From the NCBI RefSeq assembly GCF_046483245.1, contig NZ_JAWODO010000041.1:3836-67835 (forward strand): a stretch of DNA of 64,000 bases, read 5' to 3'. The translations under genes were made by a program, and so were the position numbers. The notes beneath the pieces were generated by a model. That model did no database searches and was not told where the DNA came from. It saw only the letters and a program-made list of their open reading frames with translations. The first letter of the stretch is position 1, and each line of letters starts with the position of its first letter. This stretch comes from Desulfosalsimonas sp. (GTDB lineage Bacteria > Desulfobacterota > Desulfobacteria > Desulfobacterales > Desulfosalsimonadaceae). Of this stretch, positions 1 through 64,000 are shown piece by piece.

Positions 1-112
1 GAAAAAACGGGTTTAATGACGGGATTTATATGTGATTGATTCTTTCCTTGCTCTGATTCGGAAAAGATCCGATTCCGACAAATCAGGGCTTTATCAGCCA
101 AAAGGAGGACAA

Positions 113-559
113 ATGAACCATTACGAAAACATTGTGATCATTGACGCCGATGTCGGGCAAGACGACAAGAAGGCGTTGATGGAGCGCCTGGAAGAGCAGA
201 TGAACCGGCGAAACGGCGTTTTGATCGAACTCGATGACTGGGGTACTCGCAAGCTGGCCTATGAAATCGGGAAAAAACGGCAGGGCCAGTATGTGCGCAT
301 TGATTTCTGCGGCAACGGCGAGGTTGTCAGCGCCATGGAGCGCACGCTGGTACACGACCAGCGGGTGCTGCGTTTTATGACCATCCGGCTGGAAGAAAAC
401 GTGGATGCAGAAAGCCTGAAAGCGGCCAAAGAACCGCAGCAGGCCGCTGCTGAAAGCCCGGCCGAAACCGATACGTCCGAAGCCGAAGCCACCCAAACCC
501 CCCAGGCGGCGGCCGCACCTGAAGCGCAGGCCGAGCCGGCAGCAGAAGAAAAGGAGTAG
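113..559 (+). CDS. rpsF: 30S ribosomal protein S6 with a roughly 50-aa Ala/Glu/Pro-rich C-terminal tail
   Basis: Lies in ORF 32..559. The internal ATG at 113 is preceded by AAAGGAGGA. '[11 protein letters not shown]...[12 protein letters not shown]' is S6-like, and rpsR starts 6 bp downstream. Confidence 0.92.
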
Positions 560-564
560 ATCCA

Positions 565-810
565 ATGGCTGTAATGAACAAAAGACGTTTTTTCCATCGC
601 CGCAAAGTCTGCCGCTTCTGTGCCGACAGCAAGCTGGCAATCGATTATAAAGATCCGGGCATGCTCAAATATTTTATCACCGAGCGGGGCAAAATCATCC
701 CCCGCCGGATTTCCGGAACATGCGCCAAGCATCAACGGCATTTGGCCACTGCCATCAAGCGGGCCCGTAAAATCGCCCTGCTTCCTTACGTGGGCACATC
801 GGACCTGTAA
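565..810 (+). CDS. rpsR: 30S ribosomal protein S18
   Basis: 81-aa ORF. '[15 protein letters not shown]...[25 protein letters not shown]' is the S18 signature region. Confidence 0.95.
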
Positions 811-874
811 CCGGCACTCCGCAGCCGCCCATATTCGCAAAAATCACGGAAGGGGCCAAACAGCCCCCGGATCC

Positions 875-1834
875 ATGATGACGACATATAATCCACGCGA
901 TATTCTGGCGGGCACCGGCATTCTGGCCTTGTTCGGGGCTGTGGCGCTGTATTTTCCCATCCTGGGATTTGCCTGTTTTCTGCTTTTGCCCCTGCCCATG
1001 CTTTTGTACCGGCTCAAGCTGGGCCGCAAAAGTGCCGGGATCATGGCAATACTTGCCGTGGTTGTCATTCAGGTGTCCGGGCCCGGTCATGTGGTGGACC
1101 TGTGGCTGATTTTGTGCATGATCGGCCTGGGATTTGCCATGGCCGAGGCCCTGTTGCAGAATTTAAGCGTTGAAAAAACCATCGGCTACCCAGGCGCCCT
1201 GATATGGACCGCAGGGCTGGCTGCGCTGCTGTTTATCGGCAGTTTTTCTGCATCCGGACCCCTGGAAATGATTTCGGAATATGTCCGCAGGAACCTGGAG
1301 CTGACAGCCGCGACATACGAGACAATGGAGATGCCCGAATCCAGCATTCGGGTGCTCACCGAGTCCATGGACCGGATTCATTATGTGATCATGGGCATTC
1401 TGCCGGCCTTGACAGCCTCGGGCCTGATTTTTGCCGGCTGGGCAAATCTGCTGATCGCCAGGGCCGCACTCAGGGCCAGACAATTGCCCGAACCGGCCTT
1501 TGGCCGGCTCAATCTGTGGAAAGCCCCGGATGCACTGGTTTGGGCGGTGATTGCATCGGCACTGCTGCTCTGGGTGGCAAGCGGCCCCCTGGCCTTTATG
1601 GGTGCCAATGCATTGATTCTACTGATGCTCATTTACCTGTTTCAGGGCATTGCCGTGATCTCATGGTATTTTGAGCAAAAACAGATGCCCCTGTTTCTGC
1701 GGGTGCTGATATACGTGTTAATCGCCATCCAGCAGGCACTGGCCCTGGTGGTGATCGGCCTGGGATTTTTCGACACGTGGGCTGATTTTCGAAAAATAAA
1801 CGCAGCTCCCGGTGATCATCCGGATCCGTCATAA
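875..1834 (+). CDS. Polytopic membrane protein, DUF2232/YybS-like
   Basis: Lies in ORF 620..1834. The in-frame ATG at 875 avoids overlap with rpsR. The protein is strongly hydrophobic and multi-TM, and it sits between rpsR and rplI as yybS does in Firmicutes. Confidence 0.6.
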   Translation: MMTTYNPRDILAGTGILALFGAVALYFPILGFACFLLLPLPMLLYRLKLGRKSAGIMAILAVVVIQVSGPGHVVDLWLILCMIGLGFAMAEALLQNLSVEKTIGYPGALIWTAGLAALLFIGSFSASGPLEMISEYVRRNLELTAATYETMEMPESSIRVLTESMDRIHYVIMGILPALTASGLIFAGWANLLIARAALRARQLPEPAFGRLNLWKAPDALVWAVIASALLLWVASGPLAFMGANALILLMLIYLFQGIAVISWYFEQKQMPLFLRVLIYVLIAIQQALALVVIGLGFFDTWADFRKINAAPGDHPDPS

Positions 1835-1894
1835 ATAAACGGATCCCACGAGCTAAAAAATATGCAACTTACGTGCACCATCGGAGGACAAAAG

Positions 1895-2341
1895 ATGAAA
1901 GTCATATTAAAAGAAACCATCGAATCTCTGGGCATTATCGGCTCAGAGGCGGATGTGAAGGCCGGTTATGCCCGCAACTATCTGATTCCCCAGGGCAAGG
2001 CCGTGCAGGCCACCAAAGAAAACCGCAAAAAAATGGAGCAGGAGCGGGCCAAGATCGAGCTTCAGCTTGCCAAGGAAGGCAAGCTTGCTGAGGAAATGGC
2101 CGCCCGGCTCGAAGGCATCACCGTGCAGATTCCGGCCAAGGTGGCGGATGAAGACCGCCTTTACGGATCGGTTGCCGTGCGCGACATTGCAGAAGCCCTG
2201 GAGCAAAAGGGAATTGAGGTGGAAAAACGCGCCATCCTCCTGGCCGACCCCATCAAGACCCTGGGCACCTACCAGGTCCCGGTGCGCGTCTACCGGGATG
2301 TTGAACCGGAAATCACCGTGGAAGTCGTGCCCGAATCCTGA
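1895..2341 (+). CDS. rplI: 50S ribosomal protein L9
   Basis: Internal ATG of ORF 1862..2341. 'MKVILKETIESLG...GYARNYLIPQGKAV' is the L9 N-terminal signature. Confidence 0.93.
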   Translation: MKVILKETIESLGIIGSEADVKAGYARNYLIPQGKAVQATKENRKKMEQERAKIELQLAKEGKLAEEMAARLEGITVQIPAKVADEDRLYGSVAVRDIAEALEQKGIEVEKRAILLADPIKTLGTYQVPVRVYRDVEPEITVEVVPES

Positions 2342-2407
2342 GAATCGGGTCGTTTCATACGTGTTTGAAGCGGATCTGCCCTGCCGGGGCGGATCCGCCT
2401 TAAAAAA

Positions 2408-2441
2408 ACAAACCGCAGCGCTTTTCAGCGGTTTGTTTTTT
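2408..2441 (+). terminator. Rho-independent terminator after rplI
   Basis: Stem ACAAACCGC (2408-2416) pairs with GCGGTTTGT (2428-2436) and is followed by a T-run. A second hairpin, GCGGATC...GATCCGC, lies just upstream. Confidence 0.6.
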
Positions 2442-2497
2442 GATTCACACCTGCCGGGGCCGGCTTGATGTCCCGGCTGTATATCCCGGGCCGTGCC

Positions 2498-3868
2498 ATG
2501 AGCAGCAAAGATCCGTCGCTTCAAAAGCTTCCGCCCCAGAGCCTCGAGGCCGAGGAATCCATTATCAGCGCTGCCCTGCTGGATAACAATATCCTGCTCG
2601 ACATCCTTGATATCCTCACGCCCGAAGCCTTTTACAAAAGCGCGCACCAAAAAATTTTCTCCGCCATCACCGAACTGTTTGCCGAAGACCAGCCCGTGGA
2701 CCTGGTTACCCTGGCTGAACATCTAAGGCGCTCCAACCAACTCGAATCCATCGGCGGAGCAGCCTACCTGGCCAAAATCGTGGACACCGCGCCTGTGCCG
2801 GCCAATGCCAAGCACTACGCCCAGATTATCCAGGACCGCGCAGTACTGCGTCATTTGATCCGCACGGCAAGTGATATCGTGGAAAAGTGCTACAGCGAGT
2901 CGGGCAGCACCGACGATGTCATTGATTACGCCGAAGGGGCCCTGTTTGATATTGCGGATAAAAAGCAGAAGCAAAACTTTTATCCCATCAGCAAAATCAT
3001 TGAATCCAACATTGATGCCCTGGAAGCCCGACAGGGCAACAAGTCGCTGATCAGCGGGGTGCCCACGGGATTTCAAAAACTCGACCAGATGACATCGGGT
3101 TTCCAGGCCTCGGACCTGATCATCATGGCCGCCCGCCCGGGTATGGGCAAAACCGCCCTGGCCCTGAACATGGCCCGGTATGCGGCCGTGGAGGCCGATA
3201 CTCCGGTTGCCATGTTCTCTTTGGAAATGTCAAAGGAACAGCTTTCCATGCGGCTTTTGTGCGCCGAGGCCCGCATTGACTCCTCCCGGGTGCGGGACGG
3301 GTTTTTCAATGATGACGACTGGTACAGCCTGACCAACGCCGCAGGCGTGCTATCTTCTGCGCCCATCTATATCGATGATTCGCCGGACCTGACCTCCCTT
3401 GACATCAAGACCAAGACCCGCCGTCTGAAACGGGAAAAGGGTGTGGGCATGATCATCATCGATTACCTGCAGCTCATGCGGCCGCGGAAAAACTTCGAAC
3501 GCCGGGAACTGGAAATTTCGGAAATGTCGAGAACTCTCAAAGGTCTGGCCAAGGAATTAAACATTCCCATTCTTGCCCTGTCCCAGCTCAACCGCCGCCT
3601 GGAGGATCGCAGCGACAAGCGTCCCCAGCTTTCCGATCTTCGCGAGTCCGGGGCCCTTGAACAAGACGCGGATCTGGTTATATTTATATACAGGGATGAC
3701 GTCTATAACCCGGACGAAAACAATCCCAACAAAAACATTGCCGAAATTCACCTGGCCAAGCAGAGAAACGGGGCCACTGGAATGTGCCCGCTGGTGTTCA
3801 AGGGCGAATACACCCGGTTTGAAAATCTGGCCTACGGGCAATACGCACCAGAATTGGAAGGGACGTAA
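2498..3868 (+). CDS. dnaB: Replicative DNA helicase DnaB
   Basis: 'LPPQSLEAEESIISAALLD' N-terminal motif, Walker A 'ARPGMGKTALAL', 'IIIDYLQLM' and 'SQLNRRLEDR'. The start is taken at the ATG of 'MSSKDPS'. Confidence 0.95.
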   Translation: MSSKDPSLQKLPPQSLEAEESIISAALLDNNILLDILDILTPEAFYKSAHQKIFSAITELFAEDQPVDLVTLAEHLRRSNQLESIGGAAYLAKIVDTAPVPANAKHYAQIIQDRAVLRHLIRTASDIVEKCYSESGSTDDVIDYAEGALFDIADKKQKQNFYPISKIIESNIDALEARQGNKSLISGVPTGFQKLDQMTSGFQASDLIIMAARPGMGKTALALNMARYAAVEADTPVAMFSLEMSKEQLSMRLLCAEARIDSSRVRDGFFNDDDWYSLTNAAGVLSSAPIYIDDSPDLTSLDIKTKTRRLKREKGVGMIIIDYLQLMRPRKNFERRELEISEMSRTLKGLAKELNIPILALSQLNRRLEDRSDKRPQLSDLRESGALEQDADLVIFIYRDDVYNPDENNPNKNIAEIHLAKQRNGATGMCPLVFKGEYTRFENLAYGQYAPELEGT

Positions 3869-3916
3869 GCCGGCAATGCAAGCTTTAAATAAAAGGGAGC
3901 GGCAACTGTTAAGCGA

Positions 3917-5626
3917 ATGAAAAACATTTCAGGCAATACCGGCGGACTCAAGGCCGGCGCAGTCCGGCGGATTGAAAATTTGTACCACCACCGAATTCCG
4001 CCGGAATCTGTCATTTCTCCCGACCTGGCCGGGGAAATCTGCAACATCAGCGCTGAAACCCGCCGCCAGATCGGACTTCTGGTGGAGCGTTCCGGAAAGA
4101 TCGCCCGGGTGATCGTGGGCGACAACCAGAAAATCCTGCTGCCCGACACCAGCGAATACCGAACCCCCCCGGGCCGGCTCAAGGGGCTGCGCTGCATCCA
4201 CACCCACTTAAACGATGAGACACTGACCCGCGACGACCTCACGGACCTGACACTTCTGCGCCTGGACATGATGACGGCAATCACCGCAACGCGTGAGGGA
4301 AAGCCGGAGCGGATGCATATCGCCCATATTCTTCCGTCTTCTGCAGCCAGCCAGCCCCACCAGATCCTGGATCCGGTCGATCCCATGGATCCACAGGTGG
4401 ACTGTGCGGGCCTGATCCGCGCAATCGAGGACGAACTGTCCCAGCACCAAGCTACCCGAGAGGTCACGGAAGGAAAGGAACGGGCGGTTCTGGTCAGTGT
4501 CACCACCGCCTCCCGGGCCCGGGCACAGGCGTCTTTGACAGAACTGCGCGAGCTTGCCCGCTCCAGCGGAATCGAGGTGTTAGACACCATTGTCCAGCAC
4601 CGCAAAAAGATCAATCCCAGGTTTCTGATGGGAACCGGAAAGCTAGAGGAGCTGACCATCCATGCCATGCAGACCGGGGCCACCTTGATTGTTTTCGACC
4701 AGGAGTTAAATCCGTCCCAGATGCGATCGATCACCGACCAGGTCGAATTCCGGGTCCTGGACCGCACACAGCTCATCCTGGACATTTTCGCCCAGCGGGC
4801 CCAGTCCAGGGAAGGAAAGATCCAGGTGGAACTGGCCCAGCTCAAATACCTGCTGCCGAGACTGGTATTTAAAAACACGGCCATGAGCCGGCTGACCGGC
4901 GGCATCGGCGGCCGGGGCCCGGGTGAAACCAAGCTGGAAATCAACCGCCGCCGGGTCCGGGACCGGATCACTCGCCTGGAAAAGGCTTTGGGAAACGTCA
5001 AAAAACAGCGCAAGCAGCAAAAAGCCCGGCGTTCCAAGCGGGGCCTGCCGGTGATTTCCATTATCGGTTATACCAACGCTGGCAAATCCACCCTGCTAAA
5101 CACCCTGACCCACAGCCAGGTGCTGGCTGAAAGCCGGCTTTTTGCCACCCTGGATCCGTCGAGCCGGCGGCTGAAATTTCCCAAAGACACCGAGGTGATC
5201 ATTACGGATACAGTGGGCTTTATCCAGGATTTGCCAAAAGAGTTACGCGTGGCCTTCCGGGCTACACTGGAGGAACTGGAAAACGCGGATCTGCTGCTGC
5301 ATGTCATTGATGCGGCCAATGCCGACTGCCTCCGGCAAATGCAATCCGTGCACGGCATTCTCCGAGACCTGGGGCTGGACCGGATCCCGGTACTCAATGT
5401 CTTAAACAAGCAGGACCGGGTGGATGCCGGCACCATGGAAGTGCTTGCAGCCAAAACCAACGGCATCGCCATTACCGCAACAAAGGCCCAAACCCTGCAT
5501 CCGCTTATTGAAAAAATGGAGCAGGTCATTGCCGGAGAGGCGACAGGACCGAATTTTTTGTGGCCGTCGGATGATGCGGCCATGGAAATAAATCCCCTGT
5601 TGACGGATACCGGCCGGGTGCTTTAA
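3917..5626 (+). CDS. hflX: GTPase HflX
   Basis: G1 'GYTNAGKSTLLN', G3 'DTVGF' and G4 'NKQD', plus the HflX N-terminal and coiled-coil region ('QVELAQLKYLLPRL'). Confidence 0.9.
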   Translation: MKNISGNTGGLKAGAVRRIENLYHHRIPPESVISPDLAGEICNISAETRRQIGLLVERSGKIARVIVGDNQKILLPDTSEYRTPPGRLKGLRCIHTHLNDETLTRDDLTDLTLLRLDMMTAITATREGKPERMHIAHILPSSAASQPHQILDPVDPMDPQVDCAGLIRAIEDELSQHQATREVTEGKERAVLVSVTTASRARAQASLTELRELARSSGIEVLDTIVQHRKKINPRFLMGTGKLEELTIHAMQTGATLIVFDQELNPSQMRSITDQVEFRVLDRTQLILDIFAQRAQSREGKIQVELAQLKYLLPRLVFKNTAMSRLTGGIGGRGPGETKLEINRRRVRDRITRLEKALGNVKKQRKQQKARRSKRGLPVISIIGYTNAGKSTLLNTLTHSQVLAESRLFATLDPSSRRLKFPKDTEVIITDTVGFIQDLPKELRVAFRATLEELENADLLLHVIDAANADCLRQMQSVHGILRDLGLDRIPVLNVLNKQDRVDAGTMEVLAAKTNGIAITATKAQTLHPLIEKMEQVIAGEATGPNFLWPSDDAAMEINPLLTDTGRVL

Positions 5627-5638
5627 TATAGATTACTT

Positions 5639-6415
5639 ATGGATTTGAACCTGATCAAAAATACGGCAGTGGGGGCGGCCTACAAAAGCGGCGAAATCCT
5701 CCGCAGCCACTTGGGCAATTTCGGAGAGGTCAGCAAGAAAGGTCCCAAGGATCTGGTCACGGCCGCAGACATTGCATCTGAAAAACAGATCATAGAAACC
5801 ATCCAAAGCCGTTTTGCTGATCACAAAATCCTGGCCGAGGAAAGCAATGCCGAAGATACCGACACTGACGGCTGCACCTGGATCATTGATCCTTTGGACG
5901 GCACCACCAATTTTGCCCACCAGGTGCCGGTTTTCTCTGTTTCCATTGCATTTGCCGAAAACGGGCAGCTCAGGGTCGGGGTGGTGCTAAACCCCATAAC
6001 CGGGGAGTTGTTTACGGCCGTGCAGGGACAGGGCGCGCAGTTAAACGGCCGGTCCATAAGCGTTTCAGACTGCCGGCAGATTTCTGAGAGCCTTTTGGTG
6101 ACGGGTTTTCCCTATGACATCAAGGAAAATCCCGAACCGTACATGGATAAATTTGCCAGATGCCTTTCCGCCGCCATTGGCGTGCGACGGCTTGGCTCTG
6201 CGGCCCTGGATCTGTGCTTTGTGGCCTGCGGAAGGTTTGAGGGCTTTTGGGAGCAGGGATTAAAGCCCTGGGACACGGCCGCGGGAACCCTGATCGCCCG
6301 GGAAGCCGGTGCACGGGTCACGGACTTTTCCGGCAGCAACTATGATATTTACAATAAGGCACTTCTGGCCACAAACGGCCATATTCACGAAGATTTGCGT
6401 TCATTGTTAACGTAA
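5639..6415 (+). CDS. suhB: Inositol monophosphatase family protein (SuhB-like)
   Basis: IMPase motifs 'EESN', 'WIIDPLDGTTNF' and 'WDTAAG'. Confidence 0.85.
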   Translation: MDLNLIKNTAVGAAYKSGEILRSHLGNFGEVSKKGPKDLVTAADIASEKQIIETIQSRFADHKILAEESNAEDTDTDGCTWIIDPLDGTTNFAHQVPVFSVSIAFAENGQLRVGVVLNPITGELFTAVQGQGAQLNGRSISVSDCRQISESLLVTGFPYDIKENPEPYMDKFARCLSAAIGVRRLGSAALDLCFVACGRFEGFWEQGLKPWDTAAGTLIAREAGARVTDFSGSNYDIYNKALLATNGHIHEDLRSLLT

Positions 6416-6436
6416 ACCAGATAAAGAAGAGATACC

Positions 6437-6631
6437 ATGAAGGAGTTTTACTTGAGCGACGAATACGAAGACACAGTGGAATGCTACGGCAGGTTTGACA
6501 TCCAGGCCCGCATTTGCCGCAAATACTGCGCCCTGCGCCTGCGCTGCGCGGTGGAGCAGTCCCAGCAGATGCGCATTGAACAACTCGAGGATCTGATGAA
6601 TTCCTACGAGGCCACCACCAACATCCAGTAA
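6437..6631 (+). CDS. Small Cys-rich hypothetical protein (64 aa)
   Basis: Intact ORF in the short gap between suhB and the convergent glcD-like gene. It has four Cys (C-x15-C-x3-C-x5-C). No family was recognised. Confidence 0.35.
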   Translation: MKEFYLSDEYEDTVECYGRFDIQARICRKYCALRLRCAVEQSQQMRIEQLEDLMNSYEATTNIQ

Positions 6632-6634
6632 CGC

Positions 6635-7933
6635 TTAAAGCCGCATCTTGCCGGGGTTTAAAATCCCGGCAGGATCAAATGCGGCCTTGATCCGCTGCAT
6701 CAGGCCAAGAGCGGCATCTGAAATTTCCTTTTGCATATAGGGCGCTTTGGCCAGACCCACACCGTGCTCCCCCGAGATGGTTCCGCCCAGGGCCAGGGTG
6801 AAATCAAAGATCTCATCCACGGCCTGTCGGGCGGCCAGCAACTGGGCCGGCTCGTTTTTGTCCAGCATGATGTTGAAATGAATGTTTCCGTCACCGGCAT
6901 GGCCGAAGCTGACCATGGTCAGCCCGGTTTTTTGGCCCAGTTCGCGGATTTTCTCCACCATTTCCGGCAGCCGGCTTCTGGGCACCACGATGTCTTCATT
7001 GATCTTGTGGGGCCCGTAGGTGTAAAGGGCCGGGGAAATGGCCTTGCGGGCCCGCCACAGCCCGGCGGCGGCATCCGGGTCCCGGGCGACACGGACATCA
7101 AGGCCTCCGTGGTCGGCCAGCACCTTTTCAATCTTTTCCAACGCTTCTGCGGTTTGTCCGGGGCTGCCGTCGGCTTCAATGAGCAGCATGGCCTCGCGGT
7201 TTTCGGGGACCCCGCCTTCCAGATAATTTTTCACGCAGGAAATGGCGTTTTTGTCCATGTACTCCAGGGCTCTGGGTACAATGCCGCTTTGCAGTATCGC
7301 GGCCACGGCCCGGGCGGCATCGGTCATTTTCACAAACCAGGCGGACAGGGTTTCAACGGTTTGGGGCTGCGCCCGCAGGCGCAGGGTCATCTCCGTGATC
7401 ACCCCCAGGGTCCCTTCTGATCCCACGATCAGGCGGGTCAGGTCATAGCCCACCACGCCCTTGACGGTCTGCACCCCTGTTTTGATGATCTCGCCGGTGG
7501 GCAGCACCACCTCCAGGCCCAGCACGTAATCGCGGGTCACACCGTATTTCACCGCCCTTGGACCGCCGGCGCATTCCGCCAGATTGCCGCCCAGGGTGGA
7601 AAAGTCCGCACTTGAGGGATCCGGTGGATAAAACAGGCCTTGGCCGGCCACAGCCCGCTGAAACTCTCCGGTGACCACCCCGGGCTGGACAACACCGATG
7701 AAATTGTCGGCATCAATGCGGACAATCCGGTTAAAACGGGTCATGACCAGCACCAAGCCCTGTCTGGCGGCAAGGGCCCCACCGCTCATGCCCGATCCCG
7801 CCCCCCGGGGAGTGACGGCAAAGCCGTGGGCTGTGGCCAGTTTCAGGATTTCGGCCACCTGGCCGGAATTTTGCGGAAATGCCACGGCCTCGGGCACGTG
7901 CTCATTGCGGGTGGCATCATAGGCATAGCTCAC
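6635..7933 (-). CDS. glcD: FAD-linked oxidase, GlcD / D-lactate dehydrogenase family (the N-terminus probably lies upstream of the listed GTG)
   Basis: 'VTPRGAGSGMSGGAL' FAD-binding motif and C-terminal 'GGTISGEHGVGLAK...DPAGILNPGK'. The conserved-looking N-terminal sequence continues in frame above 7933 (see findings). Confidence 0.85.
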   Translation of the reverse strand: MSYAYDATRNEHVPEAVAFPQNSGQVAEILKLATAHGFAVTPRGAGSGMSGGALAARQGLVLVMTRFNRIVRIDADNFIGVVQPGVVTGEFQRAVAGQGLFYPPDPSSADFSTLGGNLAECAGGPRAVKYGVTRDYVLGLEVVLPTGEIIKTGVQTVKGVVGYDLTRLIVGSEGTLGVITEMTLRLRAQPQTVETLSAWFVKMTDAARAVAAILQSGIVPRALEYMDKNAISCVKNYLEGGVPENREAMLLIEADGSPGQTAEALEKIEKVLADHGGLDVRVARDPDAAAGLWRARKAISPALYTYGPHKINEDIVVPRSRLPEMVEKIRELGQKTGLTMVSFGHAGDGNIHFNIMLDKNEPAQLLAARQAVDEIFDFTLALGGTISGEHGVGLAKAPYMQKEISDAALGLMQRIKAAFDPAGILNPGKMRL

Positions 7934-8012
7934 CCGGTCTTCTTTTTGCCGGGAATAGTTATCCGGCCCCAGGATCTGACCGAGCTGGTCATGGACTTTG
8001 GGAGAAATGGGT

Positions 8013-9392
8013 TTAATCGCTTCCGGACTCCAGTTTTTTCTCGATGATCTGCACCTGTCGGAACAGCTCGCCCTTGAGCTTGAGTGCCTTTTCCACCGAG
8101 TTGATGGAATGGATCACCGTGGCATGTTTCCGGTTAAACTTTCTGCCAATGGACTGCAAAGGCTGGCTTGTATGTCTGCGGGCCAGGAAAATGGCCACCT
8201 GCCGGGTCCGCACCACGGATTTTTTCCTGGACCTGGAAATCATGTCCTTTAGCGGAACCCCGAATTCCCGGCTCACAAGCCGGGAAATGGAATCAATGGT
8301 AATGGTTTTTTTCCGGGTGACAATATTTTTGACCACCTGCTCGGCCAAATCAAGATCGATTTGATCGCCCATCAGGCAGCTGCGGGAGGCCACGCCGATC
8401 AATCCGTTTTCCAGCTGCCGCACATTGTCCACCAGTTCGCCGGCCATGTATTCAGCCACCTGCCCGGGCAATTCAATACCCCGACAGCGCGCCTTTGCCC
8501 GCAGAATCCGGAGCCGGGTTTTGAAATCCGGAGCATCGATTGCCGTCATCATGCTCTGGCCCAGCCGGGATATGAGATGATCGCTCATTCTGGGAATCTC
8601 TGATGGGCTTGCGCAGCTGGAAAATATGAGCTTCTTGCCGGACTCATACAGGTGATCCAGCACCAGGGCCAGTTCGGTCTGCGTGCGGGTGCGGCCCGAA
8701 AGGATGTGGATTTCCTCGAGCAGCAGCACGTCACAGCCGTCCCGGTACCGCTTCTTGAAGGTGTCCAATGAATTGCTCTTAATGGCGTTCACCATTTCAT
8801 TGGTAAAATCCTCGGCACTCATGTAATAGACGCGCTCGCCCGGGGAAACCGACAAAATCTTGTGCCCCACGGCCTGGGACAAATGACTTTTGCCCATGCC
8901 GGTGCCGGACAGAAGAAACACGGCATTGACGTTTGCGCTTTTGCCGGATGCCAGCTCCATGGTGGCCTGGTAGGCCAGGTTGCAATTGTGGCCCACCACG
9001 AAATGATCAAAGGTATAATCTTTTCGCAGTATCCGCCCGTTCATGGGCTGGGCGGCAATACCGGGCAGGGCCAGCTGCCGGCCCCGGGTTCTTTGCCCGG
9101 CGGCGGGATTGCCGTTTTGCGCCCGGTCATTGTTGTGACCCTGTTTCTGGTTTGCGCTGTTTACCTGCAGGGAGAATGTCAGCGGCCGGCCGTTTTTGCG
9201 GTTGAGCTCATGGTTGATCAGATCCGTGTAATTGGCCATGATTCTTTTTTTGATGAAAAAATTGGGGCATGCCAGAATCATGGTGTCGCTTTGCGCCTCG
9301 ACAAACTCAATGGGCTCAATCCAGAGGCGATACAGGCTCGGGGAAATCTGGTCCTTGATAGCGGTTTTAACATCGTTCCACACGGTCTTCAT
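8013..9392 (-). CDS. dnaA: Chromosomal replication initiator DnaA
   Basis: 'MKTVWNDVKTAIKDQISPSLYRLWIEPI' N-terminus, Walker A 'GTGMGKSHL', 'DVLLLEEIH', and C-terminal DNA-binding 'RSRKKSVVRTRQVAIFLARRHT...IGRKFNRKHATVIHS'. Confidence 0.95.
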   Translation of the reverse strand: MKTVWNDVKTAIKDQISPSLYRLWIEPIEFVEAQSDTMILACPNFFIKKRIMANYTDLINHELNRKNGRPLTFSLQVNSANQKQGHNNDRAQNGNPAAGQRTRGRQLALPGIAAQPMNGRILRKDYTFDHFVVGHNCNLAYQATMELASGKSANVNAVFLLSGTGMGKSHLSQAVGHKILSVSPGERVYYMSAEDFTNEMVNAIKSNSLDTFKKRYRDGCDVLLLEEIHILSGRTRTQTELALVLDHLYESGKKLIFSSCASPSEIPRMSDHLISRLGQSMMTAIDAPDFKTRLRILRAKARCRGIELPGQVAEYMAGELVDNVRQLENGLIGVASRSCLMGDQIDLDLAEQVVKNIVTRKKTITIDSISRLVSREFGVPLKDMISRSRKKSVVRTRQVAIFLARRHTSQPLQSIGRKFNRKHATVIHSINSVEKALKLKGELFRQVQIIEKKLESGSD

Positions 9393-10015
9393 GAGCCATT
9401 CTCCATTAATATACAAACAGGATGAACAAAAATATACAGTCACAATCAGCAATGGATATGATATGCTTATGCAAAAGCCGAAAACATCAGAACCGTATCT
9501 TTATGGTAAATCAATACGACTGGAAGGTATCCAAACGGCCTTAAATCGCCGGGAAATATTGAATTGACGGGATCTGGCTCCCATCGAATGCCCCTGGTTA
9601 TAATACAGGGCCCGAAAGCGATCAAGTCCGATGAGACTCGGTTTTCCCCATTTTCGTCTAAGGGCCGGCTGTGTTATGAACAATTCTATATATAGCGGAA
9701 TCTTCTGCCAATCAGTGAATTGCCGGGCCGTTGCTGAATTCTGAAATGAAAAAATTTTGTCGCAATTCTGTAACATTTACCCGCCTCTTTTTTTAAAGGC
9801 CGGGACAACCGGCCCGGGGCGAGGCATTAAGCGATCTTTTATTTTCGTCAATTTTTGTAAAATTTCAAGGGCAAACGATATTGCCTTTCAGGATGAAATG
9901 TTATAGTTATAAATAATGATTTCAAATAGTTAAAATTCATAGACGCCGAAAATTTCGGTTTTTACCGGCTTTTGGACAAAAACCGGCGAATCTGCCCGCA
10001 GTAAAGGAAAACAAC

Positions 10016-11191
10016 ATGACGACCGTTATCACGGGCCTCAAACACCTGACCCGGACGCAGCCTTCCGGCCTGGCGGAAAAACGCCTGGGCCTGCTGTGCA
10101 ACCCGGCCTCCGTGGACGACCGTTTTCGCCATGCCCACCATGTGATTTCCCGGCTCTTTCCGGGCCGGCTCTCTGCTCTATTTTCCCCTCAGCACGGTTT
10201 TTTTGCGGAAAAGCAGGACAACATGGTGGAATCGGCGGATTTTTTCGACAAGGAACTCAAAATCCCGGTATTCAGCCTCTACGGGGCCACCCGCATTCCC
10301 ACTGCCGAAATGATGGACGGCATCGACGTTCTGATCGTGGACCTCCAGGACGCCGGAACCCGGGTCTACACCTTTTTTACCACCCTGTCATATTGCATGG
10401 AGGAGGCCGCAAGACTGCAAAAGGCGGTGGTGATCCTGGACCGGCCCAATCCTGTCGGCGGGCTGCAGGTGGAAGGAAACTGTCTTGAGCCCGGTTACGC
10501 CTCGTTTGTGGGGCGCTACCCCATCCCCATGCGCCACGGCCTGACCATCGGCGAATACGCCCGGCTGATTAACGAGGAATGTCACATTGGATGCGATTTG
10601 AGCGTGATTGCCATGAAGGGGTGGAAACGGCACATGTATTATTCAGACACCGGACTGACCTGGATACCGCCGTCGCCCAACCTGCCCACGCCGGCATCGG
10701 CAATGGTCTATCCCGGCCAGGTCCTGTGGGAGGGAACCAATGTGTCCGAGGGCCGCGGTACGACCCAGCCATTTGAACTCTTTGGCGCGCCGTGGATGGA
10801 TACCAATATCCTGGAAAACGCCCTGGGAAAAGCCCCTTTCTCAGGCGCAGTGCTCCGGCCTGCGGTGTTTGAGCCCACCTCGGGAAAATGGGCCGGAAGA
10901 TCCTGCCATGGATTTCAGATCCATGTCACCGACCGGGAACAATACCTGCCCTACCAGACCAGCCTGGTCCTGGTGGGTGCGGTCCGGAGACTTTTTGGCA
11001 GTGAATTTGCCTGGAAAATGCCGCCCTATGAATATGAATGGGAAAAACTGCCATTTGACCTGATCACCGGGGATGCAAAAATCCGTTCACAACTGGAAGC
11101 CGGTACAGATGCCGCTGAAATGGCAAGGCGCTGGCAGCCGCAGACAGAAGCGTACCAGCAGCAGATACGGCCGTATCTCCTCTATGAATAG
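10016..11191 (+). CDS. DUF1343 protein (YbbC/NamZ-type exo-beta-N-acetylmuramidase family)
   Basis: 'LGLLCNPASVD...SPQHGF...VFSLYG...IDVLIVDLQDAGTRVYTF...VVILDRPNP' matches my memory of DUF1343 conserved blocks. Confidence 0.75.
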   Translation: MTTVITGLKHLTRTQPSGLAEKRLGLLCNPASVDDRFRHAHHVISRLFPGRLSALFSPQHGFFAEKQDNMVESADFFDKELKIPVFSLYGATRIPTAEMMDGIDVLIVDLQDAGTRVYTFFTTLSYCMEEAARLQKAVVILDRPNPVGGLQVEGNCLEPGYASFVGRYPIPMRHGLTIGEYARLINEECHIGCDLSVIAMKGWKRHMYYSDTGLTWIPPSPNLPTPASAMVYPGQVLWEGTNVSEGRGTTQPFELFGAPWMDTNILENALGKAPFSGAVLRPAVFEPTSGKWAGRSCHGFQIHVTDREQYLPYQTSLVLVGAVRRLFGSEFAWKMPPYEYEWEKLPFDLITGDAKIRSQLEAGTDAAEMARRWQPQTEAYQQQIRPYLLYE

Positions 11192-11232
11192 GGAAAACCG
11201 AAAACCCGCACCATACCCAAGCAGGAAATATC

Positions 11233-11910
11233 ATGACAAAAAATGCCGAGCCGGGCTGGCGGCGCATGCGCTTTAAAAAAAACAAGGTCTGGGTGGAAAC
11301 CGACGAACAGGGCCGGCCCGCCATTGAAAACAAGCGGGTCCGAATCAAGTATCAGCTTGACCAGCCCCACGAATACCGGGTCAATCCCGAGCATCTGTCG
11401 GAACTGGAAAACGCGCCGCAGCAGACCAAATCCGGCAAAAAGCGCACAAAACCAAAACCAGCAAACCTTGATGAACAACAAGAAACCACCGCCCATTCCG
11501 AAAATGCCGTTGTCATCTATACCGACGGGGCATCGTCTGGCAATCCGGGACCGGCGGGAATCGGTGCGGTGCTTCGCTATAAGGGGAAAAAAAGGGAAAT
11601 CTCGCAATATATCGGCCACGCCACCAACAATATCGCCGAACTCGAAGCGGTTCGCACCGCACTTGCCGCACTCAAGCGCAGGGACCTGCCTGTGCGGGTC
11701 CACACTGACAGCAGTTATGTGCACGGACTTTTGGTCAAAAACTGGAAGGCGCGGCAAAATCCGGAGCTGGTTGGCGCGCTGAGGGAGCTGGCAAGTCAGT
11801 TTTCAGACCTAAAGATCATCAAGGTCCGCGGGCACAGCGGGGTTGCAGACAATGAACAGGCCGATCATCTGGCCACATCAGCCATTGACAAAAAAGGTGG
11901 AGGCAATTGA
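11233..11910 (+). CDS. rnhA: Ribonuclease HI with a roughly 95-aa N-terminal extension
   Basis: RNase H catalytic blocks 'VIYTDGAS', 'TNNIAELEA', 'VHTDSSYV' and 'GHSGVADNEQADHLA' lie in the C-terminal 130 aa. Confidence 0.85.
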   Translation: MTKNAEPGWRRMRFKKNKVWVETDEQGRPAIENKRVRIKYQLDQPHEYRVNPEHLSELENAPQQTKSGKKRTKPKPANLDEQQETTAHSENAVVIYTDGASSGNPGPAGIGAVLRYKGKKREISQYIGHATNNIAELEAVRTALAALKRRDLPVRVHTDSSYVHGLLVKNWKARQNPELVGALRELASQFSDLKIIKVRGHSGVADNEQADHLATSAIDKKGGGN

Positions 11911-11944
11911 GCCATATCCGAAAACAAGCCCCCGGCCGGTGGTT

Positions 11945-11982
11945 TAAAAAATAAAACCCCGCAAACGCCTGGCGCAGCGGGG
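11945..11982 (-). terminator. Rho-independent terminator of the minus-strand small membrane protein gene
   Basis: On the minus strand, CCCCGC (11982-11977) pairs with GCGGGG (11962-11957) across a 14-nt loop and is followed by TTTTATTTTTT. Confidence 0.5.
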
Positions 11983-12022
11983 CCTGGGACCGGAAACAGC
12001 CCTGGACAGTTACAGAAGACGG

Positions 12023-12310
12023 CTATTTTTCCGCTTTTAACTCTTCGAGTTGCTTTTTGAGCTCTTCATTTTCCTTGCGGTATTTTTCCGCTTCGCTTTC
12101 GCTCTGGCCAGAGCCGCCGGGCTCCACGCCCGTGTCTTTCTGCCAGGTATCTTTCAACTCGTCAAAGCCCAGATACAAAGCCAGGCAACCGCCGAGGAGC
12201 AGCATCACCGGAATGGCACCCGCCAGAAGCTGCAGAAATGCATCAAACCAGATTGCCAGACCGATTACGCCGATTACAGCTGCGACTGCACCGCCAATTA
12301 AAGTTTTCAT
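12023..12310 (-). CDS. Small membrane protein with a C-terminal coiled coil (hypothetical)
   Basis: Two predicted TM helices followed by 'EAEKYRKENEELKKQLEELKAEK'. A terminator lies downstream. Confidence 0.5.
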   Translation of the reverse strand: MKTLIGGAVAAVIGVIGLAIWFDAFLQLLAGAIPVMLLLGGCLALYLGFDELKDTWQKDTGVEPGGSGQSESEAEKYRKENEELKKQLEELKAEK

Positions 12311-12588
12311 AACGCCACGTCCTCCTTTGTTTAATATTTATGATCGGATCACAATATTGATTGTTTCGATCAGGTGGGGCCCACCTCCCGTGCTTTTGAG
12401 AATAACAAATTTTCATCTAACACAGGCGGATTTGTAAAGCAAGCAAAAACCCTGGGGGCGGATGCCACATCCCGGGGCCGCCCGGAGCACTGATATCCGC
12501 ACCAAAGGCACGGACAGTTTGCCGCTTGAAAAGCCTTGGCCAACTTGGTATGGTTCCATAAAAACTCTTTACCAAAAAGGCGGCAGCC

Positions 12589-15246
12589 ATGGCTTATAAT
12601 CGACACCCGCTGCAGGGAAAAACCGCAGCTGACACAACCCCGCAAGATGACATGAATTCCGCGGACAGCGAAATAGCCCCGTTTTTCTGCTATCTTCCGG
12701 CCCGCAGGGGGTTGCTGGCGCGGTTGATCAGCGTCCTTTTGTTTAACCGGCCGAAAATCGATGCCGAGCTCCAGCAGACGGTCCGGGAACTTGGCCAGTC
12801 AGGTATTGTCGTTTATGTCAACAAGTACCGCAGCAAATTTGAGTATTTTTTTTATCACTGCAGGTACCGCAAGGAAGGTCTACCCTATCCAACTCTTGGT
12901 TTTGATTATTCCACCTATTTCTGGCAGCCTTTAAAACGGGTCTTTGACGGCTTTGTTTTCAACGTCGGATATTTGTTCAAACATTTTTCCTGGCCGGATC
13001 CTTACCAGCAGCACTTTTACCGCAACCGTCTTCTGGCCGGGGATGCGGCAATGGTTTCGCTGATCGAGGAAAAGCAGAGTTACCGGCAGCTTGCCAGATC
13101 CGGCACCGACCCCATGGACTACCTCATCGAGATCCAAAAAACCATAGATACGCCAATTTACCTGGTTCCCCAGCTCATTCTCTATGACCGGGACCCGCAG
13201 ACCACCTGGCTGACGCTCACGGATGTCATCTTCGGCACCCGGGAAAAGCCCGGGCGGCTGCGCAGGCTCTGGATGATGCTCAAGCGGCCCGGCAAAATCT
13301 GGATTGAAGGCGCTGAAATTGTCAATCTCAAAGATTTTCTCCAGACCCGGGAAGCCACCAGTCTCAATCAGAAAAGCCAGGCCATTTATTTGCGCCGGTT
13401 TCTCATCGACCGGATCAACCGGCACCGGCAGTCCATTACCGGCCCGGTTCTCAAATCCCGCACGGAAATCATGCACGGGGTGCTAACCCATCCGGAAACC
13501 CAGCGCATCATTTCCGAATATGCGGCCGAACACAAGGTTCCCATTTACAAGGCCCAGAAGGAGGCGGCGGATTTTCTCGATGAAATTGCCGCCAACTACA
13601 ACCTCAAGGTTATCAAGATCTTTGATATCTTCCTGCGCTGGATTTTCCGGGCCATGTTTGACGGCATGGTGGTGGACCAGGAGGGATTGGACCGGATCCG
13701 GCAGGCCTCCAAGACCGGGCCACTGGTGCTGGTGCCCTGCCACAAAAGCCATCTGGATTATCTGATCCTTTCTTTTGTATTTTTTCACAACAACCTGCCC
13801 TGCCCGCATATTGCCGCAGGCAAGAACCTTTCGTTCTGGCCCATCGGGCCGCTGTTTCGGGGCGGCGGGGCATTTTTTCTCAGGCGGACATTTAAGGGCG
13901 AGCCCCTGTATCCAAAGATCTTTTCGGCTTATATCAACAAGCTGCTCACTGAAGGCTTTCACATGGAGTTTTTCATCGAGGGCGGCCGCAGCCGCACCGG
14001 AAAACTCCTGCCGCCCAAAATCGGATTTTTGTCTTTGCTTGTGGATGCCTACATGAAAAACAACTGGGATGATATGCTCTTTGTTCCCATATTTATCGGC
14101 TATGACCGGGTCCTGGAGGAAAAGGCCTATATCCACGAAATGGAAGGGGGCAAAAAAAGCCCGGAGAACCTGATCAATATCGTGAAGGCCAGAAAATTTC
14201 TCAAAAAGAAATACGGCAAAATTTATATCAATTTCCATGAGCCCTTTTCCTTAAAGCAACATTTTGCTCAAAGCCGCACCCCGTTTTTCAAGCTGGATCG
14301 CGAAACCCGGCGACAGAAGCTGCACACATTCGGGGAAAAAATCATCAGCGCCATTAACAGCCAGGCCGTGATCACCCCCCATGCCGTGGTGGCGGCCACC
14401 CTGCTCAACTGCTCCCAGAAGCGCATTTATTATCGCCAGCTGCTGGAACATGCTGAAACTTACATGAAGTACCTGTCCATGCGGGGAGTCAAGCTCACCG
14501 ACACCCTTTACATTGACAACCAGGGGGCCTTTGACACGGTGTTAGACACCTTTATCTCAAACAAATACATTGACCGATCCGCATCCACCAACCCGGCCGG
14601 CACACCGCCGAATCCCATTTTCAAGATCCATGAAAACAAGCGGCCGAACCTGGAATATTACAAGAACAACGGGGTGATCTTTTTTGCGCCCCCAGCCTTT
14701 ACCGCACTTTCCATTCTGGCCCTGGACGCGTTCCAGTTCACAGCAGAGGACCTGTATCCCCATTACGCGTTTTTAAAGAATTTCTTCGCTATGGAATTTA
14801 TTTTTGACCCTGAAGAGGACGTGGAAGCCTCGGTGCGCAAAAACATCAAGGCGTTTATCGACGATGCCGTGCTCACCCCGCATCCGGCCCTGCCGGAAAC
14901 CTATAATGTGACATCCGCGGGATTTCGAAAGCTCAACCTGTTTGCGGGATTTCTCACCGCCTATTTTGAATCCTACTGGGTGGTGCTCAATTTCTACATG
15001 CGCTATACCCGGGGGCCGATTCTTGAACGCAGAAATTACACCAAAAAAATTCAGGCCCTGGGCAGCCGCATGTACAGGAGAAACGAAATTCTGCGCAAGG
15101 AAGCCCTTTTTAAAATCAATTACAAAAACGCAGTGGCCTTTTTTACCCGCCAGGGCTTAAACAATCCGGAAAATCAGGAAGATCAGGAAGTGCTGGACTT
15201 TTACACGCAAAAAGTCCAGTTCTACCGGCGCTGCCTTCCCAATTAG
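12589..15246 (+). CDS. plsB: Glycerol-3-phosphate O-acyltransferase (PlsB-type)
   Basis: 885 aa. HX4D block 'VPCHKSHLDYLIL', 'FFLRRTFKG', 'FIEGGRSRTGKLL' and 'VPIFIGYDRV', which are the acyltransferase blocks I-IV. Confidence 0.85.
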   Translation: MAYNRHPLQGKTAADTTPQDDMNSADSEIAPFFCYLPARRGLLARLISVLLFNRPKIDAELQQTVRELGQSGIVVYVNKYRSKFEYFFYHCRYRKEGLPYPTLGFDYSTYFWQPLKRVFDGFVFNVGYLFKHFSWPDPYQQHFYRNRLLAGDAAMVSLIEEKQSYRQLARSGTDPMDYLIEIQKTIDTPIYLVPQLILYDRDPQTTWLTLTDVIFGTREKPGRLRRLWMMLKRPGKIWIEGAEIVNLKDFLQTREATSLNQKSQAIYLRRFLIDRINRHRQSITGPVLKSRTEIMHGVLTHPETQRIISEYAAEHKVPIYKAQKEAADFLDEIAANYNLKVIKIFDIFLRWIFRAMFDGMVVDQEGLDRIRQASKTGPLVLVPCHKSHLDYLILSFVFFHNNLPCPHIAAGKNLSFWPIGPLFRGGGAFFLRRTFKGEPLYPKIFSAYINKLLTEGFHMEFFIEGGRSRTGKLLPPKIGFLSLLVDAYMKNNWDDMLFVPIFIGYDRVLEEKAYIHEMEGGKKSPENLINIVKARKFLKKKYGKIYINFHEPFSLKQHFAQSRTPFFKLDRETRRQKLHTFGEKIISAINSQAVITPHAVVAATLLNCSQKRIYYRQLLEHAETYMKYLSMRGVKLTDTLYIDNQGAFDTVLDTFISNKYIDRSASTNPAGTPPNPIFKIHENKRPNLEYYKNNGVIFFAPPAFTALSILALDAFQFTAEDLYPHYAFLKNFFAMEFIFDPEEDVEASVRKNIKAFIDDAVLTPHPALPETYNVTSAGFRKLNLFAGFLTAYFESYWVVLNFYMRYTRGPILERRNYTKKIQALGSRMYRRNEILRKEALFKINYKNAVAFFTRQGLNNPENQEDQEVLDFYTQKVQFYRRCLPN

Positions 15247-15263
15247 GATCTGTGGTTTTTCAA

Positions 15264-17009
15264 ATGCCGGATAACGCCTTTAATGCACTGATTCTTGCCG
15301 CAGGGCTGGGCACGCGCCTGCGCCCCCACAGCCTGAAAGTGCCCAAACCCCTGTTTGCCGTGGCCGGCCGGCCGGTTATTGACATCATCATTTCCCGGCT
15401 GGTCGATGCCGGGGTCAGCACCATTGCCGTCAATGTTTTTCATCTTCCTGATCAGATCACCGGATATATCGCATCCCGCAATTACCCGGTGCCGGTGATC
15501 TGCCGCCGGGAGCCGTACCTGCTGGGCACGGGGGGGGCCATCGGCCATTTTTCAGACATGCTGGGCCACCGGCCTTTTGTGATGATCAACAGCGACATCT
15601 TAACCGATATTTCCATTGCCGACGTGGTCCGGCAGCATAGCGCCAGGGGCCCGGCAGCCACACTGGTGATGCACGACCACCCGGATTTCAACAAGGTGGT
15701 GGTGGATCCGGAGGGCAGCATCGCCGCCTTTACCCCCCCGGCCGGCCAAAATCAGAGCCTTATGGCATTTACCGGCCTGCAGGTGATCGACCCGGTGATT
15801 TATTCGTATATTGAACCCAAACAAGTGGTCAGCAGCATTGACCTGTTTTCCGCCATGATTGCAGACGGCCGGAGAATCGAAGCATACCGGGTCTCGGGCC
15901 ATTACTGGATGGACCTGGGCACGCCCCATTGCTTCCGTCAGGCGGTAATCGACACCATGGCCCCGGAAATATTTCAAGGCCTCACAGGACAAAAGCCCCG
16001 CGCAGATGATCTTTACTGCCGGGCCCTGATCGGCGACGGCTCGGACCGGCAGTGGTTGCGAATTTCGTTTACCGGCCAAAGCCTAATCGTGGCAGACCAC
16101 GGCATCAACACGGACAAGGCGGTCACGGAGTTTGATGCCTTTGTGGCCATTGGCCGTCATCTTTTTGACAAGGGCGTTTGTGTGCCCAAGATCCACGCCC
16201 ATGACCGATTTTCCGGGCTGGTGTTTGTGGCCGACCTGGGAGACACCCTGTTGCAGCAAGCCGTTGGCAGCGCACCCGGCCCGGACCTTGTTGAAAAATA
16301 TTACAAAAGCATCATTGACGGGTTAATGGATATGCACAGCCGGGGATCTGAGGGCTTTGACCCGGACTGGGCGTATCAGGGCGCGGTCTATGACCGGCAG
16401 ATGATCCTGGAAAAAGAAGGGCGCTACTTTGTGGCGGCATTTTTGCAAAATTATCTGGAAATGCCAGGGATTGAAACAAAGGCCCTTGAATCCGAGTTCT
16501 GCACCATGGCGGATGTGATTTCCGGGGCCTGCCGCTACGGGTTCATGCACCGGGATTTTCAGTCCAGAAACATCATGGTCACCCCAAAAGGCTTTTTTTT
16601 CATTGATTTTCAGGCCGGGCGCATCGGGCCTCTGGAATATGACCTGGCATCGCTTTTAACAGATCCCTATGTGGCCCTTGCACCGGAACTCCAGAACCGG
16701 CTTGCGGATTATGCAATGCACCAATTGGGCATCAGGGCCGGAAGCGGGGAAAAAAACTTTCAAAAAGGATACCGCTGCTGTGCAATATCGAGAAACCTCC
16801 AAGCCCTGGGCGCCTATGGCCGCCTGGTCCGGGAAAAGGGCAAAACAGATTTTGCCCGCTACATGCCCGCAGCCCTGGCCAACCTGAAAAGACTCACCGC
16901 CGGAACCGCAGACCCGCCCCTTCCTGTTTTGGCAAAGACCGTGGCCCATGCCCGCAGGCTTCTGGACCGGCGGGAACAAAACAGCCCGGCACCGGGCATT
17001 GCCCCTTGA
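15264..17009 (+). CDS. Fusion of an N-terminal sugar-1-phosphate nucleotidyltransferase (MurU-like) and a C-terminal APH-fold kinase (AmgK-like)
   Basis: N-terminus has the NTP-transferase signature 'ALILAAGLGTRLRP'. C-terminus has 'GDGSDRQW...', 'VCVPKIHAHD...ADLGD', 'FMHRDFQSRNIMV' and 'IDFQAGRIGPLEYDLASLLTDPY', resembling Pseudomonas AmgK blocks. The gene starts 15 bp after the plsB stop. Confidence 0.75.
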   Translation: MPDNAFNALILAAGLGTRLRPHSLKVPKPLFAVAGRPVIDIIISRLVDAGVSTIAVNVFHLPDQITGYIASRNYPVPVICRREPYLLGTGGAIGHFSDMLGHRPFVMINSDILTDISIADVVRQHSARGPAATLVMHDHPDFNKVVVDPEGSIAAFTPPAGQNQSLMAFTGLQVIDPVIYSYIEPKQVVSSIDLFSAMIADGRRIEAYRVSGHYWMDLGTPHCFRQAVIDTMAPEIFQGLTGQKPRADDLYCRALIGDGSDRQWLRISFTGQSLIVADHGINTDKAVTEFDAFVAIGRHLFDKGVCVPKIHAHDRFSGLVFVADLGDTLLQQAVGSAPGPDLVEKYYKSIIDGLMDMHSRGSEGFDPDWAYQGAVYDRQMILEKEGRYFVAAFLQNYLEMPGIETKALESEFCTMADVISGACRYGFMHRDFQSRNIMVTPKGFFFIDFQAGRIGPLEYDLASLLTDPYVALAPELQNRLADYAMHQLGIRAGSGEKNFQKGYRCCAISRNLQALGAYGRLVREKGKTDFARYMPAALANLKRLTAGTADPPLPVLAKTVAHARRLLDRREQNSPAPGIAP

Positions 17010-17090
17010 CGCAGACGGCTGTTTTGCTTACAACCATACCATTTTCCAACACATTCTTTTTTGTCACCAATTTTTGAAAGGAAATTTTGT

Positions 17091-17921
17091 ATGCAGCCCA
17101 TTTCCCTGATGATAAACGGCCTGCCCGGAAACGTGGCCGCCATGCTTGCGGACAAGGCCGCCAAAGACAGCCGGTTTCAGCTCATTGACGCCTCTTTGAC
17201 CGGTGCTGAAATCACGGAAACCACGCATGCGGTCAACGGTCGCAGCATAGCGCTGATTCCGCCCAAAGACCGGCAGGAGGCCATTGCCGAAATCAGACAA
17301 GCCCACAAGGACTTGATTGCCATTGATTTCACCCATCCCTCTGCAGTCAATGACAATGCCCGGTTTTACTGTGAAAACCAGATTCCTTTTGTCATGGGCA
17401 CCACCGGCGGCGACCGGCAGGAGCTGGTGACCACGGTTGAAAACTCGGATATCTGCGCGGTGATCGCCCCGAACATGGCCAAGCAGATCGTGGGTTTCCA
17501 GGCCATGATGGCCTATGCGGCTGAAAACTTTCCCAACCTGTTTGCCGGATATGAACTGACCATCGAGGAAAGCCACCAGCAGACCAAGGCCGACACCTCA
17601 GGCACGGCCAAGGCCATGGCGAATTATTTCAACAAGCTGGGCGCAGCCTTTTCCCAGAGCGATATCATCCAAATCCGCGATCCCCAAGAGCAGAAAGACC
17701 GGCTGGGCGTGCCCGAACAATACCTGTCCGGCCACGGCTGGCACACCTACACCCTGGTTTCACCGGATAAGACCGTGACCTTCCGGTTTACCCACAATGT
17801 CAACGGCCGGGACATCTATGCCCAGGGAAGCTTTGACGCGGTTTTGTTTCTGGCCGAAAAAATCGATCAAGGGCAAAAAGGCCGGGTCTTTTCCATGATT
17901 GACGTGCTCAAGCAGGGTTAA
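17091..17921 (+). CDS. dapB: 4-hydroxy-tetrahydrodipicolinate reductase, plant-type DapB
   Basis: 'PSAVNDNA..Y', 'PFVMGTTGGDR', 'ESHQQTKADTSGTAKA', 'IRDPQEQ...GVPE..LSGHGWHTY' and 'HNVNGRDIYAQGSFDAVLFLAEKI' match the plant/cyanobacterial DapB type from memory. Confidence 0.88.
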   Translation: MQPISLMINGLPGNVAAMLADKAAKDSRFQLIDASLTGAEITETTHAVNGRSIALIPPKDRQEAIAEIRQAHKDLIAIDFTHPSAVNDNARFYCENQIPFVMGTTGGDRQELVTTVENSDICAVIAPNMAKQIVGFQAMMAYAAENFPNLFAGYELTIEESHQQTKADTSGTAKAMANYFNKLGAAFSQSDIIQIRDPQEQKDRLGVPEQYLSGHGWHTYTLVSPDKTVTFRFTHNVNGRDIYAQGSFDAVLFLAEKIDQGQKGRVFSMIDVLKQG

Positions 17922-17930
17922 GAGCGACAA

Positions 17931-19739
17931 ATGGGAAACAAGACCCTGATTTTCCGCTTTTTTGCGGCAGCCGCGGCGGCACTTTTCTGGATCCTGGCCA
18001 CGGTGCCGTGTCCGGCGCAAACCTTTCCGGAACCCGGGTGGCAGGACCGGCCGGATCCCGTGGCATCGCCAAAGGCCCAACAGGGCGGGGAAATCTGCGT
18101 GTTCGGGGGCCAGTACCCCAAAAGCATGAATTATTACACGGACAACAATGTTTTGTCCTCTCAGCTGTTTTCCCTGATGTATGACAGCCTTTTGTCCCTG
18201 CATCCCACCGGCCTGGAATATGAACCCGGGCTTGCGGAACAATGGGAGATATCACAAGATAAAAAAACCTTCACCTTTCACATAGACCCGGATGCGCGCT
18301 GGAGCGACGGCCGGCCCGTGACCGCAGGGGATGTAGCCTGGACCTATGCGGCGATCATGGACCCGGCCCACATGACCGGATCTCACAAGGTCAGCCTGGA
18401 GCGGTTCAAGCCCCCTGAGATCGTCGATAAGCGCACCATCCGGTTTACCGCAAAATCGGTCCACTGGAAAAATCTGCTGGCCCTGGGCGGGCTCAACATA
18501 CTTCCCGAACACGCTTTTTCAGGAAAGGATTTCAACAAAATCAACTTTTCCTTTCCTGTTGTTTCAGGCCCGTACATGCCCGGGCAAATCCGGGAAGGCA
18601 CGTCTCTGGAAATGGAGAAAAGAGACAACTGGTGGCAGGCCGATTTTGCCCGAAACCAGGGAAAATACAATTTCGGCACCCTGAAATTCCGGTTTTACGC
18701 CGAGCGGCAAAATGCCTTTGAAGCCTTTAAAAAGGGTAGAATTGACCTGTTTCCGGTCTACACCTCCAGGATCTGGATCCAGGAAACAACCGGGGATTCT
18801 TTCCTGCGCAACCATATCCTGAAACAAAAAATCCACAACCACAAACCCGTAGGCTTCCAGGGGTTTGCCATGAACATGCGCAAGCCGCCCTTTGACGATG
18901 TCCGGGTACGAAAGGCCATGGCCCTTTTGCTGAACCGGAAAAAAATGAACCAGACCCTGATGTACAGCCAGTATTTTCTGCACCGCTCCTATTACGAGGA
19001 TCTTTATTCCGATGCCAATCCGTGCCCCAACCCGCTGATAAAACTCGACCAAAAGCAGGCGCGCCGGCTGCTTGACCAAGCCGGCTGGCAGGTCAACCCC
19101 GAAACCGGGTGGCGGGAAAAACAGAGCAGGAAAATGACCATCCGGTTTTTATCCCGGGATGCGGCGTCTGAAAAATTTCTGTCCATTTACGCCGAGGACT
19201 TAAAGGATGCGGGCATTGATCTGGTGATTGACAAAAAAGACTGGGCCGCCTGGGCCCGGGACATGGATGAATTTAATTTCCAGATGACCTGGGCAGCCTG
19301 GGGTGCGTCCATGTTTAAGGACCCTGAGGGCATGTGGGCATCAGATGAAGCCGACAGGCAGGGAAGCGCCAATATCACCGGTTTTTCCGATCCTGAAGTG
19401 GACCGGCTCATCAAGGCCCAGAAAACCGAATTTGACATTGAAAAACGGCACCGGATCTGCCGGGAGATCGATCAGATCGTATTTGCCGCCCATCCTTATG
19501 TTCTGCTGTGGAACATCGACTACACGCGGCTTTTGTACTGGAACAAGTTCGGCACCCCGGCCACGGTGTTGTCGAAATACGGCGATGAGATGAACGCGCT
19601 GACCTACTGGTGGCATGACCCGGATGCAGACGCCCTGCTCAAAGAGGCGGTAAAGCGCAATTTGTCCCTGCCGCCAAAAGCGCCTGCGGTCTATTTTGAC
19701 GAGGTGTTTTCAGATGATTTTTCGCCAACCAGCTCATAA
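17931..19739 (+). CDS. ABC transporter substrate-binding protein, family 5 (peptide/opine/nickel type)
   Basis: Signal peptide 'LFWILATVPCPAQ', roughly 600 aa, and SBP_bac_5-like blocks ('WSDGRPVTAGDVAWTY', 'GPYMPG'). No permease or ATPase genes are adjacent. Confidence 0.82.
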   Translation: MGNKTLIFRFFAAAAAALFWILATVPCPAQTFPEPGWQDRPDPVASPKAQQGGEICVFGGQYPKSMNYYTDNNVLSSQLFSLMYDSLLSLHPTGLEYEPGLAEQWEISQDKKTFTFHIDPDARWSDGRPVTAGDVAWTYAAIMDPAHMTGSHKVSLERFKPPEIVDKRTIRFTAKSVHWKNLLALGGLNILPEHAFSGKDFNKINFSFPVVSGPYMPGQIREGTSLEMEKRDNWWQADFARNQGKYNFGTLKFRFYAERQNAFEAFKKGRIDLFPVYTSRIWIQETTGDSFLRNHILKQKIHNHKPVGFQGFAMNMRKPPFDDVRVRKAMALLLNRKKMNQTLMYSQYFLHRSYYEDLYSDANPCPNPLIKLDQKQARRLLDQAGWQVNPETGWREKQSRKMTIRFLSRDAASEKFLSIYAEDLKDAGIDLVIDKKDWAAWARDMDEFNFQMTWAAWGASMFKDPEGMWASDEADRQGSANITGFSDPEVDRLIKAQKTEFDIEKRHRICREIDQIVFAAHPYVLLWNIDYTRLLYWNKFGTPATVLSKYGDEMNALTYWWHDPDADALLKEAVKRNLSLPPKAPAVYFDEVFSDDFSPTSS

Positions 19740-22345
19740 ACCTTTTTTAAGGCCTGTTCCAAGTTTTCGGGTTTGGAGCCGCCCGCCTGGGCCATGTCCG
19801 ACCGTCCCCCGCCGCCGCCGCCCACTTCTGCGGCCACGTACTTGATGATATTTCCGGCATGGAACCGGTCCGTGAGATCCTTGGTCACCACGGCGATCAA
19901 AAGCGCCTTTTGCCCCTGGACCGCGCCGAGCACCACCACGCCGGAGCCGATCTTTTCCCGGAACTGATCGGCGATGCTGCGAAGGGCTCCGGGGTTGTCG
20001 GCTTGAACGCTTTTGGCCACCACCTTGACGCCGTTGACCGAGCTGACCTCATCGCTCATCTGGTCAGCAGACGCGGATGCCAGCTTCAGCTTGAGCTGCT
20101 CCACCTGTTTTTCCAGGTTTTTCTGCCCGGCCAGCAGGCCCTCCACCCGGCCGGCCACGGCCTCGGGCCGGTCCTTTAGCAGGCGGGCAGCTTCATTGAG
20201 GCATCGGTTGATCTCCTGGATGTGGGCAAATGCGGCCCGGCCGGTCACGGCCTCGATGCGGCGAACGCCCGAGGCCACGCTGGCCTCTGAGAGAATTTTA
20301 AACACCCCGATATCCCCGGTTCTCCCGGTATGTGTGCCCCCGCACAGCTCCTGGCTGAAATCCTCAAGGTAAATCACCCGCACCCGGTCGCCGTATTTTT
20401 CCTCAAAAAGGGCCATGGCCCCGGTTTTAAAAGCCTCTTCCGCGTCCATCTCCTCCACGGACACGGCCAGGTTTTCCCGAATGCGTTCATTGACGCGAAT
20501 CTCAATTTCCTCGATGGTTTCGGAATCGAGCTGGGAGAAATGGGTGAAGTCAAAACGCAGCCGGTCCGGGCCCACAAGCGAGCCGGCCTGGCGCACGTGT
20601 TCTCCGACCACCTGGCGCAGACACTTGTGCAGAATATGGGTGGCCGTGTGATTGCGCGCCGTGTCCCGCCGATTTTCCGGGTCCACGGACAGGGTGGCGG
20701 TATCGTTTTTGCGCACCTTACCCGAAACCACCCGGCCCCGGTGGATGATCAGGCCCGTAGGGTCCTTGAAGGTATCTTCCACCCGGATTTCAAAGCCGGG
20801 CCCGGTAATTGTGCCCGTATCTGCCACCTGCCCACCGGATGTGGCGTAAAAAGGCGTTTTTTCCGCCAACACCTCAATGGGCGAATCAGCTTCGGCTTCA
20901 TCCACGGCTGCACCGTCAACCACCAGCAGCATGAGCGCGGACTCGCAGCTCAGCCGGTCATAGCCCACAAATTCCGGCCGCTGGTCCGTGGAGGCGGAAA
21001 AATTGCGGTAGGCCTCGCTGATGGACGAAAATGCGGCCACGCTGCGTGACTGCTCCCGGCGCTGTGCCATGGCCTTGTCAAAGCCGTCCATGTCCAAATC
21101 CAGGCCCTTGTCGCGCACAACGTCCCGGACAATGTCCACGGGAAAGCCAAAGGTGTCATAGAGCTTAAAGATCACCTCTCCGGGCACCACAGTGGAGTTT
21201 TCCCGCTGCATCTGCTCCATGGTTTCCGCCAGCAGTTTTAAGCCGTGGTCCAGGGTTTCGAGAAACCGCACTTCCTCGTTTTTCACCACATTGGTGATAA
21301 ACACCCGGTCTTCGAACAGCTCCGGGTATGCCTCCTTCATGATCTCAAAAACCGGCTCCACGGTCTTGTGCAAAAACGGTTCGGTAAGGCCGATGTTTCT
21401 GCCGTAGCGGATAGCCCGGCGCATGATGCGCCGCAGCACGTATCCCCTGCCCTCGTTTGAGGGCAGCACCCCGTCTCCGATCAGAAATGCCGCGGCCCGG
21501 CTGTGATCGGCAATAACCTTGACCGCCACATCGGTTGTGTCATCAACCCCCATCTGACGGCCGGACAAGGATTCGATGACCTGAATGATGGGGGTAAACA
21601 AGTCGGTGTCAAAATTGGTGGGCACGTCCTGGATAATGGAGGCAATGCGCTCCAACCCCATTCCCGTGTCAATGCTCGGGCTGGGAAGCGGGGTCATCTG
21701 ACCGTCTTCTGAGCGGTTGTACTGCATGAACACCAGATTCCAGATCTCCAGATACCGGTCGCACTCACATCCGGGCATGCAGTCTGGCGAGCCGCAGCCG
21801 GCAGCCGCGCCCCGGTCGATGAGAATCTCCGAGCAGGGGCCGCAGGGGCCGGTTTCGCCCATGGACCAGAAATTATCTTTTTCATCCAGGCGGACAATGC
21901 GCTCCGGGTCCACGCCGATGTGATCGCGCCAGATCTCAAAGGCCTCCTCGTCGTCGAGATAAATGGTGACCCACAAATCCTTTGGCGCAAGGCCCAGACC
22001 GTCGACCAGAAGCTCCCAGGCGTAGCCGATGGCCTTTTTTTTGAAATAATCGCCAAAGGAAAAATTGCCCAACATTTCAAAAAAGGTGTGGTGCCGGGCC
22101 GTATAGCCCACGTTTTCCAGGTCATTGTGCTTGCCCCCGGCCCTGAGGCACTTCTGGGAAGTGGCCGCGCGGTTGTAGGCGCGCTTTTCCTCGCCGAGAA
22201 ACACCCGCTTGAACTGCACCATGCCGGCATTGGTAAACAGCAGGGTGGGATCATCCTGGGGCACCAGCGAGGAGCTGCGGACGATCTGGTGATTTTTTTC
22301 CGCAAAATAGTCGAAAAACTTCTTTCGGATCTCATTTCCCGTCAT
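19691..22345 (-). CDS. alaS: Alanine--tRNA ligase
   Basis: 'LLFTNAGM', 'RHHTFFEMLGNFSFGDYFK', the editing-domain 'HTATHIL'/'CGGTH' and the C-terminal 'GGGGGRSDMAQAGG'. Confidence 0.97.
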   Translation of the reverse strand: MTGNEIRKKFFDYFAEKNHQIVRSSSLVPQDDPTLLFTNAGMVQFKRVFLGEEKRAYNRAATSQKCLRAGGKHNDLENVGYTARHHTFFEMLGNFSFGDYFKKKAIGYAWELLVDGLGLAPKDLWVTIYLDDEEAFEIWRDHIGVDPERIVRLDEKDNFWSMGETGPCGPCSEILIDRGAAAGCGSPDCMPGCECDRYLEIWNLVFMQYNRSEDGQMTPLPSPSIDTGMGLERIASIIQDVPTNFDTDLFTPIIQVIESLSGRQMGVDDTTDVAVKVIADHSRAAAFLIGDGVLPSNEGRGYVLRRIMRRAIRYGRNIGLTEPFLHKTVEPVFEIMKEAYPELFEDRVFITNVVKNEEVRFLETLDHGLKLLAETMEQMQRENSTVVPGEVIFKLYDTFGFPVDIVRDVVRDKGLDLDMDGFDKAMAQRREQSRSVAAFSSISEAYRNFSASTDQRPEFVGYDRLSCESALMLLVVDGAAVDEAEADSPIEVLAEKTPFYATSGGQVADTGTITGPGFEIRVEDTFKDPTGLIIHRGRVVSGKVRKNDTATLSVDPENRRDTARNHTATHILHKCLRQVVGEHVRQAGSLVGPDRLRFDFTHFSQLDSETIEEIEIRVNERIRENLAVSVEEMDAEEAFKTGAMALFEEKYGDRVRVIYLEDFSQELCGGTHTGRTGDIGVFKILSEASVASGVRRIEAVTGRAAFAHIQEINRCLNEAARLLKDRPEAVAGRVEGLLAGQKNLEKQVEQLKLKLASASADQMSDEVSSVNGVKVVAKSVQADNPGALRSIADQFREKIGSGVVVLGAVQGQKALLIAVVTKDLTDRFHAGNIIKYVAAEVGGGGGGRSDMAQAGGSKPENLEQALKKVYELVGEKSSENTSSK

Positions 22346-22354
22346 GAGCTTCCC

Positions 22355-23425
22355 CTATTTTTCCGCTGCTTCGGGTTCGCCGCCGGCGGGATCCTGGCCG
22401 GCTTCGGCGGTGGCCTCTTCCTTTTTGCCCGGGGTCAAGCCCAGGGCCGTCTTGACCCGGTCGCGCAGGTTGGCGTGCAGGTCCGGATTTTCATGGAAAA
22501 ACTTCTTGATGTTCTCCCGGCCCTGGCCCAGGCGCTGGCCGTCATGGGAATACCAGGAACCGCTTTTTTCAATGACCCCGGCCTTGACCCCCATATCCAG
22601 CAGATCGCCTGCGGCAGAGATGCCTTCGCCGTACATCACATCAAACTCGGCTTCCTTAAACGGCGGGGCCAGCTTGTTTTTGACCACCTTGGCCTTGGTG
22701 CGGTTGCCCATCACCTCCTGGCCCTCCTTGATGGACCCGGTCCTGCGCACCTCAATGCGCACCGAAGAATAAAATTTCAGGGCGTTGCCGCCGGTGGTGG
22801 TCTCGGGATTGCCGAAAACCACCCCGATTTTCATCCGGATCTGGTTGATAAAGATCAGGGAGGTGTTGGTCTTGGAAATGGTGCCGGTGAGCTTGCGCAG
22901 GGCCTGGGACATGAGCCGGGCCTGAAGGCCCATGTGGGAATCGCCCATTTCCCCCTCGATTTCCGCCCGGGGCACCAAAGCGGCCACCGAGTCGATGACC
23001 AGAATGTCCACGGCCCCGCTTCGAACCAGCATATCAGCGATTTCAAGGGCCTGCTCCCCGGTATCCGGCTGGGAAACCAGCAATTCATCGGTATTGACCC
23101 CGAGCTTTTTGGCATAGGCAGTGTCCAGGGCGTGCTCGGCATCCACAAAGGCTGCAATGCCGCCCTGCCGCTGGGCCTCGGCCACGGCATGCAGGGCAAG
23201 AGTGGTTTTGCCCGAAGCTTCGGGTCCGTAAATCTCGGTGACCCTTCCCCGGGGAATGCCCCCGATGCCCAGAGCCAGGTCCAGGGCAATGGAACCGGTG
23301 GGGATTGCCGGAATGTCAATGATGGTGTTGCTGCCCAGCTTCATGATCGATCCCTTGCCGAACTGGCGCTCGATCTGGCCGATGGCCGTCTGTACCGCCT
23401 TTTCCTTGTCCATGGACTTGCTCAT
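22355..23425 (-). CDS. recA: Recombinase RecA
   Basis: '[13 protein letters not shown]', '[10 protein letters not shown]' and '[12 protein letters not shown]'. It ends 9 bp upstream of the alaS start. Confidence 0.98.
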
Positions 23426-23547
23426 ATCCGCCTCCTAGGATGTGTCATGCCCCTTGCCTGAAAACCAAGGTCCCCGGGGTTGATGCCGGTGACAATCATT
23501 TTTTGCAAGACTGCAAAATGAATTTCGTGTGTTTGTTGAAAAATATA

Positions 23548-24180
23548 TTAAACCATGGGGTCCGCGCCCAGCCCGTGGCCGGAAATCATCCTGTAAACCG
23601 GGCCTTTCGGGGTCAGGGTGCTTTCAAACAATTGCACGGATTGTATTTCAAAAGGGCCGGCACAAAAACCGCCGAACTGTTCAATGGCATCTGCAACACC
23701 GGCCGGATCGGGTTTTGCCTTAAACCGGCCCAGGGTCAAATGCCCGGTAAATTCCCGGTTTTCCCTTTCAAATCCCAGCTGCGCCATTTTCTCTTCCACG
23801 GCCTGCTGCAAACATGCCAGCTGTTCGGTCTGTCCCCCGATTCCGGTCCACATGACCCTGGGCCGGCGAATGCCGGGAAACACCCCAAGGCCCCGGGTGT
23901 CTATACGCATTTTGGAAAAACCGGAGACCGCCTCTGCTGTGGCAGCAGAAACCGCTTTTACGGCCGAAGCCGGCACAGGGCCCAAAAATTTCAGCGTCAG
24001 GTGAATGTTTTCCGGGGCCGTGTATTTCATTTTCAGGCCGGATTTCCGGAGTCGCGCCTGCAAATCGGCCAGGGCCGCTGTCACTTCCCCGGGCAGGCTC
24101 ACAGCAATAAAAGCCCGCACAAAATCGTCCGTTTGCGCTTGTGTCCGGCTCCTTTGGGTATTTTTTTCACTCATGGGCAT
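23548..24180 (-). CDS. thpR: RNA 2',3'-cyclic phosphodiesterase (2H family, ThpR/LigT)
   Basis: Two H-x-T-x motifs, 'HLTLKFLG' and 'HLTLGRF'. Confidence 0.85.
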   Translation of the reverse strand: MPMSEKNTQRSRTQAQTDDFVRAFIAVSLPGEVTAALADLQARLRKSGLKMKYTAPENIHLTLKFLGPVPASAVKAVSAATAEAVSGFSKMRIDTRGLGVFPGIRRPRVMWTGIGGQTEQLACLQQAVEEKMAQLGFERENREFTGHLTLGRFKAKPDPAGVADAIEQFGGFCAGPFEIQSVQLFESTLTPKGPVYRMISGHGLGADPMV

Positions 24181-24190
24181 CCCGGGGTCC

Positions 24191-24664
24191 TTACCCGAAG
24201 CCGGCTGGCAACATAGCCAGGACTGCTGCCAGAATCACCCGGCAGATCAGGCCTGCGGCCACGTCATCAATGACCACACCCAGACCGCCGTCAAATTGTT
24301 TTTCCAGCCACCCCACGGGAAAGGGCTTTATGATGTCAAAAATCCGAAACAGCACAAACCCGGAAACCGCCAGGGGCCAGGACAGGGGAAGCCCCACAAA
24401 AACAACTGCCATGCCCGCAATCTCATCAATTACAATGGCTCCGGGGTCTTTTTGCCCCATCACGGCCTCGGCCCGTCCCGCAGACCAGACAGCTGCTGCA
24501 ATCACGGCCAATACCAGCAGCGCGGCATAGCCGGTGTGCATCTGCGCCATGACCCAGTACAGCAAAAGGCCCGGAAGCGAGCCAAACGTGCCCGGGGCAA
24601 AGGAAATTTTGCCGATATAGCCGCCCGTGGCCACGGCCACGGACAATTTGGAGATAAAATTCAT
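24191..24664 (-). CDS. pgpA: Phosphatidylglycerophosphatase A
   Basis: 'GTFGSLPGLLL' and 'FRIFDIIKPFPVGWLEK...GLGVVIDDVAAG'. Confidence 0.85.
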   Translation of the reverse strand: MNFISKLSVAVATGGYIGKISFAPGTFGSLPGLLLYWVMAQMHTGYAALLVLAVIAAAVWSAGRAEAVMGQKDPGAIVIDEIAGMAVVFVGLPLSWPLAVSGFVLFRIFDIIKPFPVGWLEKQFDGGLGVVIDDVAAGLICRVILAAVLAMLPAGFG

Positions 24665-24704
24665 TTGGTTCTATAATCTGCAGCCGTATGTGTCAAGGCA
24701 TTGT

Positions 24705-25883
24705 TCACGGACGCTTCCGGCCCCCGTCATGGGCAAAACAGCCCAGAGCCGATTCATAAACTGTGCGCAGGGCGACATTGCCGGCCTCTGCCGCACGGCG
24801 GCAGGATTCATACTCGGGCGCGATGCGCCAGCCGCCTTCCGGGGTTTTGACCTGCTTGGCCGCAATCTCGCCGTAAGGGGTGCTTACCACAACGGCCCTG
24901 CGCTCCAGGACCCTGCGCCGGACCGGGTAATAGCGCACCCCGATGGCGCTGGTCTCACTTAAAATCCGCGACATCAGAGCCTGTTGGCAGGCGCTGTCAC
25001 ACAGCACCTGCAGCAGCACCCCGGGCCTGCCCTTTTTCATGTAAACCGGTATCATGTAAACATCCCGGGCGCCGTCTGCAAACAACCAGTCTGAAACATA
25101 AGCATAAATCTCGGGATTCATGTCGTCAATGCAGGTTTCCACCATGACCATGGCATCCGCCCCTACATCCGGGCTGCTGCCGGTGATGATGCGCAGGACA
25201 TTGGCGCGCGCCTCCAGATCCCGGCCGCCGGCCCCATATCCGATATTTTCCACCACCATGTCGCAAACAGGGCCGAAATCCCGGGCAAGGGTGGTAATAA
25301 TGGCCGCACCCGTGGGGGTGACCAGCTCAAAGGGAATTTGGGATCCGTATACCGACACCCCTTTTAGCAGGGCCGCGGTTGCCGGCGCCGGCACGGGCAG
25401 GGTGCCGTGGCTGCAGGTGACCGTGCCCGATCCCAGGGGAAGGGGCGAGGCAAACACCTTTTCAATGCCCAGGTAATCAATGCCCATGGCCGTGCCCACC
25501 ATGTCCACGATGGCATCCACGCCGCCCACTTCGTGAAAATGAACCCGGGCTTTTTCGCATTCGTGGATTTTTGCCTCGGCTTCAGCCATCCGGTCAAACA
25601 TGGCCAGGCTCATCTGCCTGACCGGCTCGGCCAGGCGGCTTTGGGCGATCATCTGCGAGATGGCCTGGTAATCGCGCTCCGGTCCGTTTTCCGCCTCAAC
25701 GCTGACAGACGTGGCCGAAATGCCGCAGCGTTTCACACGCCGGGCCGTGAGCTGAAAATCATCCAGACCCAGCTGGTCTTTGAGATTCTGCACCAGCCAG
25801 TCCATGGGCACACCCAGTTCCGCCAGGGCACCAAGGGTCATGTCCCCGCTGATGCCGGAAAAACAATCAAAATAGGCAATCAT
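24705..25883 (-). CDS. larC: LarC (DUF111) nickel-pincer cofactor cyclometallase
   Basis: N-terminal 'YFDCFSGISGDMTLGAL', 'HFHEVGGVDAIVDMVG', and a length and architecture typical of LarC. Confidence 0.85.
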   Translation of the reverse strand: MIAYFDCFSGISGDMTLGALAELGVPMDWLVQNLKDQLGLDDFQLTARRVKRCGISATSVSVEAENGPERDYQAISQMIAQSRLAEPVRQMSLAMFDRMAEAEAKIHECEKARVHFHEVGGVDAIVDMVGTAMGIDYLGIEKVFASPLPLGSGTVTCSHGTLPVPAPATAALLKGVSVYGSQIPFELVTPTGAAIITTLARDFGPVCDMVVENIGYGAGGRDLEARANVLRIITGSSPDVGADAMVMVETCIDDMNPEIYAYVSDWLFADGARDVYMIPVYMKKGRPGVLLQVLCDSACQQALMSRILSETSAIGVRYYPVRRRVLERRAVVVSTPYGEIAAKQVKTPEGGWRIAPEYESCRRAAEAGNVALRTVYESALGCFAHDGGRKRP

Positions 25884-27031
25884 GGGCGATAATCCCCGTG
25901 GGCGTGCAGGCCGATGATCTCGGTGAGCAGTTCAACGGTGCGGGCCATGTCATCAACGGCAATGTTTTCCCGGACCGTGTGGATTTCGCGCATGCCCGTG
26001 CCGATCACCCCGGTGATAATACCCTTGCCGAAAAAAATATTGGCATCCGCCCCGCCGCCGGTGCGGCGGCAGACCAGCTCCCGGCCCAGGCGGGCCGCGG
26101 CGGTCTTGGCCATGCGCACCACTGCATGTTCTTCCGGGATACGGGTCCTTGGAAATTCGTTTGTCAGATCAACGGTCACCCGGGACACGTCTTGTCGGCC
26201 CTGCTCCCGGGGCCAAGTGCGGGCCTGGGCATCAAAGGCCTCCAGGATTTTGCGGGTCACCGCCTCCAGCTTTGCCGGATCATGGCTTCTGACCTCCCCT
26301 TTGACCCGGGCGGTCTCGGGAACAATATTGGTGGCCCCTTCGCACTGAAACACCCCGATGTTGGCGGTGGTCTCCTCGTCAATGCGGCCGAGTTCCAGAG
26401 AGGCTATTGCCCGGCTGGCAAGCACGATGGCATTGATCCCCTTTTCAGGTTCAGCCCCGGCATGGGCGGCTTTTCCGTAAACCACCAGTTCAAAGTGATT
26501 GGCCGTGGGCGCCCGGGTGATAATGGTTTCGGTGTCCGCGGTGTCCAGGGCATAGCCGTATTTTGCCGAAATCAGGCTGAAATCCAGGTTCTTGGCGCCC
26601 TGCAGCCCAATTTCCTCGCATATGGTAAACACCAGATCCAGGGGACCGTGATCCCTGTTGTTTTCATGCAGGGACAAAACGGTTTCAATGATGATGGCGA
26701 GCGCACTTTTGTCATCTGCGCCCAGCACGGTTGTGCCGTCGCTGTAAAACACCCCGTCAACAAACCGGGGCTTGACCCCCCGGCCCGGCTCCACCGTGTC
26801 CATGTGGGCATTTAACATCAGCGGGGGCACATCCCGGGTGCCGGCAATCCGCAAGATCAGGTTGCCGGTATCGCTTCCGGTGTGGCGGCCCGCATCATCG
26901 ATAAAGATCTCCGGGTTTAAGGGCTCGAGCATCTTTCGGATTTCACGCGAGACCCGCCCTTCTTCCCGGGAGACGGAATCTATGGATACAAGGGTTTTAA
27001 AGGTTTCTGCCAGTCGTTTTTTGTTGACCAT
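25880..27031 (-). CDS. M20-family metallopeptidase (PepT/tripeptidase-like)
   Basis: 'LVSIDSVSREEG', 'NAHMDTVEPG', 'GADDKSA' and 'EEIGLQGA'. Its stop overlaps the larC start by 4 nt. Confidence 0.8.
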   Translation of the reverse strand: MVNKKRLAETFKTLVSIDSVSREEGRVSREIRKMLEPLNPEIFIDDAGRHTGSDTGNLILRIAGTRDVPPLMLNAHMDTVEPGRGVKPRFVDGVFYSDGTTVLGADDKSALAIIIETVLSLHENNRDHGPLDLVFTICEEIGLQGAKNLDFSLISAKYGYALDTADTETIITRAPTANHFELVVYGKAAHAGAEPEKGINAIVLASRAIASLELGRIDEETTANIGVFQCEGATNIVPETARVKGEVRSHDPAKLEAVTRKILEAFDAQARTWPREQGRQDVSRVTVDLTNEFPRTRIPEEHAVVRMAKTAAARLGRELVCRRTGGGADANIFFGKGIITGVIGTGMREIHTVRENIAVDDMARTVELLTEIIGLHAHGDYRP

Positions 27032-27055
27032 TGCACAATCACCCCAAAGATGTTA

Positions 27056-27083
27056 TTGACAAAAAATACACAATTACTATTGT
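27056..27083 (+). promoter_or_regulatory. Candidate sigma-70 promoter of tRNA-Sec
   Basis: TTGACA (27056-27061), a 16-nt spacer and TATTGT (27078-27083), about 15 nt upstream of the tRNA 5' end. Confidence 0.4.
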
Positions 27084-27098
27084 CTCATTGATCCATGC

Positions 27099-27196
27099 GG
27101 AAGTGCGCAGCTCACTGGTGGGGCTCCCGGACTTCAAATCCGGTGTGGGGCGTTAAAACCGTCCCGGGTGGGTTCGATTCCCATGCACTTCCGCCA
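27099..27196 (+). tRNA. selC: tRNA-Sec (anticodon UCA)
   Basis: 98 nt. It has an 8-bp acceptor stem (GGAAGTGC/GCACTTCC), anticodon loop CT-TCA-AA, a long variable arm, GGTTCGATTCC T-arm and an encoded GCCA end. It is closely collinear with E. coli selC. Confidence 0.93.
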
Positions 27197-27215
27197 TTTT
27201 TATTTGTTTTTTCAG
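27172..27215 (+). repeat. attL-like copy of the 44-bp direct repeat (last 25 nt of tRNA-Sec plus 19 nt downstream)
   Basis: GTTCGATTCCCATGCACTTCCGCCATTTTTATTTGTTTTTTCAG is identical to 36670..36713. Confidence 0.9.
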
Positions 27216-28720
27216 TAACTTGAATTTCTCAAATCCGCTTTTTTCGTTCACGATCCTTTCAGGATTTACCATAAACTTTCACGGAAAACAAACTGTCTTT
27301 TACATTCACGAGCGAAGCAAGGCCTGAATTTTGGGTCATCCGGTAGATGCCGGGATAAACTGAAATTCCCAGATAGTTGATCGAAGTCTCAAGCACATCG
27401 GTCGGACCGGCGGCGGGCCGAGAATGGGCGCCACAAAGAGGCTCGTCGGAGGGGCGCCGCCGCAGCCGACCGGTGTGCGGTGTCTGATATTGAATAATTC
27501 GTTGCCCCGTGTTTGCGGCTGCAGCCGCAGGCATGGGGGTTTGTTTTTTAGCCCTGATTGTCTGGTTCTCTGCTCCAGCTTTGTCCCTGACAAAACACAG
27601 ACACACTCATACATCGCACACTTCACACACACATCAAATCAGGGGCTATTCCGATCAAAGGGCAAAAAAAGGAAGATTGTGCTTGACTGATCCGAAAAAA
27701 CGGTAATCCGGAAAAAGTGGAGACCAAAAAGCCCGGCTGCCAGCCCTTTTCTTGCGACACACAACTACACCGCAGACCGTTTTTTAAAGGCGAAAGTCAC
27801 AGCGCAATACACTTTTTTTACATCCTGAATCCCTCAGTTCCTTTAAAGGAATTTGATTGTTCCGGCTGATCGGAATTGTTTTCGGTCAAAAGATTTTTCT
27901 TCCTATTGTGGTGGATTATAGGGTCCAGTGATAATTCATTCCTGCCCGGCGCGTTGCCTTCCCCACGGATAATATCTGTAAGTCCTGTATCCGGAAACCG
28001 ATTGTTTGCTTGGTTTCATGCGCCGAATCCGCTGCGTGTTGGGGTGCTTGCACCTTCCGTCTTCTTCAACCGGCGAAACCTTAATGACAGAACCGTCATC
28101 AAGGGGCCACTGCCCCGAGCCGGCCTCGCCGAAGTTTTGCTGGCCGACCTTGCGCAGGGCAAGCAGGGCCTGCCGGAGGCTCATTCCCGGGCGGATGGGG
28201 CTTTGACGCCGTTTTCCGGGAGGTTGTCGGTTTTGCCGCAGTTGACAACAACTGCCTTGTCTGAAAGCATACGCCGTTCTTTTGTCTGTACTTTCACTTT
28301 TCTGCCGGTGAAATGATTGACTTTCTTTCACATATCAAAATCTGACCAGGGGCAAAACCTTATTTCCCATATAAGCATACAGACGATAAAAAATTCATTT
28401 TGTCCCAAGTATAGGTCCCATTATGTTTCTATTTTTTCCAGGGAACGGACCGTTTCAGCCGAGGCGTGATAAACCTCCGTGAAATCATAATGGCGGTCAT
28501 AATACCGGTGTAATCTGCCGATAGGCCCGGAACAGGTCATTGCGGATGAATGACAGGAGGGGAAAAGAAAATCTTGGTAATGTGCAAAAAGAAATTTTTG
28601 TCGGGGGGCATGTAACTGCTATGGTGCACCCCACGGAGGCAAATAGCCGCGAGGCATGATAGCCGCTATGGTGCATTTTTTAAAAATTGGATTTTTTTAT
28701 TTTTAAAATCAACAAAATAT

Positions 28721-28751
28721 TTGACGCCCCGGTTTTTTGGAGGCATATAAA
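28721..28751 (+). promoter_or_regulatory. Candidate promoter upstream of the island histidine kinase
   Basis: TTGACG (28721-28726), 17 nt, then CATATA (28744-28749), which overlaps TATAAA. It lies about 80 bp upstream of the ATG at 28829. Confidence 0.3.
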
Positions 28752-28828
28752 GATTCGTTTCATCGATTCATATGTGAAATGAATTCCTGCGTCTTTTTTG
28801 GTCTAATTCAAACCATGGTGTTACCAAA

Positions 28829-31015
28829 ATGACAAAAAACCTTCCTATTCGCTATAAATTGTTATTGTATTACACGATTTTGTTTACAGTATCACTTTCA
28901 TTGGGAAGTGTATTTACCTACATCCTCGTCCGGAATACAATCACCAAAAATATTGAAAGCGAACTAGAGCACACAACACAGGCCATTTTGAATATGGTGA
29001 AAACTTCTGCCGATGTATCCATCAAAAATCATCTGCGTGCCATCGCTGAGAAAAACGAAGAAATTGCGCAATACTACTACGATCAATACCAAGATGGCAA
29101 GATCTCCGAAGACAATGCCAAGCAGCTCACTACAAATCTGTTCCTGAACCAGACCATCGGTAAATCCGGTTATACCTACTGTCTCGACAGTTCCGGAGTG
29201 GTAGTGATTCATCCTGAAGAGGAACTGCTCAACACCAGTGTTGCCCAGCATGAGTTTATTCAGCGTCAAATTCAAGTGCTTGAAGGATATCTGGAATATC
29301 AGTGGAAAAACCCGAAAGAAAAACAGTTACGCCCAAAAGCGATGTATATGACTTATTTTGAACCTTGGGACTGGATAATTTCGGTCACATCCTACCGAAA
29401 AGAATTCAAGGATGTGGTGAATGTCAATGATTTCAAAGACAGTATATTAAAATTCCGGTTCGGCAAAACCGGATATTCTTTTGTAATCGATAGCACTGGA
29501 ACCGCAATCATCCATCCTAAACTCGAAGGCGTAAATGTATTAAATGACGATCAATTTTCCAACCAAACCCTGGAAGCAATGGTGAAAGAGAAAAAGGGCA
29601 AATACATTTATCCCTGGAAAAATCCCGATGAACCCAGGGAAAGACAAAAGCTCGTGATTTTCAATCATATTCCTGAATACGACTGGATGGTGGCCTCTTC
29701 AAGCTACCTGGACGAATTTTATCGTCCTCTGATGACTATCCGCTCCTTCATATTGTTAATAGCAGCAATTACGATTGTCCTGATTATCGCCCTTACTTTC
29801 AAGATCAGCGCGTCCATTACTAAGCCACTTAAAAAATTGACCAATCATTTTGATCAAATAGGCAGAACAAATTTTTCCATGCGCATGGAGTGGGATTCAA
29901 AAGACGAAATCGGCCAACTTGCTTCATACTTCAATGATTTCATGGAACAATTGGAACAATACAGCAATGATTTGAACGAGGAGATCAAACAACGTCGAAA
30001 AGCTGAAGCTGCGCTTCGTATGAGCCAAGAACGCTATCAATCAGTAATGGAGGCAACCCCTGATCCTATCGTTCTTTACAATATGAAAGGTGAAGTAATC
30101 TTTTTCAATCCTGCTTTTACGCGGGTATTTGGATGGCGATTGGAAGAATGCATCGGCCGGAAGATGGACTATTTCGTACCGGATGAAAACTGGCCCGAAA
30201 CCCGCAGTATGATAAAAAGAATTCGTTCGGGTGAAAGTCTGTCGTTTGTGGAATCCTGCCGGTTGAACAATCGGGGCGACATCGTTCCGGTAACAATAAG
30301 CGGGGCTACCTACAAGGACCCACAAGGCAATTTGGTTGGCAGCGTGATAATCTTGAGAGATATCACCAAAACGAAACGCCTTCGTAAACAAATTATGGAT
30401 ATATCTGAGAATGAACGTCAAAAATTCGGCCAATGTCTCCACGACGACCTAAGCCCACACATGATAGGAGTACAAGGTCTATGCACCGTCCTGGAAACAA
30501 ACCTAAAGGAGGAATCCTCCAATCACGCTCAATTGGCAGCGAAAATAACGGTTTTGGTAAGCAATGCCATTAAAAAAATCAGGGCACTATCCAGGGGGCT
30601 TTGCCCGGTACATCTTGTCTCCCATGGTCTTTTTTCAGCATTGGAAGATCTTGCTGCCAGAACTGAAGATACTGCCGGCATTCGAGTTCTGTTCAAAGGG
30701 AATGGGACGTTTCACTTCAGTGATAATATTGTCGCAACTCATCTGTATTTTATCGCACAAGAAGCCGTGACAAACGCAATCAAACATTCCAATGCAGACG
30801 AAATCATTATTGAACTTTCAGGGGATCAGGGAAAAATGCAACTTTCGATTTCCGATAATGGAAATGGCTTTGAGAAAAATGAATCCCTCCCGGGAATTGG
30901 CTTGCAAATTATGGAATACCGGGTGAGAATAAGTGGTGCAACGATGCGAATCATTACCAAAAAAGAACACGGTACGATTATTCGTGTTTTATTAAATACG
31001 GTGCAAAACGGATAA
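28829..31015 (+). CDS. Sensor histidine kinase: TM, double Cache, TM, HAMP, PAS, HisKA_3, HATPase
   Basis: Two Cache-like repeats ('GYTYCLDSSGVVVIHP...WDWIISVTSY' and 'GYSFVIDSTGTAIIHP...YDWMVASSSY'), HAMP 'ITKPLKKLTNHF...DEIGQLASYFNDF', a PAS region, H-box 'LHDDLSPHM', and N and G boxes at the C-terminus. Confidence 0.9.
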   Translation: MTKNLPIRYKLLLYYTILFTVSLSLGSVFTYILVRNTITKNIESELEHTTQAILNMVKTSADVSIKNHLRAIAEKNEEIAQYYYDQYQDGKISEDNAKQLTTNLFLNQTIGKSGYTYCLDSSGVVVIHPEEELLNTSVAQHEFIQRQIQVLEGYLEYQWKNPKEKQLRPKAMYMTYFEPWDWIISVTSYRKEFKDVVNVNDFKDSILKFRFGKTGYSFVIDSTGTAIIHPKLEGVNVLNDDQFSNQTLEAMVKEKKGKYIYPWKNPDEPRERQKLVIFNHIPEYDWMVASSSYLDEFYRPLMTIRSFILLIAAITIVLIIALTFKISASITKPLKKLTNHFDQIGRTNFSMRMEWDSKDEIGQLASYFNDFMEQLEQYSNDLNEEIKQRRKAEAALRMSQERYQSVMEATPDPIVLYNMKGEVIFFNPAFTRVFGWRLEECIGRKMDYFVPDENWPETRSMIKRIRSGESLSFVESCRLNNRGDIVPVTISGATYKDPQGNLVGSVIILRDITKTKRLRKQIMDISENERQKFGQCLHDDLSPHMIGVQGLCTVLETNLKEESSNHAQLAAKITVLVSNAIKKIRALSRGLCPVHLVSHGLFSALEDLAARTEDTAGIRVLFKGNGTFHFSDNIVATHLYFIAQEAVTNAIKHSNADEIIIELSGDQGKMQLSISDNGNGFEKNESLPGIGLQIMEYRVRISGATMRIITKKEHGTIIRVLLNTVQNG

Positions 31016-31029
31016 AGTAAGCCTGCCTT

Positions 31030-31704
31030 ATGAATAAACACCAGGAAAAAAAACGAGTCACAATCTTCATCGTGGATGATCATCCAGTATTTTGCCTTGG
31101 AATGACCGAACTAATAAACAAGGAAAAGGACCTGCAGGTCATTGGCAGTGAGGAAAACGCTCAAATTGCCATCCAAGAGATTGAGAATCAAAAACCTGAT
31201 TTCGTGATTGTAGATATTTCCTTAAAAGACAGTGACGGCATCGACCTGGTCCAGGAACTCAATAGAAGTTATCAGGATCTGCCAGTGCTGGTACTTTCCA
31301 TGTACGATGAGTCGCTTTATGCCGAAAGGGCAATGCTGGCAGGCGCACGTGGATACATAATGAAACAGGAAGCAATACCTGTTGTCGTCAAGGCCATTCG
31401 GCATGTTCTTGCCGGAAATATTTACGCCAGTGAAAAGATAAAAGAAAAAGTATTCCAGCGTCTGGTTACAAAAAAAAAGAAACTTGAGAATAACTTTTCA
31501 CTGGACCTGCTCTCCAACCGGGAACTGGAAGTTTTCCGTCTTACCGGCAAAGGTTTTTCAACAAAGGAAATTGCCGAACAGATGAACCTTTCCCCTAAAA
31601 CAATCGGAACATACCGCGAAAATATAAAGAATAAACTTGACCTTAAACATTACACTGAACTGATCAAATTTGCCGTTCACTGGTCACAGAAAATCGAGTT
31701 TTAG
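31030..31704 (+). CDS. Response regulator, NarL/LuxR family (REC plus LuxR HTH)
   Basis: 'IFIVDDHP', phospho-acceptor 'VIVDISLKDSDG', and 'LSNRELEVFRLTGKGFSTKEIAEQMNLSPKTIGTYRENI'. Confidence 0.92.
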   Translation: MNKHQEKKRVTIFIVDDHPVFCLGMTELINKEKDLQVIGSEENAQIAIQEIENQKPDFVIVDISLKDSDGIDLVQELNRSYQDLPVLVLSMYDESLYAERAMLAGARGYIMKQEAIPVVVKAIRHVLAGNIYASEKIKEKVFQRLVTKKKKLENNFSLDLLSNRELEVFRLTGKGFSTKEIAEQMNLSPKTIGTYRENIKNKLDLKHYTELIKFAVHWSQKIEF

Positions 31705-32041
31705 GTGTAATTCTCACCAAAAGCCCTGATTATATTTTTGGGCGCTGAAGTATCAATATCTACCTGCTTTCGAAAAAATCCCATCCGCGACAAGTCTCGT
31801 AGTTTACGTGTTGCAGTACCCCTGTTTTTATCCCGTCATGCACATAACTCTCTTTTACTGCATAGGCTTAAAACCTAAACAAAGCACCCGGTAAAAGCCT
31901 ACCCGCTATCAGCTTTTCTGCAATTGCATTTTCGGCCATGGGCCTATTGTTTAATGATTTTGCATTGACTAATCTATACCATCAATTAGTCCAACTGCAA
32001 TCCGATTGAACACAAAATACCAATTAAACAGGAGGTAGGCA

Positions 32042-33652
32042 ATGGCAAACCGTTCAGTTTGTAAGCATCTGCTTAGTCCAGTCAATTTTCTTTATCGAAG
32101 TGCGTCGGTTTTTCCGGAAAAGACCGCGGTCATCAACGGACCAAAGCGTTATACTTACGCCCAGTTCCAGGAAAGGGTGTTTCGGTTCGCCAATGCTCTT
32201 TTGAAAAGTGGCATCCGCAAAGGGGATAAAGTAGGTTTTATTTGCCCCAACATCCCCCCGATGCTCGAGGCCCATTACGCAGTACCCATGATCGGGGCAA
32301 CTCTGGTGGCTATCAACATCCGTCTTTCTTCCGGAGAAATTGAATATATCATCAACCACTCAGATGCAAAAGCCCTGTTTGTAGACAATGAGTTTGCCCC
32401 CACTGTTTTGCCGGTGATCGATAAATTGCCGCATATCGATCTGTTGGTCAACATCTGCGATGCAAGCAATGAAATGCCATTGGATGGTCCCGATTATGAG
32501 ACATTTATCGGATTGAGTTCACCCGATCCGGTGGAAAATGCCATCGAGGATGAATACGATGTGGCAACGATCAACTATACTTCGGGTACCACCGGGCAGC
32601 CCAAAGGAGTCATGTACCATCACCGCGGGGCTTACCTGAATGCCATCGGCGAGCAGTTGGAATTCCACACGGATGATCAATCTGTTTACCTGTGGACTCT
32701 CCCCATGTTCCATTGCAACGGCTGGTGTTTCACCTGGGGCATTACGGCTGTTGGGGCAACCCACGTATGTCTGCGCAAAGTGGTCCCGGAAGAAATCTAC
32801 AAAACAATCAAGGCCGAAGACATTACTCATCTGTGTGCCGCACCGACGGTATTGATCGGCATGTCTGCCTATGCCATCGAAAACCAGATCCGGTTAGACC
32901 ATCGCCTTGAAATCATGACTGCAGGTGCCCCCCCGGCTCCTACGGTAATACAGAACATGGAAAGCGTCGGCGCCAATATAACCCAGACCTATGGCCTCAC
33001 AGAAGTTTTCGGGCCCCATAGCGTATGCCAGTGGCAAACGGCATGGGATGATCTAAGCCCCGACAAAAAAGCCGTTTACAAGGCCCGCCAGGGCGTTCCC
33101 TTTATTGTCGCCGAACACATGGATGTTGTTGATCCCGACACCATGGAGTCTGTACCGCGCGATGGAAAAACCATGGGCGAAATTGTTATGCGGGGAAATA
33201 ATGTCATGCTGGGCTACTACAAGGACCCCGAGGCAACCGAGGAGGCGTTCAGGGGTGGGTGGTTTCATAGCGGCGATTTGGCTGTCATGCATCCGGACAA
33301 TTACGTGCAGATCATGGATCGCAAAAAGGATGTGATCATCAGCGGAGGTGAAAATATTTCAACGGTCGAGGTAGAAAACGTATTGTACAAGCACCCGGGC
33401 GTCATGGAAGTCGCGGTAGTCCCGATCCCCGACGAGAAATGGGGCGAAGTGCCGAAGGCTTTCGTCGTGCCACAACCCGGGTCGACACCGGACGCGGAAT
33501 CGATCATCGCGTTCTGCAAAGAGCATCTGGCCCGGTTCAAGGCGCCAAAGGTCGTCGAGTTTGGAGAACTGCCGAAAACAGCTACCGGCAAAATCCAAAA
33601 GTATAAATTGCGTGAAAAAGAATGGCAGGGTCGTGAGCGGAAGGTCAATTAA
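32042..33652 (+). CDS. AMP-forming acyl-CoA synthetase/ligase (short/medium-chain or aromatic acid type)
   Basis: 'INYTSGTTGQPKGV', 'GLTE', 'GWFHSGDLA' and 'PKTATGKIQK'. A strong GGAGG RBS precedes the start. Confidence 0.9.
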   Translation: MANRSVCKHLLSPVNFLYRSASVFPEKTAVINGPKRYTYAQFQERVFRFANALLKSGIRKGDKVGFICPNIPPMLEAHYAVPMIGATLVAINIRLSSGEIEYIINHSDAKALFVDNEFAPTVLPVIDKLPHIDLLVNICDASNEMPLDGPDYETFIGLSSPDPVENAIEDEYDVATINYTSGTTGQPKGVMYHHRGAYLNAIGEQLEFHTDDQSVYLWTLPMFHCNGWCFTWGITAVGATHVCLRKVVPEEIYKTIKAEDITHLCAAPTVLIGMSAYAIENQIRLDHRLEIMTAGAPPAPTVIQNMESVGANITQTYGLTEVFGPHSVCQWQTAWDDLSPDKKAVYKARQGVPFIVAEHMDVVDPDTMESVPRDGKTMGEIVMRGNNVMLGYYKDPEATEEAFRGGWFHSGDLAVMHPDNYVQIMDRKKDVIISGGENISTVEVENVLYKHPGVMEVAVVPIPDEKWGEVPKAFVVPQPGSTPDAESIIAFCKEHLARFKAPKVVEFGELPKTATGKIQKYKLREKEWQGRERKVN

Positions 33653-33704
33653 GGCCTCTGCTTAATCAAATGAATCTTAAAAGAACAAACAAAAAGGAGA
33701 TACC

Positions 33705-35075
33705 ATGTCATTTTCGTTGTATAAGCGCAAGGAAGGCGAAGAGCAGCCTTATTGGCCTTTTGGCCCCTTTAAAATCAGGCTGCCCCTGATTCACTATCGA
33801 TGGGAATGGATTGAATTCTTCCAGGCCTTGATCCTTTTTGTCGTGAGCCTGGCCATGATTCCACTACTTGAAAAATACCTGGGTCTGCCATATGAAATAG
33901 CCTTGGCTTATGTCTTCGTTTGTGGCATCGGGTTTATGCTCCCGGCATTCCTCGGGGTTCCCATGGTGCCGGGATGGATCACGCCGGCCATTCCTGTGGT
34001 CCTGCTGTATTTATCCCAGTTTGAACCCGGCCCGGAAGCGATCCAGGCGCTGGTCGCTCTCCAGCTGCTCGTGGCAGCGATTTTCCTTTTACTCGGTATC
34101 ACCAAGCTGAGCAGTCGGATCGTTAGAAATGTTCCGTCGTCCATCAAGGCCGGAATCCTGCTGGGGGCCGGAGTGGCTGCTTTAATGGGCGAACTGGAGA
34201 TAGGAGGCCGCATTACCAATACCCCTATTGCCCTTGGACTCGGATCATTGCTCTGTTTCTACATGCTCTTTTCCATTTCATTTTTGAAGCTGAGGCAGAC
34301 AAATCAAATTGCCCGTATTTTAGGCAAATTTGGTATGGTTCCCGCCATGGTGTTTGCCATCGGAATCGGCATGTTGGTCAGAGAATACCCCCTGCCGGAT
34401 ATTGAATTCGGCATCACGATCCCCGCATTTAAAGAGATGTGGGGGTACCTGCCGTTTATGGTTGGATTTCCCACGGCAGATATGTTTATAAAGGCGATTC
34501 CAACCGCCATTATCGCCTATATCATTGCATTCGGAGATATCATTGTCGGTACTGTACTGGTCCATACCGCCTCTGCCGAAGCACGCCCGGATGAGAAGGT
34601 GGATACCGGCGCTGATCGTATTCACCTGGTTACCGGTCTGCGCAATGTTATCCATTCCTTATTCGCGCCTTACCCGGGACTGGCAGGACCGATCTGGACG
34701 GCAGTTACCGCAACAGTGGCTGACCGGTACCGACAGGGACGTCAAGCCATGGATTCGATCACCAGCGGAAGCGGAACCTTCTGGGTGGCCGGATTCCTTG
34801 CCCTGTTCATCCTGCCGTTGGTCAGCTTTTTTAAACCTTTTCTGCCCATCGGCCTCTCTTTGACCCTGGTGGTGACCGGCTATTTATGCATCATCACCGC
34901 TTTTAAACAGGTCGAGACGCCGGCCGAACTCGGCGTTGCCGGCACCATGGCTGTCGTCCTTGCCATGCATGGCGCTGCATGGGGATTGGGTGTCGGTATT
35001 GTTCTGCACATTATTTTGGAAAGGAGACTCTCCCTGATTCCAGACAAGCCCGATGTAGAACCAGCAAAGAATTAA
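33705..35075 (+). CDS. Polytopic inner-membrane protein, putative transporter/permease (family not recognised)
   Basis: 456 aa with at least 10 hydrophobic segments and a good RBS (AAAGGAGA). It starts 53 bp after the acyl-CoA synthetase. Confidence 0.6.
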   Translation: MSFSLYKRKEGEEQPYWPFGPFKIRLPLIHYRWEWIEFFQALILFVVSLAMIPLLEKYLGLPYEIALAYVFVCGIGFMLPAFLGVPMVPGWITPAIPVVLLYLSQFEPGPEAIQALVALQLLVAAIFLLLGITKLSSRIVRNVPSSIKAGILLGAGVAALMGELEIGGRITNTPIALGLGSLLCFYMLFSISFLKLRQTNQIARILGKFGMVPAMVFAIGIGMLVREYPLPDIEFGITIPAFKEMWGYLPFMVGFPTADMFIKAIPTAIIAYIIAFGDIIVGTVLVHTASAEARPDEKVDTGADRIHLVTGLRNVIHSLFAPYPGLAGPIWTAVTATVADRYRQGRQAMDSITSGSGTFWVAGFLALFILPLVSFFKPFLPIGLSLTLVVTGYLCIITAFKQVETPAELGVAGTMAVVLAMHGAAWGLGVGIVLHIILERRLSLIPDKPDVEPAKN

Positions 35076-35268
35076 CAAAACAGCACAAAAGCTCTTGCCG
35101 GTCTCCACCCCTTTCCCATAATTGCCTTGGATCTGGCAAGGGCTTTACAGAATGTCATCCACCTTCAATGGTACTCCCAAATCCGGGAACAATGGGCATT
35201 CAGTTTGGTAGCCTTAAATTGTCTTCATTAATTTTTCAAGGACTATGGCACGAACAAAGGGAGGATGC

Positions 35269-35793
35269 ATGAAAATCAAACCCGTTCAGATTAAAAAAAT
35301 TCTCTATACCACAGATTTTTCGGACACATCCCTGTACGCTTATTCCTATGCGGTCAGCCTGGCCAATCTTTATAGGGCCAGTATTACCGTGTTGCATGTA
35401 ATCACGGACCCTATAAACATAGAGGCACAGCTTTCCGGTCTCCTGCCGGAAGACCAGTGGGCGGCTATCAAGAACCGCCACATCGAGGAAGCCAGGGAAA
35501 CACTTCTGGAGAAACGTCGCGACAACGTGATAATCCACGAAACACTGAACCAGTTCACGGAAAACGTCAAGGCTGAAAACCGCACTTCAAAAGCGGCTGC
35601 AAACGACGAAGTAGTTGTATTGTGGGGCGAGCCAGTGGATAAAATCCTGAAGGTTTCCGAGGAGGGCGGGTGCGACCTGATCATCATGGGAACGCACGGC
35701 CACGGCCTTCTCGATAGCCTGCTGGGAACGACAGCCAAAAAAGTGCTCCGCAAGTCCATGATTCCAGTATTGACGGTGCGTCTGCCCGATTAA
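35269..35793 (+). CDS. Universal stress protein (UspA family)
   Basis: 'KKILYTTDFSDTS', 'ITVLHV' and 'DLIIMGTHGHGLLDSLLGTTAKKVLRKSMIPVLTV'. The ATG is preceded by AAGGGAGGA. Confidence 0.85.
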   Translation: MKIKPVQIKKILYTTDFSDTSLYAYSYAVSLANLYRASITVLHVITDPINIEAQLSGLLPEDQWAAIKNRHIEEARETLLEKRRDNVIIHETLNQFTENVKAENRTSKAAANDEVVVLWGEPVDKILKVSEEGGCDLIIMGTHGHGLLDSLLGTTAKKVLRKSMIPVLTVRLPD

Positions 35794-36025
35794 ATCATCC
35801 TGAATTCTCCGCGCTGCCGGAAATGCACAAAGAATCCGGCTGCGCAGACCAAACATGCATTACCTTGGAACGCTGTCTGTTGCGGCAGCAATTCACGGTT
35901 ATTACCGATCTATTGCCTGAACGAAAACCAGCGTTTTACATGACCATCATAGTTGACACGTCACCTCTTTTCATACATACCATAATAATTACCTTGGAGT
36001 GAATTCTATCCAGGGAGGAGTATGC

Positions 36026-36633
36026 ATGAAAGGGCCAATCCATTTAAGAAAAGATGTAACTGATCCGTGGTGGTAAGTTGTTTGGTATGATCCGAGAACC
36101 GACAAAAGAGCCAGGATTTCAAGATATATGGATCGCAGCCGCATGTATCAGACGCACCCGAACACGGAAAAAGATTTCGGGCGCAAACAGGTCGAAAAGC
36201 TCTTGGCTCAGATGCAATCCGATGTTGAGCGTGGGGTGTTCCGACTTGAACGGTACACCGGAATCCAGCGCACCGATGTCGATCAATTTTATCAGGAATG
36301 GATGGATGAAGTAATCAAGAGGAATTTGAAGCCGGGGACATACAAAGCATATCACTTAGAAATATCTGGTATAAAGCCTGCGACGATGCGGGAATACCGA
36401 GAAAGTGGGTTTATCAGTCAACCAAGCACACGAGCTGCGCGCATTTTATTGAGGACGGCGGGACTGTGGATGAACTTCAGATGTTGACTGATCATGCCAG
36501 GTGCGATTCAGTTACCGTGTATGCAGAGGTAACACTTGAGCGGAAACGGGCTTTAATGGAAAAACATGAAAACGTGGTGGATTTTGAGGAACTTTCACGG
36601 AACTTTCACGGAATCGGAAAAGGCAAAAAATAA
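36026..36633 (+). pseudogene. Tyrosine recombinase (phage-type integrase) remnant with an in-frame stop, an internal deletion and a frame change
   Basis: N-terminal piece 'MKGPIHLRKDVTDPWW*VVWYDPRTDKRARISRY...QFYQEWMDEVIKRNLKPGTYKAYH' has a TAA at 36074-36076. C-terminal piece, in another frame, reads 'WYKACDDAGIPRKWVYQSTKHTSCAHFIEDGGTVDELQMLTDHARCDSVTVYAEV' (H...DH...Y catalytic-tail pattern). The central catalytic region is missing. Confidence 0.7.
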
Positions 36634-36669
36634 TAGAGTAAAAACGAAGGGTTATACTCAAAGGCACAA

Positions 36670-36713
36670 GTTCGATTCCCATGCACTTCCGCCATTTTTA
36701 TTTGTTTTTTCAG
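36670..36713 (+). repeat. attR-like copy of the 44-bp direct repeat (orphan 3' fragment of tRNA-Sec)
   Basis: Identical to 27172..27215. Sequence 5' of it has no similarity to the rest of the tRNA. Confidence 0.9.
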
Positions 36714-37101
36714 CAAGTTAACTTTCCAAGCCCATCTGATTTTCCCCGGTTTCTTCTCCCAGATCTATATCAGGGTTTGCCAAACTTGGCAAGCATACCC
36801 GTGCCCGCCCGGCTCCGGCGTATCCAAAGCGCACAATTGAAAACATTACCGGTGCCGTCTTGGATGTCTATTCATGGAAAACCCGTATTCCCCCGATAAA
36901 AGGCCCTTTCTGGAAACCATAAAACCCGTTTGTTATCGAAAAAAAACAGTCGCAACCCACTATGTAACAAAAAAAACTTTTGGCCTTAATTTTTCCGCCA
37001 CACGTCCGAAAAGATCCTTTTATGATTTCAGGAGGAAAAACATCTTAATTTTAAACAGAAAACATTTTGCAGAATGACCAAACTAAAAGGAGGCAAACGA
37101 A

Positions 37102-39039
37102 ATGAAGGCCAAATCATTGCGGTTCAAACTAATCGCCGGCGGAATACTGGTGGTGTTAATTCCTTTGCTGGCGGTTGGATATTTTGCTGTTACCCGGGCA
37201 TCAGAGGCTCTGCAGGGCCTTGGACGGGAACAAGTCGTCAATTTATCCAAAGATCTGTCCAGCATGACGGATTTGGTGCTCAAGGAAGAGCTGAAGCTGA
37301 GCACAGAAATTGGTTCGGATGTAAAATTGCAGGAAGCGGTATCCGCAGTGGTTGAAACAGGGAGGCAAAGTGCGGCCGCTGAAGCGGAATTATTGGACAA
37401 AAGGCTTTCAGGCATAATGACGTCCATCGGTCATGATTATGAAGCCATCTTTTTGGCCGATCCCAAAGGTGTTATTTATTCAGATGGCAACAAAGGCGCA
37501 TACCGGGATGTCTCCATCGCTGACAGACCTTATTTTCAAAAAGCAAAGAGCGGAAAAACCCTGGTCGGCAATCCCATAAAATCAAAGGTCACGGGCGATG
37601 TCGTGGTGCCGGTGGCCAGCCCGGTCCAGACCCCGGAAGGCAAATTTGCCGGTGTCCTTGCATTAATTGTTAAAATTGATTTTATCGCTGATAAAATCAC
37701 TTCTGTCAAAATCGGCGAAACCGGGTATCCTTTTATAGTGAATCAGAAAGGGCTGATTCTCGTCCATCCGGATGAAACCCTTATTCTGGAGACAGACATA
37801 ACCCAGCTTCCTGGCATGGAAGACATTGCCCGGGCGGCAACAAACGGCCAAACAGGGGTGAAACAATATATTTACCAAGGGGATAAAAAAATTGGGGGTT
37901 TTGCGCCCGTGGACCTTACCGGATGGAGCGTTGTAACAACTCAGACAGCTGATGATTTCATGGGAACGGCCAATTCCATTCGCAATTTCATGACAATCAT
38001 GACCGTTGTTTTCCTGGGCGCCACAATGCTGATTGTCATCTTTTTCGCCAACGGTATCAGCCGTCGGGTGATGAATATCGTGGATAGTTTAAACAGGAGT
38101 TCCGAGCAGGTCGCTTCAGCCTCCGGCCAGGTGGCCTCCACCAGCCAGTCCCTGGCGGAAGGATCCAGTGAACAGGCCTCAAGCCTTGAAGAAACATCTT
38201 CTTCCCTCGAGGAGATGGCGGCACAGACCCGCCAAAACTCCCAAAATGCGGATCAGGCAGACAATGCTGTCAAGGAGACTTCCAAGGTTGTTGAAAACGG
38301 GGTCTCATCCATGGAGCGAATGAACTCAGCCATCAATGAAATTAAGGAATCTTCCAACGAAACCTCGAAAATTATAAAAACCATTGATGATATTGCTTTC
38401 CAGACAAATCTTCTGGCACTTAACGCCGCAGTGGAAGCTGCACGTGCAGGCGAGGCCGGCAAGGGCTTTGCCGTTGTTGCCGAAGAGGTCAGAAACCTTG
38501 CCCAGCGAAGCGCCGAGGCCGCCCAGAACACATCCCAGCTTATTGAAAAATCTCAGGAAAACGCCAACAATGGCGTCAACGTGGCCGAGGAAGTCGCCAC
38601 GCAGCTCAATTCCATCAAAGAAAGCTCGGCCAAGGTGAATACCTTGATTTCAGAAATTGCCGCCGCCTCAAAGGAGCAGACCCAGGGCATCGAACAAGTC
38701 AATGTCGCGGTTTCTGAAATGGACAAGGTTGTTCAACAAAATGCCGCGGATTCCGAGGAATCTGCCAGTGCAGCCGAAGAACTTTCCTCCCAGGCGACAG
38801 AAATGGAAAAAATGGTTGCCGAACTGGAAGCGGTGGTGGCAGGCAGCGCTGCCGGTGGAGGCCACCGGTCAGATTATTCACAGCCATCCACGGCCAGGGT
38901 TCGTCCCAAAAAACAGTCATCGCATCAGCCGGAAAACAGGCAGCAGAAACAAACCCCCAAAAAGCTTGCCGGAAAACACCGGTCAAATGACGCAGATCAG
39001 GTAATCCCATTGGACGATAATGATTTCAAAGAATTCTGA
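37102..39039 (+). CDS. Methyl-accepting chemotaxis protein (TM, double Cache, TM, HAMP, MA domain)
   Basis: The highly conserved hairpin tip '[37 protein letters not shown]', Cache-like '[16 protein letters not shown]' and a strong AAAGGAGG RBS. Confidence 0.92.
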
Positions 39040-39066
39040 TACCTGAAAAAAACAATAAATGCAAAC

Positions 39067-39094
39067 AGGGCGGTCTGACAAGACCGCCCTTTGA
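39067..39094 (+). terminator. Rho-independent terminator after the MCP gene
   Basis: AGGGCGGTCT (39067-39076), loop GACA, AGACCGCCCT (39081-39090), then TTTG. Confidence 0.6.
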
Positions 39095-39311
39095 TAAAAT
39101 AAACCGGAGGACAAATCGAGGCGGCACCATCGCTGGGCATGCAGGCAAACACCCATTTCATCCTCGGCATGGCCAAAACCGAATCCGCTGTCAAGATTCT
39201 TCTGGATATCGACAAGGTCTTATCCGCCGAAGAAATGAATGCCCTGACCCGTACCAGCGGATAAACAAAAATAACAGGCGGGTTGTCGAAACCACCCCGG
39301 ATCAACCGGGT

Positions 39312-40388
39312 TTAGGAACGCAGCACGTGGTAGCAGACCACGGGATCCAGCTTGTTTTTCACGTGCACCTGCCCGCGGCATTCAAACGCGAAATTCTCCG
39401 TGTTGGCCAGATAGGTTTGCTCGCCGATGATGATCTCACCACCGGCGGCCATCTGCTCAAGCCTGGCCGCCACGTTGACGCAATCACCGATGACCGTGTA
39501 ATCCATCCGGTTGGCCGATCCGATATTTCCGATAATGGCCGTTCCCGTGTTGATCCCGATGCCGAGTTCAAAATATTCCAATCCGGCGGCCATTCGACGC
39601 CGCCGCATGGCGTCTGTGGCCGCCTGGATTTCAATGGCCGTGCGGATGGCATTGGCCGGCGCATTGCCATCTGTGTCCACCAGGCCGAAGACGGCGATCA
39701 GCTGATCACCCACGAACTTGTCAAGCAGGCCGTTGTTTTTAAAAATAATATCCACCATGACGCTGAAATACTCGTTTAGCATGGCCACCACCTCTTCTGC
39801 GGCCATACGCTCGGCAATGGTGGTAAATGAACGGATATCGGCAAACAGCACAGTGACATTGCGCCGCTCGGTTTCCAGAAAAACCCCTTCCTTGAGGTTA
39901 ATGAGCTTTTCCACGAGGTTGTTGCCCACATACCGACTCAGGCGGTTTCGCAATTGCTCTTCACGCTTGCTGCGCTGATAAGACAGGGCCAGATCCCTGG
40001 CATAGACCATCAACTGGGTGGCCTGTTGCTGGTTTTTGCGATTTAATTCTTCAACCTGCTTTTGCAGCAAATGAAAAGAACCCGCAATGTCGAATAACTC
40101 CCGGTCCGCACGCAGCTCTGTCAACTCCGCTTCTCCCCCCTGCCCGGCCCGGCCGGCGGCCAGCATGAGTTTCCGGATCTGGGATACCAGCCGGCGCAGT
40201 AAAATATAGCCGGAAACCATGCTTGCCAAAGCCAGGGGCAACGCCCAGAGAAGGTCGCCGGCTGGATCAGGGGATAGACGAAATAAGAGAAAAAGCAACA
40301 GAAGAACGGGGAAAATGGCCATCAGCACACCCGCCGCCCGAATCCGGCCAACGGTGCTCAAGTAATTTTTCCGATTCCGCCGGCTCAT
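39312..40388 (-). CDS. Membrane-anchored class III adenylate cyclase (2 TM, HAMP-like/coiled coil, cyclase domain)
   Basis: 'VTVLFADIRSFT', 'DKFVGDQLIAVFG' (the Lys is consistent with ATP specificity), 'GINTGTAIIGNIGS' and 'YTVIGDCVNVAARLE'. Confidence 0.85.
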   Translation of the reverse strand: MSRRNRKNYLSTVGRIRAAGVLMAIFPVLLLLFLLFRLSPDPAGDLLWALPLALASMVSGYILLRRLVSQIRKLMLAAGRAGQGGEAELTELRADRELFDIAGSFHLLQKQVEELNRKNQQQATQLMVYARDLALSYQRSKREEQLRNRLSRYVGNNLVEKLINLKEGVFLETERRNVTVLFADIRSFTTIAERMAAEEVVAMLNEYFSVMVDIIFKNNGLLDKFVGDQLIAVFGLVDTDGNAPANAIRTAIEIQAATDAMRRRRMAAGLEYFELGIGINTGTAIIGNIGSANRMDYTVIGDCVNVAARLEQMAAGGEIIIGEQTYLANTENFAFECRGQVHVKNKLDPVVCYHVLRS

Positions 40389-40876
40389 TCAGGGCATCCG
40401 TTTTCTTCAGGCGCCATGCGCTGAAAATCAAATCCATGGTGAAAGCAAACAGCAATGCCCTGCAAACCGGCATCGGGTTTGGCGCCGCAAGCCTCCGGGC
40501 AGTTGATGCGCACCACGCTTGCCTGGTTTCGGATGCAGGCCTGCACGTCTTCTGCAGCATCGAGCATAATGGCCACATCTATATCCTGGCCCACATGGTA
40601 GCGGTCCGGAAAACTGGACAAAAACAGTGCACCGCTGCCCGATACGTCCTGTAGGCGGGTGACTTCCTTAAAAGGGCGATTTTGGAAATCTTTTCCGGAA
40701 ATCCGTACCGGGAAGGTAATCTGGTAGCGATCAAAAGAGCGCTTATCAAAACTAGTGTCCGGGTCCGGCACCTGAGGAGACAACTGTTTTGGCCGGGTTC
40801 CGGGCAGAATCCGCCGGACAAGTCCCCGTAAACGCGTTTTCAGGGAGTCAAGCAACGGATCGGCTTCCTTTTTCAA
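40385..40876 (-). CDS. PilZ-domain c-di-GMP receptor protein
   Basis: Both PilZ motifs are present: RxxxR ('RSFDR') and DxSxxG ('DVSGSG'). Its stop overlaps the cyclase start by 4 nt. Confidence 0.75.
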   Translation of the reverse strand: MKKEADPLLDSLKTRLRGLVRRILPGTRPKQLSPQVPDPDTSFDKRSFDRYQITFPVRISGKDFQNRPFKEVTRLQDVSGSGALFLSSFPDRYHVGQDIDVAIMLDAAEDVQACIRNQASVVRINCPEACGAKPDAGLQGIAVCFHHGFDFQRMAPEENGCPE

Positions 40877-40887
40877 ATCTCAGGGCA

Positions 40888-43266
40888 TCAGGTGATGCAC
40901 ACCCGGCGCACCTCGCTCATGTCCGTGAATCCGGCAAACATCTTTGCAATGCCATCCTGAACCAGCGTGGTCATACCCTCCTGGCTTGCCTGGTTGAAAA
41001 GCTCTTCAGCACTGGCCTGCCGCTTGATCATCCGCTTGATCGCCTTGGAGCCGTCCATGAGTTCATGGATGCCCATCCGGCCCTTATAGCCGCTGCTGCA
41101 CTGCTCACAGCCTTTGGGCCTGTAGATGGTCAGATCCTCGGTCCAGGTAATGCCGGTTTGCTCAAATGCCGCCTCGCCGTAGATTTCAACAATCTCATCG
41201 AATTCCTCCCGTGTGGGATGATAAGCCTCCCGGCAGTTGGGACACAGGCGGCGCACCAGGCGCTGGGCCAGCACACAGATAAACGCATCGGAAAAATTCA
41301 GGGGATTTAACCCCATGTCCAGAAGTCGGGTCACGGTTTCCGGGGCACTGTTGGTATGCAGGGTGGAAAACACCAGGTGACCGGTCAGGGAGGCCTCCAC
41401 ACCAATGGAAGCGGTTTCGTAATCGCGCATTTCACCGACCATGATAACATCCGGGTCAGCCCGGAGAAACGAACGCATGATACGGGCAAAATCCAGCCCG
41501 ATCTTTTTGTGCACCTCCACCTGGCGCAAGCCCTGCTGGGTAATTTCCACCGGGTCTTCAGCGGTCCAGATCTTGCGCTCGGGAGTATTGATGTGATGCA
41601 GTGCTGAATGCAGGGTTGTGGTTTTACCCGAACCCGTGGGCCCGACGCACAGAATCAGCCCATAGGGCTTGGAAATGCCCCGCCGCATGACTTCAAGATT
41701 GCGCTCGGTCATGCCCATCTCGTCGATTTTCATGGCGCCGGCTGAAGCCAGAAGACGCATTACCGCATCTTCCAGGCCTCCGGCTGTGGGCAGGGTGGCC
41801 ACACGGAGTTCAAACTGAGGCACGCCCCGCCGCCGGAATTTGATTTTTCCATCCTGGGGCATGCGCCGTTCAGCAATATCGAGCCCGGCCATGATCTTGA
41901 TACGGGACAACAAGGCATTGGCAAAGGTATTGGGCACTTCGAGAAAATCCTGGCACACCCCGTCTATGCGAAAACGAATCTTGGTGCGCCGGGTGATGGG
42001 GGATGGTTCCACGTGAACATCCGAGGCGTTTTTCCGGAAAGCCGTGATCAGGGTTTGATCCACCAGCCGGACCACCTTGCCGGAGGCCTCGGTATAGGCT
42101 TCAAAGTCTTCTTCTTCATCCTCTTCTTCGTCGAATTCGATTTCCGGCAGATTTTCAAAGGCCTCAGTAGTGGAAAGGCTGTCCTGTTCAGACTTGGCTG
42201 ATTTTTTCCCAACAAAAAAATGATTAATAATGGCTTCAATGTCTTCCTTGATGCCAACAGAGAAGACAAACTTGCTGGTGTTAAACAGGGCCTTGGCATG
42301 ATCGAGCTTGCGCAGGTCCTTGGGGTCATCGAGCAAGATTTCAATGTGGTCGATTTCCCATTTCAGGGGCACCCATAAGTCCTGGAGCAAAAAGGGCTTT
42401 TTCAGGTTGGCCAGAAGTTCGTAGGGCACCTCCATTTTTGAATTATATTCCTTGAAGGGGCAGTGATAGAACGCGGATAAAGACTTTCCGATCTGCTCCT
42501 TGGGCACCTTGAACTGCTCCATGAGCACCTGTTCCACGCTCTTTTTGAGCTGTTTGGATATGCCCAGGGCCTTCTGAAGCTGATCAGTGGTGACAATCTC
42601 ATTTCGCAGCAGATAATCATAGCGGGATTCATACCGCTCGCCCGGTCCTGCGGAAGCCAGCTTTTCCTTGATTTTGGGGTAGACCGGATCGATTCCCTGA
42701 ACGGATTGGTAACACTCAGCAGCCAGTTCCTTATAATCGCGATGCTCAAATGCCAGGCCGAGCTCGTATTTCATGTCCGCCCGGGTTTTTTCTGAAATCT
42801 GATTTTCCTCGCCGATGGCATCGACGCGCTGGATGACCTCGGTCGGCGGAAACAAAGCAAAAAGGCACTCCAGCAAATCTGCATAAAACTGGTCCACTGG
42901 ATAATCGGCTGAAAAAAGCTTTTGATATTCTTTTACCGCTTCCTTGTACAGGCCCAGTTCCTTGAAGGCCGTGGCGCTGTCATAGACCTCGGGGGCGCTT
43001 TCCCCGAGGGAAAGCCCTGACTTGATGTGAGAGACATCTTCGGTCGACAACTCCTTGGCCACGTCCTGATCCAGGTCCTCGGCCTCCTGACTCAGGGAAT
43101 CGATTTTGCTTTGGATTTCCGCCCTTGTCTCTTCGGTTAAATCAGTAAATGATTCAAGCATATTCCGGTATACGGATATGGCTTCTTCGTATAATCCGTG
43201 GGCTTCGTATGCTTCTGCCACCTTTTGCCGGGAGTCGAAACCGGGTTGTTTTTCCACGGTCTCCAT
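40888..43266 (-). CDS. GspE/PilB-class secretion ATPase with an N-terminal TPR region and a T2SSE_N domain
   Basis: Walker A 'GPTGSGKTT', Asp box/Walker B 'DPDVIMVGEMRD', His box 'LVFSTLHTNSA' and tetra-Cys 'CPNC...CEQC'. The N-terminal roughly 240 aa are TPR-like repeats ('AEAYEAHGLYEEAISVYRNML', 'FKELGLYKEAVKEYQKL', 'LAAECYQSVQGIDP'). The start is taken at the ATG of 'METVEKQ' (43266), which has an AAGGATGGA RBS. Confidence 0.9.
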   Translation of the reverse strand: METVEKQPGFDSRQKVAEAYEAHGLYEEAISVYRNMLESFTDLTEETRAEIQSKIDSLSQEAEDLDQDVAKELSTEDVSHIKSGLSLGESAPEVYDSATAFKELGLYKEAVKEYQKLFSADYPVDQFYADLLECLFALFPPTEVIQRVDAIGEENQISEKTRADMKYELGLAFEHRDYKELAAECYQSVQGIDPVYPKIKEKLASAGPGERYESRYDYLLRNEIVTTDQLQKALGISKQLKKSVEQVLMEQFKVPKEQIGKSLSAFYHCPFKEYNSKMEVPYELLANLKKPFLLQDLWVPLKWEIDHIEILLDDPKDLRKLDHAKALFNTSKFVFSVGIKEDIEAIINHFFVGKKSAKSEQDSLSTTEAFENLPEIEFDEEEDEEEDFEAYTEASGKVVRLVDQTLITAFRKNASDVHVEPSPITRRTKIRFRIDGVCQDFLEVPNTFANALLSRIKIMAGLDIAERRMPQDGKIKFRRRGVPQFELRVATLPTAGGLEDAVMRLLASAGAMKIDEMGMTERNLEVMRRGISKPYGLILCVGPTGSGKTTTLHSALHHINTPERKIWTAEDPVEITQQGLRQVEVHKKIGLDFARIMRSFLRADPDVIMVGEMRDYETASIGVEASLTGHLVFSTLHTNSAPETVTRLLDMGLNPLNFSDAFICVLAQRLVRRLCPNCREAYHPTREEFDEIVEIYGEAAFEQTGITWTEDLTIYRPKGCEQCSSGYKGRMGIHELMDGSKAIKRMIKRQASAEELFNQASQEGMTTLVQDGIAKMFAGFTDMSEVRRVCIT

Positions 43267-43477
43267 GTTTCCATCCTTTTTGATTCGCAAAATATTACAG
43301 GCTGCCGGATCCAAATGCAGCCGCATTTCAACAAAAACAAATTGATCAGGCTTTGCGCCTTTTAAATAGTGCCTGAACGAAAACCGTCTTTTCCGCCAAT
43401 CTCTGCGTCCGGCTCAAATTTTAATCCTCAAAATACGTCGAGTATTCCTGCGGTTAAAATTTTCGCCGTCCTGGACC

Positions 43478-43858
43478 TTAACGAAAAATCCTGGTTTTCG
43501 TTCGGCCACTAAATATCTGGCCGAACTTGCGGCCCGGCTTGATCCGGTCCAGAGAGGGCAGAAGGATCTCGCAGTTGAGCCTTACCATTGAAACCGGGGC
43601 CAGATCATCGAGCAGCACCAGCACATAGCCCGGCTTGGCCTTTCGGACATACAAGCGCTTGCTGTCAAAGACGAATTCGGCCTCACTGATCTCGGATAAT
43701 TCACTGGCAAAAGACGACCAGTCAAACCTGCCAAACCGCGACTGCTCATCACCGTATCCGGAAGAAAACTCACTGGCTACCACCTGCCCGTCTCCGGCAA
43801 AGACGATCACGCCGTGGACGCCTTCGATGGTGATAATATCCCTGAAAATATCTTTCAT
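43478..43858 (-). CDS. Roadblock/LC7-like small protein (second copy in the cluster; MglC/MglB-like)
   Basis: 126 aa. 'IEGVHGVIVFAGDGQVVASEF' and 'YVLVLLDDLAPVSMVRL' follow the Roadblock beta-strand pattern. Confidence 0.55.
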   Translation of the reverse strand: MKDIFRDIITIEGVHGVIVFAGDGQVVASEFSSGYGDEQSRFGRFDWSSFASELSEISEAEFVFDSKRLYVRKAKPGYVLVLLDDLAPVSMVRLNCEILLPSLDRIKPGRKFGQIFSGRTKTRIFR

Positions 43859-43932
43859 TGCCCTTTCCGTGCACCTGATAACGCGTTTGCGTCCCGGCGG
43901 AACCGGCTTTTTTTCAAAATTTTGAAAAACCC

Positions 43933-45039
43933 CTATAGCAGCAGATCAATGATCCGGTCCCGGGACACATCATGGCTCATCCGTATCACGCTCACCTGGC
44001 TGCCCGGCACAATCACCCGCTGGCCCGTGGATTTGTGATTCACATAAACCGCATTGAGCTCTCCGCTGCCGCAAAGTTTTCCAATCCGCGCGGCTTCTTG
44101 CAGAAGACCGGCATACCGCTGATCTTCATATATATCCTCCACTCCGGAAACCTTTCCGAATATGGACTCCAATTTGCTTTGGGACCGCCCTGCATCAGAA
44201 GCCCCTGCGAAATCGGGTTCTTTGCTGTCTCCTGCACCGGAACGGGAACGATCAGTGGCTAACGGTGCATCTTGTTCTTCGGACTGGGTGAAAATGGGGC
44301 TGTCGAGCAAAATCTGGTCATTTGGCGGATTTTCATGGGGCGAAAAATCCGGCCGGTTTTCATCCTTTTGGCGCATGGCGTTTAGCAGCATCGACTGAAG
44401 GCCTCCGTCGATGAGCTTTTCGGTCACCTGGCAAAAATTTTCAATTGTCAGCGACACCCCGGACCAGGAAAGAATTTCATAGGCCGCCTCATGGCCCTGC
44501 CGACCGCCCAGGCGGGCATTGATCAAATCCCCGTCCCTGAAAAACAACACCCCCAGCTGATTGCCGGTCTTGCGGCTCACACGAAGGGTGCAGGTCTGGC
44601 TTTCCATTTCAATGAGCTGCAGAAATGTTTCCAGGGAAACATTGTGCAGGCTGCCGCCTTCCGCCTGAGCTCTAAGTATCCGGTTGATGCGCTCGATCAG
44701 GTCTTCCGTGCTCAAAGGCTTGACCATGTAGTCGCTGGCCCCGCTTTTAAAAACCACCTCCCGGGTCTTGGGACGATCATAGGCGGTGACAATCATCACG
44801 GGAATATCCGGGTAGTCCCGGCTGACCCGGTTTACCAGCTCAAAACCATCGATTCCCGGCATCCGCAAATCACTGACCACGGCGCTGACGTGGTCTGCGG
44901 CCAGCATATCCAGTGCCTCCTGGCCGCTTTCCGTTGTTGCCACTGTAAAAGGCGGGGCATTTTGCTTCAGTTCCTGCTCCATGAGCTGGAGCCAAACCGC
45001 ATCATCATCGACTATGAGCACTTTTGGTGTCATGATCAC
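43933..45039 (-). CDS. Response regulator: REC, DUF4388 (PATAN-like), and a low-complexity/acidic tail
   Basis: REC: 'VLIVDDD', acceptor 'VVSDLRMPGIDG', 'IVTAY' and 'YMVKP'. DUF4388-like: 'GSLHNVSLETFLQLIEMESQTCTLRV...GVLFFRDGDLINARLGGRQGHEAAYEILSW'. Confidence 0.8.
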   Translation of the reverse strand: MIMTPKVLIVDDDAVWLQLMEQELKQNAPPFTVATTESGQEALDMLAADHVSAVVSDLRMPGIDGFELVNRVSRDYPDIPVMIVTAYDRPKTREVVFKSGASDYMVKPLSTEDLIERINRILRAQAEGGSLHNVSLETFLQLIEMESQTCTLRVSRKTGNQLGVLFFRDGDLINARLGGRQGHEAAYEILSWSGVSLTIENFCQVTEKLIDGGLQSMLLNAMRQKDENRPDFSPHENPPNDQILLDSPIFTQSEEQDAPLATDRSRSGAGDSKEPDFAGASDAGRSQSKLESIFGKVSGVEDIYEDQRYAGLLQEAARIGKLCGSGELNAVYVNHKSTGQRVIVPGSQVSVIRMSHDVSRDRIIDLLL

Positions 45040-45097
45040 CTGTTATATGGATTCCGGCGGTTTTCTCCGGTGCCGGCCATTAAAAACCATCGTTGCA

Positions 45098-46132
45098 CTA
45101 CAATCTTATATCAAATGCAGCAATTTCATCAGCGAATTCCCTGCGCCAGACTTCGAGATTTTTCTGGAGCCGAACCAGCAAACCGTGGCTTTCAGCGATC
45201 TCCGTGACACATTCCGCTACTGCGGCTACCAGCTTTCCATAATCGGCGCTTCCGCTAAACTGCGCCTTGCCCTCGGAATACCTGAATTCCGCGGCAAACG
45301 GATCCAGAAATTCATATTTGTCCACATTTTCCACAAACTTGCGGTTCAGCAGGGTTTCGAAATCGCCTTTGATTTTCCGGTTAGACCGCACCAAGGATTC
45401 CAGGGCGTATAACAACCCTCCCAGCATCTCCATGACCCGGGCCGAACCGATCTTTACCTCCCGGGAACCGGAATCGGCTTTGCTGCTGTCCCTGACCCGT
45501 TCCGGAGGCGATATTTTGGCTGCCTCGGGCTCATCCAGCATCACCCGGCTGACGTTAAAATTGCCGCCATGTTTCTTGGACCGTTGAATCAGGTCCTGCC
45601 GGTACTGCTCGGAGCGGTCCAGGTTGCCGGCACCGTCAGCCGAAGAGCCTCCGATGACTTCCCCCTTGTAAATAAACAGCAGGCCGCCCTGGGCGTTTTT
45701 GACCTCCACGTCAATATAGCCGGTGAACTTTTCCGCCTCCAGTTTTCGAATCAATCCCTCAAGATTGGTAAACTCGGAGGTCAAATCCGCATACACCACC
45801 TTTGATTTCGGCAGATTGGCCCAGAAATAGAGTCGCTCCGGCAGGATTCGATAAACCGAAATGGTAAAATTGTTTCGGCCTGCGCCTTCAACAACGCGCT
45901 CAACAGCATCCGTGCCGTGAAAATGCTGCCGCCGGTGGTCCAAAAATCCGTTGACAATGCTTTGCTCGTCAAAAAAAAGCACCGCCTCGGAAACCGGAGA
46001 CTGAAAATGGACCACGCCGGCACCCACCTCGCCCTGGTAATGTTCAATGAGCCTGGCAATATCAACGTAGTAGCTGTTTAAATTTTCAACAACCGGCTTT
46101 TCTCTGGGAATCAGAAACATTTCTTTTTCCAC
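45098..46132 (-). CDS. Hypothetical protein, possibly two DUF4388/PATAN-like repeats plus a helical C-terminus
   Basis: Intact 344-aa ORF with backbone-like codon usage. 'FTGYIDVEVKNAQGGLLFIYKGEVIGG' resembles the DUF4388 core. No catalytic motif was seen. Confidence 0.5.
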   Translation of the reverse strand: MEKEMFLIPREKPVVENLNSYYVDIARLIEHYQGEVGAGVVHFQSPVSEAVLFFDEQSIVNGFLDHRRQHFHGTDAVERVVEGAGRNNFTISVYRILPERLYFWANLPKSKVVYADLTSEFTNLEGLIRKLEAEKFTGYIDVEVKNAQGGLLFIYKGEVIGGSSADGAGNLDRSEQYRQDLIQRSKKHGGNFNVSRVMLDEPEAAKISPPERVRDSSKADSGSREVKIGSARVMEMLGGLLYALESLVRSNRKIKGDFETLLNRKFVENVDKYEFLDPFAAEFRYSEGKAQFSGSADYGKLVAAVAECVTEIAESHGLLVRLQKNLEVWRREFADEIAAFDIRL

Positions 46133-46251
46133 ATTGTATTGTTAACGATCTTCAGTTACGGCAATGATACGGCCGCAGACAAAGCAAACAGGCAATGCGC
46201 CGGCACGGGCGGGCGCATCGCCCTCATAATTTGCCTTGCCCGAATCCCGGC

Positions 46252-47451
46252 CTACCTGCGCCTTCTGAGCCGCTCAATGGAAAACCGCAAACTGTCCTGC
46301 ATCCGGGAGATCGCTTCAGCCAAACTGCCGATTTCATCTTTGGAGCGCACTTCGATCTCAGCTTCCAGATCCCCGACGCTGATGCGGTCTGCCGCCTCGG
46401 TCAGATAGCGAATCTTGCGGGTCAGGCGGTATCCATAAACAATAATACAAAAACCAATAATCAGGATCGAGCCGCCCAGAATCCCGAGGTTGATATTGCG
46501 GGTCTCCATTGTCATCTGCTCGGCATTTTCGCGCAGGCCCTCGGTTCTTTCCGTAAATTCGTCCATGTAGGCGGTGGCCTCCAGTTGAAACTTTTTGCCC
46601 TCGATGTTGATGGGGACGATTGCCATGTATTTTTCCCTCAGGTCACCGTCTGCGTCCTTCCACATATATGTCCCGGCGGCCTCCTTTCTGCCCCAGGAAT
46701 TTTCCATGAGCTCCCACCATTCCTCAAAATACGGGCCCAATGCTTTGCGCAGGGTGTCGTCGGTATTCGGTATGCCGATCAGATTCGGATTGGGGTGCGC
46801 CCATAGAGTGAAGTCCCGGTCCGCAGTTTCCTCTTCGCTCAAACAGGTGTAACCGCTTTCACCAACGGCTTGCACGGCAATCTGATTGAAAGTGGGATCG
46901 TAGCTGAAATCCTCACGTTCAAGCTCCGGATGCGTGCGCAGATAAATTTCGCACTGCAAAGCCACATCCCGGGCTTTTTGAAGCAGCTGATCCTTACCGG
47001 CCTCGGCAACCAATTCGGTGCTCTGATCGGTAATCTCCGTGGTCAGCTTGTCGATCTGCATGTATGAGAAATAGCCCGAAACCGCCATCAGGATAACCGG
47101 TATGACCAGAAAGAGGAAAAACATCTTGCCGCGCAACCCGATCCATCCGCCGGAAGAAAAATCACCCCCTGAATAATCCGGGCCTCCGGCTGCAGTCGAA
47201 GGCTCTTCTTCGCCCGGCTGTGCCAGGGATGGTCCGGCATCTTCCGCATCCTCCGGGGGTGCGTCGGCAGTCGCATAGGAAGGTTCGGAATAGGTTTCCT
47301 CGGGCAATTCCGTGGTTTCCATCAACCTGGACAGCTGGGTCACATGGCCGCATTCCCCGCACCGGACACGTATACTTTGGCCTCTATAGCGCTCAAGCTT
47401 ATCCGGATCCAGATGATAAACCTTTCCGCATTCCTCGCAAATCACCGTCAT
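46252..47451 (-). CDS. MJ0042-type zinc-ribbon, TM, extracytoplasmic (Cache-like) domain, TM and a HAMP-only protein
   Basis: 'VICEECGKVYHL...VRCGECGHV' (2 x CxxC), two TM segments and a terminal HAMP 'TRKIRYLTEAADRISVGDLEAEIEVRSKDEIGSLAEAISRM'. Nothing follows the HAMP. Confidence 0.7.
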   Translation of the reverse strand: MTVICEECGKVYHLDPDKLERYRGQSIRVRCGECGHVTQLSRLMETTELPEETYSEPSYATADAPPEDAEDAGPSLAQPGEEEPSTAAGGPDYSGGDFSSGGWIGLRGKMFFLFLVIPVILMAVSGYFSYMQIDKLTTEITDQSTELVAEAGKDQLLQKARDVALQCEIYLRTHPELEREDFSYDPTFNQIAVQAVGESGYTCLSEEETADRDFTLWAHPNPNLIGIPNTDDTLRKALGPYFEEWWELMENSWGRKEAAGTYMWKDADGDLREKYMAIVPINIEGKKFQLEATAYMDEFTERTEGLRENAEQMTMETRNINLGILGGSILIIGFCIIVYGYRLTRKIRYLTEAADRISVGDLEAEIEVRSKDEIGSLAEAISRMQDSLRFSIERLRRRR

Positions 47452-47552
47452 GATCTATCCTCCTCGGTCAATTGTTGGCAGCATGAAATAAAATCATTTT
47501 CCTTTATCTCCAAAGGAATTCTTTTCTTGTTCCGCAAGGGACCAATCCCGGA

Positions 47553-48026
47553 CTATGTCTGGATTTCCCGCAGCTTTTTGACCATGGCCTGCTGAAAGGC
47601 CACTTTTCTTTCCTCGCGCAAAATCTGGCGAGCCAGCAAGTCCACTAGCTCGGCTGCCCTATGGGCAGGGAACCGGTTGGCCGTCTCCCCCATCTCCCGG
47701 ATCTCATCTTCGATCACCACGTCCGCAATGGGCCCCATGGCCCGGGAAAGCTGGGAGGAGAGAAAATCAAGAAAATCCTTTCCCAGGACCGGCATGCTAT
47801 CCTGGGCCGGTTCGCAGAGTTTCAGCTGATGAAGCTTCTGGACCACGCCACGAAGGTCCTTCATGCTCATCTGCAGAGACTGGGCCACCTCACTGAGCCT
47901 CTTTTTACCGTCGAGTTCCATAAGCACCTGCAACATCTGACTGTCGAGGGAAACCTCGCCCAGGTCGGCCCGCAGGCTTCGTTTCAATACCATCCCGGAA
48001 ATATCACCTGAAAAAACAGCTGTCAT
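47553..48026 (-). CDS. Hypothetical protein (157 aa; winged-helix-like N-terminal half)
   Basis: Intact ORF inside the co-directional cluster. 'QVLMELDGKKRLSEVAQSLQMSMKDLRGVVQKLHQLKL' is HTH-like. No family was recognised. Confidence 0.45.
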   Translation of the reverse strand: MTAVFSGDISGMVLKRSLRADLGEVSLDSQMLQVLMELDGKKRLSEVAQSLQMSMKDLRGVVQKLHQLKLCEPAQDSMPVLGKDFLDFLSSQLSRAMGPIADVVIEDEIREMGETANRFPAHRAAELVDLLARQILREERKVAFQQAMVKKLREIQT

Positions 48027-48068
48027 GCAATGCCTCCGTTTCGAAGGAAGATGTGTTCATTCCCTGGG

Positions 48069-48671
48069 TTACGCACCGAGATTCTTGATGATTTGCTGGA
48101 TGACCTGCAGTTCCGACTTGATGGTTTTCCTCAGCTCTCCAACGATATAATCCAGGGCCTCCTGATTTTCCAGCACGGCCGCAGGGCTGTTCCCGGTTTT
48201 CCCGGAAACCTTTTGACTCCCGGCTGGTTCCGGGGTAAGCACCCGCTTCTTGAATTCCTTGAATCTTTTGACATCTGCGGAAAGCAGGCGTTTTTTCTCT
48301 TTTTCCGGCATTTCCGGACGGGCCAGAACGGTTTCAAAGTTTTTGAACACGTCTGCCACAAAACCGATGGCCTCCGGGTGCGCCTTGGCCTTTTTGGCCT
48401 TGATGTATTTGCCAACGGCTTCCTGGAGCTTTAAAAACATGGAAACGATTTTGTCGTCCTGGTAGGTCTCCTGCAACCGACGAATCTCTTTTAAAAAAGC
48501 CCCCATGCTTTCGTCTGAAATCTCCCAGTCAATCCCGGCCACCAGCGCACTGAGCTCACGGACAGGGGAATTTTGCTCATCAAACCCGGCATCCTCGTCT
48601 TCGCCAAACATTTCCTCGAGCCGGCTGGAAACTTCTTCGCCCAGGCCCTCATCATCTTCCGTGCGATTCAA
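48069..48671 (-). CDS. Hypothetical acidic/coiled-coil protein (200 aa)
   Basis: Starts 11 bp after the mglA-like stop. It has a very acidic N-terminus ('EDDEGLGEE...FGEDEDAGFDEQ') and a Lys-rich helical centre. Confidence 0.45.
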   Translation of the reverse strand: MNRTEDDEGLGEEVSSRLEEMFGEDEDAGFDEQNSPVRELSALVAGIDWEISDESMGAFLKEIRRLQETYQDDKIVSMFLKLQEAVGKYIKAKKAKAHPEAIGFVADVFKNFETVLARPEMPEKEKKRLLSADVKRFKEFKKRVLTPEPAGSQKVSGKTGNSPAAVLENQEALDYIVGELRKTIKSELQVIQQIIKNLGA

Positions 48672-48682
48672 TGATTTTCCTC

Positions 48683-49288
48683 CTATTGCAGTTTTTTCCG
48701 CAGGGAACTGACAGTCAGTGCGATAATTTTTTTCATGGTGGCGGCCACATTATCGCCCCGGATGGCGCTGGCCGGGAAATAAGGGGCGTTTAATCTGGAG
48801 TTCAAATCCTTCTGCAGAGTTTCCCCCGAGAGAATGGGGATGCCTTCATCGGCGAGATCCCGCTTGTTGTACTGCATCACCAGCGGAATGTTAAAAATGT
48901 TTTTATTGAAGGTCTCCAGGTTTTCCTTTAGGTTCTGCAGGGAGCGAATATTCATCTCCCGCCGCAAATCCATGGAATCAGCCACAAAAACAATGCCGTC
49001 AACGCCCCGCAGCACCAGGCGGCGGGTGGCATTGTATTTCACCTGACCGGGGACTGTGTAGAGCTGGATCTTAATGCTGTGTCCCTTGATTTCGCCGATG
49101 TCAAATGGGAGAAAGTCAAAAAACAGAGTCCGGTCACCATAAGTTTTCACCGTGACCATCTCATTTAAAATCCGTTTTTTGAATTTGCGGTTGATATATT
49201 CGAGGTTCGTGGTCTTGCCGCCGCGGCCCGGGCCGTAGTAAACGATCTTGACCTGGACCTCCCGCTTTTTCGGATTAATTAACGCCAA
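48683..49288 (-). CDS. mglA: MglA-family Ras-like small GTPase
   Basis: P-loop 'YYGPGRGGKTTN', 'DRTLFFDFLP' (the intrinsic Arg region of MglA), 'YTVPGQVKY' and 'QYNKRDL'. All are collinear with Myxococcus MglA motifs. Confidence 0.9.
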   Translation of the reverse strand: MALINPKKREVQVKIVYYGPGRGGKTTNLEYINRKFKKRILNEMVTVKTYGDRTLFFDFLPFDIGEIKGHSIKIQLYTVPGQVKYNATRRLVLRGVDGIVFVADSMDLRREMNIRSLQNLKENLETFNKNIFNIPLVMQYNKRDLADEGIPILSGETLQKDLNSRLNAPYFPASAIRGDNVAATMKKIIALTVSSLRKKLQ

Positions 49289-49372
49289 ATCACCTTCCTC
49301 CGCAACCCTTTAGGTTTTCTCCACTGCCATTATATTTCCCGAATATGCGCGTTCATAGTCCCCGCAACGACA

Positions 49373-49765
49373 TTAAATCAACGTCTGAATGCGCTTGATG
49401 GCCTCGGCTACTTTCAATCGCAGAAATCCCAGAGAAACATCCCGGTTGAAAATGGTCAAAAGCAGCAAATCCTCCACCACCTTGCTGAAATGGATGCTTT
49501 CTTTTTCCCCCTTGTGAAACAACAGGGAAAATTCCTGCTCCCCGATGATATTGGCCATGGCGCTGACCGCCCCGTAATTGCCCGCCGCCAGTGCAGCCAG
49601 GGAAAACACGTCGTGATTGGCATGCCCGTTGTCAAGATTGACAATTACATTGCCGGCCAGATCCATCAGGATGACACTCTGCACCCCCAGATCGATCAAC
49701 TCCTGCTGCAGCACATCTTCAATGGATTCGATCTGTTCCTTGGTGAAATCGATTGTAAAATCCAT
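49373..49765 (-). CDS. mglB: Roadblock/LC7 protein (MglB-like GAP candidate)
   Basis: 130 aa. 'GVQSVILMDLAGNVIV', 'AALAAGNYGA' and 'LLTIFNRDVSLGFLRL' are typical Roadblock blocks. It lies immediately upstream of the mglA-like gene, as in the Myxococcus mglBA operon. Confidence 0.75.
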   Translation of the reverse strand: MDFTIDFTKEQIESIEDVLQQELIDLGVQSVILMDLAGNVIVNLDNGHANHDVFSLAALAAGNYGAVSAMANIIGEQEFSLLFHKGEKESIHFSKVVEDLLLLTIFNRDVSLGFLRLKVAEAIKRIQTLI

Positions 49766-49898
49766 TTACGGTTACCCCTTGCCTTCCAAATTGATATGCA
49801 CCCTTCCCCCCAATGCCGGAATTCGCTAATGCCCGCAATTTGTCCGGCGCGCTGTTTTTTTTGCATAAACTCTTTTCTTATATAACAATGATTTACCC

Positions 49899-49926
49899 GA
49901 ATCAATGAGAAAATGCCCATTGATTC
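49899..49926. promoter_or_regulatory. Inverted repeat upstream of the mglB-like operon (candidate operator)
   Basis: GAATCAATG (49899-49907), a 10-nt spacer, then CATTGATTC (49918-49926). The arms are a perfect 9-bp match. It lies about 135-160 bp upstream of the mglB-like start on the minus strand. Confidence 0.35.
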
Positions 49927-50046
49927 TATGCGGTCTTTTATCCTTATCTCAGTGGATTTCTGTTTAAGAATCAATAACATATTCTCAGTTCCGAATGCAA
50001 GCAGGAAAGGAAGATCATTTGTGGCATCATGGGGCAGGCGTTGCCG

Positions 50047-51426
50047 CTATTGCCCCTTTACCCTGAAATAACGCTCTACCAGGGCTTCTGCCAGTCCCGT
50101 GTATTCAGACGGGTGAAGATCTTTTAAATCCCGGCGCACGGCCTCGGGAATGGACTCCAGACCGTCAACAAAACCGGCCAGATCCTCCCGGGTGATTCGC
50201 TTGCCCCGGGTCAGTGCCTTTAACTTTTCATACGGCTGGCTTTCGCCGTAAACCCGCATGGCCGACTGCACGGGTTCAGCCAGCAATTCCTGGTTGGCCT
50301 CCAGGTCTGCAGCGATCACCGGCTCATTGGCCTCAACCCGGTCAAGGCCCTTGTATGTGGAGGCCAGGGCCACCATCATGTAGCCAAACACCACCCCCAG
50401 ATTGCGAAGCACCGTGCTGTCGCTCAAATCCCGCTGGAATCTGGAAATCATCAGCTTGACCGCCATGTGCTCCATCATGGAAACAGCCAGCCCGAGATTG
50501 CCCTCGCTGTTTTCAAAATCAATGGGATTGACTTTATGGGGCATGGTCGATGATCCCACTTCTCCCTCTTTGAGCTTCTGCTTGAAATAGCCCAGGGAAA
50601 TATAGCCCCACATATCCCGGTCCAGATCCGTGAGAACCGCGGAAATCCGTACCATGGAATGAAGAATGGCGGCCATGTAATTGTTGGGATTGACCTGGGT
50701 GGTGTACATCACAGGCGAGATCTCCAGATGCTGCTCCATAAACCGGGTGGAGGCGGCCATCCAGTCGATTTCAGGAAACACGAAGTGATGGGCATTGTAA
50801 TTGCCGCTGGCCCCGTTTAGCTTGGCCTGAATGGGCAGGTCCGAAAGGCATCGCAGTTCATGGCGCAGACGCCAGGCAAAATTGACCATCTCTTTACCGA
50901 CAGTGGTGGGCGTTGCCGGCTGGCCGTGGGTTCGCGCCATCATGGGAATGCTTTTGTACTCACGGGCCAGCTCCTCGATTTTCGCCAGGATTTCCCGGAG
51001 CCGCTCGACAATCTGCCGGCGGCCGCTGCGGATCATCAGGGCATAAGAGGTGTTGTTGATATCATCGGAGGTGCAGGCAAAATGCACCCATTCCTTGATA
51101 TGGACCAGGCCGGAAGCCGTGAGCTTTTCCTTGATATAGTACTCCACGGCCTTGACATCATGATTGGTTTCTTTTTCAATGGCCTTGACCGCTTCGGCGC
51201 CATCCACGTCAAAATTCTCATATATGGCATCGATTTTTTTCAGTGCCGCATCATCGGCTTCCGCCATGCCCAGATCCCTGAGCAGAAATTTGAGCCACTG
51301 CAATTCCACGTAAAGCCGGTACCGAATCAGGCCGTATTCGGAAAAAATCTCCCTGAGCGGGCCGGCATGGCGGGCATATCTGCCGTCGAGTACGGAAATG
51401 GCTTCAATTGGCCTTTGTTGGGTCAT
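50047..51426 (-). CDS. purB: Adenylosuccinate lyase
   Basis: Fumarate-lyase signature 'GSSTMPHKVNP'. The N-terminus 'ISVLDGRYA' is typical of PurB. Confidence 0.95.
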   Translation of the reverse strand: MTQQRPIEAISVLDGRYARHAGPLREIFSEYGLIRYRLYVELQWLKFLLRDLGMAEADDAALKKIDAIYENFDVDGAEAVKAIEKETNHDVKAVEYYIKEKLTASGLVHIKEWVHFACTSDDINNTSYALMIRSGRRQIVERLREILAKIEELAREYKSIPMMARTHGQPATPTTVGKEMVNFAWRLRHELRCLSDLPIQAKLNGASGNYNAHHFVFPEIDWMAASTRFMEQHLEISPVMYTTQVNPNNYMAAILHSMVRISAVLTDLDRDMWGYISLGYFKQKLKEGEVGSSTMPHKVNPIDFENSEGNLGLAVSMMEHMAVKLMISRFQRDLSDSTVLRNLGVVFGYMMVALASTYKGLDRVEANEPVIAADLEANQELLAEPVQSAMRVYGESQPYEKLKALTRGKRITREDLAGFVDGLESIPEAVRRDLKDLHPSEYTGLAEALVERYFRVKGQ

Positions 51427-51473
51427 GATTCTCCTGTTTCCTTGTCAGTGCTGTTTATTCATGGACTGATTTC

Positions 51474-53444
51474 TCAATTGGATTCAGCTCCGTCGCCCCC
51501 GGATCCCAGGAATGCCGTGGGCCGGGTATCCCGGATATAGCGGCGGACACCCTTGACAATGCCGTCGCATAAATGCTTTTGATACTTCGAATTGGTGAGA
51601 CGCTGACATTCCCGTTTATTGCTGATAAAAGAGGCTTCAACCAAAATCGAAGGCATTTGGGCGCCCAGAAGGACATAAAACGGCGCCTGCTTGACGCCCT
51701 TATCATGAATCCGGCTGTAACGGCTGTCCAGATGGCCGATCATGTTTTTGTGCACATAAGTGGCCAACCGGCTGGATTCATTGATCTTGGCATTGCGCAT
51801 CAAATCATCGAGAATCGTCTGCAGCTCGCTGATATTTTTCTCGGATGTGGCATTTTCCCGGGCGGCTACGGCAATGGAGTCCTCATCGGTTGTCAGGTTT
51901 AGAAAATAAGTCTCGATGCCGTATGCATTCCGGTTTCTGGCGGCATTGGCATGAATGGATATAAACAGGTCCGCTTTTTTGGTATTGGCAATGGCAGTGC
52001 GCTCCTCAAGGGTCAGATACACATCCCTGTCCCGTGTCAGCAGCACTTCACAGCCCAGTTCCTCGCGAAGCCTGGCGGCCAATTTTTTTGAGATTTCCAG
52101 TACCACGTTTTTTTCATGCACTCCCTTTAAATAACCCGGCGCCCCGTAGTCCTTGCCCCCGTGGCCGGCATCAATGACAATCCGCCGCACCCCCAGGGCC
52201 AGCTGCCGGGCAATGGAAGCTTTCTGATCCCGGGATATTTTGGGATCAGAGGAATCTGCTTGCTTCTCTGCAGCTGCCTGGCCCCTTACATCAATGACAA
52301 TTCTGAAAGGATTTTTCAAAGAAAACACATTGTAATCTTCAAAGGACTTGATATCCACAACCACACGGACTTTATCAGACCGGTACTGACCGGCGCGCAC
52401 GTCCTTGAGCAGGGTGTCGTTGATGGCAATCTGCTCCTGGATATGATTGGCCAGGCGGGTGTTGTCCAGATCCACGTACAGCCGCTGATTCATCTGGTTG
52501 ATGGAGGGATCTTTTTTCAACAGGTTGTGCTTGAAATCAGTGGCCTGGTTGGCATCAATGACCACCCGGGTATATTCCGGGTTGGACCAGTAGCGGATTC
52601 CGGTAACCGTAACCGCCTCCCCCGATGCGGGCGCATTGCTGCGGTCTGAATGATTCGTGGTGACTTCCCCGGACGCAGTGTCTTCTCCGGCAAGCTTCAC
52701 GGGGGTATGCGCACTTGTCGCAGACGCGTCAAGCGCTTTGCGCGCACGCCGGCTGTAGGCGCTCGACGGATACTGCCCGGCCACTTTTTTAAACAGGGAC
52801 CGGGCTTTTTGCTCATCAGCAGGACTGCGGGAATGGGAATACAGTTTCTGATACAGCTGTGCGGTCATAAACAACCCGGCCGCCGCCCAGGGGCCCTCCC
52901 GATCCCGTTCATGGACAGCTTCGAAGCGCTCAATGCACTTTAACCAATAGCTGCGGTATTTCTGCCGCTCCGGGTGCTGCTGGAGTTGCCGGTAGCAGGA
53001 CTCGGCTTCAAAATAGGCCTGTTTTGCCGCCTTTTCATCGGCTTTGATCGCATCCCCGATGTCTCTTAAAGCTGCCCGGGCTTTTTGCCTGTAAGCGCTT
53101 TCGGGATATTTTCGGGTCACCTGTTGAAACCGGGAAGCCGCAGCCTTGAGGTCTGCAGACCGGTAGGAGTGTCTGTAAAGCTCCCGGTACAGGCTTGCGG
53201 CCTTATACAACCCGGCCGCCGCCCAGGGACCGTCCGGGTCCCGATCATGGACAGCATCGAAGCGTTCAATGCACTTTAACCAATAGCTGCGGTATTTCTG
53301 CCGCTCCGGGTGCTGCTGCAGCTGCCGGTAGCAGGACTCTGCCTCAAAATAGAGCTGATTTGGCGAGGCTCCCGTGGATACGCACGACCCTAACACGCAA
53401 ATCAGGCAGATAACGAAAATATGAATAAGTCGTCTGTGTTTCAT
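51474..53444 (-). CDS. amiC: N-acetylmuramoyl-L-alanine amidase (AmiC-type) lipoprotein with a duplicated N-terminal TPR/YbgF-like module and an AMIN domain
   Basis: Lipobox 'VLGSC'. AMIN-like 'VTGIRYWSNPEYTRVVID...FRIVIDV'. Amidase_3 'IVIDAGHGGKDYGA', 'ISIHANA' and 'LVEASFISN'. Confidence 0.88.
   Translation of the reverse strand: MKHRRLIHIFVICLICVLGSCVSTGASPNQLYFEAESCYRQLQQHPERQKYRSYWLKCIERFDAVHDRDPDGPWAAAGLYKAASLYRELYRHSYRSADLKAAASRFQQVTRKYPESAYRQKARAALRDIGDAIKADEKAAKQAYFEAESCYRQLQQHPERQKYRSYWLKCIERFEAVHERDREGPWAAAGLFMTAQLYQKLYSHSRSPADEQKARSLFKKVAGQYPSSAYSRRARKALDASATSAHTPVKLAGEDTASGEVTTNHSDRSNAPASGEAVTVTGIRYWSNPEYTRVVIDANQATDFKHNLLKKDPSINQMNQRLYVDLDNTRLANHIQEQIAINDTLLKDVRAGQYRSDKVRVVVDIKSFEDYNVFSLKNPFRIVIDVRGQAAAEKQADSSDPKISRDQKASIARQLALGVRRIVIDAGHGGKDYGAPGYLKGVHEKNVVLEISKKLAARLREELGCEVLLTRDRDVYLTLEERTAIANTKKADLFISIHANAARNRNAYGIETYFLNLTTDEDSIAVAARENATSEKNISELQTILDDLMRNAKINESSRLATYVHKNMIGHLDSRYSRIHDKGVKQAPFYVLLGAQMPSILVEASFISNKRECQRLTNSKYQKHLCDGIVKGVRRYIRDTRPTAFLGSGGDGAESN
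52845..53360 (-). repeat. Intragenic tandem duplication with a 336-bp (112-codon) period inside the amidase gene
   Basis: For example, 52921-52983 versus 53257-53319 are nearly identical at the DNA level. The protein repeat 'YFEAESCYRQLQQHPERQKYRSYWLKCIERF' occurs twice. Confidence 0.85.
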
Positions 53445-53481
53445 GCAACTGCTTTGTTGATTAATGGCCAAAATCTCCGGC

Positions 53482-56160
53482 TTACGGATTGCCTGCGTCA
53501 GAATTCCCGGACCGGCTTGCGGATTGGCCCAGAAGTTTCTGCCGCAGTTGGTACAGTAGGTTCATGGCGTCCATGGGGGTCAGGTGTTCCACCTCGGCCT
53601 GCCTAAGGCTCTCGATCACGTCCTGCTCGGGGCCCTGAAACAAGGGCAGCTGCACAAATCTTTGCTGAACCCGGGTGCGCCGCGCCGGCGCAGCTGCCTC
53701 CCTACCCAGGACATGACCCTGTTTTTCCACATTCTCCAATACTTTTTTGGCACGCTCAACAACTTTTTCCGGCATCCCCGCAAGGCGCGCCACTTCAATT
53801 CCATAGCTGCGGTTGGTGCCGCCTTCAGCCAACTGGTGAAGGAAAATAATCTCGTCGTTGATTTCACGCACCGCGATATTGTAATTCTTCACCCGCCTGC
53901 GGACCCGGTGCAATTCCGTGAGTTCATGATAATGGGTGGCAAACATGGATTTCACCCCTGTGTCATCCAGGTCATGGAGATATTCGGCCACAGCCCACGC
54001 AATGCTCAGGCCGTCAAAGGTGGACGTACCCCGGCCGATTTCATCCATGATGACAAGGCTCCGGGAAGTGGCATTGTTCATGATGTTGGCGGTTTCCTCC
54101 ATTTCCACCATAAACGTGCTCTGACCCTGGGATAGATTGTCCAGGGCCCCAACACGGGTAAAAATCCGGTCCGTGACAGCAATATCGGCCCGGTCTGCAG
54201 GCACAAAAGAGCCCATCTGCGCCATGAGCACGATCAGGGCAGCCTGGCGCAGCACCGTGGATTTACCGGCCATGTTCGGTCCTGTGATGATCAGCACCTG
54301 ATTTTCCCGGTTATCCATCCGGAGGCTGTTGGGAACAAACCGTTCTGCCTCAATGAGTTTTTCCACCACCGGATGGCGGCCTTCGGCAATATCGATCACA
54401 CCCTGCTCGTTGATGGCGGGCCGGACATATTGGTTCTGCACCGCGGCCTCGGACAGGCCGTTGAGCACATCGATTTGGGCCACGAATGCAGCGGCTGCGG
54501 CCACGGCCTTATGGGTTTGCGCCACCGCGTCGCGAAGTTTGCAGAAAATTTCGTACTCCAGGAATGCGCGCTGCTCCTGGGCGCCGAGAACCTTTGCTTC
54601 AAAGGATTTTAACTCATCGGTGATATAGCGCTCGGCATTGACCAGGGTCTGCTTGCGCACATAATGGGCGGGCACGGCATCCGCCTGGCTTTTGGACACC
54701 TCGATATAATAACCGAAAACCTTATTGTAGCGAACCTTGAGGGTCTGGATACCGGTTGCTTGTTTTTCCCGGGCTTCAAGCTCGGCCAGAAAGGATTTGC
54801 CGTCTCTGGCAATGGCAATGAGTTCATCAAGATTGTCGTCATAGCCGGTGCGGATCATGCCACCTTCGTTGACCACGGGCGGCGGGTCATCGACCACCGC
54901 GGCGGCAATGGTTTGGCCCAGGCCGGTCAACTCCGGCAGAATCGACGTATCCGGGCACAAAAGATCCGTGCTGAATCCGGCCAGGTGCCCGTGGATCTCC
55001 GGCAATGCCTCAATGGAGCGCCGCAGGGCCACAAGATCCCTTGCATTAGCCTGGCCCATAACGATTTTGCTGCCCAGCCGCTCCAAATCCGCCACGGATT
55101 TCAGGGACGCGCGAATGGCCTTTCGCTCCATGCCGCATGCCGCCAGCTGATCCACAGCCTCGTGCCGGGCCGCCATGTCACCGCCCCCCAGAAGGGGATA
55201 TCGGATCCAGTGCTTGATCAGCCGGCCGCCCATGGCCGTGATGGTAAAGTCCAGCACCGAAAGCAAGGTGGCCTTTCGGGTGCCGTCTCGTAAATTGGCC
55301 AGCAGCTCAAGATTGCGGCAGGAGATATCGTCTATCTGCAGGTACTGGTCCAGAAAATAGGTTTCAAGACCCGACAGATGGGCGATCTGCTGTTTCTGGG
55401 TCTCCTGGACGTAAAACAGCAGGGCGCCGGCAGCGCCAATTCCGGCTTTGAGGCCTTCACAGCCGAAGCCCTCCAGGCTTCGGGTCTGGAACTGACGGAT
55501 CAGGCGCTGGCGCGCCGGTTTGTAATCGCAGGCCCCGTCATCCATCCAGGTAATTGCGGACTGCTCAAACGAGGTGCAAAAAATTTCATAGCCATCGCCG
55601 GTCCGGGCGGCTGCAGGCATCAGGATTTCACTGGGGGCGATGCGCCTGATTTCTTCCAGCAGCGCATGCACATCACCGCTTTCCGTGACCCGGAAGGCCC
55701 CTGTGGACAGGTCCAGGCAGGAAAGCCCCCACCGGGAGGCCCGGCCGAGGATGGAGACAATAAAGTTGTTGGTGCGTGCATCGAGCAGATCGCTATTTAA
55801 TACCATTCCGGGGGTGACCACACGCACCACTTCCCGCTTGACCAGCCCCTTTGCCGCAGCCGGATCCTCGGTCTGTTCGCAGATGGCCACCTTGTAGCCT
55901 TTTTCAATCAGGCGCCCCAGATAAATTTCAGCGGCCTTGACCGGCACTCCGCACATGGGCACCGGTTTTTTTTCGTTCTTGTTTCTGGATGTCAGGGTGA
56001 TTTCCAGCTCACGGGCGGCAGTATGGGCATCATCGAAAAACATCTCGTAGAAATCGCCCATCCGGTAAAACAGCAGATAATCGGTGTACTGCTCCTTGAT
56101 ATCCAGGTACTGGCGCATCATGGGCGTCATTTGTGCATCGCTGGTTTGCCGGCCGGTCAT
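53482..56160 (-). CDS. mutS: DNA mismatch repair protein MutS
   Basis: 'TPMMRQYLDIK', Walker A 'GPNMAGKST', 'MDEIGRGTST' and 'ATHYHELT'. The start may be the internal ATG of 'MTPMM' (56130). Confidence 0.97.
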   Translation of the reverse strand: MTGRQTSDAQMTPMMRQYLDIKEQYTDYLLFYRMGDFYEMFFDDAHTAARELEITLTSRNKNEKKPVPMCGVPVKAAEIYLGRLIEKGYKVAICEQTEDPAAAKGLVKREVVRVVTPGMVLNSDLLDARTNNFIVSILGRASRWGLSCLDLSTGAFRVTESGDVHALLEEIRRIAPSEILMPAAARTGDGYEIFCTSFEQSAITWMDDGACDYKPARQRLIRQFQTRSLEGFGCEGLKAGIGAAGALLFYVQETQKQQIAHLSGLETYFLDQYLQIDDISCRNLELLANLRDGTRKATLLSVLDFTITAMGGRLIKHWIRYPLLGGGDMAARHEAVDQLAACGMERKAIRASLKSVADLERLGSKIVMGQANARDLVALRRSIEALPEIHGHLAGFSTDLLCPDTSILPELTGLGQTIAAAVVDDPPPVVNEGGMIRTGYDDNLDELIAIARDGKSFLAELEAREKQATGIQTLKVRYNKVFGYYIEVSKSQADAVPAHYVRKQTLVNAERYITDELKSFEAKVLGAQEQRAFLEYEIFCKLRDAVAQTHKAVAAAAAFVAQIDVLNGLSEAAVQNQYVRPAINEQGVIDIAEGRHPVVEKLIEAERFVPNSLRMDNRENQVLIITGPNMAGKSTVLRQAALIVLMAQMGSFVPADRADIAVTDRIFTRVGALDNLSQGQSTFMVEMEETANIMNNATSRSLVIMDEIGRGTSTFDGLSIAWAVAEYLHDLDDTGVKSMFATHYHELTELHRVRRRVKNYNIAVREINDEIIFLHQLAEGGTNRSYGIEVARLAGMPEKVVERAKKVLENVEKQGHVLGREAAAPARRTRVQQRFVQLPLFQGPEQDVIESLRQAEVEHLTPMDAMNLLYQLRQKLLGQSASRSGNSDAGNP

Positions 56161-56214
56161 AAAGGCTCATCCCCGATCCATTCCATCCCGGATCTCATTG
56201 AAAAACCTGATTCT

Positions 56215-56613
56215 TTACTTTTCGGGCTCAGCAGGAGGCTCCGCCTGGGGGTCAGCCGTGTCCTTCGGGCCGGCAGGCATAGCCGGGGCCTGCTGTGCCT
56301 TGCCTGCGGCCGCCAGCTCTGAGTCAAGCTCGGAAATCCTGCGGTCCTTGGCAGCAAGCTGCTCATTGAGCTGCCGGACTGTTTTGCGGGTCTTGAATTT
56401 CTTCGACAAACTCATAAAAAAGCACAGAAAAAAACCGATGAGAAACACCGCAAGGTAATATACGGCCGTAGGCAGTTCCGGCGAGGCGTATTTAAAAAAA
56501 TACAGGTTGAGCTTAAAGCTGCGCTCCACGAGGAAAAACCCTTTGTTCTGAAACACCACAATTGCTGCCAATACCACAATCAGCAGCCAGCAAACATACT
56601 TAAGCTTTTTCAT
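56215..56613 (-). CDS. LapA-domain (DUF1049)-like small membrane protein with a coiled-coil/Pro-rich tail
   Basis: The internal ATG at 56613 lies 7 nt after GGAGGA. The protein has two TM helices ('VCWLLIVVLAAIVVFQN', 'AVYYLAVFLIGFFLCFF') followed by 'LNEQLAAKDRRISELDSELAAA'. Confidence 0.55.
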   Translation of the reverse strand: MKKLKYVCWLLIVVLAAIVVFQNKGFFLVERSFKLNLYFFKYASPELPTAVYYLAVFLIGFFLCFFMSLSKKFKTRKTVRQLNEQLAAKDRRISELDSELAAAGKAQQAPAMPAGPKDTADPQAEPPAEPEK

Positions 56614-56777
56614 GCGCATATCCTCCAACAAGGCTTCCGGGTCTTTGGGCACCACAAAAAAACAGTGCCGGATGCAACTGCAATTTGTCAAATTCTGATG
56701 TGAAACTGCTATATTGTAACGTTTGCCGGAAAAACTCAACCGTTTTTTCAGCACCGGCCAGGGACAAAAAAACCAAA

Positions 56778-57947
56778 TCACCAGGCGCGGATCTGCGGCC
56801 GCATGCGCTCCGGGGCCAAATTTAAAAAATACTGATCCGTCATCCCTGCGATAAAATCCCGGACAATTTCAGCAGAGCAGTGCGCTGATATGTAATCTTC
56901 GGCCATATCGGCAATAAAATTGCGGTAAACAGGTGATTGTTTGTTGCCGGCTTCAATATCATTGAAAAACCGCTCAAACAGATGCTCAAACAAATGCTCA
57001 ATTTTGGGTGTGTCCTGCTTGATGGCCGGATTTGAATAGATCGCCTCGTAGTTAAATTGCTTCAGCCGCCGCAGAGCCCCGGAGATCTCCGGGCTGAAAG
57101 CCACGGCGTCGTGCTCATAGCTGGTGCGGATCACATCCGTGACAAGAGTATAGACAATGGTGCCGTTGGTATCGCCCAGGTGCTGCACGCAGTCCGCCGG
57201 CAGGTCCTTGCGCCGGATCAGGCCCAGACGGATGGCGTCTTCAATATCTCTGCCGATATAACTGATGGTGTCGGAAAAACGCACCACGCATCCCTCCAGG
57301 GTCATGGGCACCAGATCAACCGGCCGGCCGGATTTTTTTTCTGCGAGTTCCGCCTGATGGTCTTCAAAGGTTTTGCCCTGCACGGGCGCCAGGTGCCGGT
57401 TGTGAACCTCTCCGTCATGGCACAGAATGCCGTCTAACGTCTGGAGGCAGAGATTCCAGCCCCGGCCCTTTCGCTCGACTTTTTCCAGGAACTGAACGCT
57501 TTGCACGTTGTGATGATACTGCCCGATGCCAGCGGCCTGGCACAAGTTTGAAAGGAACCGTTCACCGTCATGGCCAAAGGGCGGATGACCGATGTCATGG
57601 CCGATGGCAACGGCCTCGATCAAATCTTCGTTTAATCCCAAAAACCGACCGATGGTCCGCGCCACCCTGGAAACCAGCTGCACGTGGAGCATGCGGTGGG
57701 TGATATGATCATTGCGGATCAGATAAAATACCTGGGTTTTATCAATATACCGGCTGTACGCCAAAGAATGCAGGATACGGTCCACATCCACGGCAAAGGG
57801 CTGCCGGTAATCGGTTTCCAGCTGTTTTTCCGGGCGCCTGCGAAGCCCCCCGGCGCTTTTGGCAGCCCCGGGTGAAAGGCTTTGCTGCTCCCGGTCGTCG
57901 AGCATCGCTGTCAACTCTTGCAGGGCGGGGAGCTCAGATCTCTGCAT
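56778..57947 (-). CDS. dGTP triphosphohydrolase-like HD-domain protein
   Basis: 'HVQLVSRVAR', 'AIGHDIGHPPFGHDGE' and 'DTISYIGRDIEDA'. The start is taken at 'MQRSEL'; an upstream alternative exists at 57998. Confidence 0.85.
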   Translation of the reverse strand: MQRSELPALQELTAMLDDREQQSLSPGAAKSAGGLRRRPEKQLETDYRQPFAVDVDRILHSLAYSRYIDKTQVFYLIRNDHITHRMLHVQLVSRVARTIGRFLGLNEDLIEAVAIGHDIGHPPFGHDGERFLSNLCQAAGIGQYHHNVQSVQFLEKVERKGRGWNLCLQTLDGILCHDGEVHNRHLAPVQGKTFEDHQAELAEKKSGRPVDLVPMTLEGCVVRFSDTISYIGRDIEDAIRLGLIRRKDLPADCVQHLGDTNGTIVYTLVTDVIRTSYEHDAVAFSPEISGALRRLKQFNYEAIYSNPAIKQDTPKIEHLFEHLFERFFNDIEAGNKQSPVYRNFIADMAEDYISAHCSAEIVRDFIAGMTDQYFLNLAPERMRPQIRAW

Positions 57948-58743
57948 TGGCGATCTTTTCCTCCATGATCCTGTAATAATCCATGCCAGCTGCGGCAAAG
58001 CCGGCTTTGCCGTATTTCATGTTGGCCTCAAGAACATATAATCTGTTGCCTGTCATGCAAATGTCAATGCCCACATCATCCCAACCGCAACAGCGAGCCG
58101 TATGCAGGGCCAGATCACGGGCGGATTCAGGCACGGGATCCAGACTGATTTTGCCGCCGCAGCCCAGATTGGTCCGAAACTCGCCCTGTGCGGCAATGCG
58201 CCAGTAGGCATGGGCAACTTTATCGCCGATGACCACCACCCGAATATCCCGGTCAATGGGCAGATATTCCTGGATATAAGCGATATTGGTCAGCCCACAG
58301 TAAGCATCCAGGTCATCACGGCCGGCAATCAGAAACACGCCCCGGCCCAGGGCCGAACCCCGGGCAATTTTGCCCACAAAGGGAAACCGGAAATGCGACA
58401 GGATCTTTTCCGGCAGGCGCCTGCCGTAAAAGGTGCGGGTTCTGGGCCGGGGCAGATCAAGGATTTCAAACAGGGCGCTTTGCTTGATCTTGTCCTGAAC
58501 GAACCGATAGGTATGCACGCTCGGAAAAATCGATTTTCCGGTAGCTGCCAGCAAATCGGCATAAAAAGTGGAAGGATAATATATTTTCGGGGCATCCCGG
58601 ATCAATTCCGCCTCAGCCGGGGGATAATCGGAAAAATTGGGCCGCACCCCCAGGCAGGTCACATTGGAACAGGATCGCAGGTGAAGTTCAAGGCAGACGG
58701 CATTTGACGGGCGAGCCGTAGATCGAACATTATCTTGCTTCAA
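57934..58743 (-). CDS. ATP-grasp protein, RimK-like
   Basis: 'FVGKIARGSALGRGVF', 'IQEYLPIDRDIRVVVIGDKV', 'RTNLGCGG' and 'LEANMKYG'. Confidence 0.72.
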   Translation of the reverse strand: MKQDNVRSTARPSNAVCLELHLRSCSNVTCLGVRPNFSDYPPAEAELIRDAPKIYYPSTFYADLLAATGKSIFPSVHTYRFVQDKIKQSALFEILDLPRPRTRTFYGRRLPEKILSHFRFPFVGKIARGSALGRGVFLIAGRDDLDAYCGLTNIAYIQEYLPIDRDIRVVVIGDKVAHAYWRIAAQGEFRTNLGCGGKISLDPVPESARDLALHTARCCGWDDVGIDICMTGNRLYVLEANMKYGKAGFAAAGMDYYRIMEEKIANAEI

Positions 58744-59519
58744 GGCGCTGCATCCGTATTGCCGGGCAGTTCCGGGGAAAAGGCCCGGGCCGGTACGGCC
58801 GCATCCGCCCAGCAGCGCTCCACGCTCACCGACAGGCGATGGCCCGCTGCATCAGAGATCTGAAGTTCAAAGGGCATATCTCGTCCATCTGCAGACCGCA
58901 CCTCAAGGATTTCCGCCCGATAGGCAGTCCCCTGCCAGGTAAACATTTCCACTTCCCGAACACTGATGGGTTCAGTGGAAAACCGGATGCGCTGTACGGT
59001 TCCGGAAAACCGTTTTTTGAGCACCAGCATTGGATCACCGCCAAGCATTTGATAGGCGGCAGCCGTGTCATGATCCGCTATGGGAACCCCGCCGCCGAGC
59101 AGCAGTGCAAGATCATCCACATCAATATCCACCCCGGCAAGCCGGCCCAGGCTTCGCCGACCGGTATCCCTGCGCCGGACCTCCCCGTCTTCCGGAAAGT
59201 GGAAGGAGCACAAATCCGGGCCGCAGATAATCTTGACAAAGGGCTGGCCGGCAAGGCCCATGGCTTCAATCCGGAAACGCCCCCCTGGCGCGCCAAGCCA
59301 CGCCGCACGAACAGACCATGAACCGCTGTCATCGTCCACTCCGATTCGGCCGACGGCCTTATAGGGGGTCATTGCCTCATTTGCTTCCTGGATACGGGCA
59401 AGAAGGGATTCGGCTTTTCCCGCTTCCATCCGGGAAACGGCAGACGGCGGAGGTTTTTCCACAGAAGCGCAGGCCCCTGTGAGCAGAATCAAAAACAGCG
59501 CAATCAGGCGGCCCTTCAA
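58740..59519 (-). CDS. Outer-membrane lipoprotein, LolB/DUF4292-like
   Basis: Lipobox 'LLTGAC', size and a beta-rich sequence. It has 4-nt overlaps with both neighbouring genes. Confidence 0.55.
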   Translation of the reverse strand: MKGRLIALFLILLTGACASVEKPPPSAVSRMEAGKAESLLARIQEANEAMTPYKAVGRIGVDDDSGSWSVRAAWLGAPGGRFRIEAMGLAGQPFVKIICGPDLCSFHFPEDGEVRRRDTGRRSLGRLAGVDIDVDDLALLLGGGVPIADHDTAAAYQMLGGDPMLVLKKRFSGTVQRIRFSTEPISVREVEMFTWQGTAYRAEILEVRSADGRDMPFELQISDAAGHRLSVSVERCWADAAVPARAFSPELPGNTDAAP

Positions 59520-61333
59520 GGCGACACCTCCTGCTGCCGGAGCGCATCCATTTTTTCCTTTACGGCATCCGCTTCTTCAGAGCCGTTTTCCAGGGCCTTT
59601 TTATAATATTCCAGGGCACGGCCGGGCTGATCGGTTTTGCGGTAGACATCGCCCAGATGCTCCAAAATAACGGGATCATCGCCGATTTTTTCAACAGCCT
59701 TTTCCAGATACTTGCGGGCCTTTTGATAATCGCCCTGCCGATAATGCACCCATCCCATGGAATCCAGGATGTGGCCGCTTTCCGGCTCCAGTTCCAGGGC
59801 CCGGCGGACCAAAGCCTCGGCCTCCTCCAGGTGGATGTCTTGATCGGCATAGGTGTATCCGAGATAGTTCAGGGCGTCTGCGTTTTCCGGGTCCTTTTCG
59901 ATGACCTGCTTCATTTTTTCAATTGCAGCGTGAACATTGCCCATTTTTTCGTAGAGCACCCCGAGTTCATAGAGCAATTCGGTGCTCCCGGGATTAATGG
60001 AAAGCCCCTGCTGCAAAAGCGATTCAGCCTGCCGGTAATGCTCCTGTTCCTGATAAAATGCACTCAAATACGGAATCAGACTTGCCTTTCCGGCGCTGTC
60101 GCTTTTTTCCATGGCTGATTCAAGCAGCCCGACAGCCTTCCCGGTCTTGGACTCCCGGTTGTAAATAATGGCCTGGTGGATCATGGCATCAATGTAAAAA
60201 TCGCTGTCAGACGCCACCTGCCGGAAATGGTCCATGGCAGGACCTGTTTTGTCGGAAAGGTAAAGGGCTGCCCCGGCCAGATAATGCAAAGCGGAATTCT
60301 GCGGGTCATGTTCCAAAACGCCTGACAGGGCGATTATGGCGTCATCATATCGCTGCCGGCCCAGCATCCCGGTAACGGCCTTGATCACATCCGAATCAGG
60401 CCCGGCGCTTCCGGCGAGATCCTCCCAGATTGCGCGGGCCTTATCCGCCCGGCCCTGTTTTTTATAAAAAACCCCGAGTTCAAGGGCAGCGGCTGCATTG
60501 CGTGGATCGCGTTCAAGAATGGCCTGGTACTGGGAAGCCGCCTTGCCCTCTTTACCCTGGCGCCTGTAAATATCAATGAGCGCAGCACGCGGTTCCATTA
60601 AATCCGGCTCAATGGACAGGCACCGCTGATAAGCGTCTGCAGCATCCTCGAGCCGGCCCAGTTCATTGTAGGCCCGGCCCAGATAATAAAACCCCATATA
60701 ATTTCCCGGAAACCGCTCCACAAAATCCATCATCAATTCTGCAGCCCGGTTGAACTGCTCCTGCTGCAGATAAAGCCGGGCCAGCATCAGGGCAATGTTT
60801 TCCCGTTCCGGCGCATTTTCGACAACCTTTTCATAAGCCTGCCGGGCTGCATCCAGTTCTCCGGCACTCTGCCAGAGGGAACCGGCGACGATCAGCGACT
60901 CTGTGTTGTCCGGATCCTGACCCAGGGCCTCCTTGATAATTTCCAGGGCTTTATCCTTCCTGCCCTGCTTGATGTAGAGCATGGCAAGCTCTTTTTTGAC
61001 AACCGCCTGATCCGGGACCTTGTCAACAGCGTCTTTCATAAAGGCCACGGCCTCTTCCAACCGACCGGAGCGGGCAGCGAGCTGCGCGCGTAAAAAATCA
61101 TAATAATGGCTGACCGGCCGCTGTTGCCCCCCAGCAGGCGAAGTGATGTCAGGAGGGGGTTGAGCAGCCGGTACCGAAGGCCCGGGGTGGTGATCCCTGC
61201 CCGCGCATCCGGCAGTGAGGACAGCAGTTATAACCATTAAACCCCCGAACAGAGCAAACGTGCGGATCCCGAGGCGGGGCGCCGGGCTTGAATTCCTGGG
61301 CGTTTCACTTGTTGCGGCGCCTGAAAGCCGCAT
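59516..61333 (-). CDS. TPR-repeat lipoprotein
   Basis: Lipobox 'LTAGC' followed by at least 12 TPR units ('YYLGRAYNELGRLEDAADAYQRCLSIEP' and others). The start is taken at the ATG 5 bp after the rpoH stop. Confidence 0.85.
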   Translation of the reverse strand: MRLSGAATSETPRNSSPAPRLGIRTFALFGGLMVITAVLTAGCAGRDHHPGPSVPAAQPPPDITSPAGGQQRPVSHYYDFLRAQLAARSGRLEEAVAFMKDAVDKVPDQAVVKKELAMLYIKQGRKDKALEIIKEALGQDPDNTESLIVAGSLWQSAGELDAARQAYEKVVENAPERENIALMLARLYLQQEQFNRAAELMMDFVERFPGNYMGFYYLGRAYNELGRLEDAADAYQRCLSIEPDLMEPRAALIDIYRRQGKEGKAASQYQAILERDPRNAAAALELGVFYKKQGRADKARAIWEDLAGSAGPDSDVIKAVTGMLGRQRYDDAIIALSGVLEHDPQNSALHYLAGAALYLSDKTGPAMDHFRQVASDSDFYIDAMIHQAIIYNRESKTGKAVGLLESAMEKSDSAGKASLIPYLSAFYQEQEHYRQAESLLQQGLSINPGSTELLYELGVLYEKMGNVHAAIEKMKQVIEKDPENADALNYLGYTYADQDIHLEEAEALVRRALELEPESGHILDSMGWVHYRQGDYQKARKYLEKAVEKIGDDPVILEHLGDVYRKTDQPGRALEYYKKALENGSEEADAVKEKMDALRQQEVSP

Positions 61334-61337
61334 GATG

Positions 61338-62342
61338 TTACTCGTTTTCCTCGGGATATTCATAGGCGGCGAAGTCCGGAATCTCTTTTTCGAAAAAAAC
61401 CCTCATTTTCTTGACAATATTTTTTTCCAGCTGCCGCACCCGCTCCCGGGAGATCTGGTACTTGTCCCCGATGTCCTGAAGGGTATCGGGAGTATCGGTG
61501 AATATGCGCCGCTGAAAAATATCCAGCTCCCGCTCTGAAAGTTGCTTTTTAAAATCCCCGAGCTTTTCGCGCAGCAGGGACTCGACTTCCTTGCGGGCCA
61601 CCTGGGATTCAATGGACTCGGTATCCGAACTAAAAAAATCGCCCCGCTCGGTGTCCGAGTCATCCTTTAATGGCTCATCCAAAGACACATCCCAGCCGTC
61701 AAGGCGCAGATCCATGTCCCGCACTTCCTGCTCGGAGACGCCCAGCCGGCTGGAAAGCAGCTTTGTCTCCGGGGCAAAACCCTGCTCCACAAGTTTCTGT
61801 TTTTCCTTTTTGAGCTTAAAAAACAGCTTCCGCTGACCCTGGGTGGTGCCGATCTTGACCAGGCGCCAGTTGTCCATGATAAATTTCAGAATATAGGCCT
61901 TGATCCAGAAGGCTGCATAATAGGAAAACTTGACGTTCTTGTAGGGATCAAACTTCTGCACCGCATGCATCAGGCCGATATTGCCCTCCTGGATCAAATC
62001 CATAAGATTCTGCATCCAGGTGCGCTGAAACTCCATGGCAATCTTGACCACCAGCCGAAGATTGGATGTGGCCAGAATATAAGCCGCATCCGGATCCCCT
62101 TCCTCCTGCAGGCGCCGGCCAAGTTCAACCTCCTGCTCCCGGGTCAGCAGGGGATACCGGCTGATCTCGGAAAGATACCGCTGGAGCGGGTCATAGGGGA
62201 CCAGTTGACCCTGCTCACCGGGCAGAGACACGGCCTGTTTCAGCCTCCGGGTGGTTGCCGAATCGCTGCCGCCGTCCGTGTCGCTGTCGGACAGGCCATT
62301 TTCCGGATTTTCAATATGATCGGTTGGCTTCTGCTTGCTCAT
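61338..62342 (-). CDS. rpoH: RNA polymerase sigma factor, RpoH (sigma-32) type, with an acidic N-terminal extension
   Basis: Region 2 'NLRLVVKIA...GNIGLMHAVQKFDP...FWIKAYI', an RpoH-box-like 'QRKLFFKLKKEK' and region 4.2 'LQDIGDKYQISRERVRQLE'. Confidence 0.85.
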   Translation of the reverse strand: MSKQKPTDHIENPENGLSDSDTDGGSDSATTRRLKQAVSLPGEQGQLVPYDPLQRYLSEISRYPLLTREQEVELGRRLQEEGDPDAAYILATSNLRLVVKIAMEFQRTWMQNLMDLIQEGNIGLMHAVQKFDPYKNVKFSYYAAFWIKAYILKFIMDNWRLVKIGTTQGQRKLFFKLKKEKQKLVEQGFAPETKLLSSRLGVSEQEVRDMDLRLDGWDVSLDEPLKDDSDTERGDFFSSDTESIESQVARKEVESLLREKLGDFKKQLSERELDIFQRRIFTDTPDTLQDIGDKYQISRERVRQLEKNIVKKMRVFFEKEIPDFAAYEYPEENE

Positions 62343-62600
62343 AATCTTTGGGCTATCATCGAATTTTTTCGCCTGGCACCGGTGAGTGCAACAATCGCGG
62401 TCTTTGCCATAAAATACATATAATAAGTTTTTTCCCGCAAGATCTCAACCTTATTGAATCGCTCAGTTTGGGTAAAGCGATTTTGCCGTTGTGGCAGAAG
62501 TGCCCTTTTTATAATGGACAAAAGCATTTTCTAATGGTAAAAAAATTTTTCCCCATTCTCAAGGATTTTACCTGTCAATCAGTGAAGATCCAGAGTATGC

Positions 62601-62677
62601 GCGCCTGTAGCTCAGCCGGACAGAGCAACGGACTTCTAATCCGTAGGCCGCAGGTTCGAATCCTGCCAGGCGCGCCA
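62601..62677 (+). tRNA. tRNA-Arg (anticodon UCU)
   Basis: 77-nt cloverleaf: acceptor GCGCCTG/CAGGCGC, D-arm GCTC..GAGC, anticodon stem ACGGA/TCCGT with loop CT-TCT-AA, T-arm GCAGG-TTCGAAT-CCTGC, and an encoded CCA. Confidence 0.93.
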
Positions 62678-62761
62678 ATCGGGTTTTCCCCCAGACCTTG
62701 CTGCCGCAGCATCTGCGCCCGAAACAAAGAGGGGCTATGCACCGGCGGTATTACTTATATT

Positions 62762-63379
62762 TCAGGAAGCATTGCGCGCATGGATAAGGGTCCAGTATCC
62801 CAGCAGGTTTACAGGGCAGGTCTCCACAACCTGGAGCGGATTCTGCGCAAGAAACGCCTCCAGTGAAAAACGGGGACGAAATCCAAGCAGGCTTTTGAAG
62901 GGCAGCATAACCGTTTCCACCATCCTCGGAATCAGATGCGGGTTGCTGAAATGATTGACCACGAAAATATCGCCCCCGGGTTTGCACACCCGCCGGATTT
63001 CCTCCATCATTTTTGCAGGCTCAGGCACCACGGTCACAACGTACATGACCGCCACCTTATCAAAGCTATTATCGGCAAAACTCATGCTCTGGGCGTCCAT
63101 CAGAGACAAACTCCGGCTGCCGTCGCCATTTCCGTTTGTATAATTTCTGGCATACCAGAGCATGTGCGGTGAAATGTCAATGCCTACAACCGAGACGTCT
63201 TTGGGATAAAGCGGCAAAGAAAGCCCGGTACCCACGCCCACTTCCAGAATCCGCTGGCCCGGGGCAAAATTCATTTTCCCGATAAGCGCCCGGCGGCCGT
63301 GCTCAAAAACTTTTCCAAAAATCCGGTCATAATTTCCGGCATAGCGCTTATATGCCTTTATAATCGCCTGATCATCCAT
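62762..63379 (-). CDS. Class I SAM-dependent methyltransferase (resembles Rhodobacter-type phospholipid N-methyltransferase PmtA)
   Basis: SAM motif I 'ILEVGVGTG', 'FDKVAVMYVVTVVPEP' and 'CKPGGDIFVVNHF'. The PmtA-like call comes from remembered block similarity only. Confidence 0.7.
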   Translation of the reverse strand: MDDQAIIKAYKRYAGNYDRIFGKVFEHGRRALIGKMNFAPGQRILEVGVGTGLSLPLYPKDVSVVGIDISPHMLWYARNYTNGNGDGSRSLSLMDAQSMSFADNSFDKVAVMYVVTVVPEPAKMMEEIRRVCKPGGDIFVVNHFSNPHLIPRMVETVMLPFKSLLGFRPRFSLEAFLAQNPLQVVETCPVNLLGYWTLIHARNAS

Positions 63380-63560
63380 TGTCTGACTCCAGGGCTTTTC
63401 CTTTTCGCGGCAGGAGGCCGCATGATTGCAAATTTGACAAATAAAACAAATTCATTTATTTAACCTTAAGCATGAACGCTATTTTATTATCAAAGATCCG
63501 CCCGGTTTGAAAGCGTTTTCTGCTTTCGCCCCTTTAACCCGCTTACATATGGAGGCTGAC

Positions 63561-64000
63561 ATGTCATATGAAACCATTGAGGTCGATGTTGCCGATGCCA
63601 TCGCCACCATCACCATCAACCGCCCCAAATCCTTAAACGCACTCAACGCCCAGGTGATTACTGAAATGCACGCAGCCGTTGATGAAATCGCGGCAAACGA
63701 TGATATCCGTGCGCTTCTGATCACTGGCGCAGGGGACAAAGCGTTTGTGGCCGGTGCCGACATCAGCGAACTGGCCAAACTCAACCCGGTCAGCGCCAAG
63801 CATTTTGCCTCCCGCGGCCATGAGCTCATGTTTAAAATCGAAGCCCTGCCCATTGCCGTTATAGCCGTGGTCAACGGTTTTGCATTGGGCGGCGGCCTGG
63901 AACTGGCCCTTTCCTGCGATTTCATTTATGCTGCGGACAACGCCAAAGTGGGACAGCCGGAAATCAATCTGGGCATTATCCCGGGATTCGGCGGCACCCA
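63561..64000 (+). CDS. Enoyl-CoA hydratase/crotonase family protein (partial; runs off the window)
   Basis: Not in the ORF track because no stop falls inside the window. The ATG at 63561 follows GGAGG. Translation gives 'MSYETIEVDVADAIATITINRPKSLNAL...GAGDKAFVAGADI...VVNGFALGGGLELALSCD'. Confidence 0.85.
   Translation, partial: MSYETIEVDVADAIATITINRPKSLNALNAQVITEMHAAVDEIAANDDIRALLITGAGDKAFVAGADISELAKLNPVSAKHFASRGHELMFKIEALPIAVIAVVNGFALGGGLELALSCDFIYAADNAKVGQPEINLGIIPGFGGT

Follow-up and report, generated by a model that had tools for sequence, protein, structure and literature searches.

The DNA at positions 27216–36669 of the window (the whole 64-kb stretch analysed here, which comes from a metagenome-assembled genome, MAG) is very probably an integrative genomic island that entered the tRNA-Sec gene (selC) of Desulfosalsimonas by site-specific recombination, mediated by a selC-targeting tyrosine integrase. 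The two copies of a 44-bp direct repeat that bound these 9,454 bp of unique island DNA are attL and attR, and the unoccupied attB is present in a close relative, L002. As judged from its sequence, the island is a defective member of the class of tRNA-targeting integrative islands, because its integrase has been cut down to two out-of-frame pieces with Arg I deleted.

The exact 44-mer GTTCGATTCCCATGCACTTCCGCCATTTTTATTTGTTTTTTCAG occurs twice in the window, at 27172–27215 and at 36670–36713, both on the + strand; no further copy with up to 3 mismatches is present in the window, and 0 of 100 shuffles gave any match. An intact tRNA-Sec with the anticodon TCA was called by ARAGORN at 27099–27196 on the + strand and scores 76.5 bits with Rfam model RF01852 (gathering score 47), so that the proximal copy, the attL core, consists of the 25 nt of the tRNA 3′ end and 19 nt of downstream sequence. 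Its start lies 1 nt ahead of the T-loop. An identity that extends 19 nt beyond the tRNA is more than the mechanism requires. The distal copy, the attR core, is a displaced tRNA-Sec 3′ fragment followed by the same 19 nt; non-tRNA sequence (...AAAGGCACAA) lies directly before it, and neither ARAGORN nor Rfam called a tRNA there. A third, degenerate copy was sought beyond the chemoreceptor gene that follows attR, and none was found. The earlier note had described two perfect copies, the proximal one overlapping the end of tRNA-Sec by 25 nt and the distal one devoid of a tRNA body, and the present analysis bears out each of these points.

Only one clean empty site was available among the close relatives. 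L002, from a Desulfobacteraceae MAG with ~94% nucleotide identity to the window, has the gene order LarC, M20 peptidase, tRNA-Sec, a single core copy and then the chemoreceptor gene, and the 9.45 kb corresponding to 27216–36669 are missing. The alignment places L002rc 1–4799 on window positions 22428–27228 and L002rc 4746–7159 on 36670–39098, with one core copy, and the attR flank of the window is the attB flank of L002. None of the 80 related selC loci carries any of the island genes. The composition of the island is foreign: its GC content is 46.7% versus 54.6% in the rest of the window, the lowest value for an equal-sized backbone window being 52.05%, and its tetranucleotide L1 distance is 0.30 versus a backbone maximum of 0.15. 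The GC content is uneven within the island, at 41% in the kinase and regulator genes and 51–52% in the ligase and permease genes. Thus the AT-richness of the enclosed genes remarked on earlier is real, and the two checks proposed at that time, a search for a relative in which the flanks join at one core copy and an analysis of GC and tetranucleotide usage, both favour insertion.

Strand exchange would have occurred within the T-loop or immediately downstream of it, at the start of the identity block. The tRNA 3′ end carried by the element would then have regenerated the tRNA-Sec gene, and the original 3′ end of the host would have been displaced to attR. Integration is read from this scar and not observed, because the integrase gene is a pseudogene.

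This pseudogene (int) spans 36026–36633 on the + strand and encodes residues 1–119 and 305–397 of the reconstructed protein in two frames. An internal deletion of ~555–590 bp at ~36354 has removed the central catalytic part, amounting to ~185 residues and including the Arg I region, and has shifted the frame. A tblastn search of the 64-kb window with the reconstructed integrase returned only these two segments and no helper integrase; the element therefore contains no functional integrase gene. Because the central catalytic part is deleted and no excisionase is visible in the island, the element has presumably lost autonomous mobility. Neither an excised circle nor an attP junction of the window element was found; contig ends were seen only at the core and at the int deletion junction. 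The stop codon of the remnant ends at 36633. The earlier note had placed the remnant 37 bp before the distal copy; the remnant is indeed there, but the gap is 36 nt.

The closest integrase relative, L081/P0001 from another MAG, is 96% identical to the remnant at the nucleotide level and still has the central domain, continuing past the equivalent of the 36354 junction with AATCTACCTGGAC. A body-less tRNA-Sec 3′ end lies 46 nt beyond a 71%-identical relative in L082, and tRNA-Sec directly adjoins a 53%-identical relative in L083. The IMG/VR collection contains 22 contigs with the tRNA-Sec 25-mer but without a complete tRNA-Sec, and half of them (11/22) encode full-length integrase relatives with 36–47% identity. 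For the 8 of these 11 that were examined in detail, the distance from the end of int to the tRNA-Sec fragment is 20–82 nt in six and 537 and 1304 nt in the other two. Members of the family, which very probably targets selC, repeatedly adjoin tRNA-Sec 3′ fragments. A search of metagenome contigs gave five loci, the best at 47%, and no close relative; a scan of viral contigs with one integrase alignment, a poor search pattern, gave no match.

Full-length relatives and the reconstructed integrase score 36–50 bits against Pfam PF00589 (cut-off 27.1), and the window remnant by itself yields only a sub-threshold SAM-like match. NCBIfam matches are weak and confined to XerA-type and tyrosine-recombinase models, with no named P4 family. 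Throughout the family, Arg I (RRPGEA), the His of LTDH and the Tyr are conserved. In box II the family has Y-x-[GS]-x-K-H and XerA has H-x-x-R-H, in a weak alignment (E = 7e-4); a conceivable but unlikely reading is that the active site of the family is non-canonical, Lys replacing Arg II and Tyr replacing His II.

Further support for the assignment of attL and attR comes from the arms. The 12-mer ACTTTCACGGAA is present in three identical copies in the 64 kb, all near the cores, two before attR and one after attL. The single copy, at 27275–27286, is a candidate arm-type integrase site in the P′ arm (27216–27304, + strand); the other two are tandem candidate sites with an 11-nt pitch in the P arm (36591–36613, + strand), inside the 3′ end of int. 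Joining the island ends in silico rebuilds an attP with matching arm-type repeats, as in the related loci: the reconstructed attP of the window, like six related attP loci, has direct repeats at ~−60 to −80 and at +40 to +80. The repeats occur on both sides of the core, and their sequence varies between elements. The N-terminal domain of the integrase would bind ACTTTCACGGAA. In L009, the DNA after tRNA-Sec is ~84% similar to the P′ arm, and part of the assigned P′ arm could be old selC-flanking sequence because in both L009 and L010 such DNA follows tRNA-Sec with no second repeat. Taken together, the empty site, the integrase family and the rebuilt attP uphold the proposal of the earlier note that this is the attL/attR pair of a selC-targeting element in a non-enterobacterial host.

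The island carries five intact genes, all on the + strand. A sensor histidine kinase (28829–31015) with dCache, HAMP, PAS, HisKA_3 and HATPase domains in Pfam has MctS as its best NCBIfam match, below the cut-off, and is followed by a NarL/LuxR-type response regulator (31030–31704; receiver and GerE domains, Pfam and NCBIfam). An acyl-CoA synthetase of the AMP-binding family (32042–33652; Pfam) matches NCBIfam NF006020 with 729.8 bits (cut-off 677); in PDB it is related to fatty-acid and aryl CoA ligases, and as to substrate PDB and NCBIfam give only such generic relatives. The 456-residue permease (33705–35075) resembles the NCS2/SLC23 family through a weak Xan_ur_permease match, and homologues with 80–85% identity are widespread in Desulfobacterales. 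The fifth gene encodes a universal stress protein (35245–35793; Pfam Usp, E = 2e-27). The kinase–regulator–ligase–permease cassette, which is conserved in Desulfobacterales, is collinear in L112, L113 and L115, three other contexts with no int or selC. Judged by domain content only, the likeliest role of the cassette is to sense an organic acid, take it up and activate it with CoA; the Desulfobacteraceae network paper makes no mention of it. A prophage was rejected in view of these five genes, structural, lysis and replication genes being absent, as was a retron or phiR73-like element, there being no reverse transcriptase or Rfam retron RNA. The island open reading frames (ORFs) encode no relaxase or type IV secretion domains, which would mark an integrative conjugative (ICE) or mobilisable element.

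The remaining 1.6 kb of the island, at its left end, is unexplained non-coding DNA. On the + strand, folding and a terminator scan revealed a long GC-rich hairpin at 27393–27480 and a terminator-like hairpin with a T-run at 27505–27548; the 191-nt stretch that holds both (27370–27560) has a folding z of −4.1, and 27393–27548 has no Rfam match. Two non-coding blocks without a recognisable gene and with no strand assigned, 27566–27675 and 27852–28665, are 87% and 93% identical, respectively, to DNA of an unrelated contig, L117. Rfam, Pfam searches of the ORFs, phage records and plasmid records gave nothing for the 1.6 kb. A search of 1.84 billion representative proteins with the + strand ORF gave, besides a match at chance level, a single ORF of 99% identity; for the − strand ORF the sole counterpart is a nearly identical copy in L117, where the frame is broken by indels. 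Folding of the left region gave no strong structure, and a TnpB remnant is also absent.

The 9.5 kb may not have arrived as one unit, because the neighbours of int in L081 differ and the GC content of the island is uneven. It is conceivable, if somewhat doubtful, that a larger phage-like element at selC lost its phage genes and that the cassette and the left non-coding DNA arrived later by unrelated recombination. Homology between L081 and the window begins only 57 nt upstream of int, where the L081 neighbour is a Lin1244_N replisome-organiser-like gene and not a universal stress protein gene; moreover, the contigs of more distant integrase relatives are phage-like and include primase and C4 antisense RNA. 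The uneven GC, the occurrence of the cassette elsewhere without int or selC and the left blocks in common with an unrelated locus point the same way. On the other hand, there is no insertion sequence (IS), transposase or second recombinase next to the cassette, all of the DNA between the cores is missing from L002 as a single block, and one integration of a small element that was already mosaic is simpler. Under such a replacement only the att sites and int would be original; it is a sub-scenario of site-specific integration into selC and does not contradict it.

We consider it unlikely that the island is a non-autonomous element that the cognate integrase and excisionase of a co-resident relative could excise and re-integrate in trans. 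The cores are identical at 44 of 44 positions, all three arm sites are identical, and another MAG holds an int of 96% identity; a Logan contig from another sample ends exactly at the deletion junction, 36354, compatible with coexisting intact and deleted int variants. Nevertheless, the window holds no helper integrase, no attP junction was seen, the metagenome scan contained no close integrase relatives, and contig ends are weak evidence. It is similarly improbable that the island is a hitch-hiker that related phage-like elements move with their selC-specific integrases, a family perhaps with a non-canonical active site; if it were, sensor, ligase and permease would travel among Desulfobacterales as a ready-made cassette.

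Two further readings are very improbable. The contig could be chimeric, its parts having been joined at the tRNA-Sec 3′ sequence that occurs twice, with the island located elsewhere than at this selC, since the window derives from a MAG and several independent contigs (L001, L084) break within the core or where the tRNA ends. Against this, both arms, P at attR and P′ at attL, contain the same 12-mer, which is what a single integrated element should show; the sequence flanking attR is that of attB in L002; the universal stress protein gene, int and core recur at 99.9% identity in L084, from an independent assembly; and a typical read is longer than 44 bp. Scarcely any weight attaches to an ancestral region without integrase involvement, bounded by a local duplication and lost from L002 by homologous recombination between the copies, which a 44-bp direct repeat could support and which is helped by the lack of more than one clean empty site among close relatives, but which sits badly with island genes in none of the 80 related loci, a foreign composition and a selC-linked integrase pseudogene with arm sites in the usual position for its family.

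Integration into selC by the tyrosine integrase can be compared with several known systems. In attP of the lambda type, the core is flanked by arm-type sites that are bound by the integrase N-terminal domain. The sequences of the window and the six related attP loci appear similar in having short direct repeats on both sides of the core, tens of nucleotides away; unlike in lambda, the repeats differ from element to element, and no Xis, IHF or Fis sites were identified. The phage-like IMG/VR contigs with a tRNA-Sec fragment and a related integrase (L085, L089–L091, L093–L095, L099, L102, L103 and L105) share with the window the integrase family, the orientation of int followed by the fragment and, mostly, the spacing and arm-repeat layout, but they carry phage-type genes (D5-type primase, C4 antisense RNA), of which the island has none.

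The selC elements of Enterobacteria encode P4-type integrases next to the intact tRNA. LEE, PAI-I, SHI-2 and retronphage phiR73 have in common with the window the selC target and a duplication of the tRNA 3′ end that bounds foreign DNA. In the window, however, int lies at the distal end and reads toward the fragment, no named P4 family is among its NCBIfam matches (a comparison by family profiles only), and the cargo is a metabolic/catabolic and regulatory cassette, whereas the enterobacterial islands carry virulence genes. selC is thus a hotspot of integration and variation in Desulfobacterales too and not only in Enterobacteria, one tied to a definable integrase family and a recognisable attP layout, which could sharpen the calling of island and prophage boundaries in MAGs of sulfate reducers. 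The island also documents that a conserved catabolic and regulatory cassette has moved horizontally.

Tyrosine-integrase islands in tRNA and tmRNA genes are catalogued in Islander (PMC4383910). In common with islands of this type, the present island has an intact tRNA at one end and, at the other, the direct repeat formed by a displaced 3′ fragment, together with an integrase gene inside and near one end, foreign composition and an empty site in a relative; it differs in that the integrase is a pseudogene, that identity extends 19 nt past the tRNA and that the target is tRNA-Sec in Desulfobacterales. Overall, we conclude that the island leaves current understanding of how such islands work unchanged and is a clear but ordinary case of a well-known kind.

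An exact search finds the 44-mer just twice in the 64-kb window, at 27172–27215 and 36670–36713; across the window there is no third copy at up to three mismatches, and 100 shuffles gave none. ARAGORN maps a tRNA-SeC with anticodon TCA to 27099–27196, and the Rfam tRNA-Sec model agrees, scoring 76.5 bits against a gathering score of 47. The proximal copy therefore consists of the last 25 nt of an intact tRNA and 19 nt downstream, the block of identity beginning, as read off the sequence, 1 nt ahead of the 7-nt T-loop. Unrelated sequence runs up to the distal copy, and neither ARAGORN nor Rfam places that copy within a tRNA. The earlier note had described the repeat pair, the intact tRNA at the first copy and the missing tRNA body at the second in these same terms, and all three observations hold.

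A scan of one genome per GTDB species with the M20 peptidase encoded directly upstream of tRNA-Sec in the window gave 80 loci, in most of which the peptidase adjoins the tRNA. The locus L002, from a Desulfobacteraceae MAG with 92–95% nucleotide identity to the window over the aligned blocks, matches positions 22428–27228 and then runs, via one copy of the core, into 36670–39098. The whole segment between the repeat copies is missing, which is the attB configuration; the empty selC site anticipated in the earlier note, with flanks joined at a single 44-bp copy, is thus present in a relative. Far from being carried by all relatives, the island genes were found in none of the 80 loci. Composition also sets the segment apart. 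GC is 46.7% over the 9454 bp between the copies versus 54.6% for the remaining window, bearing out the claim that the enclosed genes are richer in AT, and 143 equal-sized backbone windows go no lower than 52.05%. By tetranucleotide usage the island lies at a distance of 0.30 from the backbone (maximum for backbone windows, 0.15), so that both measures fall outside the backbone range, and GC3 is 0.45–0.60 in island genes versus 0.68–0.71 in flanking core genes.

The integrase remnant reported before the distal copy is confirmed, with a gap of 36 nt rather than 37 bp. Two overlapping ORFs at 36128–36633 are pieces of one gene, int. A protein search yielded P0001 (327 aa, from another Desulfobacterales MAG), whose DNA is 96% identical to window positions 35969–36354 and then continues into a central domain missing from the window, as well as P0003, a C-terminal fragment at 71% identity that contains a Phage_integrase domain. 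Combining P0001, P0003 and the window's own C-terminus gave a 397-aa reconstruction that, like the full-length relatives, passes the PF00589 Pfam cut-off. By tblastn the window encodes just residues 1–119 and 305–397 of it, in different frames, with the deletion junction at about 36354, and holds no second copy of the integrase family elsewhere in its 64 kb. Because the deletion took out the RRPGEA Arg I motif and the β-hairpin Lys, int is a dead gene. Box II reads Y-x-[GS]-x-K-H in all family members (window 36352–36630, L085–L105), where XerA has H-x-x-R-H; in a weak alignment to solved structures, Lys occupies the Arg II position and Tyr that of His II, and the box is apparently non-canonical. 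The independent assembly L118 ends exactly at the deletion junction (36354), and two others, L084 and L001, end inside the 44-bp core; these ends would fit mixed variants or repeat-induced breaks in the samples.

Several independent lines of evidence indicate that this integrase family is linked to tRNA-Sec. On contig L082, the gene of a 71%-identical relative is followed 46 nt on by the tRNA-Sec 3′ 24 nt without a tRNA body, and on L083 a 53%-identical relative abuts tRNA-Sec itself. Scanning IMG/VR for the 25-nt tRNA-Sec 3′ end gave 22 viral contigs, none with a complete tRNA-Sec (ARAGORN, Rfam); 11 of them encode full-length integrases 36–47% identical to the reconstruction, and 3 more encode partial ones. 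In all eight full-length cases examined in detail, int reads towards the tRNA-Sec fragment, its stop lying 20–82 nt ahead of the fragment in six and 537 and 1304 nt ahead in the other two. In L109 a D5-type primase lies beyond the fragment, and others of these contigs have a C4 antisense RNA, so that they are attP forms of phage-like elements. Six further contigs (L086, L088, L097, L101, L104 and L106) hold longer tRNA-Sec fragments, starting from the anticodon loop rather than the T-loop and again without a complete tRNA-Sec by ARAGORN or Rfam, and appear to represent a second class of selC-targeting elements.

The island ends retain a comparable anatomy. Only three copies of the 12-mer ACTTTCACGGAA are present in the window, against a chance expectation of 0.27: two in tandem at 36591–36613, 57 nt before attR, and one at 27275–27286, 59 nt after attL. 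With the repeat beside both cores, joining the right end of the island to the left therefore rebuilds a repeat-flanked core. Six related attP loci share this layout, each with its own repeat of 9–17 nt on both sides of the core (about −60 to −80 and +40 to +80), and we infer that these repeats and ACTTTCACGGAA are candidate arm-type integrase binding sites. From this anatomy and the principle of tRNA-targeting tyrosine integrases (summarised in PMC4383910), strand exchange would have taken place in the T-loop, where the block of identity has its left end. The gene at attL would now be completed by the element's own copy of the tRNA 3′ end, and attR would hold the 3′ end that the host gene originally had; the proposed mechanism does not need the 19 nt of identity past the tRNA.

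The region downstream of selC is generally variable, with about 80 nt to 3.1 kb between tRNA-Sec and the next conserved gene. Just beyond attR, a chemoreceptor gene (37102–39039) has a GC content of 50% and a GC3 of 0.53, below core genes. The 82%-identical relative L003 lacks it and has an adenylate cyclase gene directly after tRNA-Sec; a third repeat copy linked to the gene was looked for and not found. The gene may stem from an earlier insertion at this hotspot. The locus L007 (reverse complement, 11304–17079) has a different 5.75-kb insert at tRNA-Sec; a 24-nt stretch of the tRNA 3′ end is repeated at its two ends, and it lacks an integrase. Its translated ORFs resemble an ATPase, an 883-aa SNF2-type helicase and a SWIM-type zinc-finger protein, and the insert is possibly a defence island. 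In L009 (reverse complement, 11288–11421; including ACTTTCCCGGAA) and L010, the 110 nt or so that follow tRNA-Sec resemble the P′ arm of the window (84% and 72%), with no second repeat copy and with core genes (amtB, glnB) coming next. Related elements may have left this as a scar, or it may reflect old shared ancestry of attP and the selC flank. Many loci, bacterial selC loci and viral attP fragments alike (for example L006, L008, L016, L017, L020, L022, L085, L088 and L101), have a motif resembling ATTTCA(G/A)TAA(C/G)TT 10–20 nt past tRNA-Sec; earlier integrations may have left it behind, or it may be an att component common to them.

The left part of the island, 27216–28828, contains no convincing gene and has no match in Rfam, Pfam, or phage or plasmid records. 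Just inside attL, at 27393–27548 (+), a long, GC-rich hairpin precedes a terminator-like one of 15 bp with a T-run; the 191-nt stretch holding both (27370–27560) has a fold z of −4.1, and neither matches an Rfam family. Non-coding blocks at 27566–27675 and 27852–28665 are 87% and 93% identical to positions 348–1792 of L117, an unrelated 100-kb contig, with about 230 nt nearly invariant. Indels between the copies break reading frames, and folding of the blocks gives no strong signal. On L117 the blocks sit downstream of a Cas12f/TnpB-like gene with a mini repeat–spacer array: the gene, at 2446–3795 (−), encodes a 449-aa Cas12f1-like/TnpB protein, and three copies of GTAGCRTCCCTGCGCGTGTGGATG with 36-nt spacers follow at about 2150–2446, in what looks like a miniature CRISPR array.

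Five intact genes make up the cargo: a histidine kinase with dCache, HAMP, PAS and HisKA_3 domains and a NarL-type regulator (best NCBIfam match for the two MctS/MctR, under the cut-off), an acyl-CoA synthetase that scores above the cut-off for NF006020, an NCS2-like permease of 456 aa and a universal stress protein. Judged from these assignments, the first four likely sense, take up and CoA-activate an organic acid. This four-gene cassette is collinear, at 71–78% nucleotide identity, with loci in Desulfobacula phenolica and two other Desulfobacterales, where the flanks differ and no integrase is present. The most serious rival explanation takes the 9.5 kb for a remnant in which the present cargo is a later replacement; it draws on the occurrence of the cassette elsewhere without int, the uneven GC and the break in homology to the closest integrase relative 57 nt upstream of int, and is a refinement of the main reading, not a refutation. 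Mobilisation of the island in trans, though possible, lacks support. The assembly is unlikely to be a chimera: the arm sites at the two island ends agree, the flank at attR is the same as that of attB in L002, and an independent assembly reproduces the right end.

Overall, we conclude that the segment is a genuine integrative island that targeted tRNA-Sec and has since become defective. The empty site in L002, the foreign composition and the selC-linked integrase family support the earlier proposal of an attL/attR pair of a selC-targeting element in a non-enterobacterial host. Elements of this kind are already well known; to them the island adds a selC-linked integrase family with a conserved attP layout and a mobile catabolic cassette.

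Follow-up and report, generated by a model that had tools for sequence, protein, structure and literature searches.

A predicted operon of the Desulfobacterales that combines an MglA/MglB switch with a TPR-carrying PilB-class ATPase

Eleven co-directional genes of a sulfate reducer probably constitute a vertically inherited Desulfobacterales operon, in which an MglA/MglB switch and its adaptors would control a PilB-class ATPase that carries a TPR domain. The genes lie in a 64,000-nucleotide stretch of Desulfosalsimonas sp. DNA (the window), where eleven minus-strand open reading frames fill positions 39312-49765, as the original prediction had listed them. The locus thereby unites a polarity switch, adaptors, and a TPR-bearing ATPase of the pilus-motor type, parts that are dispersed in Myxococcus. 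Most likely, the ATPase works at a type IV filament platform whose genes lie elsewhere and is gated there by MglA-GTP together with the PATAN adaptors. The genes in order of transcription, with the domains of the ATPase and the flanking elements, are predicted as follows.

49766..50046, minus strand: region upstream of g01, after purB; 281 nt, with one sigma-70-like site at 49952-49923
49373..49765, minus strand: g01, MglB-like Roadblock/LC7 protein, 130 aa (Pfam Robl_LC7 1.2e-8)
48683..49288, minus strand: g02, MglA-family small GTPase, 201 aa (PDB matches, motifs)
48069..48671, minus strand: g03, protein X, 200 aa; acidic N-terminal motif RLEEMFGE, helical-bundle core, C-terminal helix
47553..48026, minus strand: g04, winged-helix-like protein, 157 aa (HTH_47)
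46252..47451, minus strand: g05, membrane sensor, 399 aa (Zn_ribbon_4, HAMP)
45098..46132, minus strand: g06, PATAN-like protein, 344 aa ORF, probable start M5 at 46120 (weak DUF4388, hhalign)
43933..45039, minus strand: g07, response regulator REC-PATAN (DUF4388), 368 aa ORF (Response_reg 3e-27, DUF4388 2.7e-14)
43478..43858, minus strand: g08, second, divergent Roadblock-like protein, 126 aa ORF (weak Robl_LC7, hhalign)
40888..43266, minus strand: g09, TPR-MshEN-like-PilB-class hexameric ATPase, 792 aa from M21; the ORF reaches 43326 (T2SSE 3e-120)
42649..43239, minus strand: TPR-like helical-repeat domain of g09, ORF residues ~30-226 (AlphaFold2, Foldseek)
42181..42618, minus strand: MshEN/GSPII-like N-terminal domain of g09, ORF residues ~237-382 (Pfam MshEN 4.5e-7)
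40903..42087, minus strand: ATPase core of g09, N2 and C-terminal domain (Pfam T2SSE, residues 414-808)
40385..40876, minus strand: g10, PilZ-domain protein, 163 aa ORF, TTG start (PilZ 1e-5)
39312..40388, minus strand: g11, class III adenylate cyclase, membrane-anchored, 358 aa (Guanylate_cyc 8.8e-30; 4-nt overlap with g10)
39067..39090, minus strand: terminator-like hairpin 3' of g11, where g11 converges with a plus-strand MCP gene; 10-bp stem, 7 GC pairs, T-rich tail (consensus match)

Spacing within the cluster is less uniform than the "short gaps or 4-nt overlaps" first described: the overlap between g10 and g11 is the only one, and the remaining intergenic gaps measure 11-211 nt. The PilZ gene begins 11 nt past the ATPase stop codon, and the gaps above 100 nt are of 101, 119-131, and 211 nt, the last of these preceding g09, where relatives have 9-348 nt. 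The g09 start is most likely M21 (43266; 792 aa), because homologues start there and the gene call in Desulfosalsimonas propionicica agrees, and the true starts of g06 and g07 are probably 4 and 2 codons further in, respectively. D. propionicica, to which the window is ~95% identical, carries the same cluster, with a g10 of 156 aa. The sigma-70-like site upstream of g01 is weak (9/12 match), the 281-nt region that contains it matched no Rfam family, and no sigma-54-like -24/-12 element was found there or in any internal gap.

The original prediction had proposed conservation of the gene neighborhood as a check, and the cluster proved strongly syntenic. Genes g01-g08 lie upstream of the ATPase in identical order in 36/36 close species genomes with enough contig, the ATPase is followed by PilZ and cyclase genes in 39/39 close species genomes, and g01-g08 occur in order in 11/21 distant genomes, 17 of these 21 having MglA within 10 kb upstream of the ATPase; these counts are biased by the choice of the majority of loci via the ATPase. 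Three isolates chosen via MglA (D. propionicica, Desulfoluna limicola, and Desulfobotulus mexicanus) carry the same operon. The flanks differ by genome (purB/amiC here, purC in Desulfoluna, others in L002 and L053), and gene order and strand are kept where protein identity falls to ~55% for the ATPase and ~30% for protein X. With order retained in close and distant genomes while the flanks differ, the association of these genes exceeds chance.

More distant Desulfobacterales keep genes 1-9 or have compact forms such as MglB-MglA-X-ATPase (loci L065, L074, and L077). Further variants are MglA, a PATAN protein with two cNMP-binding domains, and the ATPase (L060); an HD-GYP-type protein, MglA, and the ATPase (L052); and a REC-REC-PATAN protein, a ParA-like protein, MglA, and the ATPase (L067), so that MglA and the TPR-ATPase stay paired while the surrounding genes vary. 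Because these distant loci retain genes 1-9 or compact forms, PilZ and the cyclase, which the original prediction had counted as part of the cluster and which are indeed present here, are lineage-specific additions confined to the Desulfosalsimonas-like branch and not core members. PilZ was not detected in 28 distant loci and was found in 39/39 close ones; add-on genes differ in other branches, and Desulfoluna and Desulfobotulus have one or two PilZ genes after the ATPase. Some TPR-long ATPases of this clade have REC-PAS or Che genes beside them and no MglA nearby (L076, L079, L082, and L057), so that a TPR domain is no specific mark of MglA linkage.

These additions and alternative partners of the ATPase clade, the gaps above 100 nt, and weak sigma-70-like sites inside the cluster could be taken to mean that separate units lie side by side, with an MglA/MglB polarity module, the PATAN/REC regulators, and an ATPase-PilZ-cyclase group each transcribed separately. 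We regard this as highly improbable, given that order and strand withstand the sequence divergence described above amid differing flanks, that the compact and other variants retain MglA beside the ATPase, and that no strong terminator was found inside the cluster.

Profile searches upheld nearly all of the domain assignments made initially, those of g06 as PATAN-like and g08 as Roadblock only weakly. The g01 protein scores 2e-16 against the NCBIfam MglB model, under the model cutoff, and all of its significant PDB matches are MglB (M. xanthus, 2.3e-15; Thermus, 9e-10), which identifies it as an MglB homologue; its identity among close relatives is 84-100%. The alignment covers MglB residues 11-125 of 160, indicating that the MglB C-terminal helix is missing from g01. 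The most conserved gene of the cluster is g02 (88-98% in close relatives), whose product matches M. xanthus MglA (7.9e-51; 48% identity) and Thermus MglA (1.3e-50) over the full length, the next match being Rab at 1e-7. The motifs GPGRGGKTTN, DRTLFFDF (Arg finger), TVPGQ, and NKRD are kept in 57 orthologues. As originally proposed, g02 thus groups with MglA and has all the motifs; it is a GTPase of the MglA family that brings its own Arg finger and its own catalytic Gln. The g08 protein is a tentative Roadblock member: the window protein matches Robl_LC7 with an E value of 0.011, 13/34 family members match (best 3e-4), hhalign relates the family to that of g01 (E 9e-4 over 92 columns), and a PDB profile search returned no significant match. 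It is 121-122 aa long in most relatives, and its gene lies directly 5' of the ATPase in 69 loci.

The two PATAN candidates differ in the clarity of their assignment. In g07, a predicted phosphorylatable receiver domain is joined to a PATAN domain, followed by a linker of low complexity and a C-terminal region that is conserved; the acidic pocket DDD, the phospho-acceptor D57, T85, and K107 are kept in 63 orthologues. The g06 window protein reaches an E value of 0.055 against DUF4388, 18/34 family members match (best 3e-5), and hhalign aligns its residues 124-169 to the g07 PATAN domain (136-182; E 2.3e-4). A PDB profile search with g06 gave no match and the Desulfoluna orthologue carries a match described as "PatA_N (faint)", so that g06 may be called PATAN-like only weakly. 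PATAN-cNMP-binding proteins are encoded beside the cluster in relatives.

Protein X matched nothing in Pfam or NCBIfam, and its 67 homologues, all annotated as hypothetical, all belong to the Desulfobacterales. Its gene is always downstream of mglA. An AlphaFold2 model is all helical over residues 38-145 (pLDDT ~90). A CheA P1/HPt identity is not supported: that domain is the best Foldseek match (E 0.1), but the match is not significant and the candidate His is not conserved. In L065, L077, P0161, and P0162, protein X is fused to a TM-TM-HAMP module, which links X to a g05-type sensor. In g05, an N-terminal CxxC...CxxC zinc ribbon is followed by an acidic linker, a TM segment, a Cache-like extracytoplasmic domain, a second TM segment, and HAMP, without an output domain (HAMP 2e-14, Zn_ribbon_4 7e-8, MJ0042_CXXC 2.5e-4). 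The L051 orthologue consists of Zn_ribbon_4, dCache_1, and HAMP, with dCache_1 in the middle, and the cysteines and HAMP are kept in 47 orthologues. HTH_47 matches occur in 34/34 members of the g04 family (best 2.9e-5; the window protein, 6e-4, is under the cutoff), and PF26309 (DUF8082) is precomputed on the g04 orthologues of L001 and L086-L088.

The ATPase itself is, by sequence, a complete PilB-class motor with intact catalytic motifs and a TPR domain N-terminal to the motor. Among 71 orthologues, the conserved elements are Walker A (GPTGSGKTT) and Walker B (DPDVIMVGEMRD), the Asp and His boxes (His box, TGHLVFSTLHTN), and the tetracysteine motif. The fusion of TPR to a GspE/PilB-class ATPase, already recognized in the original prediction, was confirmed by structure prediction: AlphaFold2 models the roughly 200 residues as 11 helices (pLDDT mostly 80-90), for which Foldseek retrieves consensus TPR proteins (8chy, 1.6e-5) and the OGT TPR domain, and Pfam TPR matches that are sub-threshold in g09 recur in homologues. 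Foldseek matches of the MshEN-like domain include Thermus PilF GSPII-B (2e-5, with 8pe0 among the matches), V. cholerae MshE-N (5htl, 1.8e-4, TM 0.69), and the X. citri PilB-N/PilZ complex (7lko, 5.5e-4). The c-di-GMP motif is absent from this domain, R1, G3, G10, and Q24 being replaced (family consensus S-K-Y...x...S).

PilB scores slightly above GspE for g09. The NCBIfam models give 502 bits for PilB (cutoff 675.65) and 475 bits for GspE (cutoff 630.25), both sub-cutoff, and the PDB matches are M. xanthus PilB (7e-106, residues 218-786), Geobacter PilB (2e-102), and GspE (1e-98). The near equality of these scores, with which the earlier GspE/PilB-class call is consistent, would suit a GspE-type ATPase under polarity control whose output is polar secretion through a T2SS encoded elsewhere. 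That interpretation is improbable: PilB outscores GspE in both searches, only PilB spans the MshEN-like domain (query 218-786), the known partners MglA, SgmX-type TPR, PATAN, and PilZ all act on T4P ATPases, and gsp genes are absent nearby.

PilB-type motors normally require a PilC/PilM platform. As first reported, pilus, secretin, and Agl/Glt genes are not nearby: T4P/T2SS machinery genes were absent from the ~46 ORFs scanned of roughly 54 in the window; PilC/GspF, pilin, PilM-Q, PilT, and secretin genes were found neither in the window nor beside ~88 loci of the g09 ATPase clade; and Agl/Glt genes were not found near the cluster. A filament output is consequently purely inferred. The original prediction of a self-contained GTPase-gated ATPase module of unknown output could be framed as a non-pilus process, or as a signaling or scaffolding ATPase partnered by the proteins of the operon. 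Consistent with this, ~88 loci from many species lack adjacent pilus or secretion machinery while signaling genes are always adjacent, the ATPase scores under the equivalog cutoffs for both PilB and GspE, its MshEN domain has lost the canonical c-di-GMP site, and several proteins of the operon are family specific (protein X, g04, and g06 in its C-terminal half). We consider a non-pilus output unlikely, and the self-contained description is not supported. The ATPase is a complete PilB-type motor, which aligns end-to-end over residues 218-786 with M. xanthus and Geobacter PilB (E ~1e-102 to 1e-106) and keeps every motif as well as the Zn finger. Every characterized member of this ATPase class known to us drives either a type IV filament or a T2SS machine. 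Moreover, regulator-only operons distant from pilus genes are normal in T4P control (mglBA, frz, and pil-chp), and MglA, PATAN, and PilZ are each documented as PilB regulators.

The lineage-specific genes would add nucleotide signals. In g10, the canonical c-di-GMP motifs RxxxR (RSFDR) and DxSxxG (DVSGSG) are at least 90% conserved among 43 orthologues. The g11 protein, whose N-terminus has two hydrophobic segments by inspection, retains adenylate-cyclase residues that are conserved in 38 orthologues: Asp residues for the metal (FADI, GDQ), Lys (DKFVGD) and Asp (GDCVN) for adenine specificity, and Asn/Arg (VNVAARLE).

In the favored mechanism, control of a type IV filament motor by the GTPase switch, g01 would act as a GAP that switches MglA off. 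MglA-GTP would engage the ATPase, the TPR domain serving in cis the role that SgmX plays in trans in Myxococcus, and the PATAN domains of g06 and g07 may contact the ATPase, by analogy with Synechocystis. Together, g08 and the REC-PATAN protein g07 could represent a positioning or exchange side of the switch with an MglC/RomR-like role, receiving phosphorylation input from a kinase encoded elsewhere. The zinc-ribbon-Cache-HAMP sensor g05, with X, would anchor the module at the membrane and feed in an extracytoplasmic signal. In the Desulfosalsimonas lineage, PilZ, responding to c-di-GMP, may dock on the MshEN-like domain, and the cyclase may add a cAMP signal read by PATAN-cNMP-binding proteins. 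The output would be timed or localized extension of a type IV filament, the PilC/PilM platform being encoded elsewhere in the genome.

The suggestion that the system is undescribed stands for the operon and not for its logic. The literature search found no paper describing the operon, and the Desulfobacterales unit, the TPR-ATPase fusion, and protein X are apparently unpublished. The components, and the links between pairs of them, are in the literature: proximity of mglAB to PATAN genes (PMC4316618), binding of PilB1 and PilC by the PATAN domain (bioRxiv 10.1101/2021.06.11.447907), and recruitment of PilB by MglA-GTP via the TPR protein SgmX (PMC7519303; PMC11580455). The locus is therefore a new arrangement of known logic and not a new kind of system.

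A close parallel in components is the MglA/MglB/MglC/RomR/RomX-SgmX-PilB module of M. xanthus. Both have an MglA-family GTPase whose Arg finger is intrinsic, with an MglB homologue beside it, and both add another Roadblock paralogue, a protein with a receiver domain, a TPR module, and an ATPase of the PilB class; the published logic of the M. xanthus module runs from GTPase-GTP through TPR to the extension ATPase (PMC7519303; PMC11580455). In contrast to the scattered Myxococcus genes, the parts lie in one predicted operon here, and TPR is fused to the ATPase whereas SgmX is a separate 1,000-residue protein. Moreover, the MglB C-terminal helix is missing from g01, the identity of g02 to M. xanthus MglA is only 48%, the PATAN domain of g07 means that the RomR architecture is lacking, and RomX, FrzS, and SopA homologues were not identified here, while X, the winged-helix protein, the ZnR-Cache-HAMP sensor, PilZ, and the cyclase are extra.

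Cyanobacterial PatA-type PATAN-REC proteins that bind PilB1 and PilC (Synechocystis PixE and PixG among them) likewise combine PATAN with a CheY-like receiver and have a genetic tie to a PilB-type ATPase; PATAN/GspE_N co-occurrence and MglAB-PATAN neighborhoods have been noted (10.1101/2021.06.11.447907). However, the domain order is reversed in g07 (REC then PATAN), a second PATAN-like protein lacks a receiver, an MglA/MglB switch is present, and no Tax/Pix chemosensory operon provides the input. V. cholerae MshE, Thermus PilF, and the Xanthomonas FimX-PilZ-PilB system are examples of pilus ATPases under c-di-GMP control, to which the locus is related by the MshEN/GSPII fold of its ATPase N-domain and by its PilZ gene directly 3' of the ATPase, but the c-di-GMP motif residues of MshEN are not conserved here. 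To our knowledge, Xanthomonas PilZ does not bind c-di-GMP, whereas RxxxR and DxSxxG are retained in g10, and no FimX-like protein is present.

The g05 N-terminus recalls GltJ/ZitP, with a ~40-residue CxxC...CxxC zinc ribbon, a flexible acidic linker, and a membrane span, the ribbons being likened at the level of Pfam families. However, g05 lacks a GYF domain and continues into a Cache-like sensor and HAMP. The GltJ zinc ribbon binds MglB and its linker binds MglA-GTP (PMC11135422), but the MglB C-terminal helix bound by the ribbon is missing from g01. As for gene neighborhoods, mglA, mglB, and PATAN genes were already known to be co-located in some MglA systems of groups 1 and 5 (PMC4316618). 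The clade described here has a fixed order of 9-11 genes ending in an ATPase. MglA/MglB-PATAN gene neighborhoods were reportedly noted by Makarova et al. in 2006. The order found here differs from the survey of Wuichet and Sogaard-Andersen (2015), which recorded no conserved neighborhood for group 1 and no ATPase linkage (PMC4316618).

The analysis shows a coherent, vertically inherited gene unit, a predicted operon, that ties an MglA/MglB switch to a PilB-class motor. The eleven minus-strand open reading frames at 39312-49765 lie in the order given by the original prediction and encode an MglB-like protein (g01), an MglA-family GTPase (g02), a protein of 200 amino acids termed X (g03), a winged-helix-like protein (g04), a zinc-ribbon/HAMP sensor (g05), a PATAN-like protein (g06; PATAN is Pfam DUF4388), a REC-PATAN protein (g07), a Roadblock-like protein (g08), a TPR-ATPase (g09), a PilZ protein (g10), and a cyclase (g11). 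The one 4-nt overlap within the cluster joins the PilZ and cyclase genes, and the gaps measure 11, 11, 42, 58, 74, 84, 101, 119, and 151 nt. The last of these, which precedes the ATPase gene, becomes 211 nt because ATPase homologues start at M21 of the open reading frame; the Desulfosalsimonas propionicica ATPase gene is called at 792 amino acids. The same strand carries purB, amiC, and mutS 5' of the cluster, separated from it by a 281-nt gap, and a dCache methyl-accepting chemotaxis protein (MCP) gene is convergent with the cluster at its downstream end. Searches for a sigma-54 promoter upstream of g01 and of the ATPase gene, and for Rfam elements in the cluster, found none, and one strong hairpin was located:

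39067-39090: strong terminator-like hairpin, downstream of the cluster

The window is core chromosome and carries dnaB, hflX, dnaA, alaS, recA, and mutS. Across 20 kb its nucleotide identity with D. propionicica (GCA_013761005.1) is about 94-95%, and all eleven genes recur in that genome. Several features of the surrounding sequence were recorded in passing. A cheW remnant at 39103-39261 (plus strand) codes only for residues 116-168 of D. propionicica CheW; in that genome CheW comes after the dCache MCP gene, and ~354 bp of the corresponding locus (L086, 20149-20503) are absent from the window. A tRNA-Sec gene at 27099-27192 is followed by a low-GC stretch at 28000-32000 (0.43, vs. about 0.55 elsewhere), which codes for a dCache-HAMP-PAS histidine kinase and a LuxR-type response regulator and may be an acquired segment. 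The full-length DnaA-type gene (DnaA_N, Bac_DnaA, DnaA_C) at 8016-9452 (minus strand) has no adjoining dnaN; dnaB and hflX lie 2.5-6 kb from it, and cumulative GC skew does not turn anywhere in the window. Two further minus-strand genes, at 61341-62342 and 59519-61363, comprise a sigma-70-family gene and, immediately downstream of it, a gene for a 615-aa protein consisting almost entirely of TPR repeats, which, as far as was checked, bears no relation to the cluster.

A scan of one genome per GTDB species, using the TPR/MshEN part of the ATPase as query, found 240 genomes with a relative; the 80 top-scoring genomes were all of Desulfobacterales type. These 80, comprising 46 close and 34 distant genomes, formed the synteny set, in which counts were limited to loci with enough contig. 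Genes g01-g08 occur in order in all 36 of the 46 close genomes that have enough upstream sequence, and the PilZ and cyclase genes follow the ATPase in all 39 with enough downstream sequence. Among the 34 distant genomes, g01-g08 were found in order in 11 of 21 and MglA was present in 17 of 21, while no PilZ/cyclase pair was found. Genes flanking the operon vary by lineage. Most loci were picked through the ATPase; the operon was also present in all three isolates picked by MglA similarity (D. propionicica, Desulfoluna limicola, and Desulfobotulus mexicanus). Conservation of the neighborhood of the ATPase and the mglA-like gene, proposed with the original prediction as a check on the association, was found across species genomes. 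In variant operons, MglA stays beside the TPR-ATPase while other parts change:

Variant operons
MglB-MglA-X-ATPase
MglA, PATAN with two cNMP-binding domains, ATPase
HD-GYP-type protein, MglA, ATPase
REC-REC-PATAN, ParA-like protein, MglA, ATPase
PAS-HisKA proteins or a hybrid kinase inserted

ATPases of a sister clade (585-727 aa, TPR domain short or absent), together with some that have a long TPR domain, lack an adjoining MglA, and the TPR domain also occurs outside MglA-linked operons. The gene after a sister-clade ATPase always encodes a REC-PAS protein of ~265 aa, and MCP, CheW, and CheA often accompany it (loci L003, L084, L085, L057, L076, L079, L064, and L050); L050 and L064 combine the REC-PAS arrangement with PATAN/Mgl genes.

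Both members of the predicted switch proved to be what the original prediction had named them, an MglA-like GTPase with MglA motifs and an MglB-like Roadblock protein. Over its full length, g02 matches MglA of Myxococcus xanthus (7.9e-51; 48% identity) and Thermus (1.3e-50) in the PDB, with Rab next at 1.4e-7, and is nearest to MglA, not to Ras, Rab, or Arf. Alignment to M. xanthus MglA revealed all of the hallmarks, namely the switch I arginine finger DRTLFFDF, YTVPGQ (catalytic Gln present, G3 Asp absent), GPGRGGKTTN, and NKRD, each at least 90% conserved among 57 orthologues. The g01 protein matches Robl_LC7 (Pfam, 1.2e-8), and its eight best PDB matches, the sole significant solved relatives, are all MglB (2e-15 to 1e-8). 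Coupling of MglA systems has been judged by the presence of an mglB gene within four genes (PMC4316618), a distance within which g01 falls, lying 84 nt upstream of g02 on the same strand. The aligned span covers residues 11-125 of the 160 in MglB, and g01 stops at residue 130, so that it differs from M. xanthus MglB in lacking the C-terminal extension and helix.

A second paralogue of MglA has 216 aa, shares 56% identity with g02, and in Desulfoluna carries S in place of the arginine-finger R. It was observed a few kilobases upstream of the main operon together with a PATAN and cNMP-binding protein and a small PilZ protein (L087, 4637-8061, of Desulfoluna limicola AP024488.1; L088, 1-788). At L060 (7499-9922), MglA of this second type and a PATAN-cNMP protein directly precede the TPR-ATPase. 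Both Desulfoluna limicola and Desulfobotulus mexicanus carry, a few kilobases upstream, an additional PilZ gene and a gene for a PATAN-cNMP-binding protein, accompanied in Desulfoluna by the second paralogue. It is possible that the PATAN-cNMP-binding protein beside the MglA paralogue reads cAMP made by g11.

The ATPase has the architecture of PilB, with an N-terminal GSPII/MshEN domain, N2, and CTD. Residues 218-786 can be aligned along their whole length with PilB of M. xanthus (7e-106; residues 8-557 of 566) and of Geobacter, and GspE falls slightly behind PilB in the PDB search. Scores against the equivalog models were below cutoff both for type IVa PilB (TIGR02538, 502.2 bits vs. 675.65) and for GspE (TIGR02533, 475.5 bits vs. 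630.25), and an exact-sequence look-up returned no identical record. The Walker A and B motifs, Asp box, His box, and tetracysteine Zn site are conserved among 71 orthologues. The first 395 residues, modeled with AlphaFold2 (pLDDT 78), contain eleven helices that match TPR proteins in Foldseek, which bears out the TPR module originally assigned to this protein. The domain that follows these helices matches the GSPII-B domain of Thermus PilF (8pe0, 2e-5), MshE-N of Vibrio cholerae (5htl, 1.8e-4, TM 0.69), and the N-domain of Xanthomonas citri PilB in its complex with PilZ; Pfam likewise reports MshEN at 4.5e-7.

Direct reception of c-di-GMP by the ATPase through this MshEN domain was considered and rejected, since the motif residues are not conserved. 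The MshEN c-di-GMP motif, reportedly described by Wang and colleagues in 2016, is RLGxxLLxxGLLxxxxLxxALxxQ with conserved R, G, G, and Q. The family consensus at this position is S-K-Y-D-Y-L-L-R-x-x-I-V-T-T-x-Q-L-Q-K-A-L-A-L-S, in which all four of these residues are substituted and the hydrophobic positions alone are retained, and the score against the NCBIfam c-di-GMP motif model was 21.9 bits (cutoff 38).

The two genes downstream of the ATPase point to cyclic nucleotides. The g10 protein matches PilZ (Pfam, 1e-5) and contains RxxxR (RSFDR) and (D/N)xSxxG (DVSGSG), each at least 90% conserved among 43 orthologues; it is a PilZ protein and a predicted c-di-GMP receptor. The g11 protein matches Guanylate_cyc (Pfam, 8.8e-30), and its alignment conserves two metal-binding Asp residues, an adenine-specifying Lys/Asp pair, and transition-state Asn/Arg, roles assigned by analogy with the class III cyclase family. 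Judged by these residues, it is a class III cyclase, predicted to be of adenylate type.

The REC-PATAN protein g07 contains a receiver domain (Response_reg, 3e-27; residues 7-119) with an intact phospho-acceptor site, followed by PATAN (DUF4388, 2.7e-14; residues 129-228). PatA-type regulators also combine the two domains but in a different order, with PATAN N-terminal and REC C-terminal (10.1101/2021.06.11.447907). Two further calls of the original prediction, a second Roadblock protein (g08) and a PATAN-like protein (g06), held weakly. Robl_LC7 was matched in 13 of 34 members of the g08 family (best 3e-4; 0.011 for the window protein), and its profile aligned with that of the g01 family at an hhalign E of 9e-4; PATAN-like matches occurred in 18 of 34 members of the g06 family, with an hhalign E of 2e-4 against the g07 PATAN domain. 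Family profiles of g08, g06, and g04 retrieved nothing significant from PDB sequences. An all-against-all hhalign comparison of the operon families linked g01 with g08 and g06 with g07, both weakly, and, doubtfully, the C-terminus of g07 with g08; no other links emerged. Conserved C-terminal regions lacking a family match were seen in the last ~80 residues of g07 (43933-44170), which align weakly with the g08 Roadblock-like family (hhalign E 0.006), and in the C-terminal half of g06 (45098-45530).

All 34 members tested of the g04 family are winged-helix-like, and g05 consists of a zinc ribbon, a TM segment, a Cache-like domain, a second TM segment, and HAMP. X is a helical, family-specific protein. 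Its identity as a histidine phosphotransfer protein was rejected; the best Foldseek matches, to CheA P1, reached an E of 0.1, and the position of the candidate His varies, with H in 34 sequences, L in 19, and Q in 3. Compact operons encode X joined to two TM helices and HAMP in a single protein (L065, 3491-4543; L077, 8532-9602; homologues P0161 and P0162), a Rosetta-stone fusion that links X to membrane sensors of the g05 type.

Genes for a PilC/GspF platform, PilM-Q, pilin, or secretin, whose absence from the window was originally noted, and for PilT were found neither in the window nor in the flanks of about 88 loci. One reading of the operon is that of a self-contained, polarity-gated motor: the TPR-PilB-like ATPase, served by MglA/MglB, PATAN, Roadblock, and X proteins of its own, would drive some non-pilus machine or process of Desulfobacterales that has yet to be described. 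We consider this unlikely; if true, the PilB/GspE ATPase class would gain a function outside type IV filaments and a new use as a motor. The preferred reading, in which the ATPase serves a type IV filament platform encoded elsewhere, draws its mechanism from published precedents. In Myxococcus, MglA-GTP works via SgmX, a TPR protein, in recruiting PilB to the base of the pilus (PMC7519303; PMC11580455). The PATAN domain of PatA-type regulators of Synechocystis binds PilB1 and PilC (10.1101/2021.06.11.447907), and PATAN genes sometimes adjoin mglAB genes (PMC4316618). A Xanthomonas PilZ protein docked on the PilB N-domain (7lko) is the precedent for the PilZ step. ZitP/GltJ-type zinc ribbons and their linkers bind MglB and MglA-GTP (PMC11135422), an analogy that we retain only as a lead because the GltJ ribbon binds the MglB C-terminal helix that g01 lacks. 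From these precedents, we infer that MglA-GTP and the PATAN proteins would set when and where the ATPase engages the platform, that the MglB-like protein, a putative GAP, would turn MglA off, and that the TPR domain fused to the ATPase would take the role of SgmX. The proposed modulators are phosphorylation, c-di-GMP, cAMP, and an extracytoplasmic signal.

Pairwise links among these components have been described, and our literature search turned up no account of the operon itself, a fusion of TPR to PilB, or protein X. The operon defines uncharacterized families (X, DUF8082, and the g06 type) and occurs in the cultured strains Desulfosalsimonas propionicica, Desulfoluna limicola, Desulfoluna spongiiphila, and Desulfobotulus mexicanus; it is therefore open to experiment. 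It gathers known regulators of pilus ATPases, namely MglA/B, PATAN, a receiver, PilZ/c-di-GMP, and a source of cAMP, which suggests how such inputs are combined. According to a 2024 paper on SopA, direct interaction between SgmX and PilB has not been detected (PMC11580455). The natural TPR-PilB fusion adjoins mglBA in many Desulfobacterales genomes; it constitutes Rosetta-stone evidence for the TPR module and the ATPase functioning as one unit and offers a simpler system for testing the step from MglA-GTP/SgmX to PilB. The operon is best filed as a variant on a known theme, that of a small-GTPase polarity switch controlling a pilus ATPase.
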